Assembly: GCA_963702095.1 (NCBI GenBank)
Contig: OY969706.1
Coordinates: forward strand, 992,001 to 1,056,000
DNA: 64,000 nucleotides
DNA from: Candidatus Bathyarchaeota archaeon
GTDB lineage: Archaea; Thermoproteota; Bathyarchaeia; Bathyarchaeales; Bathycorpusculaceae
Direction of reading: 5' to 3'
Each line of letters starts with the position of its first letter. The stretch's first letter is position 1. Of the stretch, positions 1-64,000 are shown piece by piece. The notes under the pieces were generated by a model that was given only the letters and a program-made list of their open reading frames with translations, had not been told where the DNA came from and did no database searches. A program made the translations under genes and the position numbers.

Positions 1-11
1 CCCGTTTGTTG

Positions 12-329
12 TTATTCAGGTAGGGTGAGAACGATTGGTCCGAGTGTATGCTTTACCCCGGGCAAGCTTGCAAGAATAGCCACTACATAGGCGGGGTTAA
101 ATTCCGAATACCCTAAATCTCTAACTTCAGATCGTGTTAATTTCTTTTTTTTCTCTAAATGGTTCCATGCACGCGCTATTTCTTTAAGAGGTATGGGGCG
201 CTGGGCTTCTGTGGATGTTTTGAGAATTATTTGGTTATTGGATACTTGGGTGATTTCAAAGGGTTTGTTTTGGTAGAGAGTTGTCAAACGTTTACCTTGA
301 AGTTTCTTAAGCTCGACGGCTAAGTCCAT
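12..329 (-). CDS. hypothetical protein (105 aa)
   Basis: Clean ATG ORF with protein-like composition; family not recognised. Confidence 0.6.
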   Translation of the reverse strand: MDLAVELKKLQGKRLTTLYQNKPFEITQVSNNQIILKTSTEAQRPIPLKEIARAWNHLEKKKKLTRSEVRDLGYSEFNPAYVVAILASLPGVKHTLGPIVLTLPE

Positions 330-600
330 AATTTTATTACCAACAGTTTTATTGTTGAATTTGGATTTAACCTTTCGTTACAAACTGCAGAGTCAATGCA
401 ACAGCTTATACAAGTAACCTACGCCTTAGCAAAAATGAAATAGAGATTAACCGATTTTTCGAGGTCAACTCAATTTCTTTCTCCAACCAGAGTTCACAGT
501 TTTAGGCAAAAGCTAAACGCTAAGGCACCTTGTATATGCAAAATGTATAAGCAACCTACCCCACACAAAACCATCCACACACAATCAAAAACAAGCAGGT

Positions 601-2568
601 TTAAGTCTTAATTCTCTCAAGCCGCAACGTATTAAGCAACAACAGCATGGTTAAGCCGTCGTCGCCTGCCGCCACCGTAAACCACAGCGGCGTCAACCCC
701 AACAACCCCAACGCGCCCAACACGAATTTAATCGCCAACGACCCTGCGATGTTCTGTTTGGCTATCACCATGGCTTTGTCGCTGAGGTTGATGAGGTATG
801 GAACCGCTTTCAGTTCATCCCGAACCAACACGATGTCAGCGGATTCCAAAGCCACATCGACGCCTCGGGCACCCATCGCAATACCCACATCAGACGTAGC
901 TAAGGCGGGGGCATCGTTGACGCCGTCGCCCACCATCGCCACTAAACCACCCTTGCCCTTCATACCCTCGATGCAAGCAAGTTTGTCCTCAGGCAGCAAA
1001 TCAGCGTGCACCTCGTCAATACCTAATGATTGGGCGGTGTCTTTAGCGATGGATTCCTTGTCGCCGGTAAGCATTGTGGTTTTGATGTTTTGTTTTTTAA
1101 GTTGCCGAACGGCGGAAAGAGCGTCTTCACGCACTTCGTCCACAACGCACACCGTCGCCAACCCAGTTTTGCCCACTGAGATGCAAACAGTTGTGTGGAT
1201 GTCGCCGGCTGTGATTTCGAAGGCTTCGGCGCAGTCGCAGCCCAACTCCCGCATAAACTCCGAGTTCCCAATTGCCACGTGCTTATCGTTAACAAGCCCC
1301 ACGATACCTTTGCCGGGAACCTCCACTACATCAGTCACTTTTAACTTGCTCAAATCGATGCCGCGTTCGACGGCTCGACGCACTATCGCCTGTGCTATGG
1401 GGTGGTTGCTGAATTGGTCCAAAGCAGCAGCGTAAGAAATCGCTTCGTCCTCTGCACGGTTAAGGTCGACACGGCGCACCTCATGCACGGCTTGTCGCCC
1501 AAGCGTCAAGGTGCCTGTTTTGTCGAAAACCACCTGTTTCACCTTGGCAAGTTTCTCCACGAATACTCCGCCTTTGATGACGACGCCCCGTTTGGCGGCA
1601 ACGGTGATGGCTACGAAAATGGTGGCGGGAACTGAGATGATAAATGCGCTGGGGCAAGAAACCACCAGCAAAATGAGGGATCGGTAGAACCATGTGTCAA
1701 AGGACTGGTTAAGGATCAGGGGCAACCCTACCGCCGTGAAAACCGCCAGCAGAACCACAATGGGCACGTAGAATCGTGCAAAGCGGTCTACCAGCCGTTC
1801 TATGGAGGCCTTGCGCTTCTGCGATTCAATGACCAACTGCACGATACGGGATACGAGGGTTTCAGTGGATTTTTTGGTAACTATGATTTTTAAGACGCCG
1901 CCGGTGTTTAGGGTGCCGGCGAAGACGCAGTCGTTGACTTTTTTGGGCACAGGCACCGACTCACCTGTAACCAACGCCTGGTCCACATGGCTAAACCCCT
2001 CAACCACGTTGCCGTCCAATGGAATACGTTCGCCCGGCTTCACAAGGATAACTGAGCCCGTTTCGACCGCGCTTACGTTGACGGTTTCTTCTTTGCCCTC
2101 CGCCAAAACCCTCGCCTGCTCAGGTATGACTTTGGAGATTTTTTCGACAGTGCGTCTGGCGCGTTGCTGAATGTAGCCTTCAAGGTACTCGGCGATGCAG
2201 TAGAGAAAGAGCACGGTTGCGGCTTCAAAGCGGTAATCTAGAAACAGTGCGCCTAAACCTGCAACAGCCATCAGAAACTCGACGCTGAAACGGCGCTCAA
2301 CAACGAGTTCTTTTAACCCGACGACGCCGATGTATACGGCAACTGTCAGGATCGAGGTGTAGTAGAGTATCATGGATACGGTTATGGGGAGGTTGGTGAG
2401 TGAAACCGTGTAGCCAAACGGGATTCCACCGAAGAACAGGTCCAGCAGTCCCGCGACTATCATGGTTACGCCTAACCAAACGGCGAAGCCAACTAGTAAC
2501 CGCTTGTTCTGTTTTTCTTCGCCGATGACTATGGTTTCTTTTTTTGGTTTCTCTTCACAAGTCCCCAT
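601..2568 (-). CDS. heavy-metal translocating P1B-type ATPase (Zn/Cd-like)
   Basis: TGES, SCPS in TM6, DKTGT, HP, GDGVNDAP; K and D in last TM helices; no N-terminal metal-binding domain. Confidence 0.92.
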   Translation of the reverse strand: MGTCEEKPKKETIVIGEEKQNKRLLVGFAVWLGVTMIVAGLLDLFFGGIPFGYTVSLTNLPITVSMILYYTSILTVAVYIGVVGLKELVVERRFSVEFLMAVAGLGALFLDYRFEAATVLFLYCIAEYLEGYIQQRARRTVEKISKVIPEQARVLAEGKEETVNVSAVETGSVILVKPGERIPLDGNVVEGFSHVDQALVTGESVPVPKKVNDCVFAGTLNTGGVLKIIVTKKSTETLVSRIVQLVIESQKRKASIERLVDRFARFYVPIVVLLAVFTAVGLPLILNQSFDTWFYRSLILLVVSCPSAFIISVPATIFVAITVAAKRGVVIKGGVFVEKLAKVKQVVFDKTGTLTLGRQAVHEVRRVDLNRAEDEAISYAAALDQFSNHPIAQAIVRRAVERGIDLSKLKVTDVVEVPGKGIVGLVNDKHVAIGNSEFMRELGCDCAEAFEITAGDIHTTVCISVGKTGLATVCVVDEVREDALSAVRQLKKQNIKTTMLTGDKESIAKDTAQSLGIDEVHADLLPEDKLACIEGMKGKGGLVAMVGDGVNDAPALATSDVGIAMGARGVDVALESADIVLVRDELKAVPYLINLSDKAMVIAKQNIAGSLAIKFVLGALGLLGLTPLWFTVAAGDDGLTMLLLLNTLRLERIKT

Positions 2569-2908
2569 TGTGATCTAAAACTCAGCGAAAAGATGTAAGG
2601 AATCAATCCCTAATAAAAGTGAACTCAACAATTTCATGGTTTCCTCGAAGTTGTTGTCTTTGGTTTTCTCTTTGCGTAGCTACGGCGGCGGCAGAGGGAT
2701 TTCCAGGCTAACGCCAATTTGACACATAAATGTCAAAACTGTAAAGTCAAAAAGCATGGAGAAAACCCCTCAATAAAAAGCCCATTTTTGAGGCGATTTA
2801 AGCCATAACTGGCGATTTTGAGCCCTTTTGTTTGTTAGGACAACCGAATTAGGCATTGGCAAATTTTAAATACAAATCGGGGCTAACAGGTGTTTTGAGG
2901 TTATTAAC

Positions 2909-2959
2909 GTGGCGAAGGCTCCGAAAAAGGCAGTAAAAAAAGCTAAAAAGAAGAAATAA
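2909..2959 (+). CDS. putative 16-aa Lys/Ala-rich micropeptide MAKAPKKAVKKAKKKK
   Basis: GTG start after GAGGT; TTTTAAAT box at ~2864; downstream tatagc/gctata hairpin and T-tract. Confidence 0.5.
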   Translation: MAKAPKKAVKKAKKKK

Positions 2960-3127
2960 GCAGATATAGCACTCAGCTATACCCCTAATTTTTTCTTTTC
3001 CATACAGCACCCTGAGTTCTCTGCTGCAGCTATCTTTTTTGACATAAAAACGCTCACAACGTTTTTGGGTGCTAAAGAAGCTTTATCTAACTATTTGTGT
3101 TAAACTAGTTGGAAACGGTGAATTTAT

Positions 3128-4045
3128 TTGGAAAGCGATCCATTAAGCATAAGCTTTGCTGGTTTGCAACTGGGCAACCCCACGATGCTGGCGTCCGGCG
3201 TACTGGGGTACTCCGCCCAATCCATGGACAGAGTCGTGAAAAGCGGAGCAGGCGCGGTAGTCACCAAATCAGTAGGTGTGGAACCCCGCGTCGGCTACTC
3301 AAACCCCACAGTGGTGCAGGCGGAAGCGGGACTCATAAACGCCATGGGACTACCCAACCCCGGCATCAAGGTTTTCTCTGAGGAAATCACGTACTGCAAG
3401 ACCCTATTGAATGTGCCCTTAATCGTAAGTGTATTTGGCTATTCAGCGGATGATTACGCTTCGGTCGCGAAAAAAGCCGTTGAAGCAGGCGCAGACGCAA
3501 TCGAACTCAATGTTTCCTGTCCGCATGTGAAGCAGACGGGCGCAGAAATCGGGCAGAGCCCCAAATTCCTCTCAGAAGTAGTGCAGCAGGTAAAAGATGT
3601 AATAAATAAGCCGTTGATAGTTAAACTGTCCCCCAACGTCGCCGACATCACAATTCTTGCCCAAGCAGCCATAGAAGCAGGCGCAGACGCACTCACGGCA
3701 GTTAACACGTTAAAAGCGATGGCGATTGACGCTGAAACGCAGCTGCCGATTCTAAGCAACGTTAAAGGGGGCTTATCGGGCTCAGCCATAAAACCCGTAG
3801 CATTACGCTGTGTCTATGACATTGCAGACGCCTTCGAAGTCCCCATCATAGGCTGCGGCGGCGTCTCCAACTGGCGCGATGCCGTGGAGTTTTTTTTGGC
3901 TGGGGCGTCGGCGGTGCAGATTGGCACAGCAGTTGCTGACGACATACAAGTTTTCCAGTCAATTACTAAAGGTGTAGATATGTACTTGAGAAAGAAAGGT
4001 TATAGGAGTGTAAAAGAGATTGTTGGACTTGCCCACCCCAAATAA
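3128..4045 (+). CDS. pyrD: dihydroorotate dehydrogenase family 1B catalytic subunit
   Basis: NAMGLPNPG, ELNVSCPH, KLSPN, GGLSG motifs; adjacent to pyrK. Confidence 0.95.
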   Translation: MESDPLSISFAGLQLGNPTMLASGVLGYSAQSMDRVVKSGAGAVVTKSVGVEPRVGYSNPTVVQAEAGLINAMGLPNPGIKVFSEEITYCKTLLNVPLIVSVFGYSADDYASVAKKAVEAGADAIELNVSCPHVKQTGAEIGQSPKFLSEVVQQVKDVINKPLIVKLSPNVADITILAQAAIEAGADALTAVNTLKAMAIDAETQLPILSNVKGGLSGSAIKPVALRCVYDIADAFEVPIIGCGGVSNWRDAVEFFLAGASAVQIGTAVADDIQVFQSITKGVDMYLRKKGYRSVKEIVGLAHPK

Positions 4046-4838
4046 CACCATGCGCACCACGCAAATCGTGAACGTGCGCGACGAAAGCCCAACAGTCAAA
4101 ACATACACGTTTACGGATCGCTTGTGCAATAAAGCTCGTCCAGGACAGTTTGTGATGCTCTGGATACCGGGCATCGACGAAATACCTTTGAGCATTATGG
4201 ATGCCTCCAACGGCGTGATCTCGGTTTCAGTGAAAGCCGTGGGCGATGCAACACGCCACATGCACACCATGGAGGCAGGCGCAACCATAGGCATCCGAGG
4301 ACCCTTCGGCAACAGCTTCACAGAGAGCCGCGGCAGAGTCCTCTTAGTCGGCGGCGGCACAGGAACCGCGCCCCTGCTGTTTTTAGCCAAACAGTTAGCG
4401 GCGAAGACAGAGCGGCTTTCGTTTGTGGAGGGCGCCAAAACCAAGGATGAACTTCTATTTGTCCGCGAACTCGGCGGAGTCTGCCAAGAAAAAAACATCA
4501 TAACCACCACCGAAGACGGCACCGCGGGGCTACAATGCCTTGTCACCCAACCCCTCGCTGACCTGCTTGACAAGGAACGCTTCGACATGATTTACACTTG
4601 CGGACCCGAGATTATGGTGAAGAAAATCTTTGATTTGACAGACGCGCGCAAGTTGCCCTTGGAAGCGAGTTTGGAGCGGCTGATGCGTTGTGGCATCGGA
4701 TTGTGCGGCAGCTGTGTAATCGGCAAGTACCGTGTCTGCCGTGACGGTCCAGTGTTTAATGCGGCGCGGCTACGGGAAGTCAGAGACGAGTTGGGTTACT
4801 CGAAAATCGGGTTTGACGGGTCAAGGATACCGTTTTAG
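4020..4838 (+). CDS. pyrK: dihydroorotate dehydrogenase electron transfer subunit
   Basis: PGQF, RGPFG, GGGTG, MRCGIGLCGSC...C 2Fe-2S motif; exact start uncertain. Confidence 0.93.
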   Translation: MLDLPTPNNTMRTTQIVNVRDESPTVKTYTFTDRLCNKARPGQFVMLWIPGIDEIPLSIMDASNGVISVSVKAVGDATRHMHTMEAGATIGIRGPFGNSFTESRGRVLLVGGGTGTAPLLFLAKQLAAKTERLSFVEGAKTKDELLFVRELGGVCQEKNIITTTEDGTAGLQCLVTQPLADLLDKERFDMIYTCGPEIMVKKIFDLTDARKLPLEASLERLMRCGIGLCGSCVIGKYRVCRDGPVFNAARLREVRDELGYSKIGFDGSRIPF

Positions 4839-5233
4839 GTTTCATGGTCTTTTCAGTTGATTTTTAGGGTAAATCCTTTTTTTCTATAGTAGTTGTTGCT
4901 GAAAACCGCCTATACACAACAACAACCAACTGCTGGTGGTGGGCATTGTGTTTTGGGTTCTAGTCTGCGGCGCTGGTTGCGGGCTGGTTGTAGAGCAAAT
5001 CACAAGCAGAGCCAAAGAACCCTTTTGATTTGTTAATGTGGGCTCACTTCTGCGGGGTTCGGTGTTGGGTTGTTGGGCAGGCGGTAGGGTGGAAAGCGGT
5101 TGATTAGGGTGTTATGGGCAGTTTTTGTTGGGGTGCTGTGTGTTTGCCGCAGTCCAGTGTGCGTTCAGCGTAAAGGAGGCGTTTGTTGTTCTCAAATGTA
5201 CTTAGCCTTTTAACTATTACTACTAATAATCGA

Positions 5234-5248
5234 ATTTTTCAGAAAAAT
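5234..5248. promoter_or_regulatory. palindrome ATTTTTCAGAAAAAT, candidate operator
   Basis: Perfect 7-1-7 inverted repeat ~50 bp upstream of the AbrB-arsM operon, overlapping a repeated TCAGAAAA. Confidence 0.35.
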
Positions 5249-5297
5249 CAGAAAAGTTTAACAATCAACTCGTACATAATCTGAACGGTGAAGCTAA

Positions 5298-5552
5298 ATG
5301 CCATGTGAAGACGATACCTGTACAATCAACGCAGTAGTCACGATGGATGCCAAAGGACAAATCGTCCTGCCCAAAGACCTGCGTGAAAAAGCCAACCTAA
5401 AACCGAACGAAAAAATCGCAGTGGTCGCCTGCGAAAAAGAAGGCGAAGTCTGCTGCATAATGCTGGTAAAAGCAGACCGGTTGGTAGGCGCCGTCACCAA
5501 AGCGTTAGGTCCACTTTTAAAATCAGTAACTAATCAGGAGAATCAAGTATGA
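5298..5552 (+). CDS. AbrB/SpoVT-type regulator resembling the HgcAB-associated protein (HgcC-like)
   Basis: MDAKGQIVLPKDLREKANL AbrB motif plus vicinal CC (EVCCIML). Confidence 0.75.
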   Translation: MPCEDDTCTINAVVTMDAKGQIVLPKDLREKANLKPNEKIAVVACEKEGEVCCIMLVKADRLVGAVTKALGPLLKSVTNQENQV

Positions 5553-6379
5553 AAGAAGAAAAAGTAAAGAAAATAGTCAGAAACCGATATGCAAAAGTCG
5601 CCAAAACCAGCGGTTCATGCTGCGCTTCAAGGGTAAGCTGCTGCTCAGCGCCGCCCTCAAGCGATCAAGTAAGCAAACTGGTAGGTTACAGCCACGAAGA
5701 AATGAGCTCAGTACCCGAAGGTGCCAACCTTGGACTTGGCTGCGGAAACCCAACTGCGCTGGCATCGCTAAAGGAAGGCGAATGCGTCTTAGATTTAGGC
5801 TCGGGCGCGGGCTTTGACTGCTTCTTAGCTGCAAAAAAAGTCGGCAAACAAGGCAAAGTAATCGGCGTAGATATGACCCCCGAAATGCTTGACAAAGCAC
5901 GGTCAAATGCAGCCAAGGGCAAATACGCAAATGTCGAGTTCAGGCTCGGCGAAATCGAAAACTTGCCGGTCGCGGACAATTCCGTTGACGTTATAATTTC
6001 GAATTGTGTCATCAATCTCGCCCCAAACAAGAAACGCGTCTTTGAGGAAGCGTTTAGGGTTCTTGCACCCAACGGTCGAATAATGGTATCTGACATTGTT
6101 CTGTTGAAACCGCTGCCGGAGGCAGTGCAAGAAAGTGTCGAAGCATATGTCGGATGCATTGCAGGAGCTGAAATGAAAGACAAATACCTTGACCTTATAC
6201 GGCAAGCGGGCTTTAAAGACGTACAAGTCATTGAAGAAAAAACATATCCGCTTGAGTTCATAGTTAGCGAGGACGCATTCAAGGGCGCCATTGACAGATT
6301 AGACATGCCCAAAGAAGAGTTAAAGGCAACTGCAAACTCGGTTGTAAGCATCAAAGTTTCAGCAGTTAAAAAGCCCTAA
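5549..6379 (+). CDS. arsM: arsenite S-adenosylmethionine methyltransferase
   Basis: N-terminal CC pairs, GLGCGNP, LDLGSGAGFD, ISNCVINL, GCIAGA. Confidence 0.92.
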   Translation: MKEEKVKKIVRNRYAKVAKTSGSCCASRVSCCSAPPSSDQVSKLVGYSHEEMSSVPEGANLGLGCGNPTALASLKEGECVLDLGSGAGFDCFLAAKKVGKQGKVIGVDMTPEMLDKARSNAAKGKYANVEFRLGEIENLPVADNSVDVIISNCVINLAPNKKRVFEEAFRVLAPNGRIMVSDIVLLKPLPEAVQESVEAYVGCIAGAEMKDKYLDLIRQAGFKDVQVIEEKTYPLEFIVSEDAFKGAIDRLDMPKEELKATANSVVSIKVSAVKKP

Positions 6380-6619
6380 CTCTCCTTTTATTTAAATTTA
6401 GGAAAGAATTAACCTTAAGCCCGATTTTTTTGTGGCAAGAAAACCTGCATCAGCAACAAAGATGGGCTCTTTTCTTTGAAAAATCCTGAATGGGTTGGCG
6501 AAGCAACTGAGATTTTGAAACGGCATGGATTCTCTAAGGTTAAAATTACTATGCACTATTGATTCAGAAAACATAGGCGTCAAAGTTAGCCACGAACGTC
6601 GCTCTCTGAGCGCTTAACC

Positions 6620-9013
6620 TTAGGTGTTAGTCTTAAACTTGTGTATTAGGTACACTTTAATTGGGTCGTTGACTAAGAAGGTCGTTAGTATCGTATAGGC
6701 AAGGATTGTGAGCACAGGCATATAGCCAAGCGGTGCAAGCTCTAAAACGCCAAAGAGTGAAATGGCAATTACGAATAGGATTTCAGCCAAGACTGTTATG
6801 CTTAAGAATCTGCTAGGTTTTGAATTCCAGAAGTGATTACGCTCGCGAACTATCATCAGCGTGAATACGCCTGAAAGGTTCAAGTAAGCAAACCCAAATG
6901 TGTAGATTTGCCCCACGTTTCCCATCAGCCCAAAGTATGATAAGGCAAATACTGTAAAGATTGCACTTTCAACAGTCATCAGTATCCCAAGTGAGCCGCT
7001 GACACCGAATAATTTACGCATGTCAAACGTGTCGGGCTTTAAGGAGGAGCGCACGTTATCGGTTGATATGGACATGGACACGAAGTCGCCTAAGAAAAGA
7101 AGCAATACCGTACCCGTTATCGATAGCATTAAAGAATGGGTGAGGAAAAGCATCACAACTATGAAGCCAGCAATATGCAGTTTTCGGGCAACCATCATTA
7201 GTGCCCAACTGTAGATTCTCTGGTATATTGTCCTCGACGTGTTAATCATGGATGTTATGCCGCCGAGGCCTTCAACCGTTAGAACAGCACTCGCAGAATC
7301 TTTGGCAATATCCGTTGCATTTTTCACTGCAATGCCAACTTCCGCCTGTCCTAAAGCCGGAGCGTCATTGACACCATCGCCAGTCATACCCACGACATGC
7401 CCAATGCGTTGAAGAGTCTTAACTATGCTGAATTTGTCTTCAGGATAAATTTGAGCGATGCCGTGGCTTTCTTCGATTACTGAGTCTATTGGTGCTGCTT
7501 TGGTTTCTGCTTCCTGTATCTTTGACATGGTTGTTACGTTTTTGCCTAATCCCACTTGCCGAGCGATGTTTTTGGCAATCGGGAGGGAATCACCAGTAAG
7601 CATCTTCACTTCCACGCCTAGTCCACGAATTTGGTCAAGTATCAGCCGTGAATCATCTCTTACTCTATCGGCGATGCCTGCAAGCCCAATAAATTCCAGT
7701 CTATTTCGAGTTGTTCCCTTTGCAACAGCTATTACTCTTAGCCCCTTTTCAGACAGCGCTTCAGCAAGCTTAAGCATATCTTTTGCTCTCTCTTCGGTAA
7801 TGTTGCAAGCAGCACAGATTGTGTCAAAAGAGCCTTTTCCTACGAAGAACTTTCCTTCTGCCTCACTGATGGTCGCTTCGGTCATTCTAGTCTTGGGGTC
7901 GAAGGGTACGAATTCTGTCTGTAAATAAGCAGTTAATGACATATGCGCTTCAGCGGCAGCTGTTAGGAACGCTATGTCGATTGGGTCTTGATTAGCTACA
8001 TTTGAGGCAAGTGCACCGTAGAGTAATACATCATTTTGGGTGAATCCATTGATTGGCGTTTCCTCTTCGACAAATAGCTTGTTTACGGTTATTGTACCTG
8101 TTTTGTCTACGCACAAGACATCCATTGTAGCTGCATCTTCTGTTGCGCTAAGCCTTGTCACTAGCACTCCTTGTTTAGCGAGAACTGATGAGCCGAGCGC
8201 CATGTTTATAGTGAACATTGTAGGCATGGCAACTGGCACCGAAGCTACAAGCAACACACCGGCAAGCGGGAGTAGCACTGCAAGTTCAAACCCGGTCAAT
8301 ACAGCGTAAACAAAGACAATTAGGAGAGATGCTAAGACCAGTATGGCCAGTTGTCGTGCTACTTTTACTGTGACGTCTTCCATGTGAAGCTTGGGTTTCG
8401 CCGTTTCAAGCAGGGAAATGGTTCTTCCAAAATAGGTTTTTACGCCTGTCGCATCAACTACGCCTGTGGCTTCTCCCCGCTTGACAGCAGACCCTGAGTA
8501 TGCGATTTCTCCGTTAGACTTATCCATGATTCCTGACTCGCCAGTGAGCACCGATTGGTCTAATCCCAGTGAACCATCAACTACCTTCAAATCAGCAGGA
8601 AGCAGGTCGCCGATTCTAACTCGGACAACATCACCGGGCACTATCTCCCTTGCAGGGATAGTTGACCATTTTCCGTCTCTTTTTACACGGCTTTGGATTC
8701 TTAGTTTCTGTTTGAGTCTAGCCATGGCTGCTTTTGCTCTACCTTCACGCCATAGAGACATTCCAGCGTTGAAAAGAAGAAGGAATATGATGACGAGTGC
8801 TTGCGGATACTTGCCCAGAATTAATGTGACAATCGCTGTAGCTTCAAGCATCCATGGCACTATGCCCCAGAAACGTTTCCCCAACCTTGATAGAAAGCTT
8901 ACTTTCTTCTCAGGCACATCATTATACCCGTAGGTTGATAACCTCTCTTTGACTTGTTGCTCACTTAGTCCCTTTTCTAGATTTGTTGTTTGGAAGTCCT
9001 TTTCTTTTTCCAT
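6620..9013 (-). CDS. plasma-membrane H+-efflux P-type ATPase (P3A)
   Basis: LTGES, PVAMP, CVDKTGT, NQDPID, PFDP, TGDGVNDAPAL. Confidence 0.9.
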   Translation of the reverse strand: MEKEKDFQTTNLEKGLSEQQVKERLSTYGYNDVPEKKVSFLSRLGKRFWGIVPWMLEATAIVTLILGKYPQALVIIFLLLFNAGMSLWREGRAKAAMARLKQKLRIQSRVKRDGKWSTIPAREIVPGDVVRVRIGDLLPADLKVVDGSLGLDQSVLTGESGIMDKSNGEIAYSGSAVKRGEATGVVDATGVKTYFGRTISLLETAKPKLHMEDVTVKVARQLAILVLASLLIVFVYAVLTGFELAVLLPLAGVLLVASVPVAMPTMFTINMALGSSVLAKQGVLVTRLSATEDAATMDVLCVDKTGTITVNKLFVEEETPINGFTQNDVLLYGALASNVANQDPIDIAFLTAAAEAHMSLTAYLQTEFVPFDPKTRMTEATISEAEGKFFVGKGSFDTICAACNITEERAKDMLKLAEALSEKGLRVIAVAKGTTRNRLEFIGLAGIADRVRDDSRLILDQIRGLGVEVKMLTGDSLPIAKNIARQVGLGKNVTTMSKIQEAETKAAPIDSVIEESHGIAQIYPEDKFSIVKTLQRIGHVVGMTGDGVNDAPALGQAEVGIAVKNATDIAKDSASAVLTVEGLGGITSMINTSRTIYQRIYSWALMMVARKLHIAGFIVVMLFLTHSLMLSITGTVLLLFLGDFVSMSISTDNVRSSLKPDTFDMRKLFGVSGSLGILMTVESAIFTVFALSYFGLMGNVGQIYTFGFAYLNLSGVFTLMIVRERNHFWNSKPSRFLSITVLAEILFVIAISLFGVLELAPLGYMPVLTILAYTILTTFLVNDPIKVYLIHKFKTNT

Positions 9014-9104
9014 CTTTTCACTTTCAGGGGGAGGTTAAGCCGAACTAAAAATCATTGAAAATAAAGAGGCGTATTTTTAGGGGATAATTAACGTATGCTA
9101 AGCA

Positions 9105-9410
9105 TTAGGCTTTTGATTTTAGTTCATCGATTATCTTTTGGGTTTCCTCTTCCGACGGGTGTGTTATAGCGTCAACAGGGCAGACATCTTCGCAGCCTCG
9201 GCAGAAAACCACACAAGTGTTCGGGTTAACGACGGTTCTTTTTTCGCCATTCTTTTCTTCTAATTTAAAAGCGTGCATGTGGCAAAAATCTACGCATTTG
9301 CCGCAGGTTATGCATTTGTTGTAGTCTATTTTTGGGTCCCAGGCTATTTTGTTGCGTGGGATTCCTTCGTATTCGGTTTCTGGCAAGCTTTCAGCCTTCA
9401 CAAAGGTCAT
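9105..9410 (-). CDS. 4Fe-4S ferredoxin family protein
   Basis: CxxCxxCxxxC and CxxxCxxCxxxCP motifs. Confidence 0.88.
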   Translation of the reverse strand: MTFVKAESLPETEYEGIPRNKIAWDPKIDYNKCITCGKCVDFCHMHAFKLEEKNGEKRTVVNPNTCVVFCRGCEDVCPVDAITHPSEEETQKIIDELKSKA

Positions 9411-9419
9411 GTTTATAAC

Positions 9420-9440
9420 AATATTTAAAAATTGTTATGT
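9420..9440. promoter_or_regulatory. 21-bp motif copy 1, candidate ArsR operator
   Basis: AATATTTAAAAATTGTTATGT; overlaps the ATAACAAT-N8-ATTGTTAT inverted repeat at 9415-9438; near-identical copy at 10812-10832. Confidence 0.55.
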
Positions 9441-9462
9441 TAATTAACTGGTTTGAACAAGC

Positions 9463-10137
9463 ATGAAGTCCCCCAACAAGATATTCCCATTACTTTTCAT
9501 CCTAACCATAACCATCTCAAGTCTAAGCTTAATCGTAATCGAACCCACAAACGCCCAAACCTCAAAACCATCCACTCCAGAATATTCTTTAAAAATCGTT
9601 GACGCCTCCGGCATCCAAGCCATCGAATTAACCATAAAGAATCAACCTTTTGAGCCCTACACCGATAACGGCGAGGCAGTTTCACTATACTATAACGTCC
9701 ACTTCAAACTTCACGATGCAGAAAGCTGGACCGCCATGTACTACTGCGGTGACGTTTTTCCCACCCATTCAAACTCTGACACCAAACTAGTTTATCCCTT
9801 GCAGTTGAGCGCTGACAGTTCAAGCTATCGTCTGTTAAAAGAAAATGCTGGTTACTATTACCTATTGTCTGAAGTACCCTTTAATGGGCAAATAGATTTT
9901 CGCGTTCAAGCCATGGAGGGACAATTAACGTCAGCAAGCTTTACAGGTCAAACAAGTGACTGGAGTAACGTACAAACTATAGCCATACCGGAAACGTCCT
10001 CTTCGCCAAATCAAACGGACCCAACTGGTACAAGCGGTACTAGTGGTCCAGAGCTGCCATGGTTTGTTATCTTGGCCTTGTTTATTATTGCGCTCTTAGT
10101 CGTATTCGTTGTGTTCAAGCTTAGGAAGCGCAAGTAA
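9463..10137 (+). CDS. secreted, C-terminally membrane-anchored hypothetical protein
   Basis: Signal peptide, Ser/Thr/Pro linker, C-terminal TM helix plus KLRKRK. Confidence 0.75.
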   Translation: MKSPNKIFPLLFILTITISSLSLIVIEPTNAQTSKPSTPEYSLKIVDASGIQAIELTIKNQPFEPYTDNGEAVSLYYNVHFKLHDAESWTAMYYCGDVFPTHSNSDTKLVYPLQLSADSSSYRLLKENAGYYYLLSEVPFNGQIDFRVQAMEGQLTSASFTGQTSDWSNVQTIAIPETSSSPNQTDPTGTSGTSGPELPWFVILALFIIALLVVFVVFKLRKRK

Positions 10138-10165
10138 GTAAAAAGTAAAAAGAAGCTTAGATAAA

Positions 10166-10771
10166 TTACAGGTTGTGGGCTTCTTTTGAAACGTTTTTGG
10201 CACCGTGCCGTACAACAACCCCTATTATTACGGGTATTAGGATGCCGAAGATCAGCCTTGGCGTCATAGTTATGAATAAGCCATAGAGCCCATAGACGTA
10301 CAGCGGCGATGCGAACTGGTCAACCAGGAATAAGAAAAGCCCACCTACTAACGCGGCTATGAACCCAGAGAAAATTAGCCTCGAAAGCTGCATGGACTTT
10401 TTGTTTAGAGCGCCTGCAATATAGCCTATCAGCATTGCGCTGAGTATGTAGCCTAAGAGTCCCATGTTGTGGACCCACGAGGGGGATGCTATACCGTATA
10501 AACCGTACCAGAGCGCGTATATGCTTCCCAGCAGGAAACCTGTTGCTCCTCCCGCCCACTTGTTCCATACTAACCCAACTATCAGGGGCACGGCAACTAC
10601 CATGATTACTTCTTGGACGCCGAAAACGAAAATGCCTAGAAAGGCCGGGTTTAGGCTCGTCATGTTTTGCTCGTTTAGTGGGAACCAAATTATTATCAAA
10701 CAGACGATTAGAGGGGCTATGATTCCTAATAGGATGTCTCTTAGTTTTATGTCTCTTAGGCGGTCAGACAT
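10166..10771 (-). CDS. multi-pass membrane protein, possibly ECF S-component-like
   Basis: ~6 hydrophobic helices; WxGGxxGFLLG. Confidence 0.6.
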   Translation of the reverse strand: MSDRLRDIKLRDILLGIIAPLIVCLIIIWFPLNEQNMTSLNPAFLGIFVFGVQEVIMVVAVPLIVGLVWNKWAGGATGFLLGSIYALWYGLYGIASPSWVHNMGLLGYILSAMLIGYIAGALNKKSMQLSRLIFSGFIAALVGGLFLFLVDQFASPLYVYGLYGLFITMTPRLIFGILIPVIIGVVVRHGAKNVSKEAHNL

Positions 10772-10811
10772 TTCAATCAGCCATTCGGTGTCGAATTAAC
10801 AAATTCGTATA

Positions 10812-10832
10812 AATATTTAAATATTGTTATGT
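10812..10832. promoter_or_regulatory. 21-bp motif copy 2 upstream of arsR
   Basis: AATATTTAAATATTGTTATGT, 20/21 identical to 9420-9440. Confidence 0.55.
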
Positions 10833-10846
10833 AATGAAAAATTGGC

Positions 10847-11176
10847 ATGCCCAGCAACACAGAAACGAACTACCGGTTCAAATCAACACTTCTAAACGCC
10901 CTCGCAGACCCAATCAGACTAGAAATCATAGCCTACCTGCGCGACGGCGAGAAATGCGTCTGCGAAATAGTCCCACAACTAAACCTAATCCAGCCGCTTG
11001 TCTCAAGGCACCTAAAAATCCTCAAATACGCCGGCATAGTACGATGCCGCAAAGACGGAACAAAACGCCTCTACTCCATCGTCGACCAACGGATCTTTGA
11101 CGTAGTAGACGCGTTAACACCCGAACTGGTTAATGTTTTAGCTAAAGAAGCCTTCGAGAGCGCCTTCTGTCGATAA
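10847..11176 (+). CDS. ArsR/SmtB family metalloregulator
   Basis: ALADPIRLEII, CVCEI box, VSRHLKIL. Confidence 0.92.
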   Translation: MPSNTETNYRFKSTLLNALADPIRLEIIAYLRDGEKCVCEIVPQLNLIQPLVSRHLKILKYAGIVRCRKDGTKRLYSIVDQRIFDVVDALTPELVNVLAKEAFESAFCR

Positions 11177-11326
11177 GTGACTGAGAGATGGCTTGCGGTT
11201 AGAAAAAATGCGGGGCTTTCTCGAATTATCCTTTTAATTAGATGGCAACAAGCGCTAACTTGATTGTCCACTAAGCAAGTCTTATATAATCCACCAATAA
11301 AATAGAGCTATTCTTGAGGAGAAAAA

Positions 11327-11794
11327 ATGATTACAGCGAAGAGCATAATTGAATTAATAGAAAGAGAAAGACTCATAGTTTATTTTGTTCTGCTATGGGC
11401 TGGTTCCTTCTTTTTCTACAACCTAAGTTCGACGATTTACTATGTAGGAAACCTTAACACTGCCGCACATGGCATAGCAGCGTTCAGCAATTTATTGGAG
11501 TTGTTTGCTGGTGTAATGCTTGGACTGCTCGGATTCACATTGTTGTTCAATGGCTTTAAACTACCGATAACAAAGGAACGACTGCTGGTTTTCTTTTTGC
11601 TACTGTGGGCGGGGTCATTCTTTTTCTGGGGCATCTACGCATTCATCGACATCGGACCCGTAACTGCTGAAAACCTCTTTTACGTCATAGGCGGAATATT
11701 TGATTTAGTAGCTGGTGCTGTGCTCGCGCTCTTTAGCTTTAAGCTAATGGGCATTAACACCACCCGTTCTGATCTTCCTCCGCCACCACCATAA
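11327..11794 (+). CDS. 4-TM membrane protein with internal two-fold repeat
   Basis: ERLIVYFVLLWAGSFFF / ERLLVFFLLLWAGSFFF; poly-Pro tail. Confidence 0.7.
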   Translation: MITAKSIIELIERERLIVYFVLLWAGSFFFYNLSSTIYYVGNLNTAAHGIAAFSNLLELFAGVMLGLLGFTLLFNGFKLPITKERLLVFFLLLWAGSFFFWGIYAFIDIGPVTAENLFYVIGGIFDLVAGAVLALFSFKLMGINTTRSDLPPPPP

Positions 11795-11947
11795 CAACAA
11801 CAAAATTACTTTCTTTTTTTGTATCTTCTGGTAATGAATCATTCTATCTCTTAACAAAAAATTGTCGCTACACTTGTCTAGAAGGCGACCCCTGCTGCGT
11901 CAATTACTCAAGTGAAGATATGAAATGTTAATATTAGCTGATTCTCC

Positions 11948-12436
11948 ATGTTACTGGTTATGCCCAAACCGTCAAAGTCAAATCCCAAGCCGAAAGCCAA
12001 ACCCAAAGGCAAGGTTAAGCCTGAACCAGAAGCACCCAGCATCACAAGCAACAGAACCTACTGGGTGGTGCTCACGGTGGTGTTTGCTGTTGTGTCAGCG
12101 GTTTTTAGCGGCATACTTGGTTTTAACTTAGTTAGGGCTGCGGCGGTGACGGTTACGGTGGCAGTGTTGATTGCCGCAGTGGGTTTCATAAGGGTCAGTC
12201 CTTCCAAGCTATCACTCGGCAAGCGAGCAACGTTCATCTTTATTGGTGCATCGGTGATTGGATTTGGAATTTGGGCTGCGCTTGCATTGGCACTTATGCC
12301 GCAACTGGTGGTGCTTGACGACCAATTCTACGTCGTCGCGACCCTAGCGATGTGCTTGGCCACTGGCGCTGTGGCTGGCGAGTTAATCAGTCGAATCCAA
12401 AAATTGCAAGAGCGACTTTTTCCCCAGAACCTTTAA
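11948..12436 (+). CDS. hypothetical membrane protein
   Basis: Pro/Lys-rich N-terminus and four TM segments. Confidence 0.6.
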   Translation: MLLVMPKPSKSNPKPKAKPKGKVKPEPEAPSITSNRTYWVVLTVVFAVVSAVFSGILGFNLVRAAAVTVTVAVLIAAVGFIRVSPSKLSLGKRATFIFIGASVIGFGIWAALALALMPQLVVLDDQFYVVATLAMCLATGAVAGELISRIQKLQERLFPQNL

Positions 12437-12484
12437 GAGCAGAAACCGTCAGCATGTTCTAAGCGAGTTCAAAGGTAATCTCAA

Positions 12485-13363
12485 TTGAAATTCGGCATCA
12501 TGACACGTAACCCCGAAGCCTGGAGTAGCACACAGGTTCGTTTAGCACTCGACAAACGCAGCATCCCATACGAATGCTTCACTTTCCCACGCCTCGTCGC
12601 CCGGCTCGCCTACAAGCCCTACTTCAAAGTTAACGGAACAAGCATACTAGACGACTTAGACGCCCTCATCATCCGCCCCATCGGGCGTGGCAGCCTCGAA
12701 GAGCTGGTGTTCCGCATGGACATGCTCTATAAACTTGAGCGGCAGGGCTTCTATATGGTTAACCCCCCCTCGGCGATTGAACACTGCGTTGACAAATACG
12801 ACATACTTGCATTGCTTGAAGATGTCGGCGTTCCCGTTCCACGTACCCTTGCAACTGAGAGCGTCAACGAGGCAATCAAAGCTTTCCATGAACTCGGCGG
12901 CGACGTAGTTGTCAAACCCATCTTCGGCAGCCGCGGACAAGGCGCCACGCGAGTAAACGACATCGACATCGCCGACACTGTTTTCAAAGCCATTACCTTC
13001 CACCACGGCGTCATCTACATTCAGGAATTCGTTCCCCACGGCACCAGTGACATCCGCGCCTTCGTACTGGGCGACCAAGTTATCGCGTCGATGCGCCGTG
13101 TAGCCACAGGCTGGAAGACCAACTACAGCCAAGGAGCACGGCCTGCACCAGAAGAAATCAGTGATGAATTCAAAGAGTTAGCCGTCAAAGCCGCCAAAGC
13201 GGTGTGCTGCAAAGTTGCAGGCGTAGACATCCTTGAGGGTCCAAAGGGTCCGCGGATCGTGGATGTGAATAGTCAACCCGGTTGGAAAGGGTTGCAGGCG
13301 GTTACCAAGGTGGATGTCGCCGACGAAATCGTCAAGTTCATGCTAGACGAGTTGAAGAAGTAA
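12485..13363 (+). CDS. RimK-family ATP-grasp glutamate ligase (MptN/CofF-like)
   Basis: VVKPIFGSRG, QEFV, DIRAFV, WKTN, GVDIL, VNSQPGW. Confidence 0.85.
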   Translation: MKFGIMTRNPEAWSSTQVRLALDKRSIPYECFTFPRLVARLAYKPYFKVNGTSILDDLDALIIRPIGRGSLEELVFRMDMLYKLERQGFYMVNPPSAIEHCVDKYDILALLEDVGVPVPRTLATESVNEAIKAFHELGGDVVVKPIFGSRGQGATRVNDIDIADTVFKAITFHHGVIYIQEFVPHGTSDIRAFVLGDQVIASMRRVATGWKTNYSQGARPAPEEISDEFKELAVKAAKAVCCKVAGVDILEGPKGPRIVDVNSQPGWKGLQAVTKVDVADEIVKFMLDELKK

Positions 13364-13365
13364 CC

Positions 13366-13998
13366 TCAGCGGCTTTTTCCATATTTTTCTATAGTTTCTT
13401 TGAAGGCTCTTGCTGCCCGCTGGGGATCGTCCGATTCGAGGATGGCGGAAGTTACTGCGACTCCATCGACATCCGCTTGGAGAAGAAGATGCAGTTTCTC
13501 AAGGGTGACTCCGCCTGCAGCGAAGACCGGCAGCCGAGTCAGTTTTCTCGCAGCTTGGACGGTTTCAAGCGGCACAACCGGACATGTGGAACCTTCGCAG
13601 ACATGGAAAATGGAGCAGAATGAAACGTAATCTGCGCCTCCACGTTCAGCCCACCCCAGCCTACCTAAATCAACGTTTACGGTGTAGCCTACCAAAGCGT
13701 CGTTGCCCAAAACCTTCCGTGCCTCAGCCGGCGACACATCAAAATCGTCAAAATGCACACCGCCAGCGCTAACGGCTTTAGCCAAACCCAAATCGTTGTT
13801 CACCAAAAAAGGCGTCCCCCGCTTCCCGGCTAAATCCGCCAATGCTCCAGCCAAACGCAAATCTGCAGCTGCTTTCCCAGCCGAGTACTGTAGCAAATCG
13901 ACGCCGCCTCTTAGCGCCTTCTCTGTGGCAGAGATCAGCGCGTCAGCGGACTGTATTGGCGAAACAACCAGATACAATCCATGGGGTTTCATTTCCAT
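13366..13998 (-). CDS. thiE: thiamine-phosphate synthase
   Basis: LYLV, ALRGGV-LLQ, VNND, GVH, GADYV, AAGGV, GVAVTSAI; in the TPP-riboswitch operon. Confidence 0.8.
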   Translation of the reverse strand: MEMKPHGLYLVVSPIQSADALISATEKALRGGVDLLQYSAGKAAADLRLAGALADLAGKRGTPFLVNNDLGLAKAVSAGGVHFDDFDVSPAEARKVLGNDALVGYTVNVDLGRLGWAERGGADYVSFCSIFHVCEGSTCPVVPLETVQAARKLTRLPVFAAGGVTLEKLHLLLQADVDGVAVTSAILESDDPQRAARAFKETIEKYGKSR

Positions 13999-15041
13999 CC
14001 GTCCCTTGAGGCTTTCCAGTAGGCTGCCCAATAAGGGTCCAACGACGGCTTCTCTAGGGGTCTGCGTTGGTCTTGGCTGTTTATCCATAGCCCCTGTTTT
14101 TTGTCGGTGATTTCTCCGATTACTGCACTCGCTATCCCCTTTGCCTCCAGTGTGTGTTGAACCGACTCTGCCTTCGCTGGTTTAACCGTTGCCAGCAGGG
14201 TGCCTTCGCTTAGAGATTCGTAGGGCGACAAGTTGAACAATTCACAGACCTGTCGTGCTTCTTGGGTAACTATGATTTTGGATTGGTCAACTTCTAAGCC
14301 TACCCCCGACGCTTGGGACAACTCGTAAAGGGCACCGAAAAGACCGCCTTCGGTAACGTCATGCATAGCCGTAACACCATCCTCCCTCAAACCAACCGAA
14401 GCCGCCGCCAATGCGTCTTCAACTACACTGAACTTGTCTATATACCGCTGGGCTTTCAGCAAAAAAACGGGTCCATAAGCTTCTTCGACGGTTTGGGGAA
14501 AAACCCGAGCAAGAATAGCTGTGGCAGCAACGGCGACACCCTTAGTCATCAAGATGATGTCGCCAGGTTGGCTCATGTTGCTAGCGATGTATCGATCTTG
14601 GGGTACCACAGCCATCATGACGCCTCCTCCCACAACCGTGTAATCACAACCCACATACCTTCCCGTGTGGCCGCCGATGACTCCTATGCCCAGTTTCTCG
14701 CATTCACTGCTTATGCAGTCCCAGTATTGCTTGAACTCTTCATCTTTCATTTGTGGGGGCAAATTTAGGTTAACCATCAGAAACTGAGGTGCAAAACCAC
14801 AGGTCGCCAAATCCGAAGCCAACAGGTGCACAGAAATATACGCGGAATCCACAAAGCCCAAAGCTGGAATAACTGAGAGCGGGTCAGCGGTTGCAACCAG
14901 CACCTGATTGCCTCCTAAGCGGACTACCGCGTTGTCGCGTCCATGACCCGGCCCCACCAGCACCTCACTCCGCTTAGCGCCCAACTTATGGTACACCAAC
15001 GCCTCGATTAGGTCTAATTCGAATTTTCCGATTTCACTCAT
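13989..15041 (-). CDS. AIR synthase/PurM-fold protein (HypE/ThiL-related)
   Basis: DNAVV, TADP, SDLAT, GGHT, MHDVTEGGL; start set at MSEIG. Confidence 0.85.
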   Translation of the reverse strand: MSEIGKFELDLIEALVYHKLGAKRSEVLVGPGHGRDNAVVRLGGNQVLVATADPLSVIPALGFVDSAYISVHLLASDLATCGFAPQFLMVNLNLPPQMKDEEFKQYWDCISSECEKLGIGVIGGHTGRYVGCDYTVVGGGVMMAVVPQDRYIASNMSQPGDIILMTKGVAVAATAILARVFPQTVEEAYGPVFLLKAQRYIDKFSVVEDALAAASVGLREDGVTAMHDVTEGGLFGALYELSQASGVGLEVDQSKIIVTQEARQVCELFNLSPYESLSEGTLLATVKPAKAESVQHTLEAKGIASAVIGEITDKKQGLWINSQDQRRPLEKPSLDPYWAAYWKASRDGWK

Positions 15042-15715
15042 GCAGTATCCCTCACTTCTATGGCGACTCCGAGAAAGGCTCCGAATGGGAAAACCGCCGA
15101 CTCCAAATCGCCGAAGACCTTGGGAAAAAAGGTTGTGCTCCAAAACAATATATGGTATTTCCCCTCAAAATTGTTATGCAAATGGTTTTTTATGTCATCT
15201 ATAGAGTAAAAGTGTGCTCCTTTGTAGAATGATTCTTTCTTCGTTTTTGCTTCGATTTTTTTCCTCGCTGTGCTGGCGCTGTTTTTGTTCATAAGCCCCA
15301 CGATCACTCCTTTCTTCGCCACTCTAAACGCCTCCAAAAATGTGGATGCAGCGTCGGGTAGGTATTCTAAGCTGGTTATGTAGGCGATTAAGTCTATGGA
15401 TTTGTCTTTGAAGGGTAAGTGGCTACCGTCACTTTGCAGCAGACAGCCCTCTGTCCACAGCTTCTTTGCCGCCTTCAACATCGGGGCTGAGGTATCAATG
15501 CCACAGGATTCTATCCCCTTGGAGTCGATCCATCGTGTAAAGTGCCCTGTTCCGCATCCCACTTCAAGGAGGCTTTTTGCATCCCGAAAATGGTCCAACA
15601 GCTTTGTCAGGAGCTGCTTTTCTAGGCGGTCTGCCCTCTGATACTTTGCAGTATAGTACTCTTCGTATACCCTGGCAGTTTCTTCGCTCTGGTACTTTTT
15701 GCTCATGGCTTTCAT
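15038..15715 (-). CDS. class I SAM-dependent methyltransferase
   Basis: LEVGCGTG motif I; LPFKD. Confidence 0.85.
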   Translation of the reverse strand: MKAMSKKYQSEETARVYEEYYTAKYQRADRLEKQLLTKLLDHFRDAKSLLEVGCGTGHFTRWIDSKGIESCGIDTSAPMLKAAKKLWTEGCLLQSDGSHLPFKDKSIDLIAYITSLEYLPDAASTFLEAFRVAKKGVIVGLMNKNSASTARKKIEAKTKKESFYKGAHFYSIDDIKNHLHNNFEGKYHILFWSTTFFPKVFGDLESAVFPFGAFLGVAIEVRDTA

Positions 15716-16258
15716 CTAAGCAAGATACTTTGTATCCAAGAATCTTCTTACAGCTATGAGGACTGCGGCGGTTATGGGTACAAAGACTAAATCTACCAGC
15801 ACAGCTAAGTCGAAGACTGCAAACCCGATTCCGAACAGAGCAAAGTCGATGGCGAAAAAAATCGCTGTTTCAACGATGACTCCAAGAACCATGCCTACGA
15901 TTTCACTCTTTTTCCTCAGAGCGCCTGCAACCAACGCCATAGGAGTTCTGGCAACAACCAAACCGACGAGGTAGATGTAGGTGAATCCTGGGGGAACCAC
16001 TATGGTTCCTATGCTTGTTCCCGCCAAGTATCCGACGGCGCATCCGATGGCTGTTGAAGTGACGCCGACTTTTGGACCCAGCAGGATAGCTACCGTAAAA
16101 ATGATTATGGGTGCCAAGTTTATGGTTGAAAGTGGAGGCGGCAGTGGTATGGCGATGATTGTGGTTACCGCAATTAACGCCGCCATGACACCGGTTAATG
16201 CTACAATTTTCGTGGATGAATAATTTTTAGTATTTTGGACAGTTAGATTCAAGTTCAT
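15716..16258 (-). CDS. ECF transporter S component, probably thiamine or precursor specific
   Basis: Hydrophobic S-component pattern (AALIAVTT...INL...LLGP); ATG directly follows the riboswitch. Confidence 0.8.
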   Translation of the reverse strand: MNLNLTVQNTKNYSSTKIVALTGVMAALIAVTTIIAIPLPPPLSTINLAPIIIFTVAILLGPKVGVTSTAIGCAVGYLAGTSIGTIVVPPGFTYIYLVGLVVARTPMALVAGALRKKSEIVGMVLGVIVETAIFFAIDFALFGIGFAVFDLAVLVDLVFVPITAAVLIAVRRFLDTKYLA

Positions 16259-16261
16259 TTT

Positions 16262-16355
16262 TTTCCCTCCGCCAGTATTACCTGGTTCAGGTTCGCAGGG
16301 TCGATGCCGCCTTAGGCATCCTCTCAGCCGGGTCCTATCCCAGCTCCCCAAGAAC
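16262..16355 (-). promoter_or_regulatory. TPP (THI-box) riboswitch
   Basis: Minus strand reads GGGGAGC..GCTGAGA..ACCC.GCGAACCTGAACCAGGTAATACTGGCGGAGGGAA, matching the TPP aptamer consensus, upstream of a thiE operon. Confidence 0.92.
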
Positions 16356-16469
16356 TGAAGAGAAATTGTGCCATTGTGGCATATTAGTTTTGCTTTTTTG
16401 AATCCGTCTGCTTGGGTTATGGATTGCTTTATTAGGTACAGTCACCTCAACCAAATAGGAAGCTTTTCA

Positions 16470-16706
16470 ATGGTTAACCGCTTAACTGCCGTTTTGAGAG
16501 TAATTGGCGAAACCGCTTTCCTATTCGGATTGCTAGCATGGGCTTACGGGATTCTTATTCAGGTCACCCATCCTGAATGGTTGCCCCTTGGTCTTTCCCA
16601 CCTCATACCCTGGATTAGAGTGGATACGTTTACCATCCTTTCTTTTGTTATCGCCGCAGCCGGGTTTGTAGTTTGGAGGTTAACACGAGAGGTATATCGC
16701 GCTTAA
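16470..16706 (+). CDS. small 2-TM membrane protein
   Basis: MVNRLTAVL... hydrophobic ORF; start chosen at internal ATG. Confidence 0.55.
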   Translation: MVNRLTAVLRVIGETAFLFGLLAWAYGILIQVTHPEWLPLGLSHLIPWIRVDTFTILSFVIAAAGFVVWRLTREVYRA

Positions 16707-16778
16707 CTGCCTTACTGGCTGCAAAAAACGTTTTTTGTACACTTTTTTTGCGCTAACCTTTTTTAGAAAATAAACCAT

Positions 16779-18032
16779 TTGATTCCATTGATTGAAATGA
16801 CTACCTGCACTTCAGCCTTATCCTTAGACGCCCACGTATACCTGCACGACATTGAAAAAGCCGATATCCTAATCGGAATACCCAGCTTCAACAATGTCCT
16901 CACCGCAAGTTACGTGCTCTCTCAAGTCACCAAAGGCTTGGACCAGTATTTCCCAGACCACCGCTCCGTCATTTTTGTCTCTGATGGAAACTCCAAAGAT
17001 GACACCCTCAACTCCGTTAAAAGGGTCAATTTGCCCTCGCAGGTCAAACTGATACCCGCCATTTACATGGGAATATCGGGCAAGGGCTGTGCAGTGCGAG
17101 CTATCTTTGAAGCTGCCAGCCACCTCGGCGTCAAAAGTGTAGCATTGGTCGATTCAGATTTACGCAGCATAACCCCCGAGTGGATAAACCTCCTCGTGTC
17201 CCCAACCTTGGCTGGAACGGGCTTTGTTGCGCCCTACTATAACCGCCGCAAATACGACGGCACAATAACAAACTTCCTATGTTACCCCATAACTGCAAGC
17301 TTGTTCGGCAAAAACATCAGGCAACCCATAGGCGGAGACTTCGGATTATCCATCGAGTTAGTTGAGGACCTGTTGGCTTCCTCTATGTGGGAGCTACCCG
17401 ACGTTAACCGCTTCGGCATCGACATTTTCGAAACAACCACCGCGCTTGCACATGGATACGAAGTTAAGCAGGCTTATCTTGGAATCAAAGAACATGACGC
17501 TAAAGACCCATCCAGTCAACTCGCGTCCATGTTCCGCCAAGTCATGAATACCTTGTTCACTTCCATCGAGCGGTATGAGGCTGTTTGGCGCAAAATTGAG
17601 GGCTACTCTGTAACAGAGATGGTTGGCGAGCCAAAGGATGAGGAAACACCGCAGCCAATCCAAGTTTCATTACCAAACACCATAGCGGCGTTCAAAGCAA
17701 ACTATGACACGTTTAGCTCGATCTACAAGAGATGCCTAAGAGCGGAAGTCATAGCTAAATTTGACGCACTAAGAAAAATCGAAGAGGTTGACGTCGACTT
17801 CTCCTCTGACGTTTGGGCTGAAACCGTCTACTCCTTTATTGCCGAGTATCATCATGCGCCTTTTGACCAAAGAGAAAAATTGATTGATGCGTTGCGGGTT
17901 CTTTGGATTGGGCGGGTTGCAGTTTTCCTGAAGCAAACGTGGAATGAGTCAAGGGAGATGGCTGAATCAAGAATCCTTGAGGAAGTACAGGTTTTCAGAG
18001 AGCTCAGGCATCAATTAATCGAGAAGTATTAA
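16779..18032 (+). CDS. glycosyltransferase, glucosylglycerate/mannosylglycerate synthase-like (single step)
   Basis: IGIPSFNN, SDG.S.D.T, GKG, VDSDLRSI, RQPIGGDF, FGIDI; next to gpgS/gpgP-like genes. Confidence 0.75.
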   Translation: MIPLIEMTTCTSALSLDAHVYLHDIEKADILIGIPSFNNVLTASYVLSQVTKGLDQYFPDHRSVIFVSDGNSKDDTLNSVKRVNLPSQVKLIPAIYMGISGKGCAVRAIFEAASHLGVKSVALVDSDLRSITPEWINLLVSPTLAGTGFVAPYYNRRKYDGTITNFLCYPITASLFGKNIRQPIGGDFGLSIELVEDLLASSMWELPDVNRFGIDIFETTTALAHGYEVKQAYLGIKEHDAKDPSSQLASMFRQVMNTLFTSIERYEAVWRKIEGYSVTEMVGEPKDEETPQPIQVSLPNTIAAFKANYDTFSSIYKRCLRAEVIAKFDALRKIEEVDVDFSSDVWAETVYSFIAEYHHAPFDQREKLIDALRVLWIGRVAVFLKQTWNESREMAESRILEEVQVFRELRHQLIEKY

Positions 18033-18040
18033 CGCTTACC

Positions 18041-18808
18041 CTACTTGTATGATAGAGTTTGAGTTACTGAAACAATTTCCTTCCAAACCGCCACCCGTTT
18101 AGCTGCACGATCAATGTAGAAAGGCTTATCCACCTTTTCTAGCATGGGCAAATCGTTTGGGCCATCGCCGACGCCGACCGTGCAGACATCGCCAAATTGC
18201 TGCCTATACAACTCTTTTAGAATTGCCACTGCCTTGCCTTTGTCTGTGTTGCCCAAGGCGTGGAAATATCGTCCACCCAAAGTGTAGCATAGACCCTCAT
18301 TGCTTAATGCCTGCAGAACCTCCTGTTTGTTTCCGCTTAATATTTTGAAGGGTTCACTGTACTCTCTTTCTTTAGCAAGCTTCGCCTCAGCCAACGGCAG
18401 ACCATTATCAGCGGCTACTTCCTCCACGGTCATGTCTGCGAATCCGATGATGTTTGCTCCGGTTTGGAGTTTGATGGCTGCCAGTTTTCTGCAGATAACC
18501 CCGTATGGAAGCCCCAGTTCAATTACACAGTTGCCATAGGCTTTCTTGCAAAAATCAAAGCTATGAGAGAAGTAATTTTTAGGAATGATTATGGCTGAGC
18601 CGTTTTCGACGATGTAGGGGGCTGTGAGTTGGAGTTTTTCTCTGTAGAGGTTGATTTCACTTTTTGTTTTGCTGCTGACCAAAACCACTGAGACTTTGCG
18701 GGCAAACAGTTCCCTTAGGCTGGGTTCTATGTCGGTGTACTCATAGTTTGCGTTAAGCAGGCTGCCGTCGAGGTCGCTGAAGATAACAATCTTTCTCTTA
18801 TTGTTCAA
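18041..18808 (-). CDS. glucosyl/mannosyl-3-phosphoglycerate phosphatase (HAD IIB)
   Basis: DLDGSLL, SSKT, ENG, REYSEPF, GGRY, DKGKA, GDGPND. Confidence 0.88.
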   Translation of the reverse strand: MNNKRKIVIFSDLDGSLLNANYEYTDIEPSLRELFARKVSVVLVSSKTKSEINLYREKLQLTAPYIVENGSAIIIPKNYFSHSFDFCKKAYGNCVIELGLPYGVICRKLAAIKLQTGANIIGFADMTVEEVAADNGLPLAEAKLAKEREYSEPFKILSGNKQEVLQALSNEGLCYTLGGRYFHALGNTDKGKAVAILKELYRQQFGDVCTVGVGDGPNDLPMLEKVDKPFYIDRAAKRVAVWKEIVSVTQTLSYK

Positions 18809-19982
18809 TTGCTTTTTCCCTAAGCCTCTCTCTAATATTGGGCATAGCCGCCATAGTTCTTAACCAATCTGGCAGTTGTGCCCTCACAGGGTTTTCCATG
18901 TATTTTCTGCCCCCTGACATGATAACTGAGCTTAATGAGTCAACGTTTGTTTCTTCCTCATGCCTATCAAAGATTAGTCTGTTGCAGGTAGCATCCGCAT
19001 GGTATTGCCTGATTTTATCTTGCGCTAACCTTCTATATGCAACTTGGAGGCTGGTGAGGAAGGGTTCTGTAACATCGATGTTTTCTGTTTCAGCCAATGT
19101 CCGCAGCAGGGTTACAAAGGTGTCTTCAGCGGTTTTAAGTAAGCCGTTGCCGTCTATGGGTTTATGTCTGTGGTCGTAGACGCCGAGGTCGACTTGACAG
19201 ATGCGTCCGTAAGCCGCATTCCGGTAGACTTCGGAGAGTAAACCCAGTTCAAGCCCCCAATCGCTAGGCACCCTTAGGTGGGTTGCTAGGTCTCCGTAGA
19301 CTGCGATTTCGCCTGCAAGCGGATAACTAAAGGATTGCATGTAAGTTAGGAATTTTGAATACCGAAGTTTCTCCTGCAACACTTCTAGGATTGGATTGAT
19401 GAACAATCGGTGTATGCGCCCATAAAACCGTTTGTTTTCTAGACTAATCCTTGCGTAGTATCCTTTGGCGAAGAAGAAATCAAGTTTCGGCTCAATAACA
19501 GGGTAGAGCATCTTTGTGGGCAACATTTTTGTGTAGGAAACTATGTCGGCGTCATGCATTGCGAATGCAAAAAGGTCTATTGATGCTATCCCCATTGCCA
19601 TCCAGACATCTTTGCCTTTTCCTGAATGCTGGGTAACGTCTAATCCTTTGCTTTTAAGTTCTTCTAGAACCGCAAGCACCTCAGGCTTGTTGCACCATAT
19701 TACTTCGCAGGGGATTTTGAAGCTGCGACTTACTCTTAGGGCTTCCTCGTATTCATGGGGGTCTTTAACTGTTAGGGCAATGTAGACTTTGCTTAAATAA
19801 CGGCACTTATTTATTTCCTCGACGATTTTTGGTAATCCGGGACCGTTGATGTCGCTTCCGAAAATTGGGATTATCAAGCCTGAGGGAAATTTTTCTTTAA
19901 GGCTTAACAGGTTAGTTGATAATTCATCAAAATCCAAAAAGAAATCGTGAATATTAGCAATCTTCCGCTGATCGATATTCAT
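18798..19982 (-). CDS. gpgS: glucosyl-3-phosphoglycerate synthase
   Basis: GKGKDVW, HDADI, KGYYAR, YPLAGE, WGLELG, YDHRH; overlaps the phosphatase gene. Confidence 0.8.
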   Translation of the reverse strand: MNIDQRKIANIHDFFLDFDELSTNLLSLKEKFPSGLIIPIFGSDINGPGLPKIVEEINKCRYLSKVYIALTVKDPHEYEEALRVSRSFKIPCEVIWCNKPEVLAVLEELKSKGLDVTQHSGKGKDVWMAMGIASIDLFAFAMHDADIVSYTKMLPTKMLYPVIEPKLDFFFAKGYYARISLENKRFYGRIHRLFINPILEVLQEKLRYSKFLTYMQSFSYPLAGEIAVYGDLATHLRVPSDWGLELGLLSEVYRNAAYGRICQVDLGVYDHRHKPIDGNGLLKTAEDTFVTLLRTLAETENIDVTEPFLTSLQVAYRRLAQDKIRQYHADATCNRLIFDRHEEETNVDSLSSVIMSGGRKYMENPVRAQLPDWLRTMAAMPNIRERLREKAIEQ

Positions 19983-20112
19983 CGGTTACCACTTAACTAG
20001 TATAGTGCTCGATAATAAAATGTCTTTCAGTCATTTTCTGAATGCCCACACAGGGGTTTCTATCTTTAGTTTTAGTTTGTTTTTGAGGGGCTGGTTGGAA
20101 AGTAAAAAAACA

Positions 20113-20847
20113 TTAAGCGAATCCTGTTTTTTCATCCAGCCAAACCGCCCATTTAGGCTTGTTAAACCCGTTACGTTTGCCAGCCCAGTAACCCCAAACC
20201 GCCCCAAGCACTGGCGCAACCACAACCATAAACACAAAGTACTCAGCCGACCAGAAATACCGAAGCAACGGACGAGCAAACGTAGCCAACACTAACCCCA
20301 CCACAAAGAAAGCCAATGCGAAGCCCAGCCATGCCCCGCCCAACTGGTAAGCTATCCGCATACGCTTCTTCATGCGCTCAGAGCCCAGCGGAGGCGGATT
20401 CACCATCATTTTGTACCCAAAGTAAGACATAGGTAACCATATGGCACAGCCGATAGAAGCCTGAATAAGCCGCGTGTAATCAATCGAGCCTAGAAGGTAA
20501 AACACGACGAAACTTGCCCAAAGCACCACTTGCCCCACCGCCAGCAGCGACCAATAGATTTTTTGGGCTCTGCGTTTGCGGGCTAAGTCGGCTTGAGGTG
20601 GGAAGTTGTGCAGAACTGAGTAGGCGATTTTTCCCTTTTCGGTTAGCTTGTATTGTCCGTCGCTGTTTTTTTCTATGAGGTCGCCTAGCACTTTTAGGTG
20701 GTAGTTTAGCAGTCCAGTGCTGCCTGTTTCGGAGGTTTCGAGCAGTTCCGTGTAGCCGACTGCGCCTTTGGATTCGAGGATGCTGATTATGGTTTGGCGG
20801 TTTGGGTCTTTTAGTATCTTGTAGAGGTTGGATAGGTCGCTGCTCAT
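20113..20847 (-). CDS. ArsR-like winged HTH fused to membrane domain
   Basis: KILKDPNR..STGLLNYHLKVL..Y.LTEKG followed by four TM segments. Confidence 0.8.
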   Translation of the reverse strand: MSSDLSNLYKILKDPNRQTIISILESKGAVGYTELLETSETGSTGLLNYHLKVLGDLIEKNSDGQYKLTEKGKIAYSVLHNFPPQADLARKRRAQKIYWSLLAVGQVVLWASFVVFYLLGSIDYTRLIQASIGCAIWLPMSYFGYKMMVNPPPLGSERMKKRMRIAYQLGGAWLGFALAFFVVGLVLATFARPLLRYFWSAEYFVFMVVVAPVLGAVWGYWAGKRNGFNKPKWAVWLDEKTGFA

Positions 20848-21302
20848 GTAGCCTACTTTGTTGACGTCGGATTTAGGGTTTTTTGACTGCAAAAATAGTC
20901 AAGGCCAAAAGAGGCTTTTTCTAGTGATAGAAAAAGAGAGTATCGCCCTTGCTCTTCTTTTTCCTGTGGGTTGTGTGGGCGACTGCTTTTTTGCGTCGGC
21001 GTCTGGTTCAAGCTGCAGGCGGGTTGTGCAAACCGCCACAAGTTCCGACGGGGGCCCTAAGAATGTTAATTGTAAGAATTCAAACCGATTCATAACCGCG
21101 AGGTTGCGTTATCTTGGCTTTTTCTGGGTAATCTGTTTTTGTTTTTAGCCCCTTTATTATTACTTGGAGACCAAAGTCAAGAAGTTCAGTAGGTGGATAC
21201 TCTTTGTATTCTTCCGTTATTGTGCTTTCCTTTGTTGGGGTAATGTTTTTAGGTTCTAGCTCTGTTTTGCTAAAGTCACTATTAACATCGAGATTGATTA
21301 GC

Positions 21303-23762
21303 ATGCAGCCTATGCCTAAAGACTACAACCACACTGAAATAGAAGCTAAATGGCAAGCGAAATGGGAAGAAATGGGCATCTACCACTACGACTGGACCGA
21401 CAAAACCCGCCCAGCCTTCAGCATCGACACCCCGCCGCCGTATCCCTCAGGCGAATTGCACATGGGCAACGTTTTGAATTGGGCGTACTTTGATATGGTG
21501 GCGCGGTTCAAACGCATGCAAGGCTACAACGTGCTGTTTCCGCAGGGTTGGGACTGCCACGGTTTGGGCATAGAAATCCAAGTGGAGAAAGCCCACAACA
21601 TCCGCAAACGCGATTTGCCTCCTGACCAGTTCCGCGGTATGTGTATGGCGTTGGTTGAGAAGTACATTGCTATGATGAAGGAAAGGCCTCCTTAAACTCG
21701 GTGCATCCATCGACTGGACTACCGAGTATAAGACGATGAACCCCGACTACTGGCGTAGGACGCAGTTAAGCTTCATTCTGCTCTATGAGAAGGGCTTCAT
21801 GTATCAGGGCACACACCCCGTTAACTGGTGTCCCCGAGACGAAACAGCCATCGCCGACGCCGAAGTCGACCACATCAAAAAAGAAGGCACGCTGCACTAC
21901 ATCAAGTTCTACTTAGCTGGAAGCGAAGAGTTCCTTTTAATTGCTACTTCACGCCCCGAATTCGTCCCCGCATGCGTCGCGGTCGAAGTCAACCCAAAAG
22001 ATGAACGCTATAGCGAATACATCGGCAGAAAAATCAGTGTGCCACTGATGAACCGGGAAGTCATTATAATCGCTGACGAAGCGGTTGACCCCAAATTCGG
22101 CACTGGAGCGATGCAAATCTGCACGTATGGCGACAAAGAAGACGTGAAAACAGTCATAAAACACAAGCTCCCAGTCATCCGCCTCATCACCCAAAACGGG
22201 CAGATCAGCGAGGCAGGCTGCAAATACGCTGGGTTATACGTTAACCAAGCCCGAGCAGCCATCGTCAAAGACCTTTCAGAAGCTGGTTTGCTTGAGAAAA
22301 GCGAGAAGGTCCAGCAGGAAGTCGGTGTCTGCGACCGCTGCAAGACACTGGTCGAAATCCTTGAGGTTAAACAGTGGTTCATGAAAACCATGGAGTTAAC
22401 CGCCAAGGTTGAGGAGAACGCTAACGCCATACCCTGGTACCCCGATTACATGCGTAATCGCCTCATCGACTGGGCAAAAGCGCTGGATTGGGACTGGGTG
22501 ATTAGCCGCCAACGCCTCTTTGCCACGCCGATTCCGGTGTGGTACTGTCGGGGCTGCGGCGAAGTCGTCGTCGCCAAACCCGATTGGGTGCCCATCGACC
22601 CCAAACTTGAAGGCCCCAAAATCGATGGGTGCCCCAGATGCGGCGGCAAAGACTTCGCGCCCGAACAAGACGTTATGGACACTTGGATGGATAGCTCCAT
22701 CACCTGCGCCGTCCACGCCGGCTGGCCCGACCGCGAGGATTGGCACCGCCTGTTCCCCGCAAGCATGCACCCATCTGGCACAGACATCATCCGCACTTGG
22801 GCATACTACCTCATGGTCCGCCACCTCGCCCTATTCGACGAACGCCCCTTCAACAGCGTGCTTATCAACGGCATGGTTTTGGGTGCAGATGGCAGAAAAA
22901 TGAGTAAGTCCCTGAAAAACTATGCCGCTGCTCCGGAGACGCTTAACAAGTTTGGCGCTGACGCGGTGCGGCAGTGGGCTGCGGGTGGAGGAGCAACGGG
23001 CTCGGACATTCCCTACCGCGTGCAGGACGTGGAGTATGGCCGGCGCTTCTTGGTTAAGCTGTGGAATGCTTCGGGTTTCGCCAGCAACTTGTTGGCAAAC
23101 TATGACCCCAAAGACCAAACTGAGCCCGATTACCAACTCCTTGACAAGTGGATACTGAGCAAAACCGAAGCCATCACCAAGAAAATCACGGAATCCTATG
23201 AGAAATGCCAGTTCAACATAGCCATCGAAGACATCCGCAACTTCACCTGGCACGTCCTATGCGACTACTACTTAGAAGCCATAAAAGACCGCCTCTACCA
23301 ACCCGAAGCCTACGGCAAAGCCAACGTAGCCGCAGCGCAACGCACCCTCTACGAAGTCCTCTACCGCATGCTGCAGCTTCTGGCGCCTGTGGTGCCTCAC
23401 ATGGCTGAGGAAATTTACCAGTACATGTACAAAGACGGAAAAGGTTACCTTAGCATACAGGTTTCAGAGTCGCCAAATTCAACCCTGCCCTAGTGGACGA
23501 GGCGGCGGAGAAGGACGGCGACTTGGTAGCGGCAGTTATGAGTGAAATCCGCCGTGACAAAGCCGAAAACAAAAAACCACTAAACGCCCCCATCAAGAAC
23601 CTCACGGTAAATGCCAAGGCTGAATCAGCCGCAAAGGCAATCCGCCAAGCAGAAGCAGACATCAAAGCCACGCTGAAAATCGAGGCAATCATCATCCAAA
23701 CTGGAGCAGCCGACGGCAGACAAGTAGCCCAATACGAAGTCTACATAAAACCCGAATACTAA
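21303..23762 (+). CDS. valS: valine--tRNA ligase, split by two frameshifts (~21686, ~23475) that are probably sequencing errors
   Basis: DTPPPYPSGELHMGN, GWDCHG, DWVISRQ, KMSKS across three consecutive ORFs. Confidence 0.93.
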
Positions 23763-23771
23763 GGCGATTGT

Positions 23772-24509
23772 ATGGCAAAAAAAGTTGGTTTAATCGGATG
23801 CGGCGCAATCGGCACAGTATTAGCTGAAGCCATTGACCGCAAACTCGTCATCTGCGACTCACTGGTCGTTTTTGACACTGATGCCGCCAAAGCCCAGAAA
23901 CTAAAGGCTTCACTTAAATTTCCAGTGAAAATAGTGGGCAGCATCGACCAACTGCTCGAAGCCAAACCCACTGTGGTTGTGGAAGCAGCGGGGCAACAGG
24001 CCGTTCGCGATTACTACGGACAACTCGTGGACTCAAACGCTGAAATAATCGTGATGAGTACCGGCGCGCTTCTTAGCTTAAACGTGTTGGACCCCAAAAT
24101 CCATTTTCCAGCTGGTGCAATCGGCGGCTTAGACGCGCTAGCCGCTGCAGCCAACGCAGGCATTAACGAAGTCACTTTGACCAGCCGCAAAAACCCCCGG
24201 GCACTAAACAAAACCAGCACCGAAGAAGAGGTTGTTTACGAGGGGACCGCGAAAGAGGCGGCAAGGCTATTTCCAAGGGAAATGAATGTTGCGGCAACCC
24301 TCGCGTTGACAGTTAAGCCGGTGCAGGTAAAAGTCAAAGTCATAAGCGACCCCAAAGTCACACGCAACACACACGAAATCCAAGTCAAATGGCGGTTTGG
24401 CGAGATGAACCTTGAGTTTGCCAATGCCCCCCACCCAGACAACCCACATACAAGCGCATTAGCAGCTTGGGCAGCAATACGGCTGCTACAAACGCTGCTG
24501 ATAAAATAA
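23772..24509 (+). CDS. nadX: L-aspartate dehydrogenase
   Basis: GCGAIG, EAAG, GAIGGLD, NVAATL, HEI, NPHTS. Confidence 0.88.
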   Translation: MAKKVGLIGCGAIGTVLAEAIDRKLVICDSLVVFDTDAAKAQKLKASLKFPVKIVGSIDQLLEAKPTVVVEAAGQQAVRDYYGQLVDSNAEIIVMSTGALLSLNVLDPKIHFPAGAIGGLDALAAAANAGINEVTLTSRKNPRALNKTSTEEEVVYEGTAKEAARLFPREMNVAATLALTVKPVQVKVKVISDPKVTRNTHEIQVKWRFGEMNLEFANAPHPDNPHTSALAAWAAIRLLQTLLIK

Positions 24510-24529
24510 TTATTTACGGTTCCAGAAGC

Positions 24530-24785
24530 TCAAAATAGTTTGTTGAATTCTTCCACTGAAAGGTCAACTTCCTTAATGATTGTGCGCAACATTCCTTTAC
24601 CCAGCGGTTTATGAGCGGGAACAACAATTAATGTCTGGTTTTTTCTGCAACCGAACATGGAAATGAACTTTTGGCTGTCAACCAGACGCATTACTATATG
24701 GCTACCTTTCTGATTGCTCAACATACCCGATACCTGCAAGTGCTTTGACTACCCTGTCATAATCAATAACTTTTAACTTAGACAC
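24530..24785 (-). pseudogene. hicA: HicA-family toxin, frameshifted near 24720
   Basis: GTG-SKLKVIDYDRVVKALAGIGY in one frame; NQKGSH...VVPAHKPLGKGMLRTI in another. Confidence 0.65.
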
Positions 24786-24953
24786 TTACTTGCACCGTTT
24801 CAACAGGCACAGGGTCACCATTCGCCTTCAAATCTTCCAGATATGCCTGTATCGCTTCCTTAACATTTTTCATAAGCTCCTGCTTTGTCTTTCCCTCGGT
24901 AGCACACCCAGGCAAATCGGGAACACGTGCAACAAGGACGCGCACTAGCAGCA
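24778..24953 (-). pseudogene. hicB: HicB-family antitoxin with atypical or lost N-terminus
   Basis: VPDLPGCATEGKTKQELMKNVKEAI HicB core. Confidence 0.65.
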
Positions 24954-25414
24954 TGGGCAGCGATAAGACTACTGCAGACTTTACTGCAGTAACGCTTTTT
25001 TCTGTTAGCCTACCCATTTTTGATAATCATAAAGTTGCAATATAACGGAAAATCCATTAGCGAAGCCTTAGCTAAATTCCGTACTAAGAGCTACCAAGCG
25101 AATGTATATGATTTTAGGAAAAATAATGGCAGGCTCAAGTACTGATATTGCAATTTCTCGATTTTTGACATACTGAGTTTCCAGCCATTTAATGAAAGGA
25201 CTGACTGTACAAGAAGACATTCCTCAAATTCACATTCACGCACCTGAAAAATAACAGCTAAGCCGTAGTGACCCTGATAAAAAGAGGACTCACAACCGAT
25301 AACCCAAGAACTGCCGAAAAGTAATCCCCCAAACCAGCTTATTTTTGAAATTGCCCTTTTTCTTAGGTTTTTTTAACCTGAACTTGCTTATAATCGGGTT
25401 TTGGGTTTTCTGTG

Positions 25415-25585
25415 AGGTGACGGGCGAACAGATACTGTTTGGGCATTGCTAGTGTACATCCCCCACGGGGCTTGAAGAAGACGCCTCAACCAACCTGCAC
25501 CCCGTCCCGCAAGCTAACACAGAAACAGGCGCCGCAGCCAAGGCCTCTGAAAGATGATTAGCAAGGGGCACTCTATCTTCTTCTA
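25415..25585 (+). ncRNA. candidate structured ncRNA with RNase P RNA-like motifs
   Basis: GC-rich intergenic block after TTATAAT (25388); GAAGAAGA, ACACAGAAAC, TGAAAG, GCAAGG in order; GAAGAAGA complementary to TCTTCTTC at 25576. Confidence 0.4.
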
Positions 25586-25696
25586 ATAATAGAAAAAAAA
25601 ACAAACCGCCAACAGAGCCTAAACCAGCATAGACACTCCAAACAGGAAACCAACAGACATTGCCTTGGTCTGCTAACCGGTTCCCAGTGTAGAGGT

Positions 25697-25943
25697 TTAA
25701 GTGACTATTTCTGCGTCAGCGGCACCTGCAGTCAAGTTTGTTATCCTTACTTTCACACGCTCGTCTAGTTTGGCGTTTTTAACAAAGACGGGGTAGTTCT
25801 TGATTTTTGCGACGCCTTCTCCGTTTGGGGCTATATCGAAAATAGTTACTTCAAATTCTTCCCCAATACTCATTGGGTATTGTCCGATTTTTCCTCGGTT
25901 CTTGGCGTTTCTTGGTGCTCGCTTTTTTGGACTAAAGATACAT
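25697..25943 (-). CDS. stand-alone TRAM-domain RNA-binding protein (absent from ORF track)
   Basis: MSIGEEFEVTIFDIAPNGEGVAKIKNYPVFVKNAKLDERVKVRIT from 25873; RBS-preceded ATG at 25943 is one base out of frame. Confidence 0.85.
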
Positions 25944-26003
25944 CAGCCTCTTTTCATAATATTGCCTTTTACAAACATAAGGGTTTTGATAGTGACCGAT
26001 CAA

Positions 26004-26252
26004 TTATCGGAACCCCCTGGTTTCATAAATCAACACATGATCGGCTTTAATGTCCATAACTAAGTCGTGCCCCTCAACTATTTTTCTTAAGCCACTAATG
26101 TCTTCTCTAGAAAATACTCCTTTAATGTTTATGCTGTATCCTCTAAACGATGGCTTAGCCTTCTGTGGCAGGAATGTAAATGTGGCTCCGTCTAAACCGG
26201 GGCATCGGTCCACTATTTCCCTCATTAAAATGGCGATTTCTGCTAATAGCAT
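26004..26252 (-). CDS. hypothetical protein
   Basis: 82-aa ATG ORF, family not recognised. Confidence 0.5.
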   Translation of the reverse strand: MLLAEIAILMREIVDRCPGLDGATFTFLPQKAKPSFRGYSINIKGVFSREDISGLRKIVEGHDLVMDIKADHVLIYETRGFR

Positions 26253-26472
26253 AATAGTAAATCAGTATACACTTAATTAAAAAGTTGGCGTGTGGATTGC
26301 TACGTTTGTTGAGTAAAATCTCTTGTTTCTATGATATGAGGGCGATTTAGAGGGCAATGAGTGGATGGGTGTATTGGCTGTAACCCGCTTAGGGCTCAGT
26401 AATCTCTCGGACACTCTTCACACATTTTTAAATCCTACACCCATTTTTTATTGCGGTATAGTTACAAGCTTT

Positions 26473-27462
26473 TCAAATACTAATTCGGAAAGCCCAATGC
26501 AAGTATGCACTAATATCCCTTGAAAGAACCAACGAAGGCTCAACATAACAATGAAGATTGCACTTTTGGCAGTTACTTATTTTTTTCCAATCAAAATCCG
26601 AGACAGCGCCTCTAATGCCACCCTCAAAGATAGACCTACAGCTTGCATAGTCATTGTGGACATAGCAAGGCAAAACTACGTTTCCATTGGGGTCAATATT
26701 TATCATTGTCCAAGGCTTACAATGCCAGTTTTTCTCTTTAGCCATCACTTTCAAATAACCGATTGAGTTAACAATTGGATAACCTTCCCGCTTCATTCTC
26801 ATAAGACTATGCGCTATTTTCGGTATCTTGCTTTGAGCAGGTGAAGATACATTGGTGTTGCAGTACTCATGAGCTACTGCTACAGATATTTTTGTGCCTA
26901 ACTCATCTGCTAATTTAACCATGCTTTCTATTTCATCGATGTTCTCCTTCATTATTGTCGTGTTAATAGTTACTGAAACTTTTTCTCTTGCTTCACCTAT
27001 ACCGTTCACAGCTTTTCTAAAGCTTCCCTCAACCCCTCTAATGGAGTCATGAGTTTTTTCTTGCCCATCTAATGAAACATAAACAACACCGTTGATGTAT
27101 GGAGCAATCTCGTCGATTCGGGATTCAAGTAGCGTACCATTAGTTATGAGACTAGTATGCAAAGGCAGAGAACGTGAAAAAGCAAGGATACTCGCCAAAT
27201 CACGCCTAAGAAGCGGTTCCCCACCTTCAAATGCAACTCCACAAGCGCCCGAATCGTAAACATGTTTTAGAATTGTTTTCTCCTGTTCTAAACTAGAATC
27301 ATGTTGAATTCTTTTCCAAAAAGGGCACATCTTGCATTTGAGGTTACAATTATAGGTCAATTTGTGACCGCAAAAAAAAGGAACCTTTACGCCTAAAACG
27401 TTTAAGACCAGGCCACGGTAGACCCTTAGCCCTAGCCAAAATGGTTCTATTTGATGCCTCAC
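26473..27462 (-). CDS. radical SAM protein with Cys-rich C-terminus
   Basis: CNLKCKMC, GGEP, SLDG, C-terminal CxxCxxxC. Confidence 0.9.
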   Translation of the reverse strand: MRHQIEPFWLGLRVYRGLVLNVLGVKVPFFCGHKLTYNCNLKCKMCPFWKRIQHDSSLEQEKTILKHVYDSGACGVAFEGGEPLLRRDLASILAFSRSLPLHTSLITNGTLLESRIDEIAPYINGVVYVSLDGQEKTHDSIRGVEGSFRKAVNGIGEAREKVSVTINTTIMKENIDEIESMVKLADELGTKISVAVAHEYCNTNVSSPAQSKIPKIAHSLMRMKREGYPIVNSIGYLKVMAKEKNWHCKPWTMINIDPNGNVVLPCYVHNDYASCRSIFEGGIRGAVSDFDWKKISNCQKCNLHCYVEPSLVLSRDISAYLHWAFRISI

Positions 27463-27678
27463 AGTTTTTTCTTCAATGCAACCCTTAAAAACTAATCCTC
27501 AACTCCAAATCAACTTAACTCAAATCTAACATCAAAAAAACACGTACTTTCCTCTTTTATACATAACGTTTTACTCTTTTCTCAAGCGTTAACTTTCTGT
27601 AAAAGACAGAGCTCTTGCATGCGAGAAGATCCCTTCTTCTACGACGGCGGACGAGGGAATTTAGGGGTCAAAAGCCCG

Positions 27679-28593
27679 TTACTCCAAGAACTGACTCAAG
27701 TACTTTGTGATTGCCTCGTAGGCTTGTTGTTCCTCGGGTCCCAGTCGACTGCCGTTTTCGTCGGTGCCGACTATTTGTTCGCCGTTGCTTTCGGGGACGG
27801 GTTCATTGTATTTGATCCTAAACACGCATCGAACCACCACTTCCATGTCCACCTCAAAAGTGAGCAGCGGATACCTCACGCCCGGCAATACTACATCGTA
27901 CTTTCCCTCTGACTTGCGCTCGACCAAGAAAATCTTGGCTTCCCCCAACGCCAAAAGACTCCGCAGAAGCGAACCCCCATACGGCGGGAGAGTGGCTTGC
28001 TCAATTTTGCGGGCGCACTGTTTTGCCTCCACGATTTTGGCGGCTAACACGTCGCTGCCCCAGAGTTCAACGCCCAACCGCTGCGCCTCCGCGGCTGCCC
28101 CATCCGTGAACTGCGTGGTTGCGATGAGGATTGTGCGGCTGCATCCATGGGTGCATTGGGCTTGCTGGGAAACCAAAAAGATCGCCTCTGACACTGCATG
28201 GCTAACCGGGTATTTGCGGGCTAAAACAGCAACCTTCTCGCCGTTTAACGCCACCACAAAATCAACGCCCCCATCAACTGCGCATCGGCTCTGGATTTCA
28301 TAGCCCAACTCTTCAAGCATCCACTGCACGAAAACCCCGAACTCCTTCTGCGAGAGGCACCCAACCGTGTAAGCGGCTACTTTTGCGGCAACGTCCGTTT
28401 TGGGGTTTTTCTCCAGAATCCTCCGCACTCCAACCTGTACATTCCCGGTCTGGCGGTGCTCCTTTCTTATTCTTGCCGCCAACACCTCAGCCTTATCCAG
28501 CGGAACCCCCAACCTGTCCCCCAAAAACACTGCTAAGTCGCCGTCGGGTTGCTCCGAGCACTCTTTTAGGATGCCGCTGTATTTTCGCTTCAT
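27679..28593 (-). CDS. Mrr-like restriction endonuclease domain protein, possibly degenerate
   Basis: EF..FV..LEELGY, DGGVD, VLARKY (canonical QxK altered), TTQFTDGA, VELW. Confidence 0.65.
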   Translation of the reverse strand: MKRKYSGILKECSEQPDGDLAVFLGDRLGVPLDKAEVLAARIRKEHRQTGNVQVGVRRILEKNPKTDVAAKVAAYTVGCLSQKEFGVFVQWMLEELGYEIQSRCAVDGGVDFVVALNGEKVAVLARKYPVSHAVSEAIFLVSQQAQCTHGCSRTILIATTQFTDGAAAEAQRLGVELWGSDVLAAKIVEAKQCARKIEQATLPPYGGSLLRSLLALGEAKIFLVERKSEGKYDVVLPGVRYPLLTFEVDMEVVVRCVFRIKYNEPVPESNGEQIVGTDENGSRLGPEEQQAYEAITKYLSQFLE

Positions 28594-28597
28594 CGTT

Positions 28598-29947
28598 TTA
28601 GGGCTCCTTTTTAAGGTGTTTGATGCAAAGTTTCTTTTGGAATTCGCTAGTGTAGGTGAGGTTGAGTTTGGAGAATACTTTGCCGCAGACGTCGCAGACG
28701 TCATAGTGGTGGATGCATATGCTGGAGTTGTCGTGGCTGCAGCGAAATTCGAGGAGACGGCTGTGACGTTTGCCGCAGACAACGCAGACAAATGCCTTGT
28801 CGCGTTCAAAGTATTCGCCTAAGGTTTCGTCTAGGGTCAGAGACCCTTTTTTTGAGTACAGTTTGCCTGTGTCGACTGATTGCCGTGTGCAGTCGCCGCA
28901 GACATAGAAGCCATCTTCAGTGGCATGGCCCTCTGTGATGGTTTTCTTGCATGTTTGGCACGTGACTTCCGGAGTGTCGATGCCTATGACGGCGGCGGAC
29001 TGTATGACCGCTCCGTTGTCGAGGGCGACTTCTAACTTGACCTTCGCCGTGTTGATTACAAGCAGATTAAGCAGTTTCACATTGACGCTGGTCTGGTAAG
29101 TTTCCTCTTCCCTCTCCAAAAGCGCCTCGTAGTCGGCTTGCCACTTCGGGAAGTCAAAATCATGCTTCTTCGAGATAACCCTTTCCCGCCTCTCACGTCG
29201 GAGTCGTCGCTCAAAACTCCGCAGCCTCGCCCTCTTCTCCTCGACCAGTGGCAAATCAAAGAGCCTTACCTTCTCTCTGATTAGAGCCCTCAGTTGCGTG
29301 TCCGCTGAGGCTTTCAACTCGTCGTAGGCTTCTGGTTTTAGCTTCGATTTGAAATCCTGAACCTTAATCGCCTCATTCCCCAGAACTGCCCCAACGTCGA
29401 AGTCGCGGTCGCCTACGCGGTTGCCCTCTTCATCCAGCAGGATGGGGATAACCTCTTCGCTTTTTGCTCTAAGCTTGTTCTTGAAACATACTGAATAGTA
29501 GAATTGGAAAAAGCGGGCAGCCTCCTTTCTGGTAACTTTTACGGAGACGATTTTTCCGTTGTTTATCTGGTGAAAACACGGTTCCGCCTGGGTGCAGACT
29601 CTGCCGCCTTCTTGCGTCACTTGGGCTTTTTGGCATTTCCCGCAGGAATCTGGCGTATCCCTAAAGTAAGCCTTCACCAGTGCCTCTAAGCTCTCTTTGG
29701 GACTGAGGCTGATTTGGCTCAGAAGGCTGTTTTCCAAGGCTTCTTTGAGTATCTGCTGGAACGCTGGACTGCCTGCGGTGATCAGCGGAATTTTTTTTTC
29801 TCTGGCGACGGCGGGTTGAAAGCTAAATTGCTGAGTGCCATCTGGGTAAGCCACGGTGACGGTGTCATTTGCCTCCTCGGCGATTTTGCCTCCCCTACTT
29901 TGGATGTAGGCTTCGAAGAACCGGCGGATTTCACAATCGCCGCTCAA
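28598..29947 (-). CDS. YqhG-like partner protein with C-terminal Zn fingers
   Basis: Overlaps the SNF2 gene; coiled coil followed by several CxxC pairs. Confidence 0.6.
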   Translation of the reverse strand: MSGDCEIRRFFEAYIQSRGGKIAEEANDTVTVAYPDGTQQFSFQPAVAREKKIPLITAGSPAFQQILKEALENSLLSQISLSPKESLEALVKAYFRDTPDSCGKCQKAQVTQEGGRVCTQAEPCFHQINNGKIVSVKVTRKEAARFFQFYYSVCFKNKLRAKSEEVIPILLDEEGNRVGDRDFDVGAVLGNEAIKVQDFKSKLKPEAYDELKASADTQLRALIREKVRLFDLPLVEEKRARLRSFERRLRRERRERVISKKHDFDFPKWQADYEALLEREEETYQTSVNVKLLNLLVINTAKVKLEVALDNGAVIQSAAVIGIDTPEVTCQTCKKTITEGHATEDGFYVCGDCTRQSVDTGKLYSKKGSLTLDETLGEYFERDKAFVCVVCGKRHSRLLEFRCSHDNSSICIHHYDVCDVCGKVFSKLNLTYTSEFQKKLCIKHLKKEP

Positions 29948-31923
29948 TCGAGGACCCCTTGAGTAAATTGTTCCGCTAACTCCTGATTCTCCCTCACAAA
30001 ATTTAGGTTACTCGCCAACTTCTCCAGTTCCCGCTGGATGTCGAGGCGACTGTTGCTTCGAAGCAGGATTTCACCGATGGTTTTCTGGATGTCCTGTGAA
30101 CCCTCTTTTAGCTCCGAGAGCACCGTCTCCATCTTGCCCACAGTCATTGTGAACAAGTCGATTTTTTGGTAGAGCACATGGAGCACGTAGTCGTCGATGG
30201 TGTCTTTGACGGCTAAGTTGAAGATTGTGACGTCGCGGTCCTGTTTATAGCGGTGGATGCGTCCTATGCGCTGTTCGATTTTCATGGGGTTCCAGTGTAA
30301 GTCGTAGTTGAACATGACGCAGCAGTTCTGGAGGTTGAGGCCTTCCGCGGCGGCGTCGGTGGCGACGAGGTACTTGGTTTCGCCGCTCTTAAAGCTCGCA
30401 ATCACATGGTCTCTTTCCGCCTGACTCATATCACCCACGTACACAGCGGCTTTCCCATATTCAGCGTTGAGCAACTCTTTGATTTTGCGGGCAGTAATTT
30501 TGCGTAAACAGAAAATCAACGCTTGCTCTTTTGGCGCCTCGTTTAGGACCTCTCGTAGCAGCTCCATCTTTGCACCCTTCACTTTCGACGCCATCTCAAT
30601 CAACTTGTCAGTGGCTTCTTTCTCCATGGGAAACCGCTGCTGCCTCTTCCTCAATGACTCCACCGTTGCAAACGGCGAACTTGAAAACGACTGTTGCAGG
30701 GTGATAGCTTGGAACACCAAAATCGCGTTGCTCTGGGACGTAGTAAGTTTTCTGCTGGGGTTCTCGGCTATGAGGGTTTCGATGGTTTTGAAGTGGTTGT
30801 TGCTTACTTTACGCAGGTACTCGGTTGCTTCCTCAATGAACTCCCGCTCATACTGGTTGGGCTCCAGTGTTCTGGATTCAACACAGCGCTTCGTAAAGGG
30901 GATGCCCGTATGCTCCCTTCGGGTGCGGCACATGACGCCGCGGATGGTTTGGCGTAGATAAGTGGCTTCTTGCTCTTTTACCACTCGGCTTCTGGCATCT
31001 TCGGCGAACCGTGAAATAAACGCGCGTTCACTGTCCAAACGCCCTGGCTCAATCAAATCCACGATGCTGTAGAGATCGGTTAGGCGGTTGCACAGCGGCG
31101 TCGCGGTGAGGAGGAGCAAACGGTTTTTTCTGAGGCTGGATAGGGCTGAGCGGCCTTTGCTATGGGTGTTGCGGAAAGCATGCGCCTCATCCACCACAAC
31201 CAAATCCCACGTTCGACCTGCAAGCTCCCCATACTTGCGCACGAGCAGGTTATGGGAGCAGATCAGTCGGTTGCCCGTTTTCAGGTTGGCGTGTTCCCCT
31301 GGCACGTTGGCGATGGAGAAGGCTTCCCCGAATTTATCAGCCATCTCACTCTTCCACTGCGACAACAAACTCTTTGGCGAAACAATCAAAACAGAATTGA
31401 TTTCTTCCCTCAAAAGCAGTTCTTTCATGATTAAGCCGGCTTCGATGGTTTTGCCTAAACCTACTTCGTCGGCGAGGATGGCGTTGCCGTTCATTTCGTT
31501 GATGACTTGGAGGGCGGTGTGGAGTTGGAAGTTGTAGGGGATTAGTTTTGTTCGGATGGCGTCTGTTGCGATTAAGCGGTCGATTTTGTCTGTTTGCTTG
31601 ATTTTTGAGGCTTCCAAGTTGAGGAGGAACTTTTCGAGTGGGATATAGGTGTTTTTTTGTATGCGGTTTTTTAAGTCATAGGGGTCCAAGTGGGTGCAGG
31701 TATAGTGGTGTTTTGTGGGTTCGTCATCTATGTTCTCCTCATCGTATTCGCAGACGACCGAGGTTTCCTGTAGTTTAGGAGGGGGCTTCTTTGATTTTTT
31801 GGGTTTAGTCTCTGGTTTAACTGAGTAGTCGACAATAATGGGCTTAGTTTCCCCTTTACACATTGACCCATCAGATATTCCAGTGTGTGGTTCGCCGCTT
31901 TTTTTGTTGAAGCTTCCAGACAA
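29944..31923 (-). CDS. SNF2-family helicase (YqhH-like)
   Basis: LADEVGLGKTIEAG, DEAH, LTATP, EGLNLQ, QRIGRIHR. Confidence 0.9.
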   Translation of the reverse strand: MSGSFNKKSGEPHTGISDGSMCKGETKPIIVDYSVKPETKPKKSKKPPPKLQETSVVCEYDEENIDDEPTKHHYTCTHLDPYDLKNRIQKNTYIPLEKFLLNLEASKIKQTDKIDRLIATDAIRTKLIPYNFQLHTALQVINEMNGNAILADEVGLGKTIEAGLIMKELLLREEINSVLIVSPKSLLSQWKSEMADKFGEAFSIANVPGEHANLKTGNRLICSHNLLVRKYGELAGRTWDLVVVDEAHAFRNTHSKGRSALSSLRKNRLLLLTATPLCNRLTDLYSIVDLIEPGRLDSERAFISRFAEDARSRVVKEQEATYLRQTIRGVMCRTRREHTGIPFTKRCVESRTLEPNQYEREFIEEATEYLRKVSNNHFKTIETLIAENPSRKLTTSQSNAILVFQAITLQQSFSSSPFATVESLRKRQQRFPMEKEATDKLIEMASKVKGAKMELLREVLNEAPKEQALIFCLRKITARKIKELLNAEYGKAAVYVGDMSQAERDHVIASFKSGETKYLVATDAAAEGLNLQNCCVMFNYDLHWNPMKIEQRIGRIHRYKQDRDVTIFNLAVKDTIDDYVLHVLYQKIDLFTMTVGKMETVLSELKEGSQDIQKTIGEILLRSNSRLDIQRELEKLASNLNFVRENQELAEQFTQGVLD

Positions 31924-32132
31924 GAGTATCGCAAATTACTCGACATCTAAATATAAAAACCTAAAGCGCATTCACGGCAGGCTTATTATGCATAATTCAA
32001 GAGCGACAATACCGATTAGCTGTAGAAATGCTGGTTATTTTAGCAGAATATTTGCATTTGAATTCACCGACAAGTTGACCTTCCAAATTTAATTGGTACA
32101 TAAATCGCTGCTTTGGTTGAGTTTCTTGGTAG

Positions 32133-32708
32133 TTAACTTGGTTTACAGATTAACTCATAATGGTATGGTCCTACGTCAACTTGTTTAATGACAGAGAAAC
32201 CGTTCCCTGTAAAAACCCGTTTGGCTTCCTCTTCTGAGAGACGGTCTTTTAATGGCGGTCCATGCTCAGTTTGGATCTTCTTCCAGTCTACATCAACAAC
32301 GGTGGCCGTTGGTTTAGATATGCGTCTAACTTCTTGGAAGAAAGCTTTCTTGTCCTCTACCTCATGTAGAACGTTGGCGAAGACGACGATATCTACCGAT
32401 TCTTCTGGAATTCCTGTGTGGCACACGTCCCTATTTACTATTTTTATGATTGTTGGGTTCACTTCTGACTTGGCAATGTTTCCTTTTAAGCCACTAAGCA
32501 TGGTTCGGTTGCTGTCAACGGCGTATACTATGCCTTTTTCTCCTGTCATCTGAGCCATCGGTAAAGTAAAAAAGCCCGGTCCAGAACCTAAGTCTGCGAT
32601 AGTCATTCCCTTCGTTACCCCTGCCTCTTTTAGAATGGTGTCTGGATTATGCTGTTGCTTTCTTTCTTCCGACATTAGGAACTTGACGCGGTCAATATGA
32701 TGTTCCAT
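32133..32708 (-). CDS. class I SAM-dependent methyltransferase
   Basis: ADLGSGPG, YAVD, NVLHE. Confidence 0.85.
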   Translation of the reverse strand: MEHHIDRVKFLMSEERKQQHNPDTILKEAGVTKGMTIADLGSGPGFFTLPMAQMTGEKGIVYAVDSNRTMLSGLKGNIAKSEVNPTIIKIVNRDVCHTGIPEESVDIVVFANVLHEVEDKKAFFQEVRRISKPTATVVDVDWKKIQTEHGPPLKDRLSEEEAKRVFTGNGFSVIKQVDVGPYHYELICKPS

Positions 32709-32768
32709 TGCTAACTCCTCAACTTTTAAGCCTGAATCAATCCACTATTTGCATTGGTTGAAGACATA

Positions 32769-33242
32769 TTATTTTTGTTGGGTGAACGTTTTTTTTGTTC
32801 GCCATGTTGTAGCGCTAAAGACTGTAAGCACTAGAAGAGCTGTGAATACTGCTACTTTTATGATTGTGAAATCTTGGATAGCAGAGTAGAGTGCGAATGC
32901 CGCTGGAAAAGCGCCGATGTATAGTGTAAAGAATATTGCTGTGGGCAGTTTGTAGCTGTATTTGTAGTCTTTGAAGATGCGTCTGCCAAAGTACAATGCT
33001 GCCAAACGTCCCATGCCATGAGTGCATTTTATGCAATTGTGGCATGGCCTTAGGCAACCGAGTAGGTGCAGTACACCATAGATCAAGATTAGAGTTAAGA
33101 TAAAAAATACAATACCTGCTGTAAAATCGTATAGTAGGAAAGCAACTGTATCCAGAATAATCCATATGAAAAGAGCGATGTTGCCGAATGTAACCAGGTT
33201 TTCAGGGAAGAAAATTGGTCTGCCGTTTTTTGGTTCTATCAT
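32769..33242 (-). CDS. membrane protein with CxxxCxxCxxC-like Cys cluster
   Basis: Four TM segments; GCLRPCHNCIKC. Confidence 0.65.
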   Translation of the reverse strand: MIEPKNGRPIFFPENLVTFGNIALFIWIILDTVAFLLYDFTAGIVFFILTLILIYGVLHLLGCLRPCHNCIKCTHGMGRLAALYFGRRIFKDYKYSYKLPTAIFFTLYIGAFPAAFALYSAIQDFTIIKVAVFTALLVLTVFSATTWRTKKTFTQQK

Positions 33243-33256
33243 GACATAGCCTTCGT

Positions 33257-33667
33257 CTATTGCCCAATATGTTTTTTGAATGTTGCTTCTATGTGAGCTT
33301 TTGGATAAGCGCCAACTATTCGCTCCACTGCTTCACCGTGGTGGAAGACGACGATTGTGGGTATACTCATGATTCCGAAACTACTTGGGACCATTTGGTT
33401 TTCGTCTACGTTCATTTTCCCAAACGTTACTTTGCCTGCATATTCTGTTGCCAGCTGCTCTACTACTGGTCCAACCATTCGGCATGGTCCGCACCAGGGC
33501 GCCCAGAAGTCTACAACCAATAGCTCATGTGCTTTTAGGGTGTTTTGGAAGTTGTCGTCGGTGATAATAAGTGGGTGGCTGCTGGCTTGTTTTATTGTGT
33601 CTGCTTGGTCAAGCATAGCTTGAATTTTTTTTAGTCTTATTTGCTCTAATTCTTTATTCTCAAACAT
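33257..33667 (-). CDS. trxA: thioredoxin
   Basis: DFWAPWCGPC, SIPT. Confidence 0.92.
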   Translation of the reverse strand: MFENKELEQIRLKKIQAMLDQADTIKQASSHPLIITDDNFQNTLKAHELLVVDFWAPWCGPCRMVGPVVEQLATEYAGKVTFGKMNVDENQMVPSSFGIMSIPTIVVFHHGEAVERIVGAYPKAHIEATFKKHIGQ

Positions 33668-33846
33668 TGGCATTCCCTTAACCGCTTTTAGTCTTGTTTT
33701 TTCGCGTTTTCTCTTAGTTTCCACACGTTACAGGTGGAGGCGTGGTCACACATCTCTTCCGGTATGCCCCTTGGGCACTCAAATTTTTTCTCCATAGTCC
33801 ACACTTTCTTGTCAATGCAAATACCGCTACGGCCAAATATATCTTG

Positions 33847-33880
33847 CGGTATTGACAATATCGAACAATACTATTTATAT
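33847..33880. promoter_or_regulatory. imperfect palindrome CGGTATTG-A-CAATATCG plus TATA-like TATTTATAT
   Basis: Lies between divergent trxA and HTH genes. Confidence 0.4.
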
Positions 33881-33904
33881 GGGCGAAATCACAGTGCATT
33901 ATCC

Positions 33905-34288
33905 ATGGAAAGCATCAATCTGCTAACAAAAAAAGGTGCAACATGCACCGACCTACTCACATGCCTATATAACCTAAAACCAACAGACCTAGAAGTACTT
34001 CAAGCGGTCGCAAAAAACCAAAACGCAAGTCTAGACCAAATCGCCGCCATAGTAGAAAAAGACCGAAGCTCAGTACACCGCTGCCTATCTAAACTAGTTA
34101 GCGTAAACCTGGTTAATAAGCAAACTAAAACCATTAAGGGTGGCGGATACTACCACGTATACTCCATGCTTGACCCAGTATTGATTAAAAAGCATGCCAG
34201 GGAACGTGTAGAAGAAATAACTGAAAGCTTACAATTGTTAATTGATAACTTTGACTCAGACCTTGAAAACCACTTAACCGATAAATAA
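33905..34288 (+). CDS. TrmB-like HTH transcriptional regulator with two Cys
   Basis: CTDLLTCLYNL, DRSSVHRCLSKL, GGYYHVY. Confidence 0.8.
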   Translation: MESINLLTKKGATCTDLLTCLYNLKPTDLEVLQAVAKNQNASLDQIAAIVEKDRSSVHRCLSKLVSVNLVNKQTKTIKGGGYYHVYSMLDPVLIKKHARERVEEITESLQLLIDNFDSDLENHLTDK

Positions 34289-34594
34289 ATAGGAACCCCA
34301 AAATGCCTTTGCCGCCAAATGTAACTATGTCTTCTGGAAAGAATTTAATCCGCCCGCTTTCCGCAAGCTTAGCTCAAGGTTGTTCTGTTATATGCCCGTT
34401 GACTCAAACATTTTGCTTTTAACGCCTGCAAGTATCCGTCTGCTTGTGGTGGACTCCACAACCATTCTGCAACACACCTCAAACGTAAAAAACAAACAGC
34501 CGCCAAAGGTAAGCCCGCCAGAAGATGATGAGCAAGGAGGGCGTTGCCTTCATTAAATAACACAAAAAACCAAACGCAGAAAATTAAAATTGAA

Positions 34595-34612
34595 GCGGGT
34601 CCGACGGTTTTC
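34595..34612 (-). repeat. candidate att site resembling a tRNA 3' end
   Basis: Minus strand AAAACCGTCGGACCCGC resembles T-arm plus acceptor 3' strand; ~45 bp beyond the integrase stop. Confidence 0.5.
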
Positions 34613-34655
34613 ACGATACACGTAAAGCATTACATACGACCGTTTACAGTACACG

Positions 34656-36098
34656 TTAGACATTTTGTACTGTCGCCTCTTGGTGAAGTAGCTGTCTTAG
34701 CGTCTGGCTAAGAAGTTGGAACTGATAATTCTGTAGGTCATCTGCGTTTTTAGTAGTGACTGCACCTTGAGATAGAGCGTCTTTGGTGAGTATTTGTTCT
34801 GGGTTTAAGCCCAAAGCTCGCAGCAGCTCTTTAGCGGTCTCTATCTTGTTAAGCGGTGTTTTCTTTCCGATGCATAGGCCTGATGATTGGTAGACGTTTC
34901 GTAGTTTGTCTATGCCGACGCTTTGGATGTCGTGGTAGGTGTCGACGGTGTGGCCCATCATGTAGTCAACGTAGTCGGGTTGAACGCCTAAAGATAGAAG
35001 TTGGGTTTTGAAGTATTTTCGTAGGCTATGAACTCTGAGGTCGTACATGCGCCCGTTGCGCTGTTTAAGCAGGTTAGCTTTGACGTAAAGTCGGTGGACG
35101 AGGTAGCGGATTTGCTTTGAGGATATTCCCCTGATTTCACTTTTTGTGTGGTCTCGGATTAGTGGTGAGTTGTCGGTTAGGGTTTCGGGTGGTTTGCGTT
35201 CGGTTCCTTTTTGTCTTTGGTCAAGGTAGATTCTTAGGTATTGGGCTGCTTCAGCGCCAAGGAAAGTGTCGTAGTCGTGGTATTTGCCTTTAGTGATATC
35301 CGCTTCGATATGCACATGGATTGGGTTTGTGTTGTTTTCTATGTCTTCTTTGACGTGTCTGTACTGGAGTCTGCTGAGGGTTTCTTCCCGGAAAGCGCCG
35401 AGTGCTAAGCAACTGACGAGGACTTTGTCTCTTAGGGTGCCGATGTCAAGCAACTTTTCTAGTTCTTCGGGTTTGGGTGCTCTGTCTTTGTAGGTTACGC
35501 GTCTGCTGAGGGGTTCTATTAGGTCTATTCTAACGCCGTTGACTCTGTAGAAGGTTTTTACGCTTTTTATGTAGTTGTTGACTGGTCCAGGCTTAATTCC
35601 TTCGTCTTGTAGCCATGCGAGGTAGTCGTTGATGTTGCCTGTGTGGTTTTGTACTCTTTGTGGGTCTGGTATGTTGCCGACGGGTTTGGTGTCTGCTATT
35701 ATGAGGTCTGGGCTGTAGCCGAGCCATTCAGCATATTTGCGTATTTGCACCGTGTAGGTGATGAAGGTGCCTGAGGATCCTGAGCAGTGCCGCAGAAGGT
35801 GTCTTGCAACTTTGAGGAGGCTTTGGTTGTCAAAGATGTATGGTATGAGTGTTGGTCTGTCAGATAGGAAGGCGGATAGGACATATTCGACGAGTCCTCT
35901 TTCTTTAGCTGCTAAGACTTTGCCGAGGTTTAGCGTTACTGGTTGGCGTAGTTTGTAGCCTCTTTTGCTAATTTCTAAGGTGATGATGTTGCCTTGGATT
36001 TTCATGGGGTAGGGTATTTTCTTTAGGTCTTCAACGGTGAGTTGCTGGTTTCTTATGATGGGTGAGGCGATCGCTTTCGCTATGGTTTCAGCGGTCAT
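34656..36098 (-). CDS. tyrosine recombinase/integrase
   Basis: Catalytic R (AFREE), K (ITKGK), HSLRKYF, MMGH and Y. Confidence 0.92.
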   Translation of the reverse strand: MTAETIAKAIASPIIRNQQLTVEDLKKIPYPMKIQGNIITLEISKRGYKLRQPVTLNLGKVLAAKERGLVEYVLSAFLSDRPTLIPYIFDNQSLLKVARHLLRHCSGSSGTFITYTVQIRKYAEWLGYSPDLIIADTKPVGNIPDPQRVQNHTGNINDYLAWLQDEGIKPGPVNNYIKSVKTFYRVNGVRIDLIEPLSRRVTYKDRAPKPEELEKLLDIGTLRDKVLVSCLALGAFREETLSRLQYRHVKEDIENNTNPIHVHIEADITKGKYHDYDTFLGAEAAQYLRIYLDQRQKGTERKPPETLTDNSPLIRDHTKSEIRGISSKQIRYLVHRLYVKANLLKQRNGRMYDLRVHSLRKYFKTQLLSLGVQPDYVDYMMGHTVDTYHDIQSVGIDKLRNVYQSSGLCIGKKTPLNKIETAKELLRALGLNPEQILTKDALSQGAVTTKNADDLQNYQFQLLSQTLRQLLHQEATVQNV

Positions 36099-36480
36099 TT
36101 GTTGCTTCCCCGTATTGTTTACGGTGAGTTTTTCGCTCCGATGGTCGAAGCGCATACTCATCCTCTAGTTTAGGCTGTTTGACATTTAAATTCAACTCAA
36201 AACGCGATGATAGCTTTTGCATCTCTAAGATGTCAGTTTTTAGCAAGACAAGTCCTGAAGCTTTGGCGTCGCCGCCATGTAAGGTTGGAGATTCATCGTC
36301 GTGATCCCATGTTAGGGTTATGTATTGCTCGCATTCGTAGACCAGCCAACCCACTGCCTTTCTAATTTGTGGCTTCATGGCGACAGCTATTGCTCGATTA
36401 TAGAGGACATGGTCAACGTATCGAACGCAAACAAGCTCTTTAGATTCATTAAGCATACCCTTCAAGGACTCCTCTTGCAA
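36088..36480 (-). CDS. hypothetical mobile-element protein
   Basis: ORF overlapping the integrase start; VRYVDHVLY...VGWLVYE. Confidence 0.55.
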   Translation of the reverse strand: MQEESLKGMLNESKELVCVRYVDHVLYNRAIAVAMKPQIRKAVGWLVYECEQYITLTWDHDDESPTLHGGDAKASGLVLLKTDILEMQKLSSRFELNLNVKQPKLEDEYALRPSERKTHRKQYGEATNDR

Positions 36481-36627
36481 AGTCTTTATTGTTGCCGAGT
36501 TTGGCTTGTTGGGTTTTGATGCTTTGTACTGGAACCTTGCTGTCCCGGAAGACGTCGCTCCATTCTTGTTTGCCCCCCAAGTTTAGGTGTGCCCACGTTC
36601 GATAGTTAGCCAAGAAAAACTCCTACC

Positions 36628-36990
36628 TTATGTGTCGGTTTTGGGTTTGTGTTTTTGCCGGTAGATTTTGTCTTCTCCGTAGAGCCAGTAGCTGTATTGG
36701 TAGGTGTCGCCTTGATAGCGGTCTTTGATGGTTGCGTTGTTGATCCTTAGGATGTTATGGGCGCTTTGCCATTTGTCCGGTAGGTTGTTTTGTTTGTAGG
36801 CGACCTCAAAGTCTCCCAGTTTTGTGCCCTGCTGAGCCTCGAACTTTAGAGTGGTAAATGTTAGCTCTTGAACTGCAGTTAGTTCAATCTGGGGTGGCGT
36901 GATCGATTGGATGTATTGGTTTGCTGCATCGACTATTGTTTGGTAAGCGTCTCGTAGTTTAGTGAAGAATTCGATTTGTTTGTTGCTCAA
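36628..36990 (-). CDS. hypothetical mobile-element protein
   Basis: TTG start after GGAGG; overlaps the RHH gene stop. Confidence 0.6.
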   Translation of the reverse strand: MSNKQIEFFTKLRDAYQTIVDAANQYIQSITPPQIELTAVQELTFTTLKFEAQQGTKLGDFEVAYKQNNLPDKWQSAHNILRINNATIKDRYQGDTYQYSYWLYGEDKIYRQKHKPKTDT

Positions 36991-37145
36991 TCCTGAGTTG
37001 CCTCCTGTTTGTTTAGGTATTCGGTTATGGCTGCTCGGATTGCTTGGCTTATGTTCTTGAATTTGCGCTCAAAAATAAGCTGCTCAAGCCTCTCCATCTC
37101 GGGTGTTCCTAACCTTAAAGCAATTCTATACTTGTACTGTCTCAA
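36987..37145 (-). CDS. ribbon-helix-helix (CopG/Arc) regulator, 52 aa (absent from ORF track)
   Basis: MRQYKYRIALRL...KFKNISQAIRAAITEYL; AGGTG RBS. Confidence 0.75.
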   Translation of the reverse strand: MRQYKYRIALRLGTPEMERLEQLIFERKFKNISQAIRAAITEYLNKQEATQD

Positions 37146-37202
37146 CTTTTTACACCTTGCTTTGTCATACCTTTAAGTAATGTCGCGCCGATACGGGGTA
37201 TT

Positions 37203-38102
37203 TTGCGGTCAACTATGTCTTCGCAAGTGGTTTATCAGACAAATGCAGATTGGCACGATTCATACGATGCCTTGGCGAAAAATTCACTTGTGACAGTTGA
37301 GGAAACTAAAAAGGGTTTGTTATGGTTTCATTTCAAAGAAAGCCGAACCGTTTTCACCCTATCTCCAACAGGAAAACTCCAAGTAAAATGGAGAGACCTG
37401 CATGAAAAAAGAATTCTCTACAAACAAATCAAAAACCTCTTAATCGCCAAACCCAACGAGAAACTAACCATTAAACCTCTAAAACAGCAAATGTGGATAG
37501 AATACCCTGTACCTGAATCTTTCAAAATTTATTGGTGTGACCACTTTTCGGAGTTTGGTTTGAAAAAGCCATCTGGAAGCAAGACGGAGGAATCGCTGAA
37601 TGAGCAGCAACATAGTGAGCAAGAAAAAGGTAGTTTGATACGTTATCGTAACGAAGCGGCGGTTGTCAAAAATGCTTTGGAAGAACTTAGACACGAATTC
37701 AGGTTTTTTAGGGAGCCAACCCTCAATGAAGTTGCATTGAAATCCGGACGTCTTACCGATTCTAGGTATATGAAGGATTATCTGTTCCTTGCAGGGTGGA
37801 AGCCTCCGCGCCTATACGACATAGACTTCGTAAAGAGTTTAGCTGAGCAAGCGATAAACTTGGCTGCTTGGCTTCGCTTTAAAACCAGTGGGGAACTGAA
37901 TCCTCAATTAATAATCCGTTCTAAAAGGGCTATAGATACAGCTACAATGAGTGCCATTGGAAAGGCACAAGAGATCCTTAAGAATTATCCAGAGATAGTC
38001 CCTGAGATTAATGAGACAGAACTCAAATGGCCAGATGAAGCAAAGAAGAAATGGATTGAAGTCTTTGGCTGTGATCCTCCTGCTTCGTCAGGATATTCCT
38101 AA
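37203..38102 (+). CDS. hypothetical protein
   Basis: 299-aa ORF divergent from the RHH operon. Confidence 0.6.
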   Translation: MRSTMSSQVVYQTNADWHDSYDALAKNSLVTVEETKKGLLWFHFKESRTVFTLSPTGKLQVKWRDLHEKRILYKQIKNLLIAKPNEKLTIKPLKQQMWIEYPVPESFKIYWCDHFSEFGLKKPSGSKTEESLNEQQHSEQEKGSLIRYRNEAAVVKNALEELRHEFRFFREPTLNEVALKSGRLTDSRYMKDYLFLAGWKPPRLYDIDFVKSLAEQAINLAAWLRFKTSGELNPQLIIRSKRAIDTATMSAIGKAQEILKNYPEIVPEINETELKWPDEAKKKWIEVFGCDPPASSGYS

Positions 38103-38106
38103 TTGG

Positions 38107-38826
38107 TTAGTATGGATTTCCGGTTGCGTTGGTGCTTTGAGCTAAATTTCCGACATTGACAGCGTATTTTTTTCCATTCTTATGGAAAACAACAACAAAT
38201 TGGATCCCCTCTTTCAAATTCATTTTGTGGCTTGCAATGAAAGGTTTGGCTTCAGGAAAACCGTCAGCTGCACAGCGATCCAAATCTATGTCGATAAAGA
38301 ATGTTCGCAAAAACCTCTTGTGTGCTTCCTCTTCTTTTCTTTGGCGATCAAGCAACTTTATCAATAGCTTAGCTCTCTGCGGCAAAGACAATGATTCAGA
38401 GGTTTCGTTATACTCCCGCATTTCCTTTTCACGTAGTTCTCGGCAAAACCGATTAAACTGCCCCAGATGGTACGGCTTAATTTTAGCTTGATCCCGCTGA
38501 ACCGTCCGAACACTAACACCCAATCGCTCAGCTATCTCCAATTGGCTTAAATTTGAAAGCTCACAAACCCGTTTCCTTCGCTCACGTTCCTCCCGATACT
38601 TTGCAACACTTTTGACATAGACATGCTTTTTGCGGTAACCTGGCCCTTTCAAACTCGTTTTACGTTTGCAAACGGTGCTTTCTTGTGCTGAATTGTCCTT
38701 TTGCGAGTTGCTGAAAACACCTAAATCAAGCTCCGATTCACCAAAAGACGCCAATAGCTGATCTTTGCGGTCAACTAACCCCCCCTCTTTTTTAAAATCG
38801 TCCATGTCTCTGTAATTCTCCGCCAT
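38107..38826 (-). CDS. HTH-domain protein
   Basis: LSQLEIAERLGVSVRTVQRD. Confidence 0.7.
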   Translation of the reverse strand: MAENYRDMDDFKKEGGLVDRKDQLLASFGESELDLGVFSNSQKDNSAQESTVCKRKTSLKGPGYRKKHVYVKSVAKYREERERRKRVCELSNLSQLEIAERLGVSVRTVQRDQAKIKPYHLGQFNRFCRELREKEMREYNETSESLSLPQRAKLLIKLLDRQRKEEEAHKRFLRTFFIDIDLDRCAADGFPEAKPFIASHKMNLKEGIQFVVVFHKNGKKYAVNVGNLAQSTNATGNPY

Positions 38827-39561
38827 TTTTTAAAGCCTCAAAAACCTCAATTTAGCCTTCTTTTAACCATAAAATGAACGGTTATTAACTTTTTGTCAGG
38901 TATCTGTACTAAGGATTTTACGATACCTTTTTCGGTGCACCTCTATTTTTAGCTTGTAACAACAACTTCACTTGAGAAGAAGAAAAATCGATTTTTTTCC
39001 AGAAATCAGTATTTTTTCTTCTTTCATTCTTGTTTGCCATGCTACAGCTACGGTTGACGAAAACACGTTACACCGCAGTCAAACTGTTAGGGATGCGGTC
39101 TGCTAAATCTTAAGGAGGTGTTTTCCATGTTTTCTCGCAATTTCTCGCAATCATAACTAAACGATTAGTGGAGTCAACGCTTAGTTCTCTTTTTGTCTTG
39201 CCCTATGCATTTTTTTCTTCTTGACTTAAGACCGACCTAAAGAACGCAGGCATTTTCTTAGTAGAAGAAGAAACAACAGTGCAGCAACCTTCTTCTTCTC
39301 TTAAACAGGTCAAAGTTCAAAAGAACAACAACAAACAATGTGCAAATGTTGTAGTTCTACTGCTTAATAGGTGATTCAGTCGATTTTTCTTCGTTGTCCT
39401 GAGCTTTGATTTATGACAAGTGTTTTATGCCTTATCGACTAACAATTGGCTAATATCAACAACAATAGAGCGCAGACTAAACATGGAAGCACATTCTGTT
39501 AGAACTAATCTGGATAGTCATCTGTCAATAATTGTGCTATCTGCCAATCGGAGGATTTTTG

Positions 39562-42450
39562 TTGGCCACTGAATCTAGACATTCCGAGTTTCCTTTGGGC
39601 TCTATTGTTGAGTTGCGATCAAGGCTTTGGCGGGTGGACGACATACGAGACGAGGGTAATGTTCTTGTTGCCACAAGTATCGATGGTGCACCTGTTGAGC
39701 GCCGAAAGTTTTACGTACCTTTTGAGAAGATACGTGCCGGTAAGATTGAGCCGCCTTCAAGTGAAGTTTTGGGTAATTATTCTGCGCAGGATTTAATGTT
39801 GAGGGCTTTTCGCCTCAGTATGATTCATGGTGCTGCGCCTTTGCTTAGTCTTCAGCGGAGCCGGGTTGTGCCTGTTTCTTTTCAGATGGTTCCCGTTGTT
39901 ATGTCGCTTGAGATGCCGCGTGTTCGTTTACTCATAGCTGACGATGTTGGGTTGGGCAAAACGATTGAAGCGGGCCTTACTGTTGTTGAGTTGTTTGCTA
40001 GGCAGCGTGCTTCTCGGCTGCTGGTTATTTGTCCTGCTATGTTGAGGGAACAATGGAAAGAAGCCCTAGATTACTTCTTCCATGTGGATGCTAGAATAAT
40101 ATCTAGTTCTCACCGTCGGGAAATGGAGCGAGAGCTTCTTCCGGGAAGTAACCCATGGGAACATTATCCGTATCTTATCGCATCGATGGATTATGCCAAG
40201 ATGCCTGAGGTTAAACCACAGATTATCGAGCAAAACTGGGATATTGTGCTGGTGGATGAGGCTCATAACGTTGCTAAGCCTCATCAATCAGAATTCAGAA
40301 ACAAAGTTGAGATGGACCGCTGGGAGTTGATGCGTGAGCTCTCCAAGAAAACTAAGCATCTCATTATGCTTACTGCTACACCGCATAATGGCTATACCGA
40401 TACATTTGCTAGTCTGCTTAGGATGCTTGATGTGGGTGCTGTAACTGGTTCAGATAGTGACCCTGTAATCAATCGGGATATTGCAAAGAAGTATGTTTGT
40501 CAGCGTCGACGAAGCGACGTGGAAACTGAAATGAGTAGAGCAGGCGAGAAAAGTCCATTTCCCCAGAGGAACACAAAAGAAGCATACGCTCGGCTTTCTT
40601 CTCAGGAAATCAAGGTTGTCAAGGAGGTTGAGCGGCTAGGTAGGCATATTCTTGATAGTGCAGGTGGCGAGCGTACCTTTAAGATGCACATTGCTAAGTG
40701 GACGGTGATGCATTTTCACAAGCGGGCTCTCAGCTCTCCTTACGCTCTTGTTTGTTCACTTAAGAATCGGCTCAAGGTTATTGATGGAAAAATTGGTGCT
40801 CAAGATAATCAAGTGGATGAAGATGTTGGTTTGTCAGAGGATGAAGCCCGTGCCTCTGTATTGGATAACGATCCGGGGGATCGATTGGATGATGAGGAGC
40901 CTGGTTCAAGGATGGAGCATCATCTGTTTGGGGATAAAGATGCGGCGCTTAAGGAAAAAGAGTTACTGGAGCAGACGCTGTCAGCTGCACGAAAGATTAC
41001 ACCTGACAAGGATGCCAAGCTTGCCGAGTTGCTTGATAATGCATTGCGTGAACTTTATAGGAATAAACCCAAGGTCATAATTTTTACAAGATACAAGGAT
41101 ACATTAGATTATCTTGCTGAGAATATTCCACAACACAGGAATTATCGAGACGCCAAGATTGTTGTGATTCATGGCTCTATGAATGATTCTCAGCGGAAAG
41201 AGCGATTCAAAGAATTTGAGCTTGCGCCCCGAGCTATTCTGGTGGCTACCGACTGCATTTCTGAAGGAATTAACCTCCAATATGTTGCTTCACAGATAAT
41301 TCATTATGAGTTACCGTGGAACCCCAATAGGCTTGAGCAAAGAAATGGTCGTGTTGATCGTTATGGGCAGCGTGAACCCGTTGTTTACATTAGGACAATG
41401 GTTGTTAACGATTCATTGGAAGCTGCTATCCTAAAGGTTTTGGTGGAGAAGGCTTATAGGATTAGAGATGAGTTTGGGTTTTCTCCGCCTTTCTTTGGTG
41501 ACGATTTATCCGTTTTGGATTTAATTCGAGAGCACCGCTTAGAAGTCCCCTTAGGACAGTTAAGTATGGATGCATTTTTTGAAGGTTCAACTTCAAAACC
41601 TGAACTGGTAGTTGATCCTTTTTCTGATGAATCCGTTCAGCGCATGAAAAACGATAACTTTTATGGTCAATCGAGTATCGACTTGTCTGAAGTTAAAAAA
41701 CGTCTCAGTGAAACCGAGAACTTGATAGGGAGCAGTGGGCAGATTCAGGACTTCGTTAAAAGTGGGTTGAAACGGTTTGGTTGCCGATTAACCCCTAACG
41801 TGGATGGCACTCTTCGGGTTGAAGTTTTGGATAATCGTCTCTCTCAAGGGTTAGAGAAAACTGTATTACCAAGAACTACCTTTGACCCCTTGCGAGGCAG
41901 AGACGATCCTGACCTGGAAGTCATTGACTTAGGACATAAGCTGGTAAGAAACCTAATAGAGCTAGTCAAGCAACTTACCTTCTCGCCAAAAGAAACCGAC
42001 GTTTATGGACGCACTGCATGTATAGCAACTAAAGCAGCTAGTAGGGTCTCGGCGGTCTACACGTTTCTTGCAAGGTACGCTGTCCACACCCAACCTGTCT
42101 CTATCGTTGAAGAACTGTTGACTGTTGGGTTTGAAGTACATGGTGACGCTAAGCTAACGTCGGCTGAGGCTGAAGCGCTATCTCATTCAGTACCAACGGA
42201 CAACAGAAGAACTCCCATTGAGATGTGCGAGGACTTGGCAGCTGCGATTTCCAAGAGCAACCTTGAGGGGGCGTTGAAGCTTCGAGCTCAGGAGCGTTGT
42301 ACCGAGTTGACGGCTGAGCGGATGCAGGTGAAAAAGAGCCTGCAGAATCAGGGCGAGCAGCAGTGGCTTCAAGGCATCGACGACCTCTCCGTTGCATCGG
42401 TAGACCTGCTATGTGTTACTGTTTATTATCCTTCTTTGGGAGGTAGCTGA
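39562..42450 (+). CDS. SNF2-family helicase (DrmD-like)
   Basis: IADDVGLGKTIEAG, DEAH, TATPH, SEGINLQ, QRNGRVDR; GGAGG RBS. Confidence 0.9.
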   Translation: MATESRHSEFPLGSIVELRSRLWRVDDIRDEGNVLVATSIDGAPVERRKFYVPFEKIRAGKIEPPSSEVLGNYSAQDLMLRAFRLSMIHGAAPLLSLQRSRVVPVSFQMVPVVMSLEMPRVRLLIADDVGLGKTIEAGLTVVELFARQRASRLLVICPAMLREQWKEALDYFFHVDARIISSSHRREMERELLPGSNPWEHYPYLIASMDYAKMPEVKPQIIEQNWDIVLVDEAHNVAKPHQSEFRNKVEMDRWELMRELSKKTKHLIMLTATPHNGYTDTFASLLRMLDVGAVTGSDSDPVINRDIAKKYVCQRRRSDVETEMSRAGEKSPFPQRNTKEAYARLSSQEIKVVKEVERLGRHILDSAGGERTFKMHIAKWTVMHFHKRALSSPYALVCSLKNRLKVIDGKIGAQDNQVDEDVGLSEDEARASVLDNDPGDRLDDEEPGSRMEHHLFGDKDAALKEKELLEQTLSAARKITPDKDAKLAELLDNALRELYRNKPKVIIFTRYKDTLDYLAENIPQHRNYRDAKIVVIHGSMNDSQRKERFKEFELAPRAILVATDCISEGINLQYVASQIIHYELPWNPNRLEQRNGRVDRYGQREPVVYIRTMVVNDSLEAAILKVLVEKAYRIRDEFGFSPPFFGDDLSVLDLIREHRLEVPLGQLSMDAFFEGSTSKPELVVDPFSDESVQRMKNDNFYGQSSIDLSEVKKRLSETENLIGSSGQIQDFVKSGLKRFGCRLTPNVDGTLRVEVLDNRLSQGLEKTVLPRTTFDPLRGRDDPDLEVIDLGHKLVRNLIELVKQLTFSPKETDVYGRTACIATKAASRVSAVYTFLARYAVHTQPVSIVEELLTVGFEVHGDAKLTSAEAEALSHSVPTDNRRTPIEMCEDLAAAISKSNLEGALKLRAQERCTELTAERMQVKKSLQNQGEQQWLQGIDDLSVASVDLLCVTVYYPSLGGS

Positions 42451-42451
42451 T

Positions 42452-45400
42452 TTGCGAAAAAACCCCCTCAAAAACATGTCAGCGCACGGCGGCATAATCA
42501 CCTCCGAATTTTTAGAAACCATTCAAGGCGAGAACGTCAAGAATCCAAGGGTTGAACCCCAATGCTTTGCAGCCTTCAACCAGCCAACTCCCACAAAAGA
42601 CAAACGAGAACTCGGCGACAAGATAGCCAACTCATTCAAATTGCTTCTTGAACGCTGGGATGCCATATCCCTTCGCTATCAGAAGATGTCTGTTTCTGAG
42701 GCAAGAAGCAAATGGATGGTTCCTCTTTTCAAAGAGTTGGGATTTGATCCTGACTTTAGAAGAGAAGAAATCGTAGTTGGTGGCGATGATAAACTCCGAT
42801 TCCGTCTTTCTCATAGGGGCTGGAGTAGCGAGTTAGCGCCAAAGATACACATGGTTGCTCCTGCCCAAGATTTGGAAGAAGCCAGCGATGGTGGCGAGGG
42901 AGAGGTTGTTAGACGGGGACGAACCCGTAGCCCTCATGATGAAATGCAAGCCTACCTAAACGTAACTAAGGGCTTAAAATGGGGGATTGTAACCAACGGA
43001 ATCTTGCTCCGAGTCCTCCGCGAATACTTCCATACTACAACCAAAGGATATGTCGAGTTTGACCTGGAAAATATCTTCAGGGAAAGAAGCTTTACCGATT
43101 TTCGTGCAATGTACAGACTGGTGCATGCGAGCAGATTCCTCCCCGACCAAGACGGCACCAGCCCTCTAGAGCAATTCTACAAAGAAAGCGTAGCGGCCGG
43201 GGTAAAAGTCGGCGAGGACCTGCGCAAAAACGTTAAAAAAGCAATCGAAGCCTTAGGGAACGGCTTCTTAACACCTGAACTAACCAAGAAAATGATTGAA
43301 GACGAAGAGTTCTGCAAAGCATACTACGCCGAACTACTAAGAGTAATCTACCGCCTACTATTCCTACTGTTTGCCGAACAACGTGCCATGCTGCCAACAA
43401 AAGGCTCACTCTACATCGAAGAATACAGCATAACACGTCTTCGAGAAATGGCAGAAACAAGACACGGCAAAGATGACCACCATGACCTGTGGGAAGGATT
43501 GAGAGTAACCTTTCACATGCTGAAGAAAGGGTGTCTCCCTCTCAAAGTATTTGGTTATAATGGTAGTCTTTTTGATGACGCAGAACTTTCCATACTCTCA
43601 CAACAACAATGTAAGAATGAAGACGTACTCAGAGCAATTAGAAATTTAACATTAGTTGAAGAAGAAAGGGTTCTAAAACGCATTAACTATTTGGATCTAG
43701 GGGTTGAAGAAATTGGTTCGATTTACGAGAGTCTTCTGGACTTTGCGCCAAGAGTATTTGATAAAGAACAAGAAATAGATGAAGAAAATGTTCCATCAAA
43801 TACTTTTTTCCTAGATCCTCGTGGTGTTGCACGTAAATCTTCGGGCAGTTACTACACCCATCCTCGCCTGATAGATGAATTGATCAAGAGTGCTCTGAAA
43901 CCTGTAGTGGACGATAAAATTGCCAATGTCGTGGATAAACAGAATGCATTATTGTCAGTGAAAGTGTGTGATCCAGCTTGTGGCAGTGGGGCTTTTCTAA
44001 TTGCTGCGAACAATTATCTATCGAGAGAACTAGCAAAGCTACGGACTGGACAAGCCGAACCATCTGACAAGGAGGTTAAAAAAGCAACAAGAGAGGTATT
44101 GCAGCACTGCATCTACGGGGTCGACCTCAACCCTATGGCTGTAGAACTAGCTAAAGTCTCATTGTGGATAAACTCATGCGTTGAAGATATGCCCCTGAAT
44201 TTCTTAGATCATCATATCAAATGTGGGAATTCTCTAATTGGATCAAATTCCGAACTACTAAGCAAGGGAATTCCAGACAAGGCATTCGATCCAGTAGGCG
44301 AAGAAGATAAAACAATTTCAAAGAGGATTAAGCTTCAAAACTCTATACAACAAAAGGATAAACTGCTTAGCGAGTTTGGCATTGGAACAATTGAAGCTAA
44401 GAAAGAAGCTCAGGAATATGCTTCGTTAAGTGAACTTGCCGAAAAATCGTCTGAAGATGTGGATGCAAAAAAAAGTAAATATATTGCTTTAGTGAAATCT
44501 CCGGAATTTCTAAAGGAAAAGGAAGTAGCTAACTGTTGGACCTCAGCATTTTTCTGCCCCTTAAACAAAGAAGCTCCCCAACCTCCTACCCAAGGAATTT
44601 TGAGATCTATTCAACTTCGGGGACTTACTTCAATTCATAAAGAAACCGCCAATATGATTGAAAAGCTCTCAAAGGATTATTCCTTCTTCCACTGGGAATT
44701 CGAGTTTCCAGATGTTTTTCTAGGGGAAGGTAAAGGATTTGATTGTATAATCGGTAATCCGCCATGGGATAAGCTAATCAAGAATTCAGATGAATTCTTC
44801 AATTTCTATGTTCCAGACTACAGAGCACAGAACAATAGGGACAAGAAAAGATTACAAGAAGAACTGTGCAAGGACAATGTCATTCTTAAACGATGGCTAG
44901 AATGTGACAATTATTTTTCTCATACAACAAAGTTTTTCGTTCAATCCGACGCTTTTGTGTATCAAGGCAGCGGAACCATTAATGCCTTCAAGTTGTTTAT
45001 CGAAAAAGCCTACCAAATTTGCGGATTGAATGGAAGAATAGGTTTGCTCGTTCCTTCAGGAGTTTATACTGATGAGGGATGCACAGAGTTAAGGAAACTT
45101 CTATTTGACAAAACAAAGTTGGAATATCTTTTATGCATGGAAAACAAGCAGAAAATATTCCCTATTCATAGTAGCTTTAAGTTTGTTGTTTTGGTTACTG
45201 GAAAGGGAGGTCCAACGGAAGAGTTTAGCGCAGGCTTTATGATTCATGACTTAGATGTGCTTTCAAACCTAAAAGAAAACGGGCTAAGAATTCCAGTAAG
45301 ATTGGTAAAGAGATTTTCCCCAGATACATTATCAGTTATGGAATTTGCATCTCAAGAAGAGATAATGCTGATGGAGAAGTTGTATGGCGACATTCCTTTG

Positions 45401-46294
45401 CTAGGGGAAGAAATTAGTGGAACATGGAACGCCAAGTTTCACAGAGAACTTCACCTTTCAGATGACAAGGATATTATACAAACCAAACAAACGCCTCTAA
45501 GGATATTCGAGGGTAAGATGATTCATCATTATTATTACCTATATGAAGAGCCAAGATTTTGGATGTTAGAAAAGGATGCCCTTGATTTCTATGCCCATTG
45601 GGGCTATCAAGCTTGGAAGGAATACCGCCTAGCCTACAGGTTGGTTGCAAGCAGCACAAACGAAACTACCCTAATTACAACAATAATACCCAAGGACGCT
45701 GCATCGGTGAACTCCTTAATGATTTTAGAAGTTCATAGCTTGAAGGCAAAGAACTTGGTTGAGAACATATCAGAAAGTGAACAATGCTTCTTAACGGCTC
45801 TTATGAACAGTTTTGTGATGAATTACATTTTAAGAAGAAAAATTAGCGCAAATCTGAGTGCGTTTTATATTTATCAATTGCCAATACCGAGGTACAAGGC
45901 TGGAAACTGGTTTTTTGATCAATTAGTATGTCGTTCAGCACGACTTATTTGCACCACAGATGAATATGCCGAGCTTTGGGCAGAGGTGTATAGAACAACT
46001 TGGAAAAATATTTCACAAGACCTAACCAGCGAACTTGATGATTGGTCCATCTTAGAACCGAAGTGGACTACCAACTGTGGAGTGCAAGGTTGGGATGAGA
46101 CAAAGCACGATATAGGGAAACGAGCTCAACTCCGCTGTGAAATTGATGCTTTTGTTGCGCATTTATTCAAATTGACTGAGCCTGAGCTAAAGTACATCCT
46201 TTCAACTTTTCCTATAGTCAAAGAAAAGACCCCTTGGTTGATAGATGGCGTGATTAGAGAATACATCCGTTTATCTAAACATCTTAAGACTTAA
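42452..46294 (+). CDS. N6-adenine DNA methyltransferase with fused target-recognition domain (Eco57I/DrmMI-like)
   Basis: GSYYT, DPACGSGAFL, GVDLNP, GNPPW; FFHWEFEFP. Confidence 0.9.
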   Translation: MRKNPLKNMSAHGGIITSEFLETIQGENVKNPRVEPQCFAAFNQPTPTKDKRELGDKIANSFKLLLERWDAISLRYQKMSVSEARSKWMVPLFKELGFDPDFRREEIVVGGDDKLRFRLSHRGWSSELAPKIHMVAPAQDLEEASDGGEGEVVRRGRTRSPHDEMQAYLNVTKGLKWGIVTNGILLRVLREYFHTTTKGYVEFDLENIFRERSFTDFRAMYRLVHASRFLPDQDGTSPLEQFYKESVAAGVKVGEDLRKNVKKAIEALGNGFLTPELTKKMIEDEEFCKAYYAELLRVIYRLLFLLFAEQRAMLPTKGSLYIEEYSITRLREMAETRHGKDDHHDLWEGLRVTFHMLKKGCLPLKVFGYNGSLFDDAELSILSQQQCKNEDVLRAIRNLTLVEEERVLKRINYLDLGVEEIGSIYESLLDFAPRVFDKEQEIDEENVPSNTFFLDPRGVARKSSGSYYTHPRLIDELIKSALKPVVDDKIANVVDKQNALLSVKVCDPACGSGAFLIAANNYLSRELAKLRTGQAEPSDKEVKKATREVLQHCIYGVDLNPMAVELAKVSLWINSCVEDMPLNFLDHHIKCGNSLIGSNSELLSKGIPDKAFDPVGEEDKTISKRIKLQNSIQQKDKLLSEFGIGTIEAKKEAQEYASLSELAEKSSEDVDAKKSKYIALVKSPEFLKEKEVANCWTSAFFCPLNKEAPQPPTQGILRSIQLRGLTSIHKETANMIEKLSKDYSFFHWEFEFPDVFLGEGKGFDCIIGNPPWDKLIKNSDEFFNFYVPDYRAQNNRDKKRLQEELCKDNVILKRWLECDNYFSHTTKFFVQSDAFVYQGSGTINAFKLFIEKAYQICGLNGRIGLLVPSGVYTDEGCTELRKLLFDKTKLEYLLCMENKQKIFPIHSSFKFVVLVTGKGGPTEEFSAGFMIHDLDVLSNLKENGLRIPVRLVKRFSPDTLSVMEFASQEEIMLMEKLYGDIPLLGEEISGTWNAKFHRELHLSDDKDIIQTKQTPLRIFEGKMIHHYYYLYEEPRFWMLEKDALDFYAHWGYQAWKEYRLAYRLVASSTNETTLITTIIPKDAASVNSLMILEVHSLKAKNLVENISESEQCFLTALMNSFVMNYILRRKISANLSAFYIYQLPIPRYKAGNWFFDQLVCRSARLICTTDEYAELWAEVYRTTWKNISQDLTSELDDWSILEPKWTTNCGVQGWDETKHDIGKRAQLRCEIDAFVAHLFKLTEPELKYILSTFPIVKEKTPWLIDGVIREYIRLSKHLKT

Positions 46295-46348
46295 GTGCTG
46301 ATACCTCTAACTGTTGTTAATCAGAGTAACGCTAGAAGTGTTGAAAAA

Positions 46349-49300
46349 ATGAATCCATTTGAGACTCTATCGTACGTTCAAGATACCTATAGAACATATG
46401 TCTATACTTTTCAGAAGATAAGAAGCCCTAAAATCGAAAAATGGGTTCAGGACAAGATTGCTGAAGGTACTCTTCTTTGGAAAGATCCCTATATTCAGCT
46501 TAACCGTCGTTTTGAGCAAGGCGATTCGTTACAAAAGTTAGTAGATGAGGGTATTCTTCATAGAGGAGTTCTGAAGATTTTTTCAAGGAAGGAGGCCAAT
46601 GGACAGCTAACAGGTAGCCCTATCCTTCCTTACAAGCATCAGAGTGAAGCCATTCTTTCTATATTAAGGGACAATGCAAATACTCTTGTTACTACGGGGA
46701 CTAGTTCTGGTAAGAGCTTCTGCTTTGGTATTCCAATCGTTAGTGAATGCCTTAAGATGCGCGACCAGGGCTTGAGTGGGATTAAGGCGATTATTGTTTA
46801 TCCTATGAATGCTTTGGCTAATAGTCAGTATGAGGATTTTGCGCTGAGGCTTCATGGGTCTGGTTTGAAGATTGGGCTCTATACGGGCGACACTAAGAAT
46901 AGTCCTGATGAGGCGAGGGCAGCGCTGAAAATGGCCACTGGCAGAGAGGAACCATATGATAGCGAGCTTTTGTCCAGAGATGAGATTCAAGCTAACCCAC
47001 CGGACATACTCATGACCAACTATGTCATGTTAGAACTGCTTTTGACACGTTTTGAAGATAGAAAACTCTTTCCTAAAGACCAACGTAGCCTCAAATTCCT
47101 TGTTTTAGATGAGATTCATACTTATTCAGGCAAAAAAGGCGCCGACGTGGCCTGCCTAATCAGGCGGTTGAAACAGCGCACTGGTACAATTGGCAAACTA
47201 CGGTGCATTGGCACAAGTGCGACCGTTCAAAGCGAAAAAGGAGAGAGGGGCGAAGAGCTCATCGCTGATTTTGCCAAGACTCTCTTTAGTGAAGATTTCC
47301 AGCCAGCACACGTCATAGGAGAACATTACCTCAAAATATCGCGACCTAGTGCTGACCCGCTGCCCTCAGCCATCCATGTAACAAATGAAATGCTTGAGCA
47401 TTTTGATGGAACTCTCGAAAAAGCCATCGCGTTAACAGAAGCATTAACTGGAAACCCCGTAGCCGACCAGGACAAAACAGCAGAAGGCATAGGCAAAATC
47501 CTCTCTGCCCAGCAAACGGTGCAGTTCCTTGAAGACAAACTCTCAGAAAACTCTCAATCGCTAGTAACTATTCTCAAAGAGTACAAGGAACGGCATCGAC
47601 TTAGCTTTTCAGAGGAAGACGTCGCCAAGGAGCTAAAAGCGGCACTATTAGCCGGATCAGTTGGAATGGTGGAGATCCTTGGCAGCCAACAGCCCAAGTT
47701 TGTCCCAAAAATCCACACATTCTTCTCACAGGGCAAAACGATCACAACCTGCCTAACTAAAGACGGACCACACCTAAACGAACGCGGAGAAAGCACCTGC
47801 CCAACCTGCGCTAAAGACCAAAAAACAAGAGCCACCTTTCCCCTCAACTTCTGCCGAGCCTGCGGACAAGAATTCTACGGCGCCACCATAACAGAAGACA
47901 ACACGCTTTACCCCCGAGACATTGACATGGTTGAAACTCAAGGAACTAACGCTTACCTACAGATAGGAACTTTCAATGAGGAGACTGTTCCTTTTCCAGC
48001 AGAATGGTACGATAAAGAAGAAAAACAGCTTACAGCAAAACATGAGGAAGCAAGACCCCAAAGAGCGATCTACTGTCCAAGTTGCAACAAGATATACGCA
48101 ACATGCAGCTGCAAAGACCGCTTGGAAGTAACAGTTGTTCCATCGCCGTTTCTTTTCTGCCCCACGTGTGGAGTTTACTACGACAAGAGGTCAAGAGAAT
48201 TTAGTAAACTGTTCACGTTTGGCTCAATCGGCAGAAGCACAGGAACCGACGTTCTGGTGTCAAGCGTGGTTTCAAAGCTTAACCCAGACGAGAGAAAATT
48301 AATCGCGTTCTCGGACAGCCGCCAAGATACAGCTCTCCAAGCTGCTCACATGAATAATCTGCAGAAAAGAATCCATTTCAGACAATCACTCTACTACGCC
48401 CTAAAAGACAACGGCTACATCGAAGGTACAGACAAAGCCCTCGACATTAACCAAACAGGACTTAAGATATTCAAAACTATGGAGAACAATGATGTTATCC
48501 CAGATTATGCAAGGGCAAGAGGCAAATACGTCAAAACATCGGATGCCGATGAGGCGTATCAACGTTATCTAGAATACAACGTAGTCTTAGACCTAGGCTC
48601 CTCTACAAGAAAGAATCAAAGAAACCTCGAAGAAGTCGGATTAGTCCAGGTAATCTATAATGGACTTGAAGGTCTATCCCAAGACGAGGCGCTATGGAAA
48701 AAAATCAACCCCCTCGCAACCCTCTCACCAATAGAGAGACAAGACTATCTGAGCGGTATTCTAGATATTTTTAGAAGTAAACGCGCAATAAGCCACAAAG
48801 ATGTCCTCAACCAACGAGAATTTAGAAATGAAATCATTTCTAAATTAACTGAAGAATGCCAATTTGACATAGGTGCAGAAGCACCTGGTACCATAATGGG
48901 CTACTCAGATACAGCACGCAAAGGCGACAAAACCAAATATGTGCTGAGGATAACTGGACCGAAAAGCCGACTTATGATATGGACACAAAGAGTCCTGGGC
49001 TTAAGCCGCGAGGAAGCTGCTGATCTGCTAAACCAAATCTTCAGCATTCTATCCGATAAAGAGCTCCTACCCATATTGGCTTCGGTACCCGTCAAAGGAT
49101 ATAGAGGCATATCTCTTGGCGAAGTCTACATGCTAGACAGCCAATACCTCCAGCTCCAAGCCCTAAACAAAACCAAACATAAAATATGCCCAAAATGCGG
49201 CTTACTACACCACCGACAAACCATAGACATCTGCACAGACGTCAATTGCGGACAACTAGAACAAAGAGACTTTGAAAAAAACTATTTCAGAATAGCCTAC

Positions 49301-51604
49301 TCAAAACCGTTCAAAGACACCGTCCCAATTCAAGCTCAAGAGCATAGCGGTCAACTAGACGGTGACGAAAGAAAGAAGATTGAAGCAAAATTCCGCTCCC
49401 CAAACGACCCTCTAAACGTTCTTGTTTGCACACCTACCATGGAGCTGGGCATAGACATAGGCGACCTATCGGCAATTTACATGAGAAACGTTCCTCCAAG
49501 CCCAAGCAACTATGCCCAACGAGCAGGACGCGCAGGAAGAAAAAACCAACCCTCAATAATCACGACCTTTTGCGGAAGCGGCATTGCGAGAGGACCACAC
49601 GACCAATACTTCTACCGGTTCCCCGAAAAGATCGTTTCCGGAAAGATAACCTCACCCAGATTCATGCTAGACAACAAACAACTCGTAACAACACACCTAC
49701 ATTCACTTATCTTAGAAACTATGGAGACTAAACTCGAAACAGGCATAGGCAAAATCTTAGACCTAAACGAACCAAACTACCCCATGCTACCCGACTACAA
49801 AAACAGCCTATCAAAAAAAGTAGCAGATGCAAAACAAAAGATAACAGAATCAGCAAAAAGCGCCTTCTCATTAGAAATGACAGTTTATCCCTGGTTTACA
49901 GAAGGATTCGTCAACCAAACCATCGACTCATTTTTGGATCATTTTGAAAGCGCACTGGAATACTGGCGAAAAGAATACGCAACCCTTGACAGAGAACACC
50001 AGGACTTAAGCGCCAAAAACAGAAAAGAAGGCCCTTCAAGCCAGGACAGAAACCGTATTGAAGCCATAGCCCAAAAACTTATGAACATGAGAGACGGCGA
50101 AAAAGACTTCTACATATACCGCTACCTCTCAGCGCAAGGATTCCTGCCAAACTATGGCTTCCCAAGCAGCAATATCACCCTGTCACTGAGCGAATCAGAA
50201 AACGAAATCCAAAGAGACAACGTCATAGCCCTCTCAGAACTTGCCCCAGGGAACACCATCTACTACCAGGGAGCTAAATACCAAGTTGCATATGCCAGAC
50301 CAAAAGTGATGAATCAAAAACCCGTCAGAGAATACCTGCTCATCTGCCCCAACTGCCAAAACGCCCTAAGAGGTGAGATAGCTAAAACCGCTGCGGCATG
50401 TCCAAAATGCCAAAAACCTCTAACCGGCGAGCACCCAAACCCCAACGCCATGCAACTACCCGACATGTACGCAATACGCAGACTAAGAATCACAAGCGAC
50501 GAAGAAGAACGCATGCGACTGGGCTATCAAACATCGACACACTACCAAGCCAGCGACAAAATCAACGAATACGACGTAACCACCCCCAACGACTTATCTT
50601 TAAAGATACTCTATGAGCACAACGGACAAATTATCCACTTAAACAAGGGCACAACCAGAAACCAAGAAGATGGACAAGACGCAGGATTTGTTCTCTGCTC
50701 AGCCTGCAACCGATGGTTATTTGGCGACGACCGAATAGAAGACCACATCAACTCAGATTCAAACTCTCACTGCCCCAAAAACGCCCAAGAAGAAGACATA
50801 ATCAGAGGCATTGAACTCTTCACAGTAGGTACCCACGACGTGGCAACCCTAAAAGTTCCACCACCCAAAAACCTCACACAAGACCAAATACAACCCTACT
50901 ATCTCACACTCCAAGAAGCACTGTTGCAAGGCATGCAAATCGCACTCAACTTAGACGACAGCGAAATCGACGGCTTCATAACCCAGGAGGTTATTGACCC
51001 CTCAAGATATGATATAATTCTCTATGAGACTGCAGGCGGTGGCACAGGCGCCATTAAAGCTCTAACTTCAACACCCGGATTTACAAATATTGTAGGGAAA
51101 GCAAGAGAGCTCCTCCACGAACACGACCCCACTATTGGATGCAACAAAGCATGCTACGAATGCCTACTAAACTACTATAACCAGCGTGACCACGAAAAAC
51201 TCGACAGAAACCTAATCCTACCAACACTAAGACATCTCGAAAACGCAAGAACAACTCACATTCCACCCCCGAACAATGAACAAAAACTTGAGGAACTATC
51301 CAAAGCATGCGACTCAGAACTTGAAAGGACAGTACTCAATAAAATAATTGCTGAAGGTCTTCCACTGCCCGACGAAGCGCAACACATAATATACGACAAA
51401 GACGTGCGCATAGCAAAACCCGACTTCTACTACAAACAACAAAACATCGCACTATTCGTAGACGGCCCCGCGCATGAAGAAGACTATGTAAGAAAAGACG
51501 ACGAGGAGAAACGAAAGAAAATACGCGCTTTAGGTTATAGGGTGTTCGTAATTCATCACTCAAACATAGAACAAGGAATTGACAGCCTAAAACAAGCAGT
51601 GTAG
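46349..51604 (+). CDS. YprA-like DEAD/DEAH helicase with DUF1998-like Zn domain and C-terminal Vsr-like nuclease
   Basis: TGTSSGKS, PMNALAN, DEIH, SAT, MELGIDIG, QRAGRAGR, GGTG..CxxACYECL, PDFYY..FVDGPAH. Confidence 0.88.
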   Translation: MNPFETLSYVQDTYRTYVYTFQKIRSPKIEKWVQDKIAEGTLLWKDPYIQLNRRFEQGDSLQKLVDEGILHRGVLKIFSRKEANGQLTGSPILPYKHQSEAILSILRDNANTLVTTGTSSGKSFCFGIPIVSECLKMRDQGLSGIKAIIVYPMNALANSQYEDFALRLHGSGLKIGLYTGDTKNSPDEARAALKMATGREEPYDSELLSRDEIQANPPDILMTNYVMLELLLTRFEDRKLFPKDQRSLKFLVLDEIHTYSGKKGADVACLIRRLKQRTGTIGKLRCIGTSATVQSEKGERGEELIADFAKTLFSEDFQPAHVIGEHYLKISRPSADPLPSAIHVTNEMLEHFDGTLEKAIALTEALTGNPVADQDKTAEGIGKILSAQQTVQFLEDKLSENSQSLVTILKEYKERHRLSFSEEDVAKELKAALLAGSVGMVEILGSQQPKFVPKIHTFFSQGKTITTCLTKDGPHLNERGESTCPTCAKDQKTRATFPLNFCRACGQEFYGATITEDNTLYPRDIDMVETQGTNAYLQIGTFNEETVPFPAEWYDKEEKQLTAKHEEARPQRAIYCPSCNKIYATCSCKDRLEVTVVPSPFLFCPTCGVYYDKRSREFSKLFTFGSIGRSTGTDVLVSSVVSKLNPDERKLIAFSDSRQDTALQAAHMNNLQKRIHFRQSLYYALKDNGYIEGTDKALDINQTGLKIFKTMENNDVIPDYARARGKYVKTSDADEAYQRYLEYNVVLDLGSSTRKNQRNLEEVGLVQVIYNGLEGLSQDEALWKKINPLATLSPIERQDYLSGILDIFRSKRAISHKDVLNQREFRNEIISKLTEECQFDIGAEAPGTIMGYSDTARKGDKTKYVLRITGPKSRLMIWTQRVLGLSREEAADLLNQIFSILSDKELLPILASVPVKGYRGISLGEVYMLDSQYLQLQALNKTKHKICPKCGLLHHRQTIDICTDVNCGQLEQRDFEKNYFRIAYSKPFKDTVPIQAQEHSGQLDGDERKKIEAKFRSPNDPLNVLVCTPTMELGIDIGDLSAIYMRNVPPSPSNYAQRAGRAGRKNQPSIITTFCGSGIARGPHDQYFYRFPEKIVSGKITSPRFMLDNKQLVTTHLHSLILETMETKLETGIGKILDLNEPNYPMLPDYKNSLSKKVADAKQKITESAKSAFSLEMTVYPWFTEGFVNQTIDSFLDHFESALEYWRKEYATLDREHQDLSAKNRKEGPSSQDRNRIEAIAQKLMNMRDGEKDFYIYRYLSAQGFLPNYGFPSSNITLSLSESENEIQRDNVIALSELAPGNTIYYQGAKYQVAYARPKVMNQKPVREYLLICPNCQNALRGEIAKTAAACPKCQKPLTGEHPNPNAMQLPDMYAIRRLRITSDEEERMRLGYQTSTHYQASDKINEYDVTTPNDLSLKILYEHNGQIIHLNKGTTRNQEDGQDAGFVLCSACNRWLFGDDRIEDHINSDSNSHCPKNAQEEDIIRGIELFTVGTHDVATLKVPPPKNLTQDQIQPYYLTLQEALLQGMQIALNLDDSEIDGFITQEVIDPSRYDIILYETAGGGTGAIKALTSTPGFTNIVGKARELLHEHDPTIGCNKACYECLLNYYNQRDHEKLDRNLILPTLRHLENARTTHIPPPNNEQKLEELSKACDSELERTVLNKIIAEGLPLPDEAQHIIYDKDVRIAKPDFYYKQQNIALFVDGPAHEEDYVRKDDEEKRKKIRALGYRVFVIHHSNIEQGIDSLKQAV

Positions 51605-51652
51605 CATTTCGACGTACAGTACTAAATTATCGCTCAATTGATACTAAAAGCC

Positions 51653-51994
51653 TCATTTTAAAGCATACTCGTATCTAGGCTTCTTTAACGAGCCAATATT
51701 TTTCTTAGCCATTCTTCCTTCAGAAACAAGTTTGCCAATTGCATTTCTTACAACATCGCCATAATTTGGCCCTCTTATTTGAAAGGCATCAATGAAATCG
51801 CGTGTCTCCAAATCCATGCGGCCCATCTTAAAGGCTACCTCTGGAATCCTTGCCAGGAGCACCTCCAAAACGTTCCCTGCTCCAACTATTCTTTTATCGC
51901 CGTCATACATCACTGTCGTTGAAAGTACTTCTCCGGTTCGGGCATCTTTAAGATATTTACGGTCCAAATATGAAGATGACATTACAATCGTCAT
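51653..51994 (-). CDS. small hypothetical protein, possible winged helix
   Basis: VRNAIGKLVSEGRMAKK...PRYEY C-terminus. Confidence 0.45.
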   Translation of the reverse strand: MTIVMSSSYLDRKYLKDARTGEVLSTTVMYDGDKRIVGAGNVLEVLLARIPEVAFKMGRMDLETRDFIDAFQIRGPNYGDVVRNAIGKLVSEGRMAKKNIGSLKKPRYEYALK

Positions 51995-52107
51995 CTTCTA
52001 TTATCCATGTTATCCTAATTACACTTTCCCAACTCAGCGGTGGGACGTTGGAAAGTTTTAAAGACCTAAACAGGAAATAAGAGAACGTCTGAGCGGGGAT
52101 TGCATTA

Positions 52108-55100
52108 ATGACTAAACATATTTCAGTTAGACTTTTGTGGCATGATAGTGGTTGGAATGGTTGCATCTGCAAAAACCCTTCTAAGAACACTTACTGTTAT
52201 GCAGACAAATCGGTTCCTATAGTCAAACTTAAAGAAGACAAGCAAGATCCAACGTATCTGAACTGGGAAAATAAGAATTCAGGTAAATGCTGTACCGAAC
52301 TACAGAATCTTCCACGCTGCACCTGGTCCATAAACGCATTCTCACCTACAGAGGTAGATTTCATTCACATAGCCCAGCCATTCATGAAAATAGGCGATCC
52401 CGGAGTTCGAGACTTCCCCGAAAAAATGCAGCCATATTCGATGGGAACATGGAAATTCGACGATATGTACCCTACAAGATACAAAGGATTTGAAGACGTA
52501 AACATTTACACACCTTTTTATGTTAGTCAAAGAGAAGAGCTTTCCCGCAAATACTACGAACAATTCAAAAATGGCAAATCACTAGTCTTCACTTATTTGA
52601 ACACTGATAACCCACTGAATGACGAAAGAGAAACATATGTCCTTGTCGGAGTTTGTAAACTCAAAGAAGTAGGCCAACCTCAACGGTGGTCTTTTCAAAG
52701 GAAAGAGAGTAACCAATCATGGGGAGACCTCGTATGGAGTAGGAAAATAATTCAAAGTTATTCACCCAAAGACGAAGGTCTAAGGATACCCTACCAAGAA
52801 GTACTAGAATACCAAGAAACACACCCTAAAGTGGGTAACTTAATCAAACCAATCTTATTTGAAATTGATAACGGAAAAGAAATTGTAAGAAAATTCAAGT
52901 ATGTTTCAAGAGACCTCACTGACATAGAAGCATCTTCAATAATACAACAACTTCTCCCAATTGTTCGGATACTCAAAGAATATCAAAAGAAATATGGTAT
53001 TTGCCCTGAGATAGATTGGGAACGGAAAGAACAATGGTTAGGCGAAATTCTAGCAATAACATACAAGGAAAGGAGCAAATATCCTGGACTTGTAGCAATT
53101 CTGGACTGCTTACATTTTGATAATGCCTCTTTTTTCTTTAATGATGTACTCAGACCTAAAGAAGAAAAGGGCGAAGATATTCAAGAATATGTACGAAAAA
53201 TGCTGGAAACAGCCAAAGCTCCTAAACCATATTTAGAAGCAGCCAAAAAAGCCACAAAGTATTGGAAAAACAGTTACACAGATGAAGAAAAAGAATTCAT
53301 GTTAAAGATTCTTTCACTCATAGATTTGAGGGCTAGGGTTACCTTCGAGAGCGAAGAAGGTACAAAGGAAGTTATAAAAAACCAAGTTGAAAAAATAGTG
53401 GATGAAGATCGTGCAGAGATAGCAGGCATCGTATCTTCCTTGGAAGCACTTAAGAAAAACCCTTTCTTGATTTGTGAGGAATACCAAGGTGAAGACCCAG
53501 ATGACTTCATAACCTTTGACAAAGTTGACGCAGCATTCTTTCCCCCTGAAGATTACTGGAAGATCGACCCAAAAATAAAAATGCCCCCCGACGACCCAAG
53601 ACGAGTCCGAGCCAAAATTATTCAAATTCTGAAAAACCGAGAAGCCAACGGCGATTGCTTCCTAAATGTTAAAGAGATTCTCGAGATAATTGAAAGCGAG
53701 GAAGATTTAGCCCAGAAAATCCACATTAATATTCGTGATCTAAAAGCTGAAAAGAAATTTTACGAGGAAAAACTCTACTGGAAACCGGTAGAAGACCAAA
53801 TCTATCTTTATCGTAAAGAAATTCATGAAATGGAAGAATTGATTGAAAATAGCATTCGAAACCTTATCGACGCAAAACAACGACAACTTCCAACCATAAA
53901 TTTTGAAGAACTTTTAAGAAAGCCAGATGACGGGAAATTTCCTAAGGAAAAGCTTGACCAAGTCCGAAAAGAGAAAATTTCAGCTTTACAAAATACTTTC
54001 AAAAACAAATTTTCCGTAATCACAGGGATTGCAGGATCAGGCAAAACGACCCTGATTGAAAAATTAACCCGATTGATCTGTGAAAATGAAAAAGCTGACC
54101 TGAAAAGCGATTTTCTCTTTTTAACCCCAACGGGAAAAGCTGCAATTCGATTATCAGAGGTTGGAAAAAGAGCTTTCACAATCGACTACATACTTAACAA
54201 GTACAACTGGGTAAACCCCAAGTTGGCAAGCGGTTATTCAGAAAATGGCGATCCTCTAAATTTCAAGAACATAGTAATCGACGAAAGCTCAATGGTTGAC
54301 CTTGAAAAACTAGCCGTGCTATTCAAAGCCATAAACTGGAAGAGAATCGAACGCCTAATCATGTGCGGAGATGTAAACCAACTTCCACCGATTGGACTTG
54401 GAAAACCCTTTTTCGACATAATTCAATACTTGAAAAATGACCCTCAATACAAAGACGGAGGCTTCGTCAATTACCTAAATGTCAATTGCAGACAAATCCT
54501 AAGCGACAGTAAAGCCGCTAAACTAGCGGAAGTATTCAAATCATCAGAAGAAGAAGACCCATTTTGGGAGGAAATGATCCTCAAAGTTATCAATGGCTAT
54601 GATGAGGGCGACCTCAAGGTCACCTATTGGGAAGACGAAATGGATCTTCCAGGCCTTATCTACGCAGAAATAGACAAAATAGCTAGACAAGAATTCAAAA
54701 TGCTTCCTGATTGCCAAAAATTAAGGGATTATGAATGCTTCAATCGCTTGGTAGGAGCTCAAAGAGACGAACTAAAAAGAGATTTCAGTTCAGAAATTGT
54801 AAAAGCACATGGCGCAGGTTCCGAAAACAGATATTCAGTCGATTTCTTTCAAATCATAACGCCATACAAGCAAGACTACTTCGGTACGACAGGACTAAAC
54901 TATCAAATCCAGCACAAATACCACGCAGCACTCTGGAGCTTCATACCAAAAGTAAAGCCAGCTCTGTACGGAAGAGTTGACGAGTTCACTCAATTTGACA
55001 AGATAATCCAAATTAAGAATCGCTACCGACAACGGTTCGAATGGGATTTTAGGAATAACCAAAGAGCAGTTACGATAGACTTTTTGGCAAATGGACAACT

Positions 55101-55908
55101 TGGAACTACAAGGGTGCACAAAGATCAGTACGGACACAAATCTCTTCAATTAGAGTACAAAGGCGAAGAAGACAGATTGCTTAAAGCTGATGCGAATTTC
55201 GCCAAATCAAACCTAGAACTTGCATATGTTCTGACCGTCCACAAAGTTCAAGGCAGCCAGTTCAACATAGTATTTTTGATTATCCCTGAAAAAATTGCCC
55301 TAATTAGCAAAGAACTCATTTACACAGCATTAACTCGCCAAATAGACAAATTGGTCTTGCTAATTCAGAAATCCGCTAAATACCATCTGCTTCATGCAAA
55401 GACAAACTCTTCAATTCTGAATCGAAATTCCTCAATATTTTTCCATTACGATGTAAGAACTTCATCACAAGCAATCTGCAGACACCTAATGAATAACCAC
55501 ATACATAGGACCAATAGACTCGACAAAATTGAATTAGTAACATCAAAATCTGAAGCACTAATCGCAAATTTACTGCTCGCGTCTAAAATTCCCTATGAGT
55601 ATGAGCGAGTGCTGGACTGCGCGGATTTCCCAGTAAAACCCGACTTTACCTTTCTTAATGATGAGGGAAAACCATCATTGTATTGGGAACATCTAGGTAT
55701 GAAAGGTGACCCTGAGTATGACGAGAAATGGGAAAGGAAAAGGCAAGGCTACACGAAAAATGGCTACAAAATAATAACAAAAGACGAATTACTGAAAACC
55801 AAAGACTCCAAATGTATTCTAACTACAAAGGAAAATAAGGGTGCAATAGATAGCACTGAAATTCAATCAGTAATTAACGAAATTGGAAAAGTACTTTCTC
55901 AAACCTAA
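52108..55908 (+). CDS. RecD2-like SF1B helicase with C-terminal PD-(D/E)XK-like nuclease
   Basis: GIAGSGKT, DESSM, GDVNQLPPI, TVHKVQGSQF; SKSE..PDFTF..YWEHLG. Confidence 0.88.
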   Translation: MTKHISVRLLWHDSGWNGCICKNPSKNTYCYADKSVPIVKLKEDKQDPTYLNWENKNSGKCCTELQNLPRCTWSINAFSPTEVDFIHIAQPFMKIGDPGVRDFPEKMQPYSMGTWKFDDMYPTRYKGFEDVNIYTPFYVSQREELSRKYYEQFKNGKSLVFTYLNTDNPLNDERETYVLVGVCKLKEVGQPQRWSFQRKESNQSWGDLVWSRKIIQSYSPKDEGLRIPYQEVLEYQETHPKVGNLIKPILFEIDNGKEIVRKFKYVSRDLTDIEASSIIQQLLPIVRILKEYQKKYGICPEIDWERKEQWLGEILAITYKERSKYPGLVAILDCLHFDNASFFFNDVLRPKEEKGEDIQEYVRKMLETAKAPKPYLEAAKKATKYWKNSYTDEEKEFMLKILSLIDLRARVTFESEEGTKEVIKNQVEKIVDEDRAEIAGIVSSLEALKKNPFLICEEYQGEDPDDFITFDKVDAAFFPPEDYWKIDPKIKMPPDDPRRVRAKIIQILKNREANGDCFLNVKEILEIIESEEDLAQKIHINIRDLKAEKKFYEEKLYWKPVEDQIYLYRKEIHEMEELIENSIRNLIDAKQRQLPTINFEELLRKPDDGKFPKEKLDQVRKEKISALQNTFKNKFSVITGIAGSGKTTLIEKLTRLICENEKADLKSDFLFLTPTGKAAIRLSEVGKRAFTIDYILNKYNWVNPKLASGYSENGDPLNFKNIVIDESSMVDLEKLAVLFKAINWKRIERLIMCGDVNQLPPIGLGKPFFDIIQYLKNDPQYKDGGFVNYLNVNCRQILSDSKAAKLAEVFKSSEEEDPFWEEMILKVINGYDEGDLKVTYWEDEMDLPGLIYAEIDKIARQEFKMLPDCQKLRDYECFNRLVGAQRDELKRDFSSEIVKAHGAGSENRYSVDFFQIITPYKQDYFGTTGLNYQIQHKYHAALWSFIPKVKPALYGRVDEFTQFDKIIQIKNRYRQRFEWDFRNNQRAVTIDFLANGQLGTTRVHKDQYGHKSLQLEYKGEEDRLLKADANFAKSNLELAYVLTVHKVQGSQFNIVFLIIPEKIALISKELIYTALTRQIDKLVLLIQKSAKYHLLHAKTNSSILNRNSSIFFHYDVRTSSQAICRHLMNNHIHRTNRLDKIELVTSKSEALIANLLLASKIPYEYERVLDCADFPVKPDFTFLNDEGKPSLYWEHLGMKGDPEYDEKWERKRQGYTKNGYKIITKDELLKTKDSKCILTTKENKGAIDSTEIQSVINEIGKVLSQT

Positions 55909-55924
55909 AAACGGACTTGGAAAA

Positions 55925-58900
55925 ATGAGTGAAGCTATCGAAGGCAAAGCCAGATTTGCAGAAGGACAAAACGTTTTGTACTTAGGCACAAACAAAGTCG
56001 GGACTGTCAACAAGGTAATCAAAGGATCACGAAGCTTTCAATACAAAATAACAATAGATGGAAAAGTTCAAGTCGTCGCCGAACGATTCCTCGAACCTGC
56101 AATAGACACAGAAGAAAACATTATTGAGGATTTCAATTCTGGAAAACTTGGCAATCATGAGGAGTACAGACTATTTCAAACATGGCTGCGCCTTTCAAGA
56201 CCAATCGAAAGCAACCTATACAGTTATCTTGGAAGTAAAACAATTTTCAATCCACACCAATTCAAACCTCTCCTAAGATTTCTGTCACCTAACTCCGAAG
56301 AGAGACTTTTCATCGCAGATGAAGTTGGAGTAGGAAAAACCATCGAAGCCGGCATAATAATAAAGGAGTTAATGGCTCGAAACAGAATAGACTATAGATC
56401 ACCTATCCTAATAGTCTGCCCCGTTTCTTTGGGATCAAAATGGGTCAAGGAAATGAAGGAAAGATTTTCTTATCAATTTCATCTTCACGATGGAAACTCT
56501 TTAAAAAACATGCTAAAAACAACAATAAGAGAGGGAATTCTCCCTCAAGGATACACTTTCTCAATAGCCGGTTTGCAGCTATTGCGGCGAGAAGAATACA
56601 TGACAATGTTAAACGAACTTGATTCAAAAAGAAATACGCCCGTTTTTTCGCTTGTAATAATTGACGAAGCTCATCACCTTCGTAACTCGGAGACAGACAG
56701 CAATGAACTCGGCAACGTTTTGAGCCGTATGACAGAAATGATGCTAATGCTTTCAGCGACTCCACTAAATCTAAAGAACGAGGATCTCTTCAATCAGATG
56801 CACATTTTAAACGAAGCCCAATTTCCCGATCCAACTACATTTGAAACTATGCTTGGTCCAGTCGTGGCACTTAACCAAATAAATCAAATAATAGCAGAAA
56901 ATGAGCCAAATAAAGCTGAAAAAATACTTTCAGTACTTGGACATTTGAGATTAGACCCACTGGGCAGAACAATTCTTTCACACCCAAACGTTAAAGACTT
57001 CACTTGTAGACTGGAAAATCCGGCTCCTTTTTCAACTGAAGAAATAACTTACTTCCAGCGCACTTTCACTTCTTTGAGCCCATTATTTTACTCTTTTACT
57101 CGAACAAGAAAAAGAGAAGCGCTTGATCACCAAATTATTAGAGAAGTTCACGAATTGCCAATTACATTAACTTCAACGGAACAACAATTCTCCGAAAATG
57201 CATTGCAGTTAATTGAACAGTATTACGCTTCATTGGAAAACGAAGATCTTCCAATGGGTTTTATCATGAACATTTATCAAAGAATGGTTAGCAGTTGCAT
57301 TCCAGCTTTGATACAATATCTGAAATGGATGGTTAAAGCCGCTAAAATTCTCGATATAGACGCGAAAAACTTTGAGGAGATTGAAGATGACACTGAAATT
57401 GAAACAGCAGATATTAACATGGCATTTAGTCAAAAAATTTCAAATCTATTAGAGCGAGCAAAAGAAATAGAAAGCGTCGATAGCAAGTATTCACAATTCA
57501 AGTTAATGGTTCAAAAAGTATTAGCAAATCCTGAAACTCCTCAAACAATGGTTTTTTCTTTCTTTGTTAGAACTCTTGAATATTTGAAGAAACGACTCAT
57601 CGAGGACGGCTTCACGGTAGAAGTAATTCATGGCGAAATTCCAATGCAGAGCCAAAATGGAATTCTTGGCAGAGACCAAATAATGACAGCTTTCAAAGAC
57701 GGCAAATATCAAATTTTGCTTTCAAGCGAAGTTGGAGGCGAAGGACTTGACTTTCAATTCTGCCATGCAATTGTCAACTACGATCTACCCTATAACCCAA
57801 TGAGAGTTGAACAACGAATTGGAAGAATAGACCGATTCGGCCAGAAAGCTGACAAAATAATTGTCACCAATCTTTTCATCAAAGGAACAGTTGATGAAGA
57901 AATATACAATCGACTATACAAGCGCATTCGATTAATTGAAGATGGCATAGGCTCTTTGGAGACAATACTTGGGAAAGAGTTGGCTGACCTTCAAACCGCC
58001 ATAATTACAGGGACATTAAGTGATAAACAAAAGGAGGAAATGCAAAGACGCATAGAGGAACGCGTTGCATCAGCAAAATCAGAAGCAGAAGAATTCGAAA
58101 AAAACCGCAAAGAATTACTAAGCGATGATTACCTTTCTGCACCCATTAAACAACTTATCTAAAGGAGACTTCATAAGTCCAAAAGATGCACAAGAACTAA
58201 CCGAGATTTGCCTCTCAAAATGGAAAGGATGCAAATACACTACCGACAGCAAAGGATTACCCCAAATACAAATATCGCCAGAAATCTCAGCAGATCTTAG
58301 AACATTTTCTTCGAGCGCCAGGACGCGAAGGAGGTTATAACGAACTTCATCAATTGATCTCAACTAAAGGTCCAGTCAAAATAATCTTCAATGGGCAAGA
58401 AGCTGAAGAAGAATTCAGATCGAGTCTTTTTATCTCCGACAGGATATTGGTCACGCTTTTTGGTAGAAAAACTCGAACTTGAAAAATCTATTTTCAAAAC
58501 TTTCGGATTTGCCGCATCCGATATTGGTCTTCCAAGTGGGAACTACATAGTTTTCTTTTTTGAGATTAAAATGGAAGGGATTAAAACTGAAATTGAGTTA
58601 TTAGGCATTCCAATAGATATTCGTGAAAATAAAGTTGCAGAAAGCGATTTTAGTGCTTTGCCCAGATTGCTTGCTAATACAAAAGGATCAGACAATTGTG
58701 TTAAAGGAAAAAGTTGACCTTATATCCAATTTGGATTTGGCAATGGCATATCTCGATGACCTACTTGAAGACAAAAGGAAGAAAGTATCAGACGAGAATA
58801 GATACAGAGCTGAAAGCCGAATAGCTGCATTGAGAAAAGGAACCGAAATACGAAATGAACGACTTGAACAACAAATTAAAAATCATATAACTAATAGAAT

Positions 58901-59066
58901 AGATGAAGGAAGAGCTCCAGACGAGAACTATATTCGACTAACCAAATCAAGAATTGAAAAAGAAAACGCAAAACTAACTTACAGTATAATAGATCTTCAA
59001 AAGAGGCAGATGCTAACCTTAGACTATAATTTGCAAGCAATAGCATACGTCAGGGTTTTTGGGTGA
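55925..59066 (+). CDS. SNF2-family helicase; C-terminal part split by about four frameshifts
   Basis: IADEVGVGKT, DEAH, SATP, EGLDFQ, QRIGRIDR; reading continues through ORFs at 58125, 58391 and 58623. Confidence 0.8.
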
Positions 59067-59070
59067 ACAA

Positions 59071-62000
59071 ATGTTTGAAACTTTTTACGATAGAATTCGA
59101 AAAGAAAACATCGGCAAATACGGAACTGAAGTGAGTATATACGGACCGGTTCTACTTGCGAATTTATACAGTGATCGGACCCATTTCTTATACGAAATAT
59201 TGCAGAATGCCGAAGACGCTTGTGAACGCGCAAGAAAAAAAGGATCAATGAAAAAGTTCTTCATAAAATTCTCTTTGCTTCCGGATAGGCTGGAAGTAAG
59301 ACATAATGGAATTCCGTTCGACGAAAACGACGTAAGAGGAATATGTGGAATAGTTGGATCAATAAAAGACAAGAATGTATCCCAGATAGGCAAGTTTGGT
59401 ATTGGTTTTAAGTCGGTCTATGCTTTTACCAATTGCCCAGAAATTCATAGCGGAGACAAGTTCTTCAGCATTAGAGACTATGTTTATCCTTACCCGGTCA
59501 AGGCGTCAGAAGACCTCAATCCTCAGGAAACATTGATAGTAATACGTTTTGATGAGGCGAGTGAAAAGCAAAAGCAAGCACATCTTGAAATTGAGAACAG
59601 ACTAAAAAGGCTTGGTATTAGATCCTTCCTGTTTCTTAAGAATCTGGAACAAATATCATACAATGTAGATTCTACAAATGGAAGTTACGTAAAAAGCTAC
59701 GAAACGAAGATGGGTATCAAAACCGTTGCCCTTAAGTACGTTGAAAACAACGAAGAGAAAACAAAAGAGAATTGGATTATCTTTGATAGGCCTCTGAGTA
59801 AGGACTCAACAAGAAGGCTTGAAATTGGCTATCAGCTAATCTTTGACCCTTCCATAAAGAAATGGAAAATCGGACCTGCAAATGACGTGAAACTATTTGC
59901 TTATTTTCCCACGGAAAAAGAAACTCACTTGAAATTCCTAATTCAGGGTCCGTTCAATACTACTCCTGCTAGAGACAATATACGTGATGACGACTGGAAC
60001 CGAGATTTGATTGCAGATTCTGCAGAGTTTGTCGCGAATAGCATAATGGAGGTTAAGGAGTTGGGCTTGCTAAATGCAGAGTTTCTTAATACCCTCCCAA
60101 TAGAAACAGATTTCTTCACACGTCAAGTGACCCCCTTCAGACCCGTGTACGAAAGCGTAAAAGAAATGCTGTCTTCTGAGGCCCTATTGCCGTCAATTGA
60201 TGGGTCATTTGCCAAAGTCGACCAAGCTTTCATTGCAAGAGGAAAAGAACTACGTTCATTGCTGTCTGGAGAACAACTCGATTTACTCTTCGACAGAAGA
60301 AACAGCAGATGGCTTGATGAAAATATAACTGAAGTAAGGACGCCAGGTTTGTTTAACTATTTGGTTGAAACACTTAAAGTCAACGAATTATATCCGGAAG
60401 CCTTTGCCCGAGTTTTCAGCGAAGCGTTCATAAAAATACAGAGCGATCAATGGGTCATATCGTTCTATACATTTCTATTGAGCCAAAAAGCCCTCTGGAC
60501 TAAACCTTTCTATTCTTACGATAGACCTGGAATCCTGAGAACAAAGCCGATAATTCGCTTAGAAAATAACTCACATGTAACACCTTTCGACGATAGCGGA
60601 TGTCAGAATGCATATCTTCCCCATAAAGATCCAACCGTTAGAACAATGTTTACTAATATTGTGAAAGAAATAATAACGAATGACAACAAAGCTAAAGAAT
60701 TTCTTCAAAACATAGGCATCACCGAGCCAAACAAAATAGACGGAATCTTGGCATTGATTCTGCCAAAATACAATGATAAAGCGATTACTATTTCAGAAAA
60801 ACAGAACATTCAACATGTTTCTTGGATTTTGAAGACCTTAGAAGAAAACGATTGCTCAAAAAAAGATGATCTGTTGGAAAAATTAGCTGATACACCATTT
60901 CTATTGGCTCAAAACGTAGTAGACAGTAGAGAAGAGTACCGAAAACCGTTTGAGATCCATATAGGCGAGGCTACACAGGAAACAGGAATTTGGAAATATT
61001 CTTTCAAGGGAATCAGGAAACGTGGTTTCTCAGTCAGAGATATTTATCACTAGAAAATGACGGAAAATTGATTGACAGATTCAAAAAGCTAGGCTGCAAA
61101 TCAGACATAGTCGCAAAATATAAAAAGCCGAACTATTTGGGCTATGTCATAATCTCTGATTATTTCGGTTATCACAAACGCGGATTCGACGGATTTGACC
61201 CAGATTGTAAAATAGAAGGACTAGAATTCGCGTTACAGAACATTAACCTCGAACGAGCAAGATTATTGTGGCAAGTAACAAAAGAATCTTGCAGATGTAT
61301 ATACGGCGAGGTTGAATCTTGTAGCAGACAAAATTACGAAGGATCAACAAGAGAAAAACAATACTCTGAAATTGGCAAATTGTTAGTGGAATATGCTTGG
61401 CTTCCGGATTCCAAGAACGCTGCTTTTCATAAACCCTCGGAAATTACTATTAGTGACCTTCCTGAGGATTTCGATAAAGAAAGCACCCAAGCAAAATACA
61501 TCTCAGAAAAGCTTGGGATGAAACCTGTTATAGATGAAGAGATAAGATTGATGCTCGAACAAACTCCAGAAGAAGCCAGGGAAATTGTTGAGATCTTCGT
61601 TTCTGCAGCACCTGAAATTAAGCAGCGCATCCTAGAAACCATCCGCACAATTAGACGTTCCGAGGTAAAATTGGACGATCTAAACAACTCTGATGGAACA
61701 GCCTCTACATTTATTGTATCGCCTTCGGTAAATGAACTGGAAACCGAGTTCCAACAAGCTTTGACGCTAGAAAGGCAACCGACGGTCGACTCTGAGGACA
61801 GGACTTGGAGACGCCCAACTCCTGAACAAGAAGAGAAAATGAAGCAATTTGAAGAAGAGACAATTGGCGAATTATCAAAAAGAACTCAAACTATATACAT
61901 AGAAAGAAACGAGGTAAGTCAGATTAGAACTGAGGGAGAAAAGGAACAGGAGCTTAAGCAATTCTTACTTGAGCAATACAAAGGCTATTGCCAGGTCTGC

Positions 62001-62351
62001 AATACAAGGTTGGATCTCGGAGGCGGCAAAGATCCATATTTTGAAATTTACCGCATCATTGAAAAGCGTCGAAAGGTTGGAGCGTGGAGCGACTTGGAGT
62101 TCAATGTTCTTTGCTTATGCCCCAACTGTCATGCTCTCATGAAATATGGCGGAAGAGATCTGGCAATTCTTTTCGACAAAGCTAATCTTGCAGCAAAGGG
62201 TGAGGTTGCACCTGAAGAGGTAAAAGAAAAAGGTGGAGATTTCTACATAGTCCCAATAACAGTAGCCGGAGAAGAAAAGGAAATCTTTCTTGCTCCCTTA
62301 CACATGGCAAAAATTTCGGCCTTTGTGAAAATGCTTTCCAGTCAAAAGTAA
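59071..62351 (+). CDS. sacsin-like GHKL ATPase with C-terminal HNH-like domain; frameshift at ~60970
   Basis: EILQNAEDA, HNGIPF, IGKFGIGFKSVY; C-terminal CQVC...NVLCLCPNCH. Confidence 0.82.
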
Positions 62352-62603
62352 CATTCGCTCGCTTCAAATCTTTCCGGATCATCACATATGTCAGTTTACA
62401 CCCTTGCATTTATTTTGAGTTTGCTATGTTATGGTCCCAGAATAATTTGCAATTTAATCGATATAGTTGACGAGAGGAACTAACTTCTGAGATTGAATCT
62501 ATAATTTATCCTCTTAAACGTTATTAATTTAGGCTTTGTCCTTCATTTGGTAAAAGACCGTTTATGGAACTTGTGAAACTAAAACATTTGTTTCATAGCA
62601 AAA

Positions 62604-63077
62604 ATGAAATACAAGATAGCATTCACTCATCAATCGATTAATATGATCGATGAGAAGAAAATATGTATTTTTTCGTTATCGGAAAAAGACCCTGCGTTTA
62701 GTCATGGAGGCATGGAAAATGCCAAGAATTGGCTCTTAAATAAAGGAGAAAAGCCATATTATTTCAGAGAAACAAAACCTAAGGAATTAACTCCTGGCTC
62801 GATTGTTTTATTTTCGTTTGATGCACGAATCTTCGGTCAAGCCATTGTTAAGAAGGCTCCAAGGGAGGTCAGTCAAAAGGAGCAAGAAAATTGGCGGGAG
62901 ACTGGTGGTATAGTCTATAAGTACTACATGGTTCTGGAAGGCCCAAGCATAGAAGTATTTAGATTTCATCCTTCCAAAAGGGACATTGAAGAAAAATTGG
63001 ATTTACGTTTTGCACAGCTTTTTACATACATAAGTGAAAATAATTACCGGGAAATTCTAATGATGACGAGAAGATAA
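62604..63077 (+). CDS. EVE/PUA-like domain protein
   Basis: KELTPGSIVLF...IFGQAIV pattern; ends TYISENNYREIL. Confidence 0.5.
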   Translation: MKYKIAFTHQSINMIDEKKICIFSLSEKDPAFSHGGMENAKNWLLNKGEKPYYFRETKPKELTPGSIVLFSFDARIFGQAIVKKAPREVSQKEQENWRETGGIVYKYYMVLEGPSIEVFRFHPSKRDIEEKLDLRFAQLFTYISENNYREILMMTRR

Positions 63078-63268
63078 CAAATGACAGCCGGTGCAAATGG
63101 AGCCGAATCTAAGGAGACTATGGTTTGGTATTTAAAAAGTCTCGGGGAATAGAGGAGACTCGTAAGGAACTAAATGTTAAGGCTAAGAGATGTGATTACA
63201 AAACTATAACTTCCAAAAAAATCAAATTTTGATACAAAATAACAATTAGGGATTTTTTCTTGTGGGAA

Positions 63269-64000
63269 CTAGCTAACTTTGATTTTACCCGCTATCGATT
63301 TAAGTCGGCTAATCGCTAAATCGTCAACTTTTGACTTTTGTTTTATGTATTTTTCTATACTTCCTTCTCCAAGTATTTTCTGGATTGCGTTAGTTTCTTT
63401 TAGCTGTTCAATCTGGTTTATGTTTTTCAAGTCATTTGGTGAGTACGTATTAGGAGGTAATATTTTGTAAGAATAATGATTCTTGGAGAACTCTTTTAAT
63501 CTGGGTTTACCGCCCATGGGCATTCCTCGCATTTTAAAAGTCCCACCAAGTATGTCGATGTAGGCAAAAATGCTTAGAAAATCGTCTGCCCTGGTTTCTT
63601 CTTTTTCGAACTGTGGGTATCCTAAATTGCATGCGTGAATAAAGCTCTCGCTTAAGGAAACCTTGCTATTGATAGCTGACAGAATTGACCTAAAGTCAGC
63701 TTCATGTGTAAGAAGGTCACTTGTATTACCATCAACTGAAAAAGCGTTGATTCCATAATCATGATAGAAATTAACGATTGACCTAGAGTACTTGGGCGCC
63801 AAGAGAGGCACGGTTCCAATAAGAACCTTTGAATTACCCACAGCTTTTATTTCGTCAATTATTGTCCTCATCATCACCAAATACTGCTGAACTCGCTTCT
63901 CAGTGATTTTGGTGCCTTCTTTAAACAAGGCAGTTCGAACGACTGGCAAAAAGATAGTTGCTTGACTGCAGGCATACAAATGGTGGGCAAGTGTGCTTAT
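63269..64000 (-). CDS. hypothetical protein, probably truncated at the window edge
   Basis: Open frame near the window end with alternating alpha/beta pattern. Confidence 0.55.
   Translation of the reverse strand: MSTLAHHLYACSQATIFLPVVRTALFKEGTKITEKRVQQYLVMMRTIIDEIKAVGNSKVLIGTVPLLAPKYSRSIVNFYHDYGINAFSVDGNTSDLLTHEADFRSILSAINSKVSLSESFIHACNLGYPQFEKEETRADDFLSIFAYIDILGGTFKMRGMPMGGKPRLKEFSKNHYSYKILPPNTYSPNDLKNINQIEQLKETNAIQKILGEGSIEKYIKQKSKVDDLAISRLKSIAGKIKVS

Follow-up and report, generated by a model that had tools for sequence, protein, structure and literature searches.

A TPP riboswitch with a Shine-Dalgarno sequence inside its aptamer precedes a thiamine-related operon in a Bathyarchaeon

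The operon and its host

The locus lies in a 64,000-nucleotide stretch of DNA (positions 992,001 to 1,056,000 of contig OY969706.1; hereafter the window) from the genome of a Candidatus Bathyarchaeota archaeon, which consists of one contig of 2,937,366 bases. The genes of interest are all encoded on the minus strand and are given here in the order of transcription.

15716..16258, minus strand: membrane protein resembling ECF-transporter S components, 180 aa (PF07155, 40.3 bits versus 26.7)
15038..15715, minus strand: class I SAM-dependent methyltransferase, 225 aa (PF08241, 69.1 bits)
13989..15041, minus strand: ThiL-like protein of the AIR synthase family, 350 aa (PF00586 and PF02769)
13366..14088, minus strand: ThiE-like thiamine-phosphate synthase (TMP-TENI; PF02581, 122.7 bits)

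The first protein has no match in NCBIfam and no sequence relative in the PDB (best E 0.94). Judged by its sequence it is neither ThiT nor ThiW, and it falls outside the recognised thiamine transporter families. Every NCBIfam match of the methyltransferase is under its cut-off, and its stop codon overlaps the ATG of the ThiL-like gene (ATGA). The best NCBIfam match of the ThiL-like protein is thiL (TIGR01379, 91.9 bits, under the cut-off of 184), and the ThiE-like protein likewise matches thiE (TIGR00693) at 119 bits, under the cut-off of 145. The true start of the ThiE-like gene is probably an internal ATG near position 13998.

The genome, with an estimated completeness of 90%, contains no match to ThiN, ThiT, ThiC or ThiD (Phos_pyr_kin), and its matches to Thi4 and ThiM are short and partial only. 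Since there is no ThiN domain, the organism is also without ThiR. Three EcfT/CbiQ genes are found elsewhere in the genome.

Among the models of the SSU clan, the archaeal one, RF01959, gives the best match to the small subunit rRNA of the host (1489 bits). In a collection of named genomes, seven loci carry a gene whose product is related to the first protein of the operon (68-83% identity), all in genomes titled Bathyarchaeota or Bathyarchaeia MAGs, and one of these is Candidatus Bathycorpusculum termitum. The initial annotation had taken the host to be archaeal, with the reservation that the contig might prove bacterial. The archaeal rRNA and the Bathyarchaeia relatives, together with the single 2.94 Mb contig, establish the former and dispose of the latter.

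A full-length TPP aptamer precedes the operon

When the window was compared with all Rfam families by cmscan, TPP (RF00059) was the sole family to reach its gathering threshold. The match extends from 16360 to 16247 on the minus strand with 62.8 bits against a gathering cut-off of 54.3 (E 6.1e-10), and it covers model positions 1-105 of 105 untruncated. A search of the 2.94 Mb genome with RF00059 returned the same match as the single one genome-wide (E 6.5e-12). The full TPP consensus that had been read from the letters is therefore borne out by the covariance model. The span first assigned to the element, 16256-16355, falls inside this match and evidently refers to the reverse strand. The features of the RNA and its surroundings are as follows, from 5' to 3'.

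16381..16391, minus strand: putative archaeal promoter, BRE/TATA-like AAAACTAATAT, recognised by sequence, with its end 31 nt ahead of the aptamer's GGGG
16247..16360, minus strand: TPP riboswitch aptamer (RF00059), full length, covariance-model match
16352..16359, minus strand: 5' leader UUCAGUUC, candidate 5' strand of a clade-specific P1, pairing with 16256-16248
16322..16327, minus strand: CUGAGA core motif, at the place of the model's invariant CUGAGA and present in 30/30 relatives
16266..16291, minus strand: P4/P5 arm, with P4 formed by CCU 16291-16289 and AGG 16268-16266, and P5 by CCAG 16285-16282 and CUGG 16275-16272
16266..16270, minus strand: Shine-Dalgarno core GGAGG, its 5' G at -12 from the ATG, overlapping the 3' strand of P4
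16256..16258, minus strand: ATG start codon of the first gene, recognised by sequence
16248..16256, minus strand: GAAC-U-UGAA, candidate 3' strand of the clade-specific P1, running from the G of AUG over codons 2-4

We aligned 30 related copies and derived a consensus fold with RNAalifold. The cores CUGAGA, ACCUGA and GCG.AGGGA align to the RF00059 consensus and are invariant in all 30 relatives, with the exception of the G or A before AGGGA. We take CUGAGA to be the pyrimidine-sensing junction, a role known from solved TPP aptamers. Both the Rfam alignment and the RNAalifold consensus contain P2 (GGG 16349-16347 with CCC 16300-16298), P3a (AGCUGGG with CCCGGCU) and P3 (GAUGCC with GGCAUC). 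RNAalifold recovers P2, P3a, P3, P4 and P5, with 97-100% of cells paired across the 30 relatives. In the P4/P5 arm, which alone folds at -8.3 kcal/mol, 100% of cells are paired in the 30 sequences and no pair varies. Compensatory changes on both sides occur in seven pairs, two in P3a and five in P3, and the covariation score was reached by 0 of 500 shuffles. P2, P4 and P5 are invariant among the 30 relatives, so that support for these helices comes from the family model and not from covariation in this set.

On this evidence the element is a genuine TPP riboswitch. It belongs to a familiar RNA class that any Rfam-based annotation would flag, and it is common in Bathyarchaeia.

The Shine-Dalgarno sequence lies in P4

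The 3' end of the minus-strand RNA reads ...CUGGCGGAGGGAAAAAAAUGAAC. As the initial annotation had noted, GGAGGG (16270-16265) is followed by a short run of A residues (six, 16264-16259) and the ATG (16258-16256). The 16S rRNA of the host ends in ...GGAUCACCUCCU, with a terminal CCUCCU. In a crude collection of 2631 start codons, each the first of a long ORF, we found the 5' base of GGAGG at -15, -14, -13 and -12 in 17, 28, 9 and 24 cases, respectively, versus 0-4 at other positions. The GGAGG of the riboswitch, at -12, is within this genome-wide peak. It is retained in 29 of the 30 relatives, the remaining one having GAAGG, and at the base that completes it the Rfam consensus has a lower-case u. 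In 26 of the 30 related loci, an ORF of 100 aa or more begins 11-17 nt past the 5' G of GGAGG; the other four have an interrupted ORF or an altered start codon.

The placement of this sequence in the aptamer differs from the one first proposed, in which GGAGGG was part of the 3' strand of P1. In both the Rfam alignment and the RNAalifold consensus of the 30 sequences, A16268-G16267-G16266 pair with C16291-C16290-U16289 to form P4, and G16265-A16264 are junction residues; GGAGGG thus aligns to the 3' strand of P4 (AGG) and the adjoining junction. We therefore rejected canonical P1 as the strand that sequesters the Shine-Dalgarno sequence. The broader suggestion that the element is positioned for translational control holds, given a core that is part of the aptamer and 12 nt ahead of the ATG, but the sequence is in P4 and the junction, not in P1. 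The position of the core makes translation initiation the obvious control point, and it would be the ligand-stabilised sensor arm, not closure of P1, that sequesters the sequence. The components needed for such sequestration are present: a CCUCC anti-Shine-Dalgarno sequence, the genome-wide GGAGG peak, and pairing of the AGG of the Shine-Dalgarno sequence with CCU in P4. Access to the Shine-Dalgarno sequence would be under the control of the ligand.

Putative promoter and transcript start

The motif AA[AC]N[CT][TC]WAWAW, an ad hoc description of the promoter, ends 30-37 nt before the GGGG in 18 of the 29 related loci for which 50 nt or more of upstream sequence was available. Most other loci have similar A/T-rich strings at the promoter position. 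The usual archaeal spacing between TATA element and transcription start would put the first nucleotide of the mRNA near 16358-16355, at the leader.

P1 and a candidate clade-specific helix

Canonical P1 is weak in this lineage, if it exists at all. In the Rfam register, GUUCU (16355-16351) faces the A-run (16263-16259) with 3 of 5 standard pairs, and across the 30 sequences 53% of cells are paired in this register; the helix is absent from the RNAalifold consensus. The leader UUCAGUUC can instead form a duplex with 16256-16248 that has eight base pairs and one bulge (-6.6 kcal/mol, z -2.78); of 200 shuffled leaders, 3 did at least as well. With the aptamer helices imposed on the fold, UCAGUUC of the leader is paired to GAAC-U-UGA; the pairing is one pair longer in the duplex search. 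In the three nearest loci whose first gene is of this type (L032, L033 and L038), the C16357-G16250 pair is replaced by U-A, a synonymous change of a leucine codon (UUG to CUA) being accompanied by C to U in the leader. The change in the three loci may be a single evolutionary event, and because one compensatory event supports the clade-specific P1 the evidence for it is suggestive only.

We considered whether such a leader-to-downstream P1 is common to all compact relatives and rejected this. In thiT-type relatives the complementarity between leader and downstream sequence is not beyond chance (median z -0.06, 63 distinct sequences). Nine sequences have z below -2, and these are mostly long-platform copies plus that of this genome. 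An ordinary strong P1 is found in more distant Bathyarchaeial copies (L041, L044, L047, L051, L052, L058 and L066), with z of -1.9 to -3.7 in the first three of these.

Distribution across Bathyarchaeia

RF00059 was identified in 43 of 61 relatives, this genome included; within the genus, 34 of 36 other genomes have it. In an evenly drawn sample of 151 genomes of the class with a completeness of at least 80%, 107 contain the riboswitch, with up to four copies each. The phylum sample gave 31 of 151 genomes, and outside the class RF00059 is confined to four sampled families (9/14, 8/15, 2/5 and 2/3). At the loci of named MAGs that encode a relative of the first protein, five of seven reach the Rfam threshold upstream of this type of first gene, and two of these five have a second copy 1.36 kb downstream. 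In L032 the same sequence was recognised by eye.

We fetched 60 loci and scored the first downstream ORF in 54; three had no qualifying ORF and three were pattern failures. The first genes encode ThiT (36), ThiW (9), a permease of the cytosine/purine type (CytX-like, 2) or ThiC (2), and the rest match PF07155 only (2, this genome and G005) or have no match (3). The context is thus thiamine-related both here, where ThiE- and ThiL-like genes are part of the operon, and in the 49 of 54 loci with ThiT, ThiW, CytX-like or ThiC genes downstream. The start codon is no more than 15 nt past AGGGA in 42 of the 54 Bathyarchaeial loci, two of which rest on doubtful ORF calls. Spacers in the other 12 are 34-156 nt; 11 of these have a longer leader and one (L024) has lost its start codon. 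Where the leader is truly longer, P1 is usually clear, and several such copies have a separate GGAGG close to the start.

The riboswitch and ThiR

ThiR, which combines a helix-turn-helix with a ThiN domain, has the same regulatory task in archaeal thiamine genes, but is a transcriptional repressor protein and not an RNA. A ThiN domain is found in 82 of the 151 genomes of the class. By family, the riboswitch and ThiN are largely complementary, and both occur in some families, such as f24.

Family f1: riboswitch 20/20, ThiN 2/20
Family f34: riboswitch 14/15, ThiN 0/15
Family f7: riboswitch 6/6, ThiN 0/6
Family f17: riboswitch 0/11, ThiN 10/11
Family f20: riboswitch 0/4, ThiN 4/4
Family f21: riboswitch 0/4, ThiN 4/4
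Family f24: riboswitch 33/33, ThiN 26/33

Because kin are not independent, we regard this complementarity as a pattern and not a test. A ThiN match alone cannot tell ThiR from the ThiDN enzyme, and most of the matches, which are in frames of about 450 aa, are probably ThiDN. Four frames of about 300 aa were fetched; ThiN occupies the C-terminal half, and three of the four have a weak helix-turn-helix at residues 14-57. By sequence, frames with this weak N-terminal helix-turn-helix and ThiN have the architecture of ThiR. No riboswitch match was found in the four ThiR-like genomes.

The background against which the element was originally noted, that archaeal thiamine genes are mostly under the control of ThiR-type proteins and that archaeal TPP riboswitches are known mainly from Thermoplasmatales, should be updated. 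In this class TPP riboswitches cannot be called rare, as 107 of 151 sampled genomes have one. ThiR-like proteins are found mainly in riboswitch-free families of the class.

Proposed mechanism and alternatives

We think it likely that the TPP riboswitch is a translational OFF switch for an operon of thiamine-related uptake and salvage, operating without a separate expression platform. The mRNA would probably begin a few bases before the aptamer, with GGAGG made up of the P4 3' strand plus the neighbouring base and the ATG coming after six A residues. Binding of TPP would lock the P4/P5 arm and the three-way junction, such that the Shine-Dalgarno sequence is held in the folded sensor and pairing by the small ribosomal subunit is barred. 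In this clade the 5' leader may also pair with the G of AUG and codons 2-4, thereby enclosing the start codon. In the absence of TPP the short P4 (3 bp) would breathe and the CCUCC of the 16S tail could capture the Shine-Dalgarno sequence. We infer TPP binding, the start of transcription and translation initiation as the output. The gap between the aptamer and the ATG is too short for a terminator or an anti-Shine-Dalgarno platform, and direct competition is the most economical reading. Transcription attenuation was rejected by inspection, as the aptamer and the ATG are only six A residues apart and are not followed by a T-run.

Thermodynamic modelling neither proves nor cleanly supports direct competition, as it yields no clean ON state. 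The duplex of the Shine-Dalgarno and anti-Shine-Dalgarno sequences is predicted at -7.0 to -9.8 kcal/mol, versus -8.3 kcal/mol for the P4/P5 arm alone. In the unconstrained ensemble of a transcript from 16358, four of the five Shine-Dalgarno bases already have an unpaired probability of 0.07 or less, so that the sequence is mostly paired, and the minimum free energy structure is a non-aptamer fold (-41.9 kcal/mol), lower in energy than the fold with aptamer and P1 (-37.8 kcal/mol).

A longer transcript would offer a different means of occlusion. If transcription began further upstream, the pyrimidine tract UUUCUCUUC (16365-16357) could pair with GGAGGGAAA as a dedicated anti-Shine-Dalgarno element that competes with P4, and the minimum free energy fold of 16365-16225 (-43.9 kcal/mol) does pair nine bases of the tract with the Shine-Dalgarno sequence. 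Pyrimidine-rich tracts occur at the same place in relatives, where the median duplex energy with the Shine-Dalgarno sequence is -6.75 kcal/mol and 11 of 28 have z below -1; however, the tracts do little better than shuffled sequences (median z -0.77, 2 of 28 below -2). The promoter-like motif would moreover put the start about 23-24 nt after 16381, inside or past the tract. The logic of such a switch is also poor, because the Shine-Dalgarno sequence would be blocked at low TPP, when an uptake gene should be ON, and we consider this arrangement unlikely. We hold in similarly low regard an aptamer that binds TPP but acts mainly on mRNA stability, with the folding state of the 5' end altering attack by archaeal 5'-3' exonucleases. 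The aptamer would indeed occupy the very 5' end of the mRNA, and the modelled free state shows no clearly exposed Shine-Dalgarno sequence. However, control of translation explains a conserved GGAGG at Shine-Dalgarno distance, which would be superfluous for decay.

The unusual transporter and methyltransferase genes would fit an aptamer that senses a thiamine precursor or analogue, given that the first gene is neither thiT nor thiW and that the genome is without ThiC, ThiD, ThiN and ThiT. Yet the RNA matches the full TPP model, both sensor arms included, and near-identical copies precede thiT in 25 of 27 scored loci of the same genus and order. The known class of HMP-PP variants lacks part of the aptamer (PMC6478431). 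A change of ligand therefore appears distinctly improbable. Still less credible is an element without function in an archaeon, whether from a bacterial contaminant contig or as a decaying relic. The score is just 8.5 bits over the cut-off and P1 is degenerate, but the element resides on a single 2.94 Mb contig with an archaeal 16S rRNA and has been kept before thiamine-related genes across the genus (34 of 36 other genomes) and the class (107 of 151).

Returning to direct competition, its extension to the class is a more tentative proposal, to which we give slightly less than even weight. Bathyarchaeia would use a platform-free TPP riboswitch in which a strand of P4 has been recruited as the Shine-Dalgarno sequence, the base before AGGGA has been fixed as G, and P1 has become dispensable, with TPP and the ribosome competing for the same five bases. 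The riboswitch would be the main thiamine regulator of thiamine-auxotrophic families, with ThiR-like proteins in most families that lack it. If this is correct, the platform-free form would be a natural minimal Shine-Dalgarno-dependent riboswitch part for archaea.

Comparison with known systems and significance

The thiM switch of E. coli belongs to the same family (RF00059), shares the CUGAGA and ACCUGA...GCG.AGGGA cores and has the same expected logic, in which TPP turns translation off. In thiM a separate platform of anti-Shine-Dalgarno and anti-anti-Shine-Dalgarno sequences lies downstream of P1. Unlike thiM, the Bathyarchaeon RNA has no platform; the Shine-Dalgarno sequence is the 3' strand of P4, the ATG is 6 nt past GGAGGG, and P1 is weak. 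In the SAM-II, SAM-III/SMK box and preQ1-II riboswitches the Shine-Dalgarno sequence is within the ligand-stabilised aptamer, and hence no separate platform is required. These direct-occlusion riboswitches are alike in their proposed working, but their folds and ligands are unrelated to the three-way-junction TPP aptamer described here.

TPP riboswitches are described as 'sometimes present' in archaea (PMC5473149). In Thermoplasma and Ferroplasma they are reported to lie upstream of transporters (10.1101/538918, which cites earlier work). These Thermoplasmatales examples are also archaeal and upstream of putative membrane transporters, but belong to another lineage than Bathyarchaeia. As of 2021, the fluoride riboswitch was the only natural archaeal riboswitch tested experimentally, as stated in PMC8241225, and on that statement archaeal TPP riboswitches remain computational predictions. 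The fluoride riboswitch of Thermococcus kodakarensis is natural, archaeal and thought to act on translation (PMC8241225), but differs in class and ligand. Within the literature that we could search, we found no paper tying TPP riboswitches to Bathyarchaeia, and none joining ThiR, ThiN and riboswitches in archaea.

The RNA described here is not a new kind of RNA. It is a member of the TPP family in a lineage where the family is common, with a compact build in which the Shine-Dalgarno sequence is inside the aptamer. An aptamer of about 100 nt that contains the Shine-Dalgarno sequence, with the start codon 6 nt on, lends itself readily to in vitro probing and toeprinting, and the compact riboswitch is a candidate regulatory part for archaeal genetics. 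Of 151 sampled genomes of this abundant uncultured class, 107 have the riboswitch, mostly before thiamine transporters, and the genome studied here has no recognisable genes for thiamine synthesis. This distribution and the missing synthesis genes point to dependence on vitamin B1, with control of its uptake at the RNA level, as a common trait of the group.

Genes surrounding the riboswitch

The riboswitch lies in the following genomic context:

12485–13363, plus strand: RimK-family ATP-grasp ligase
13366–16258, minus strand: riboswitch operon, with ThiE-like, ThiL-like and methyltransferase genes
16357–16365, minus strand: pyrimidine tract UUUCUCUUC, just 5' of the leader
16368–16706, plus strand: divergent 112-aa ORF with hydrophobic stretches, adjoining the riboswitch promoter region
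16779–19982: gene cluster encoding a glycosyltransferase, a phosphatase and a 394-aa protein
18041–18808, within this cluster: HAD-type Hydrolase_3 phosphatase
18798–19982, within this cluster: the 394-aa protein

The pyrimidine tract UUUCUCUUC is complementary to GGAGGGAAA, and comparable tracts are present in relatives, in modest excess over shuffled sequences. The tract in the window is probably untranscribed DNA close to the promoter and not part of the RNA, a reading that hinges on the inferred transcription start.

The RimK-family ligase gene adjoins the thiamine operon in relatives as well, a conserved position. Its top NCBIfam match, at 258.5 bits against a cut-off of 350 and thus sub-threshold, is the tetrahydromethanopterin:alpha-L-glutamate ligase MptN. 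On the other side of the operon, neither the 112-aa ORF nor the 394-aa protein has a Pfam match, and the 417-aa glycosyltransferase gives a weak match to the mannosylglycerate-synthase GT domain (24.4 bits, below the cut-off). The cluster may encode a compatible-solute pathway of the glycosyl-glycerate type.

Arrangement of riboswitch-associated genes in relatives

In most relatives (L002–L030) thiT is found 3' of the riboswitch and is immediately followed by a ThiL-like gene of the AIR-synthase family, which shares 29–36% identity with the ThiL-like gene of the window (tblastn). The standard uptake module of the genus looks like a TPP-controlled pair of thiT and the thiL-like gene. The gene 3' of the riboswitch is disrupted in four of the 30 related loci (L009, L015, L024 and L025), either by a stop or frameshift or by replacement of the start codon with ACG. 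Such defects may stem from misassembly of homopolymer-rich sequence, or the genes may be real pseudogenes.

Two loci from named Bathyarchaeia MAGs, L036 and L037, one of them from Ca. Bathycorpusculum termitum, each contain two TPP riboswitches 1.36 kb apart:

L036: 2892–3002 and 4252–4366
L037: 2862–2978 and 4220–4333

The first riboswitch is upstream of a methyltransferase gene and an S component of the type found in G000, the genome containing the window, and the second has a ThiL-like gene about 0.6 kb downstream. A tandem of this kind may be the origin of the G000 arrangement.

Thiamine regulation and metabolism

Across families of the class, TPP riboswitches and ThiR-like regulators are largely complementary in class-level genomes. 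ThiR-like proteins of about 300–320 aa, with a weak N-terminal HTH and a C-terminal ThiN domain, were found in Bathyarchaeia families without the riboswitch (e.g. L073–L076).

Searches of the whole G000 genome (completeness 90%) identified no ThiC, ThiD (Phos_pyr_kin), ThiN or ThiT; for Thi4 and ThiM the matches were all short and partial. At this completeness, ThiE stands without the enzymes that produce its two substrates. The PF07155-like transporter and the methyltransferase of the G000 operon may be part of an undescribed salvage route.

Follow-up and report, generated by a model that had tools for sequence, protein, structure and literature searches.

The locus lies in a 64,000-nucleotide stretch of a Candidatus Bathyarchaeota genome (GCA_963702095.1, OY969706.1:992001-1056000), referred to here as the window, and consists of three large genes on the plus strand followed by a small one. 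Gene 1 (52108..55908) encodes a PDC-S68-type protein of 1266 aa, gene 2 (55925..59066, with an alternative TTG start at 55883) a DrmD-type SNF2 ATPase, here called SNF2b, and gene 3 (59071..62351) a Tiamat-like sacsin/GHL ATPase. With ATG starts, 16 nt separate genes 1 and 2 (55908 to 55925) and 4 nt separate genes 2 and 3 (59066 to 59071), in agreement with an earlier note, made from the sequence alone, that described three large co-oriented ATPase genes 4-16 bp apart. Gene 4 (62604..63077, plus strand, 157 aa) follows after 252 nt and encodes a small protein with a predicted PUA-like (ASCH/EVE/YTH) fold. Profile searches with Pfam, PADLOC and NCBIfam found no methyltransferase (MTase) domain in any of the four genes, as the note had also stated. 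Further defence-type genes occur elsewhere in the window, namely an SNF2 gene with Mrr_cat (27679-31923) and an integrase gene (34656-36161).

A DISARM-like module on the same strand (39532..51604) precedes the locus and is a possible partner of PDC-S68. It comprises a DrmD-like SNF2 gene, SNF2a (39532-42450; PADLOC DrmD, 6e-123), an N6-adenine MTase of DrmMI or type IIG-like character (42413-46294; PADLOC DrmMI, 2e-91), and a DEAD helicase that resembles DruE and carries an MZB/DUF1998 domain (46295-51604; PADLOC DruE, 8e-138). The DruE-like gene and PDC-S68 are separated by a spacer of 503 nt (51605..52107), which is unique in the genome and contains an antisense ORF of 113 aa (51653-51994) that matches no family.

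Gene 1 is a full-length PDC-S68 according to PADLOC (PDLC05066, 2.2e-237, residues 1-1235 against profile positions 1-1187 of 1202), and two other PDC-S68 models also match it over their full length (1e-212 and 1e-201). PADLOC lists PDC-S68 as a single-gene candidate, and the name was not met in the literature searched. The protein begins with a predicted PUA-like barrel (residues 1 to ~290), which carries the motif HDSGWNGCIC at residues 12-21, and continues with a helical subdomain up to residue ~440 and an HHH region resembling that of RecD2. Next is the SF1B helicase core, whose Walker A reads GIAGSGKTT and whose Walker B reads DESS, and the last ~130 aa make up a putative restriction-endonuclease-like domain (SKSE...PDF...WEHLG). 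The helicase is matched by Pfam (AAA_19, 2e-23; AAA_30, 4e-20; UvrD_C_2, 3e-11), and conservation extends from Walker A and B to motifs III, V and VI. Since the NCBIfam RecD2 model TIGR01448 scores the protein at 222 bits, below its cut-off of 500, gene 1 encodes a relative of RecD2 and not RecD2 itself.

Structural comparison of the modeled N-domain (pLDDT 80) with 48,161 PDB chains, carried out with no prefilter, placed only YTH, EVE, ASCH or DrmA N-terminal structures among the 13 chains at Z>=5. The best match was the YTH domain of Mmi1 (Z 6.5, rmsd 3.0, 122 of 134 residues), followed by the PH1033 EVE protein and THYN1 (both Z 6.4), VcaM4I (Z 5.8) and the DrmA N-terminus (Z 5.5); unrelated structures begin at Z 4.5. 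The strength of these matches is middling (Z 5-7, with Foldseek E values of just 0.05-0.4). The predicted model thus has a PUA-like beta-barrel fold, with large insertions and a conserved Cys/His set.

The nuclease assignment at the other end of the protein is putative and is suggested by a conserved E...PD...EH motif, with E1149, D1179, E1194 and H1195 invariant, and by weak PADLOC matches to PDC-S69 (1e-4) and HEAT_CxxC_PD-DEXK (7e-3). Among 19 homologues, Pfam gave no match to this segment save PF14811 at 0.006-0.08 in four; no PDB sequence match and no significant family or structure match was found, and the Atlas leads were limited to DUF559/MTES_1575 (0.79) and DUF2726 (0.77). The SF1B helicase and the N-terminal motif named in the earlier note are present; its nuclease has only the E...PD...EH motif and the weak matches.

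Gene 2 carries the SF2 remodeller noted earlier (Pfam SNF2-rel_dom, 2e-21; Helicase_C, 5e-22) and is matched by PADLOC DrmD (PDLC02623, 1e-119); Walker A and B are intact in both helicases, those of genes 1 and 2. Its intact relatives measure 983-1244 aa, and intact orthologues at loci L090 (59% identity) and L084 (56%) span the PADLOC DrmD model end to end. In the window, four +1 insertions (near 58141, 58297, 58409 and 58693) split the gene into five frame segments; the first ORF piece covers 55883/55925-58162 and shifted pieces follow up to 59066. The L090 protein aligns colinearly across all five frames. Gene 3 consists of two ORF pieces (59059/59071-61053 and 60990-62351) joined across a single -1 frameshift at 60970, and homologues P0063-65 (56-59% identity) are colinear with it over the two frames. 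At each of the four insertion sites of gene 2, contigs from other samples have one letter fewer, and at 60970 contigs from three runs carry an extra letter. None of the five frameshifts recurs in the contigs of four other runs, which leaves assembly errors or recent decay as their origin.

The GHKL ATPase of the earlier note is evident in gene 3 from Pfam SACS (PF25794, 4.9e-15) and the NCBIfam sacsin ATP-binding domain (76.3 bits, cut-off 50). The N-terminal GHL motifs are intact (N-box EILQNAEDA, G-box GKFGIGFKS), and E46, N50, D53 and G111/G114/G116 are present and invariant. The PADLOC TmtA profile PDLC03972 matches at 2.9e-68 over positions 33-620 of 1302, the DUF3684-type core, and in the intact homologue P0063 over positions 33-805. 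Gene 3 was previously called a sacsin-HNH protein; the sacsin part holds, whereas the HNH-like end (CQVC...N...CPNCH) keeps the pattern CxxC...N...CxxCH and lacks the first catalytic His, so that by its sequence this end is degenerate. A Cys-rich tail of ~75 aa seen in the closest homologues is missing, and a Pfam profile search gave no DUF3883 match. No Tiamat-like gene was found in any of 400 other genomes of the phylum.

The large genes recur together in other genomes. In 26 of 80 related loci, the gene immediately upstream of the Tiamat-like one is a homologue of SNF2b. These pairs come from an Asgard archaeon and from over 12 bacterial phyla, and in 20 of the 26 the two genes overlap or are at most ~20 nt apart. 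PDC-S68 also has a Tiamat-like gene directly beside it at 8 of 31 other full-length loci; in six of these eight the two genes are co-oriented with an overlap or a gap of <=35 nt. A search from the PDC-S68 side found a Tiamat-like neighbour at 6 of 26 loci (L005, L006, L008, L009, L014, L026); these neighbours are fused to an SF1 or SF2 helicase, and five of the six lie at a distance of -4 to +35 nt. From the Tiamat side, PDC-S68 was found in 4 of the 26 SNF2b pairs (five of the 26 loci being too short to judge its presence), as a full-length gene at L096 and L138 and as an N-domain alone at L139 and L091, where the N-domain-only ORF comes after the Tiamat-like gene. PDC-S68 is the sole family that recurs beside the 26 pairs beyond two related genomes. 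On a tree of PDC-S68, the Tiamat context requires at least five changes, and the association has therefore been gained or lost repeatedly. In other pairs the third gene is a different nuclease or helicase gene (NERD-UvrD, HARE-HTH-Mrr, DrmA/DrmB-like), and no recurrent MTase was found in the SNF2b + Tiamat-like and PDC-S68 modules compared.

The earlier note counted gene 4 as a fourth member of the operon. Its PUA-like character is borne out by a predicted model (pLDDT 90) with 19 Foldseek matches at E<=0.001, which spread over ASCH, EVE and YTH structures at TM 0.56-0.61 (ZmASCH, 8e-6; TgMcrB-N, 8e-5; YTH, 8e-5; Atu2648 EVE, 1e-4). There is no Pfam match, and none to EVE at E<=0.01; the nearest Atlas cluster is named EVE (score 0.96). 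Gene 4 has 46 homologues of ~145 aa, and its true start is probably Met14 (62643). A four-gene operon in which this protein would be the modification reader of the complex agrees with its fold, its orientation and its position 252 nt downstream. However, no homologue of gene 4 was found near any of 26 PDC-S68 loci or 26 SNF2b + Tiamat-like loci, redox and metabolic genes surround its single genomic relative, and sister-strain contigs (X1, X4) leave the window sequence right after 62350, behind the Tiamat-like stop codon. PDC-S68, moreover, already has a PUA-like domain of its own. The lack of co-occurrence and the divergence of the contigs largely refute the four-gene arrangement, which we regard as very improbable; gene 4 is most likely a mere neighbour outside the system. 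Of the co-occurrence that the note proposed to check, the linkage of the three large genes is thus found elsewhere and that of the small gene is not.

Comparison with described systems begins with Tiamat. An October 2026 preprint (10.64898/2026.09.30.754977) reports that Bacillus cereus Tiamat is both an ATPase and an ssDNase, places Tiamat in <5% of prokaryotic proteomes, and includes Tiamat-like proteins that end in an HNH-like segment and have helicases or helicase-nucleases as neighbours. Gene 3 shares with Tiamat (TmtA) the N-terminal sacsin/Hsp90-like GHL ATPase with intact motifs and the DUF3684-type core, and with the Tiamat-like types its helicase and helicase-nuclease neighbours. It falls outside Tiamat in the strict sense, because the C-terminal PD-(D/E)xK nuclease (DUF3883/NOV_C) is missing; furthermore, Tiamat sensu stricto stands alone, whereas gene 3 has a conserved SNF2 partner. 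Within the types of the preprint, gene 3 corresponds to the Type IV-A protein, and the locus may correspond to the IV-B neighbourhood. RecD, PUA and YTH have no occurrence in the preprint's text. The only form with experimental tests is the single-gene Tiamat of B. cereus. The trio is of a kind sketched only recently, in this preprint; together with the PADLOC names of all three large genes (PDC-S68, DrmD and TmtA), this means that calling the operon undescribed, as the earlier note did, was overstated.

DISARM class 1 (DrmD, DrmMI, DrmA, DrmB, DrmC) also offers parallels. SNF2a and SNF2b are both DrmD-type, the upstream MTase is similar to DrmMI, the DruE-like helicase shares the DUF1998/MZB domain of DrmB, and the PDC-S68 N-domain resembles the DrmA N-terminus structurally. 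Both SNF2 proteins nevertheless remain under the 610-bit cut-off of the NCBIfam DrmD model NF038317 (SNF2a, 457.6; SNF2b, 303.7). The upstream module is without the PLD protein DrmC, and the functions of DrmA and DrmB appear fused in its Druantia-DruE-like protein; the downstream trio contains neither an MTase nor DrmA or DrmB. By gene content, the trio is not DISARM, and the upstream module is DISARM-like only. PDC-S68 itself follows the same logic as type IV enzymes with PUA-superfamily readers (VcaM4I EVE-HNH, the T. gammatolerans McrB N-domain, SauUSI-type helicase-nucleases), in which one polypeptide with no cognate MTase unites a reader barrel with an NTPase or helicase part and a nuclease part, putative here. 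VcaM4I and the McrB N-domains are among the PUA-like fold matches obtained. PDC-S68 differs in its SF1B RecD2-type helicase and in the insertions and Cys/His set of its barrel. By analogy, its architecture alone is in line with type IV modification-dependent restriction.

We propose, with moderate confidence, a Tiamat-like anti-virus module made up of the three large genes within an archaeal defence island, with PDC-S68 as a third partner that recurs yet is facultative. The proposal is based on how the genes are built, the families they belong to, their recurrent linkage, the folds and the intact ATPase motifs; the activities, any physical complex and the target are inferred from these. The core would be a translationally coupled pair of a DrmD-type SNF2 DNA translocase and a Tiamat-like GHL ATPase, whose usual PD-(D/E)xK nuclease would have been swapped for a degenerate HNH-like DNA-binding end. 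PDC-S68 would be a self-contained enzyme (PUA-like reader, RecD2-type 5'-3' helicase, putative nuclease tail) that is also found solo or beside MTase systems. The GHL ATPase may clamp or sense invading DNA in an ATP-gated manner and the SNF2 motor may move along the duplex, while the PUA-like pocket of PDC-S68 would recognise a base or strand feature before the enzyme unwinds and cuts, replacing in trans the nuclease lost by this Tiamat type. A dedicated methyltransferase would not be required, and any self-protection may stem from a foreign modification or structure as the target, or alternatively from the neighbouring DISARM-like MTase module. The PUA-like folds predicted for the gene 1 N-domain and gene 4 fit the idea of modification reading. 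Counting against the module are the small share of SNF2b pairs that include PDC-S68, the loci where PDC-S68 lacks a large partner, the middling strength of its fold match, its nuclease domain with no significant family or structure match, the broken frames of two of the three genes here, and the company of PDC-S68 at L001.

Locus L001 carries the nearest relative of PDC-S68 (76% identity) and is syntenic with the upstream module. There the same four genes stand in the same order, PDC-S68 comes 20 nt after the DruE-like gene without the 503-nt spacer, and unrelated genes follow, with no SNF2b and no Tiamat-like gene at the locus. The earlier note read the set as complementing the upstream MTase system; in this relative, PDC-S68 belongs to that MTase operon. 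PDC-S68 could thus be the nuclease-helicase effector of the DISARM-like module, in DrmC's place, and SNF2b + Tiamat-like a separate two-gene system that landed downstream, which we consider possible though doubtful. This would suit the 22 of 26 pairs that lack PDC-S68, as well as its occurrence at the close of tight operons with SNF2 and a type ISP-like MTase (L010, L011), next to type I R-M genes (L006, L007, L015, L032) and next to helicase/MTase genes (L016, L029, L175). Conversely, in the window the spacer and its antisense ORF precede PDC-S68 and SNF2b follows after just 16 nt. R-M genes are also common in defence islands, which makes them less specific neighbours than the rare Tiamat-like gene, and the N-domain-only ORFs after Tiamat-like genes would be left unexplained.

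It is unlikely, in our estimate, that defence-island clustering alone brought together three independent systems, namely a single-gene type IV-like PDC-S68, the SNF2b + Tiamat-like pair and the DISARM-like module, with no coupling. Such independence would agree with the other defence-type genes of the window and with the frequent solo state of PDC-S68, which has no large partner and lies by housekeeping or mobile genes in ~12 of the 31 other loci. The neighbour context of PDC-S68 is likewise scattered and unclustered over its tree (344 of 500 shuffles as low). Tiamat is rare, however, by the proteome share given in the preprint (10.64898/2026.09.30.754977), and so is the Tiamat-like gene in the phylum, and yet such a gene adjoins PDC-S68 repeatedly, mostly co-oriented and closely spaced.

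Beyond the preferred module, a broader and speculative reading, which we hold to be improbable, is that PDC-S68 is a plug-in effector (PUA-like sensor, RecD motor, nuclease) for varied ATPase platforms and that the array at 39.5-62.4 kb is one composite DISARM-Tiamat machine. The platforms would then be nuclease-less Tiamat-like proteins (helicase-fused or SNF2-paired), DISARM-like modules and type I or ISP-like R-M modules, and the free-standing N-domains at L139 and L091 would be a docking or sensing piece. In a composite machine, the MTase module would mark self, and the Tiamat-like/SNF2 pair would pass unmarked or oddly modified DNA to PDC-S68. What is new here for the family is the PUA-like N-domain predicted for PDC-S68, together with its recurring Tiamat-like and MTase contexts.

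The first of the three large genes, PDC-S68 (52108-55908, + strand), encodes a 1266-residue protein with SF1B helicase domains and matches all three PADLOC PDC-S68 models from end to end (2e-237). The second, starting with an ATG at 55925 (+), bears out the proposed SF2 remodeller, being an SNF2 ATPase (SNF2b) whose best PADLOC model is DrmD PDLC02623 (1e-119). The third (ATG 59071, +) encodes the sacsin-type GHL ATPase that the earlier note had described, and it matches TmtA (Tiamat) models at profile positions 33-620 (3e-68). The HNH domain claimed for this Tiamat-like protein is, however, only HNH-like, as the block CQVC...N...CPNCH in its C-terminal part lacks the first catalytic His. The tight spacing was confirmed, with gaps of 16 nt between the first two genes and 4 nt between the last piece of SNF2b and the Tiamat-like gene. 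A methyltransferase domain occurs in none of the four genes of the proposed set, in agreement with the claim that they have no MTase of their own.

The window (G000:C1:992001-1056000) was taken from a 2.94-Mb single-contig genome in which the archaeal SSU model has an end-to-end match (1489 bits); the closest counterpart of the locus lies in a Bathyarchaeia MAG. From about 26 kb to its end, the window has the appearance of a defence island. The stretch 27679-31923 (-) encodes an SNF2 ATPase (659 aa), a protein of 449 aa that belongs to no family and an Mrr_cat nuclease protein (376 aa, its ORF overlapping its neighbour by 211 nt), and 34656-36161 (-) encodes a tyrosine integrase, suggesting that the island starts well upstream of the three large genes. 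A DISARM-like module on the + strand then comprises SNF2a (DrmD-like, 39532-42450), an N6-adenine MTase (DrmMI/type IIG-like, 42413-46294) and a DruE-like DEAD helicase with MZB/DUF1998 (46295-51604), and the four genes of the proposed set come after it. A tRNA scan of the window for island boundaries found none.

The pairing of SNF2b with the Tiamat-like gene recurs widely. An SNF2b homologue lies directly upstream of, and co-oriented with, a Tiamat-like gene in 26 of 80 loci, and these are the loci whose Tiamat-like C-terminal parts resemble the HNH-like part in the window. In 20 of the 26 pairs the two genes overlap or are separated by no more than about 20 nt. More than a dozen bacterial phyla are represented among the pairs, as is one Asgard archaeon. 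A search of 400 other genomes from the archaeal phylum of the window found no Tiamat-like gene at E<=1e-20. When the neighbours of the pairs were clustered (five of the 26 loci ending too soon for flanks to be seen), PDC-S68 was the only family recurring outside two related Latescibacterota genomes. A full-length PDC-S68 follows the Tiamat-like gene by 28 nt in L096 and is divergent in L138, with a NERD-UvrD helicase between. ORFs corresponding to the PDC-S68 N-domain only directly follow Tiamat-like genes at L139:12987-14507 (506 aa; PADLOC PDC-S68 3e-114) and L091:13044-13601 (185 aa; 2e-66); these may be either truncated genes or true stand-alone domains. Alternative third genes are HARE-HTH-Mrr (L091), an MTase with an AAA_15 ATPase (L099) and, in Nostoc (L121:13216-19029), a 1326-aa helicase with a 609-aa MZB/DUF1998 protein (DrmA/DrmB-like). 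This arrangement in Nostoc is reminiscent of the DruE-like gene found upstream of PDC-S68 in the window.

Viewed from PDC-S68, whose full-length relatives occur in 26 loci (3 of these copies being themselves frame-shifted), a Tiamat-like protein fused to a helicase is the neighbour in six (L005, L006, L008, L009, L014 and L026). All six are TmtA by PADLOC, with fused helicases of SF1 (AAA_11/12) or SF2 (ResIII/Helicase_C) type, and in five of the six loci the Tiamat-like gene is co-oriented with PDC-S68 and separated from it by -4 to +35 nt. The Tiamat context is scattered over a tree of 29 PDC-S68 proteins, from which three broken and two partial copies were left out: the starred branches force at least five changes, and the label clusters no more than shuffled labels do. 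Housekeeping or mobile genes adjoin PDC-S68 in about a dozen loci. Among 400 genomes sampled from the phylum, four further archaeal genomes carry PDC-S68 (L021 is one such locus), alone in two and, in another, next to genes for a DEAD helicase and an MTase-like protein.

A serious rival is that PDC-S68 belongs to the upstream DISARM-like module. L001 (76% identity) shows the same gene order, SNF2-MTase-DruE-like-PDC-S68, and only 20 nt precede PDC-S68 there; DNA similarity to the window ends at 55866, beyond which L001 has Lamassu-like genes on the other strand. MTase or R-M contexts are also found in L010 and L011 (SNF2 with a type ISP-like MTase), in L006, L007, L015 and L032 (type I R-M genes) and in L016. 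In the tight operon of L010, the MTase and PDC-S68 genes have between them a gene (L010:6217-9972) whose 1251-aa product weakly matches reverse transcriptase (RVT_1, 3e-7). In the window, PDC-S68 is parted from the DruE-like gene by a 503-nt spacer (51605-52107) that the syntenic L001 does not have, and SNF2b lies only 16 nt downstream. An antisense ORF of 113 aa in the spacer has no family hit, and the 2.94-Mb genome contains no second copy of the spacer or of any of the four genes. PDC-S68 is thus flanked in the window by two modules, and at other loci it occurs with one or the other. We favor the link to the Tiamat-like module: unlike R-M genes, Tiamat-like genes are rare, which makes this link the more specific of the two.

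The N-terminal 445 residues of PDC-S68 were modelled from 28 sequences (pLDDT 80). Foldseek alone returned weak rows (E 0.05-0.4). We also compared the model by VIA-align with Foldseek's top 1000 chains and, independently, with 48,161 representative chains, and in both sets the top matches were YTH, EVE and ASCH domains: Mmi1 YTH (Z 6.5-7.0, rmsd 2.9-3.0 over 122-125 aa), PH1033 (Z 6.4), THYN1 (Z 6.4), VcaM4I (Z 5.8) and ZmASCH (Z 5.5). The N-terminus of DrmA in the DrmAB structure (PDB 7s9w, chain A, 13-127) also matched (Z 5.5, rmsd 3.6, 113 aa), aligned to the stretch encoded at 52108-53050, so a sensor fold may be common to the two proteins. The chains that reach Z>=5, 13 in number, all belong to the YTH/EVE/ASCH group or are the DrmA N-terminus; unrelated rows appear from Z 4.5 down. 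The matches cover residues 1 to about 290, with insertions, and a helical subdomain follows. Seven residues are invariant (R8, W11, C21, N27, C30, C71, W210) and four others almost invariant (H12, D13, W16, G18); these residues, several within the HDSGWNGCIC motif (residues 12-21) that the earlier note had correctly placed in the N-domain, may make up a pocket for binding and a site for a metal. A predicted complex of this domain with the C-terminal part of the Tiamat-like protein scored 0.00, which speaks neither for nor against binding.

Of the proposed RecD-nuclease, the SF1B helicase domains and the motif are borne out; the nuclease is putative. E1149, D1179, E1194 and H1195 are invariant in the C-terminal domain, which has no significant family or structure match: no significant Pfam family emerged when the last 170 residues of 19 homologues were scanned, and a PDB sequence search with the last 167 residues gave nothing below E 0.1. 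A PDB search with the profile of the N-domain likewise gave nothing below that value. Equivalence to the DUF3883 nuclease of canonical Tiamat was rejected by hhalign of the two profiles (probability 0.2%).

The small gene (62604-63077, +) has no Pfam hit and 46 homologues of about 145 aa. It is indeed PUA-like as proposed: its predicted structure (pLDDT 90) is a PUA-like barrel, and Foldseek matches include ZmASCH (8e-6), the T. gammatolerans McrB N-domain, YTH, and the EVE proteins Atu2648, THYN1 and VcaM4I. The proposed four-gene set, however, holds only for the three large genes, which are linked elsewhere; no relative of the small gene was found in any of the 26 PDC-S68 loci or the 26 pair loci. 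Its single relative in genome contigs (L164, 48% identity) has Hdr/MvhD-like, radical-SAM and pyruvate:ferredoxin oxidoreductase genes as neighbours, and contigs of two sister-strain samples (X1, X4) depart from the window directly behind 62350, at the stop codon of the Tiamat-like gene. The small gene is most likely a bystander.

SNF2b aligns colinearly with an intact Thorarchaeota orthologue (L090, 1218 aa, 59% identity) through five frame segments, implying four frameshifts. The Tiamat-like gene is colinear with its closest homologues, P0063-65 (56-59% identity, 1173-1191 aa), over two frames that switch at about 60970. We compared 57800-62700 with Logan contigs from public metagenome data (four runs of three studies; 94-99% identical), leaving out runs X5-X16, which share less than one-fifth of words. 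These contigs have one letter fewer at each of 58141, 58297, 58409 and 58693 and one letter more at 60970; lacking the indels of the window, they place both genes in frame in sister populations. A +1 shift near 21690 also divides the gene of a class I aminoacyl-tRNA synthetase (21204-23493, +; single-copy) into two ORFs, which suggests indel errors in the assembly and argues for the same origin of the five indels. Decay or a poorly resolved strain-variable stretch would also fit, as four of the shifts are crowded into 560 nt and divergence rises to about 6% over 57893-58780 compared with 1.6-4% elsewhere. P0063-65 end in a Cys-rich tail of about 75 aa with no counterpart in the window, where AT-rich non-coding sequence (62352-62603) is found instead. 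We considered a truncation specific to the window genome, but a sister-strain frame, read from 30 loose letters of the contig comparison, appears to end at the same codon, so that the missing tail is more likely a lineage trait.

According to the text of a recent preprint (10.64898/2026.09.30.754977), B. cereus Tiamat has ATPase activity, introduces nicks into dsDNA and cleaves ssDNA, Type III Tiamat-like systems carry helicases in place of the nuclease, and in Type IV-A of bacteria and archaea the nuclease is swapped for an HNH-like fold without catalytic residues. The commonest neighbours are helicases, often nuclease-fused, including in the Type IV-B neighbourhood. The system is therefore a variant of this recently outlined kind rather than wholly undescribed, as first suggested, although some features may be new. 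RecD, PUA and YTH do not occur in the text of the preprint, passages of PMC6765204, from the PUA/EVE and RecD literature, describe no such architecture, and the name PDC-S68 occurs in none of the papers searched. Compared with the preprint's text, the strict pairing of the HNH-like type with SNF2b and the repeated PDC-S68 partnership, in fused and split helicase forms, may be new; so may the predicted PUA-like sensor domain of PDC-S68 with its free-standing copies, and an archaeal example beside a DISARM-like module.

We propose that the whole system would carry out ATP-driven, MTase-independent degradation of nucleic acids, with the GHL protein acting as a clamp, SNF2b as a motor and PDC-S68 as a putative reader-helicase-nuclease. 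In this variant a platform without its own nuclease is found repeatedly beside an SNF2 motor and the putative reader-helicase-nuclease, so that a division of labour among sensing, motor and cutting becomes directly testable by gene deletion and mixing. A sensor domain can now be predicted, and a list of partners given, for the unstudied PADLOC candidate PDC-S68, and the range of these systems is extended to Bathyarchaeia and Asgard archaea.
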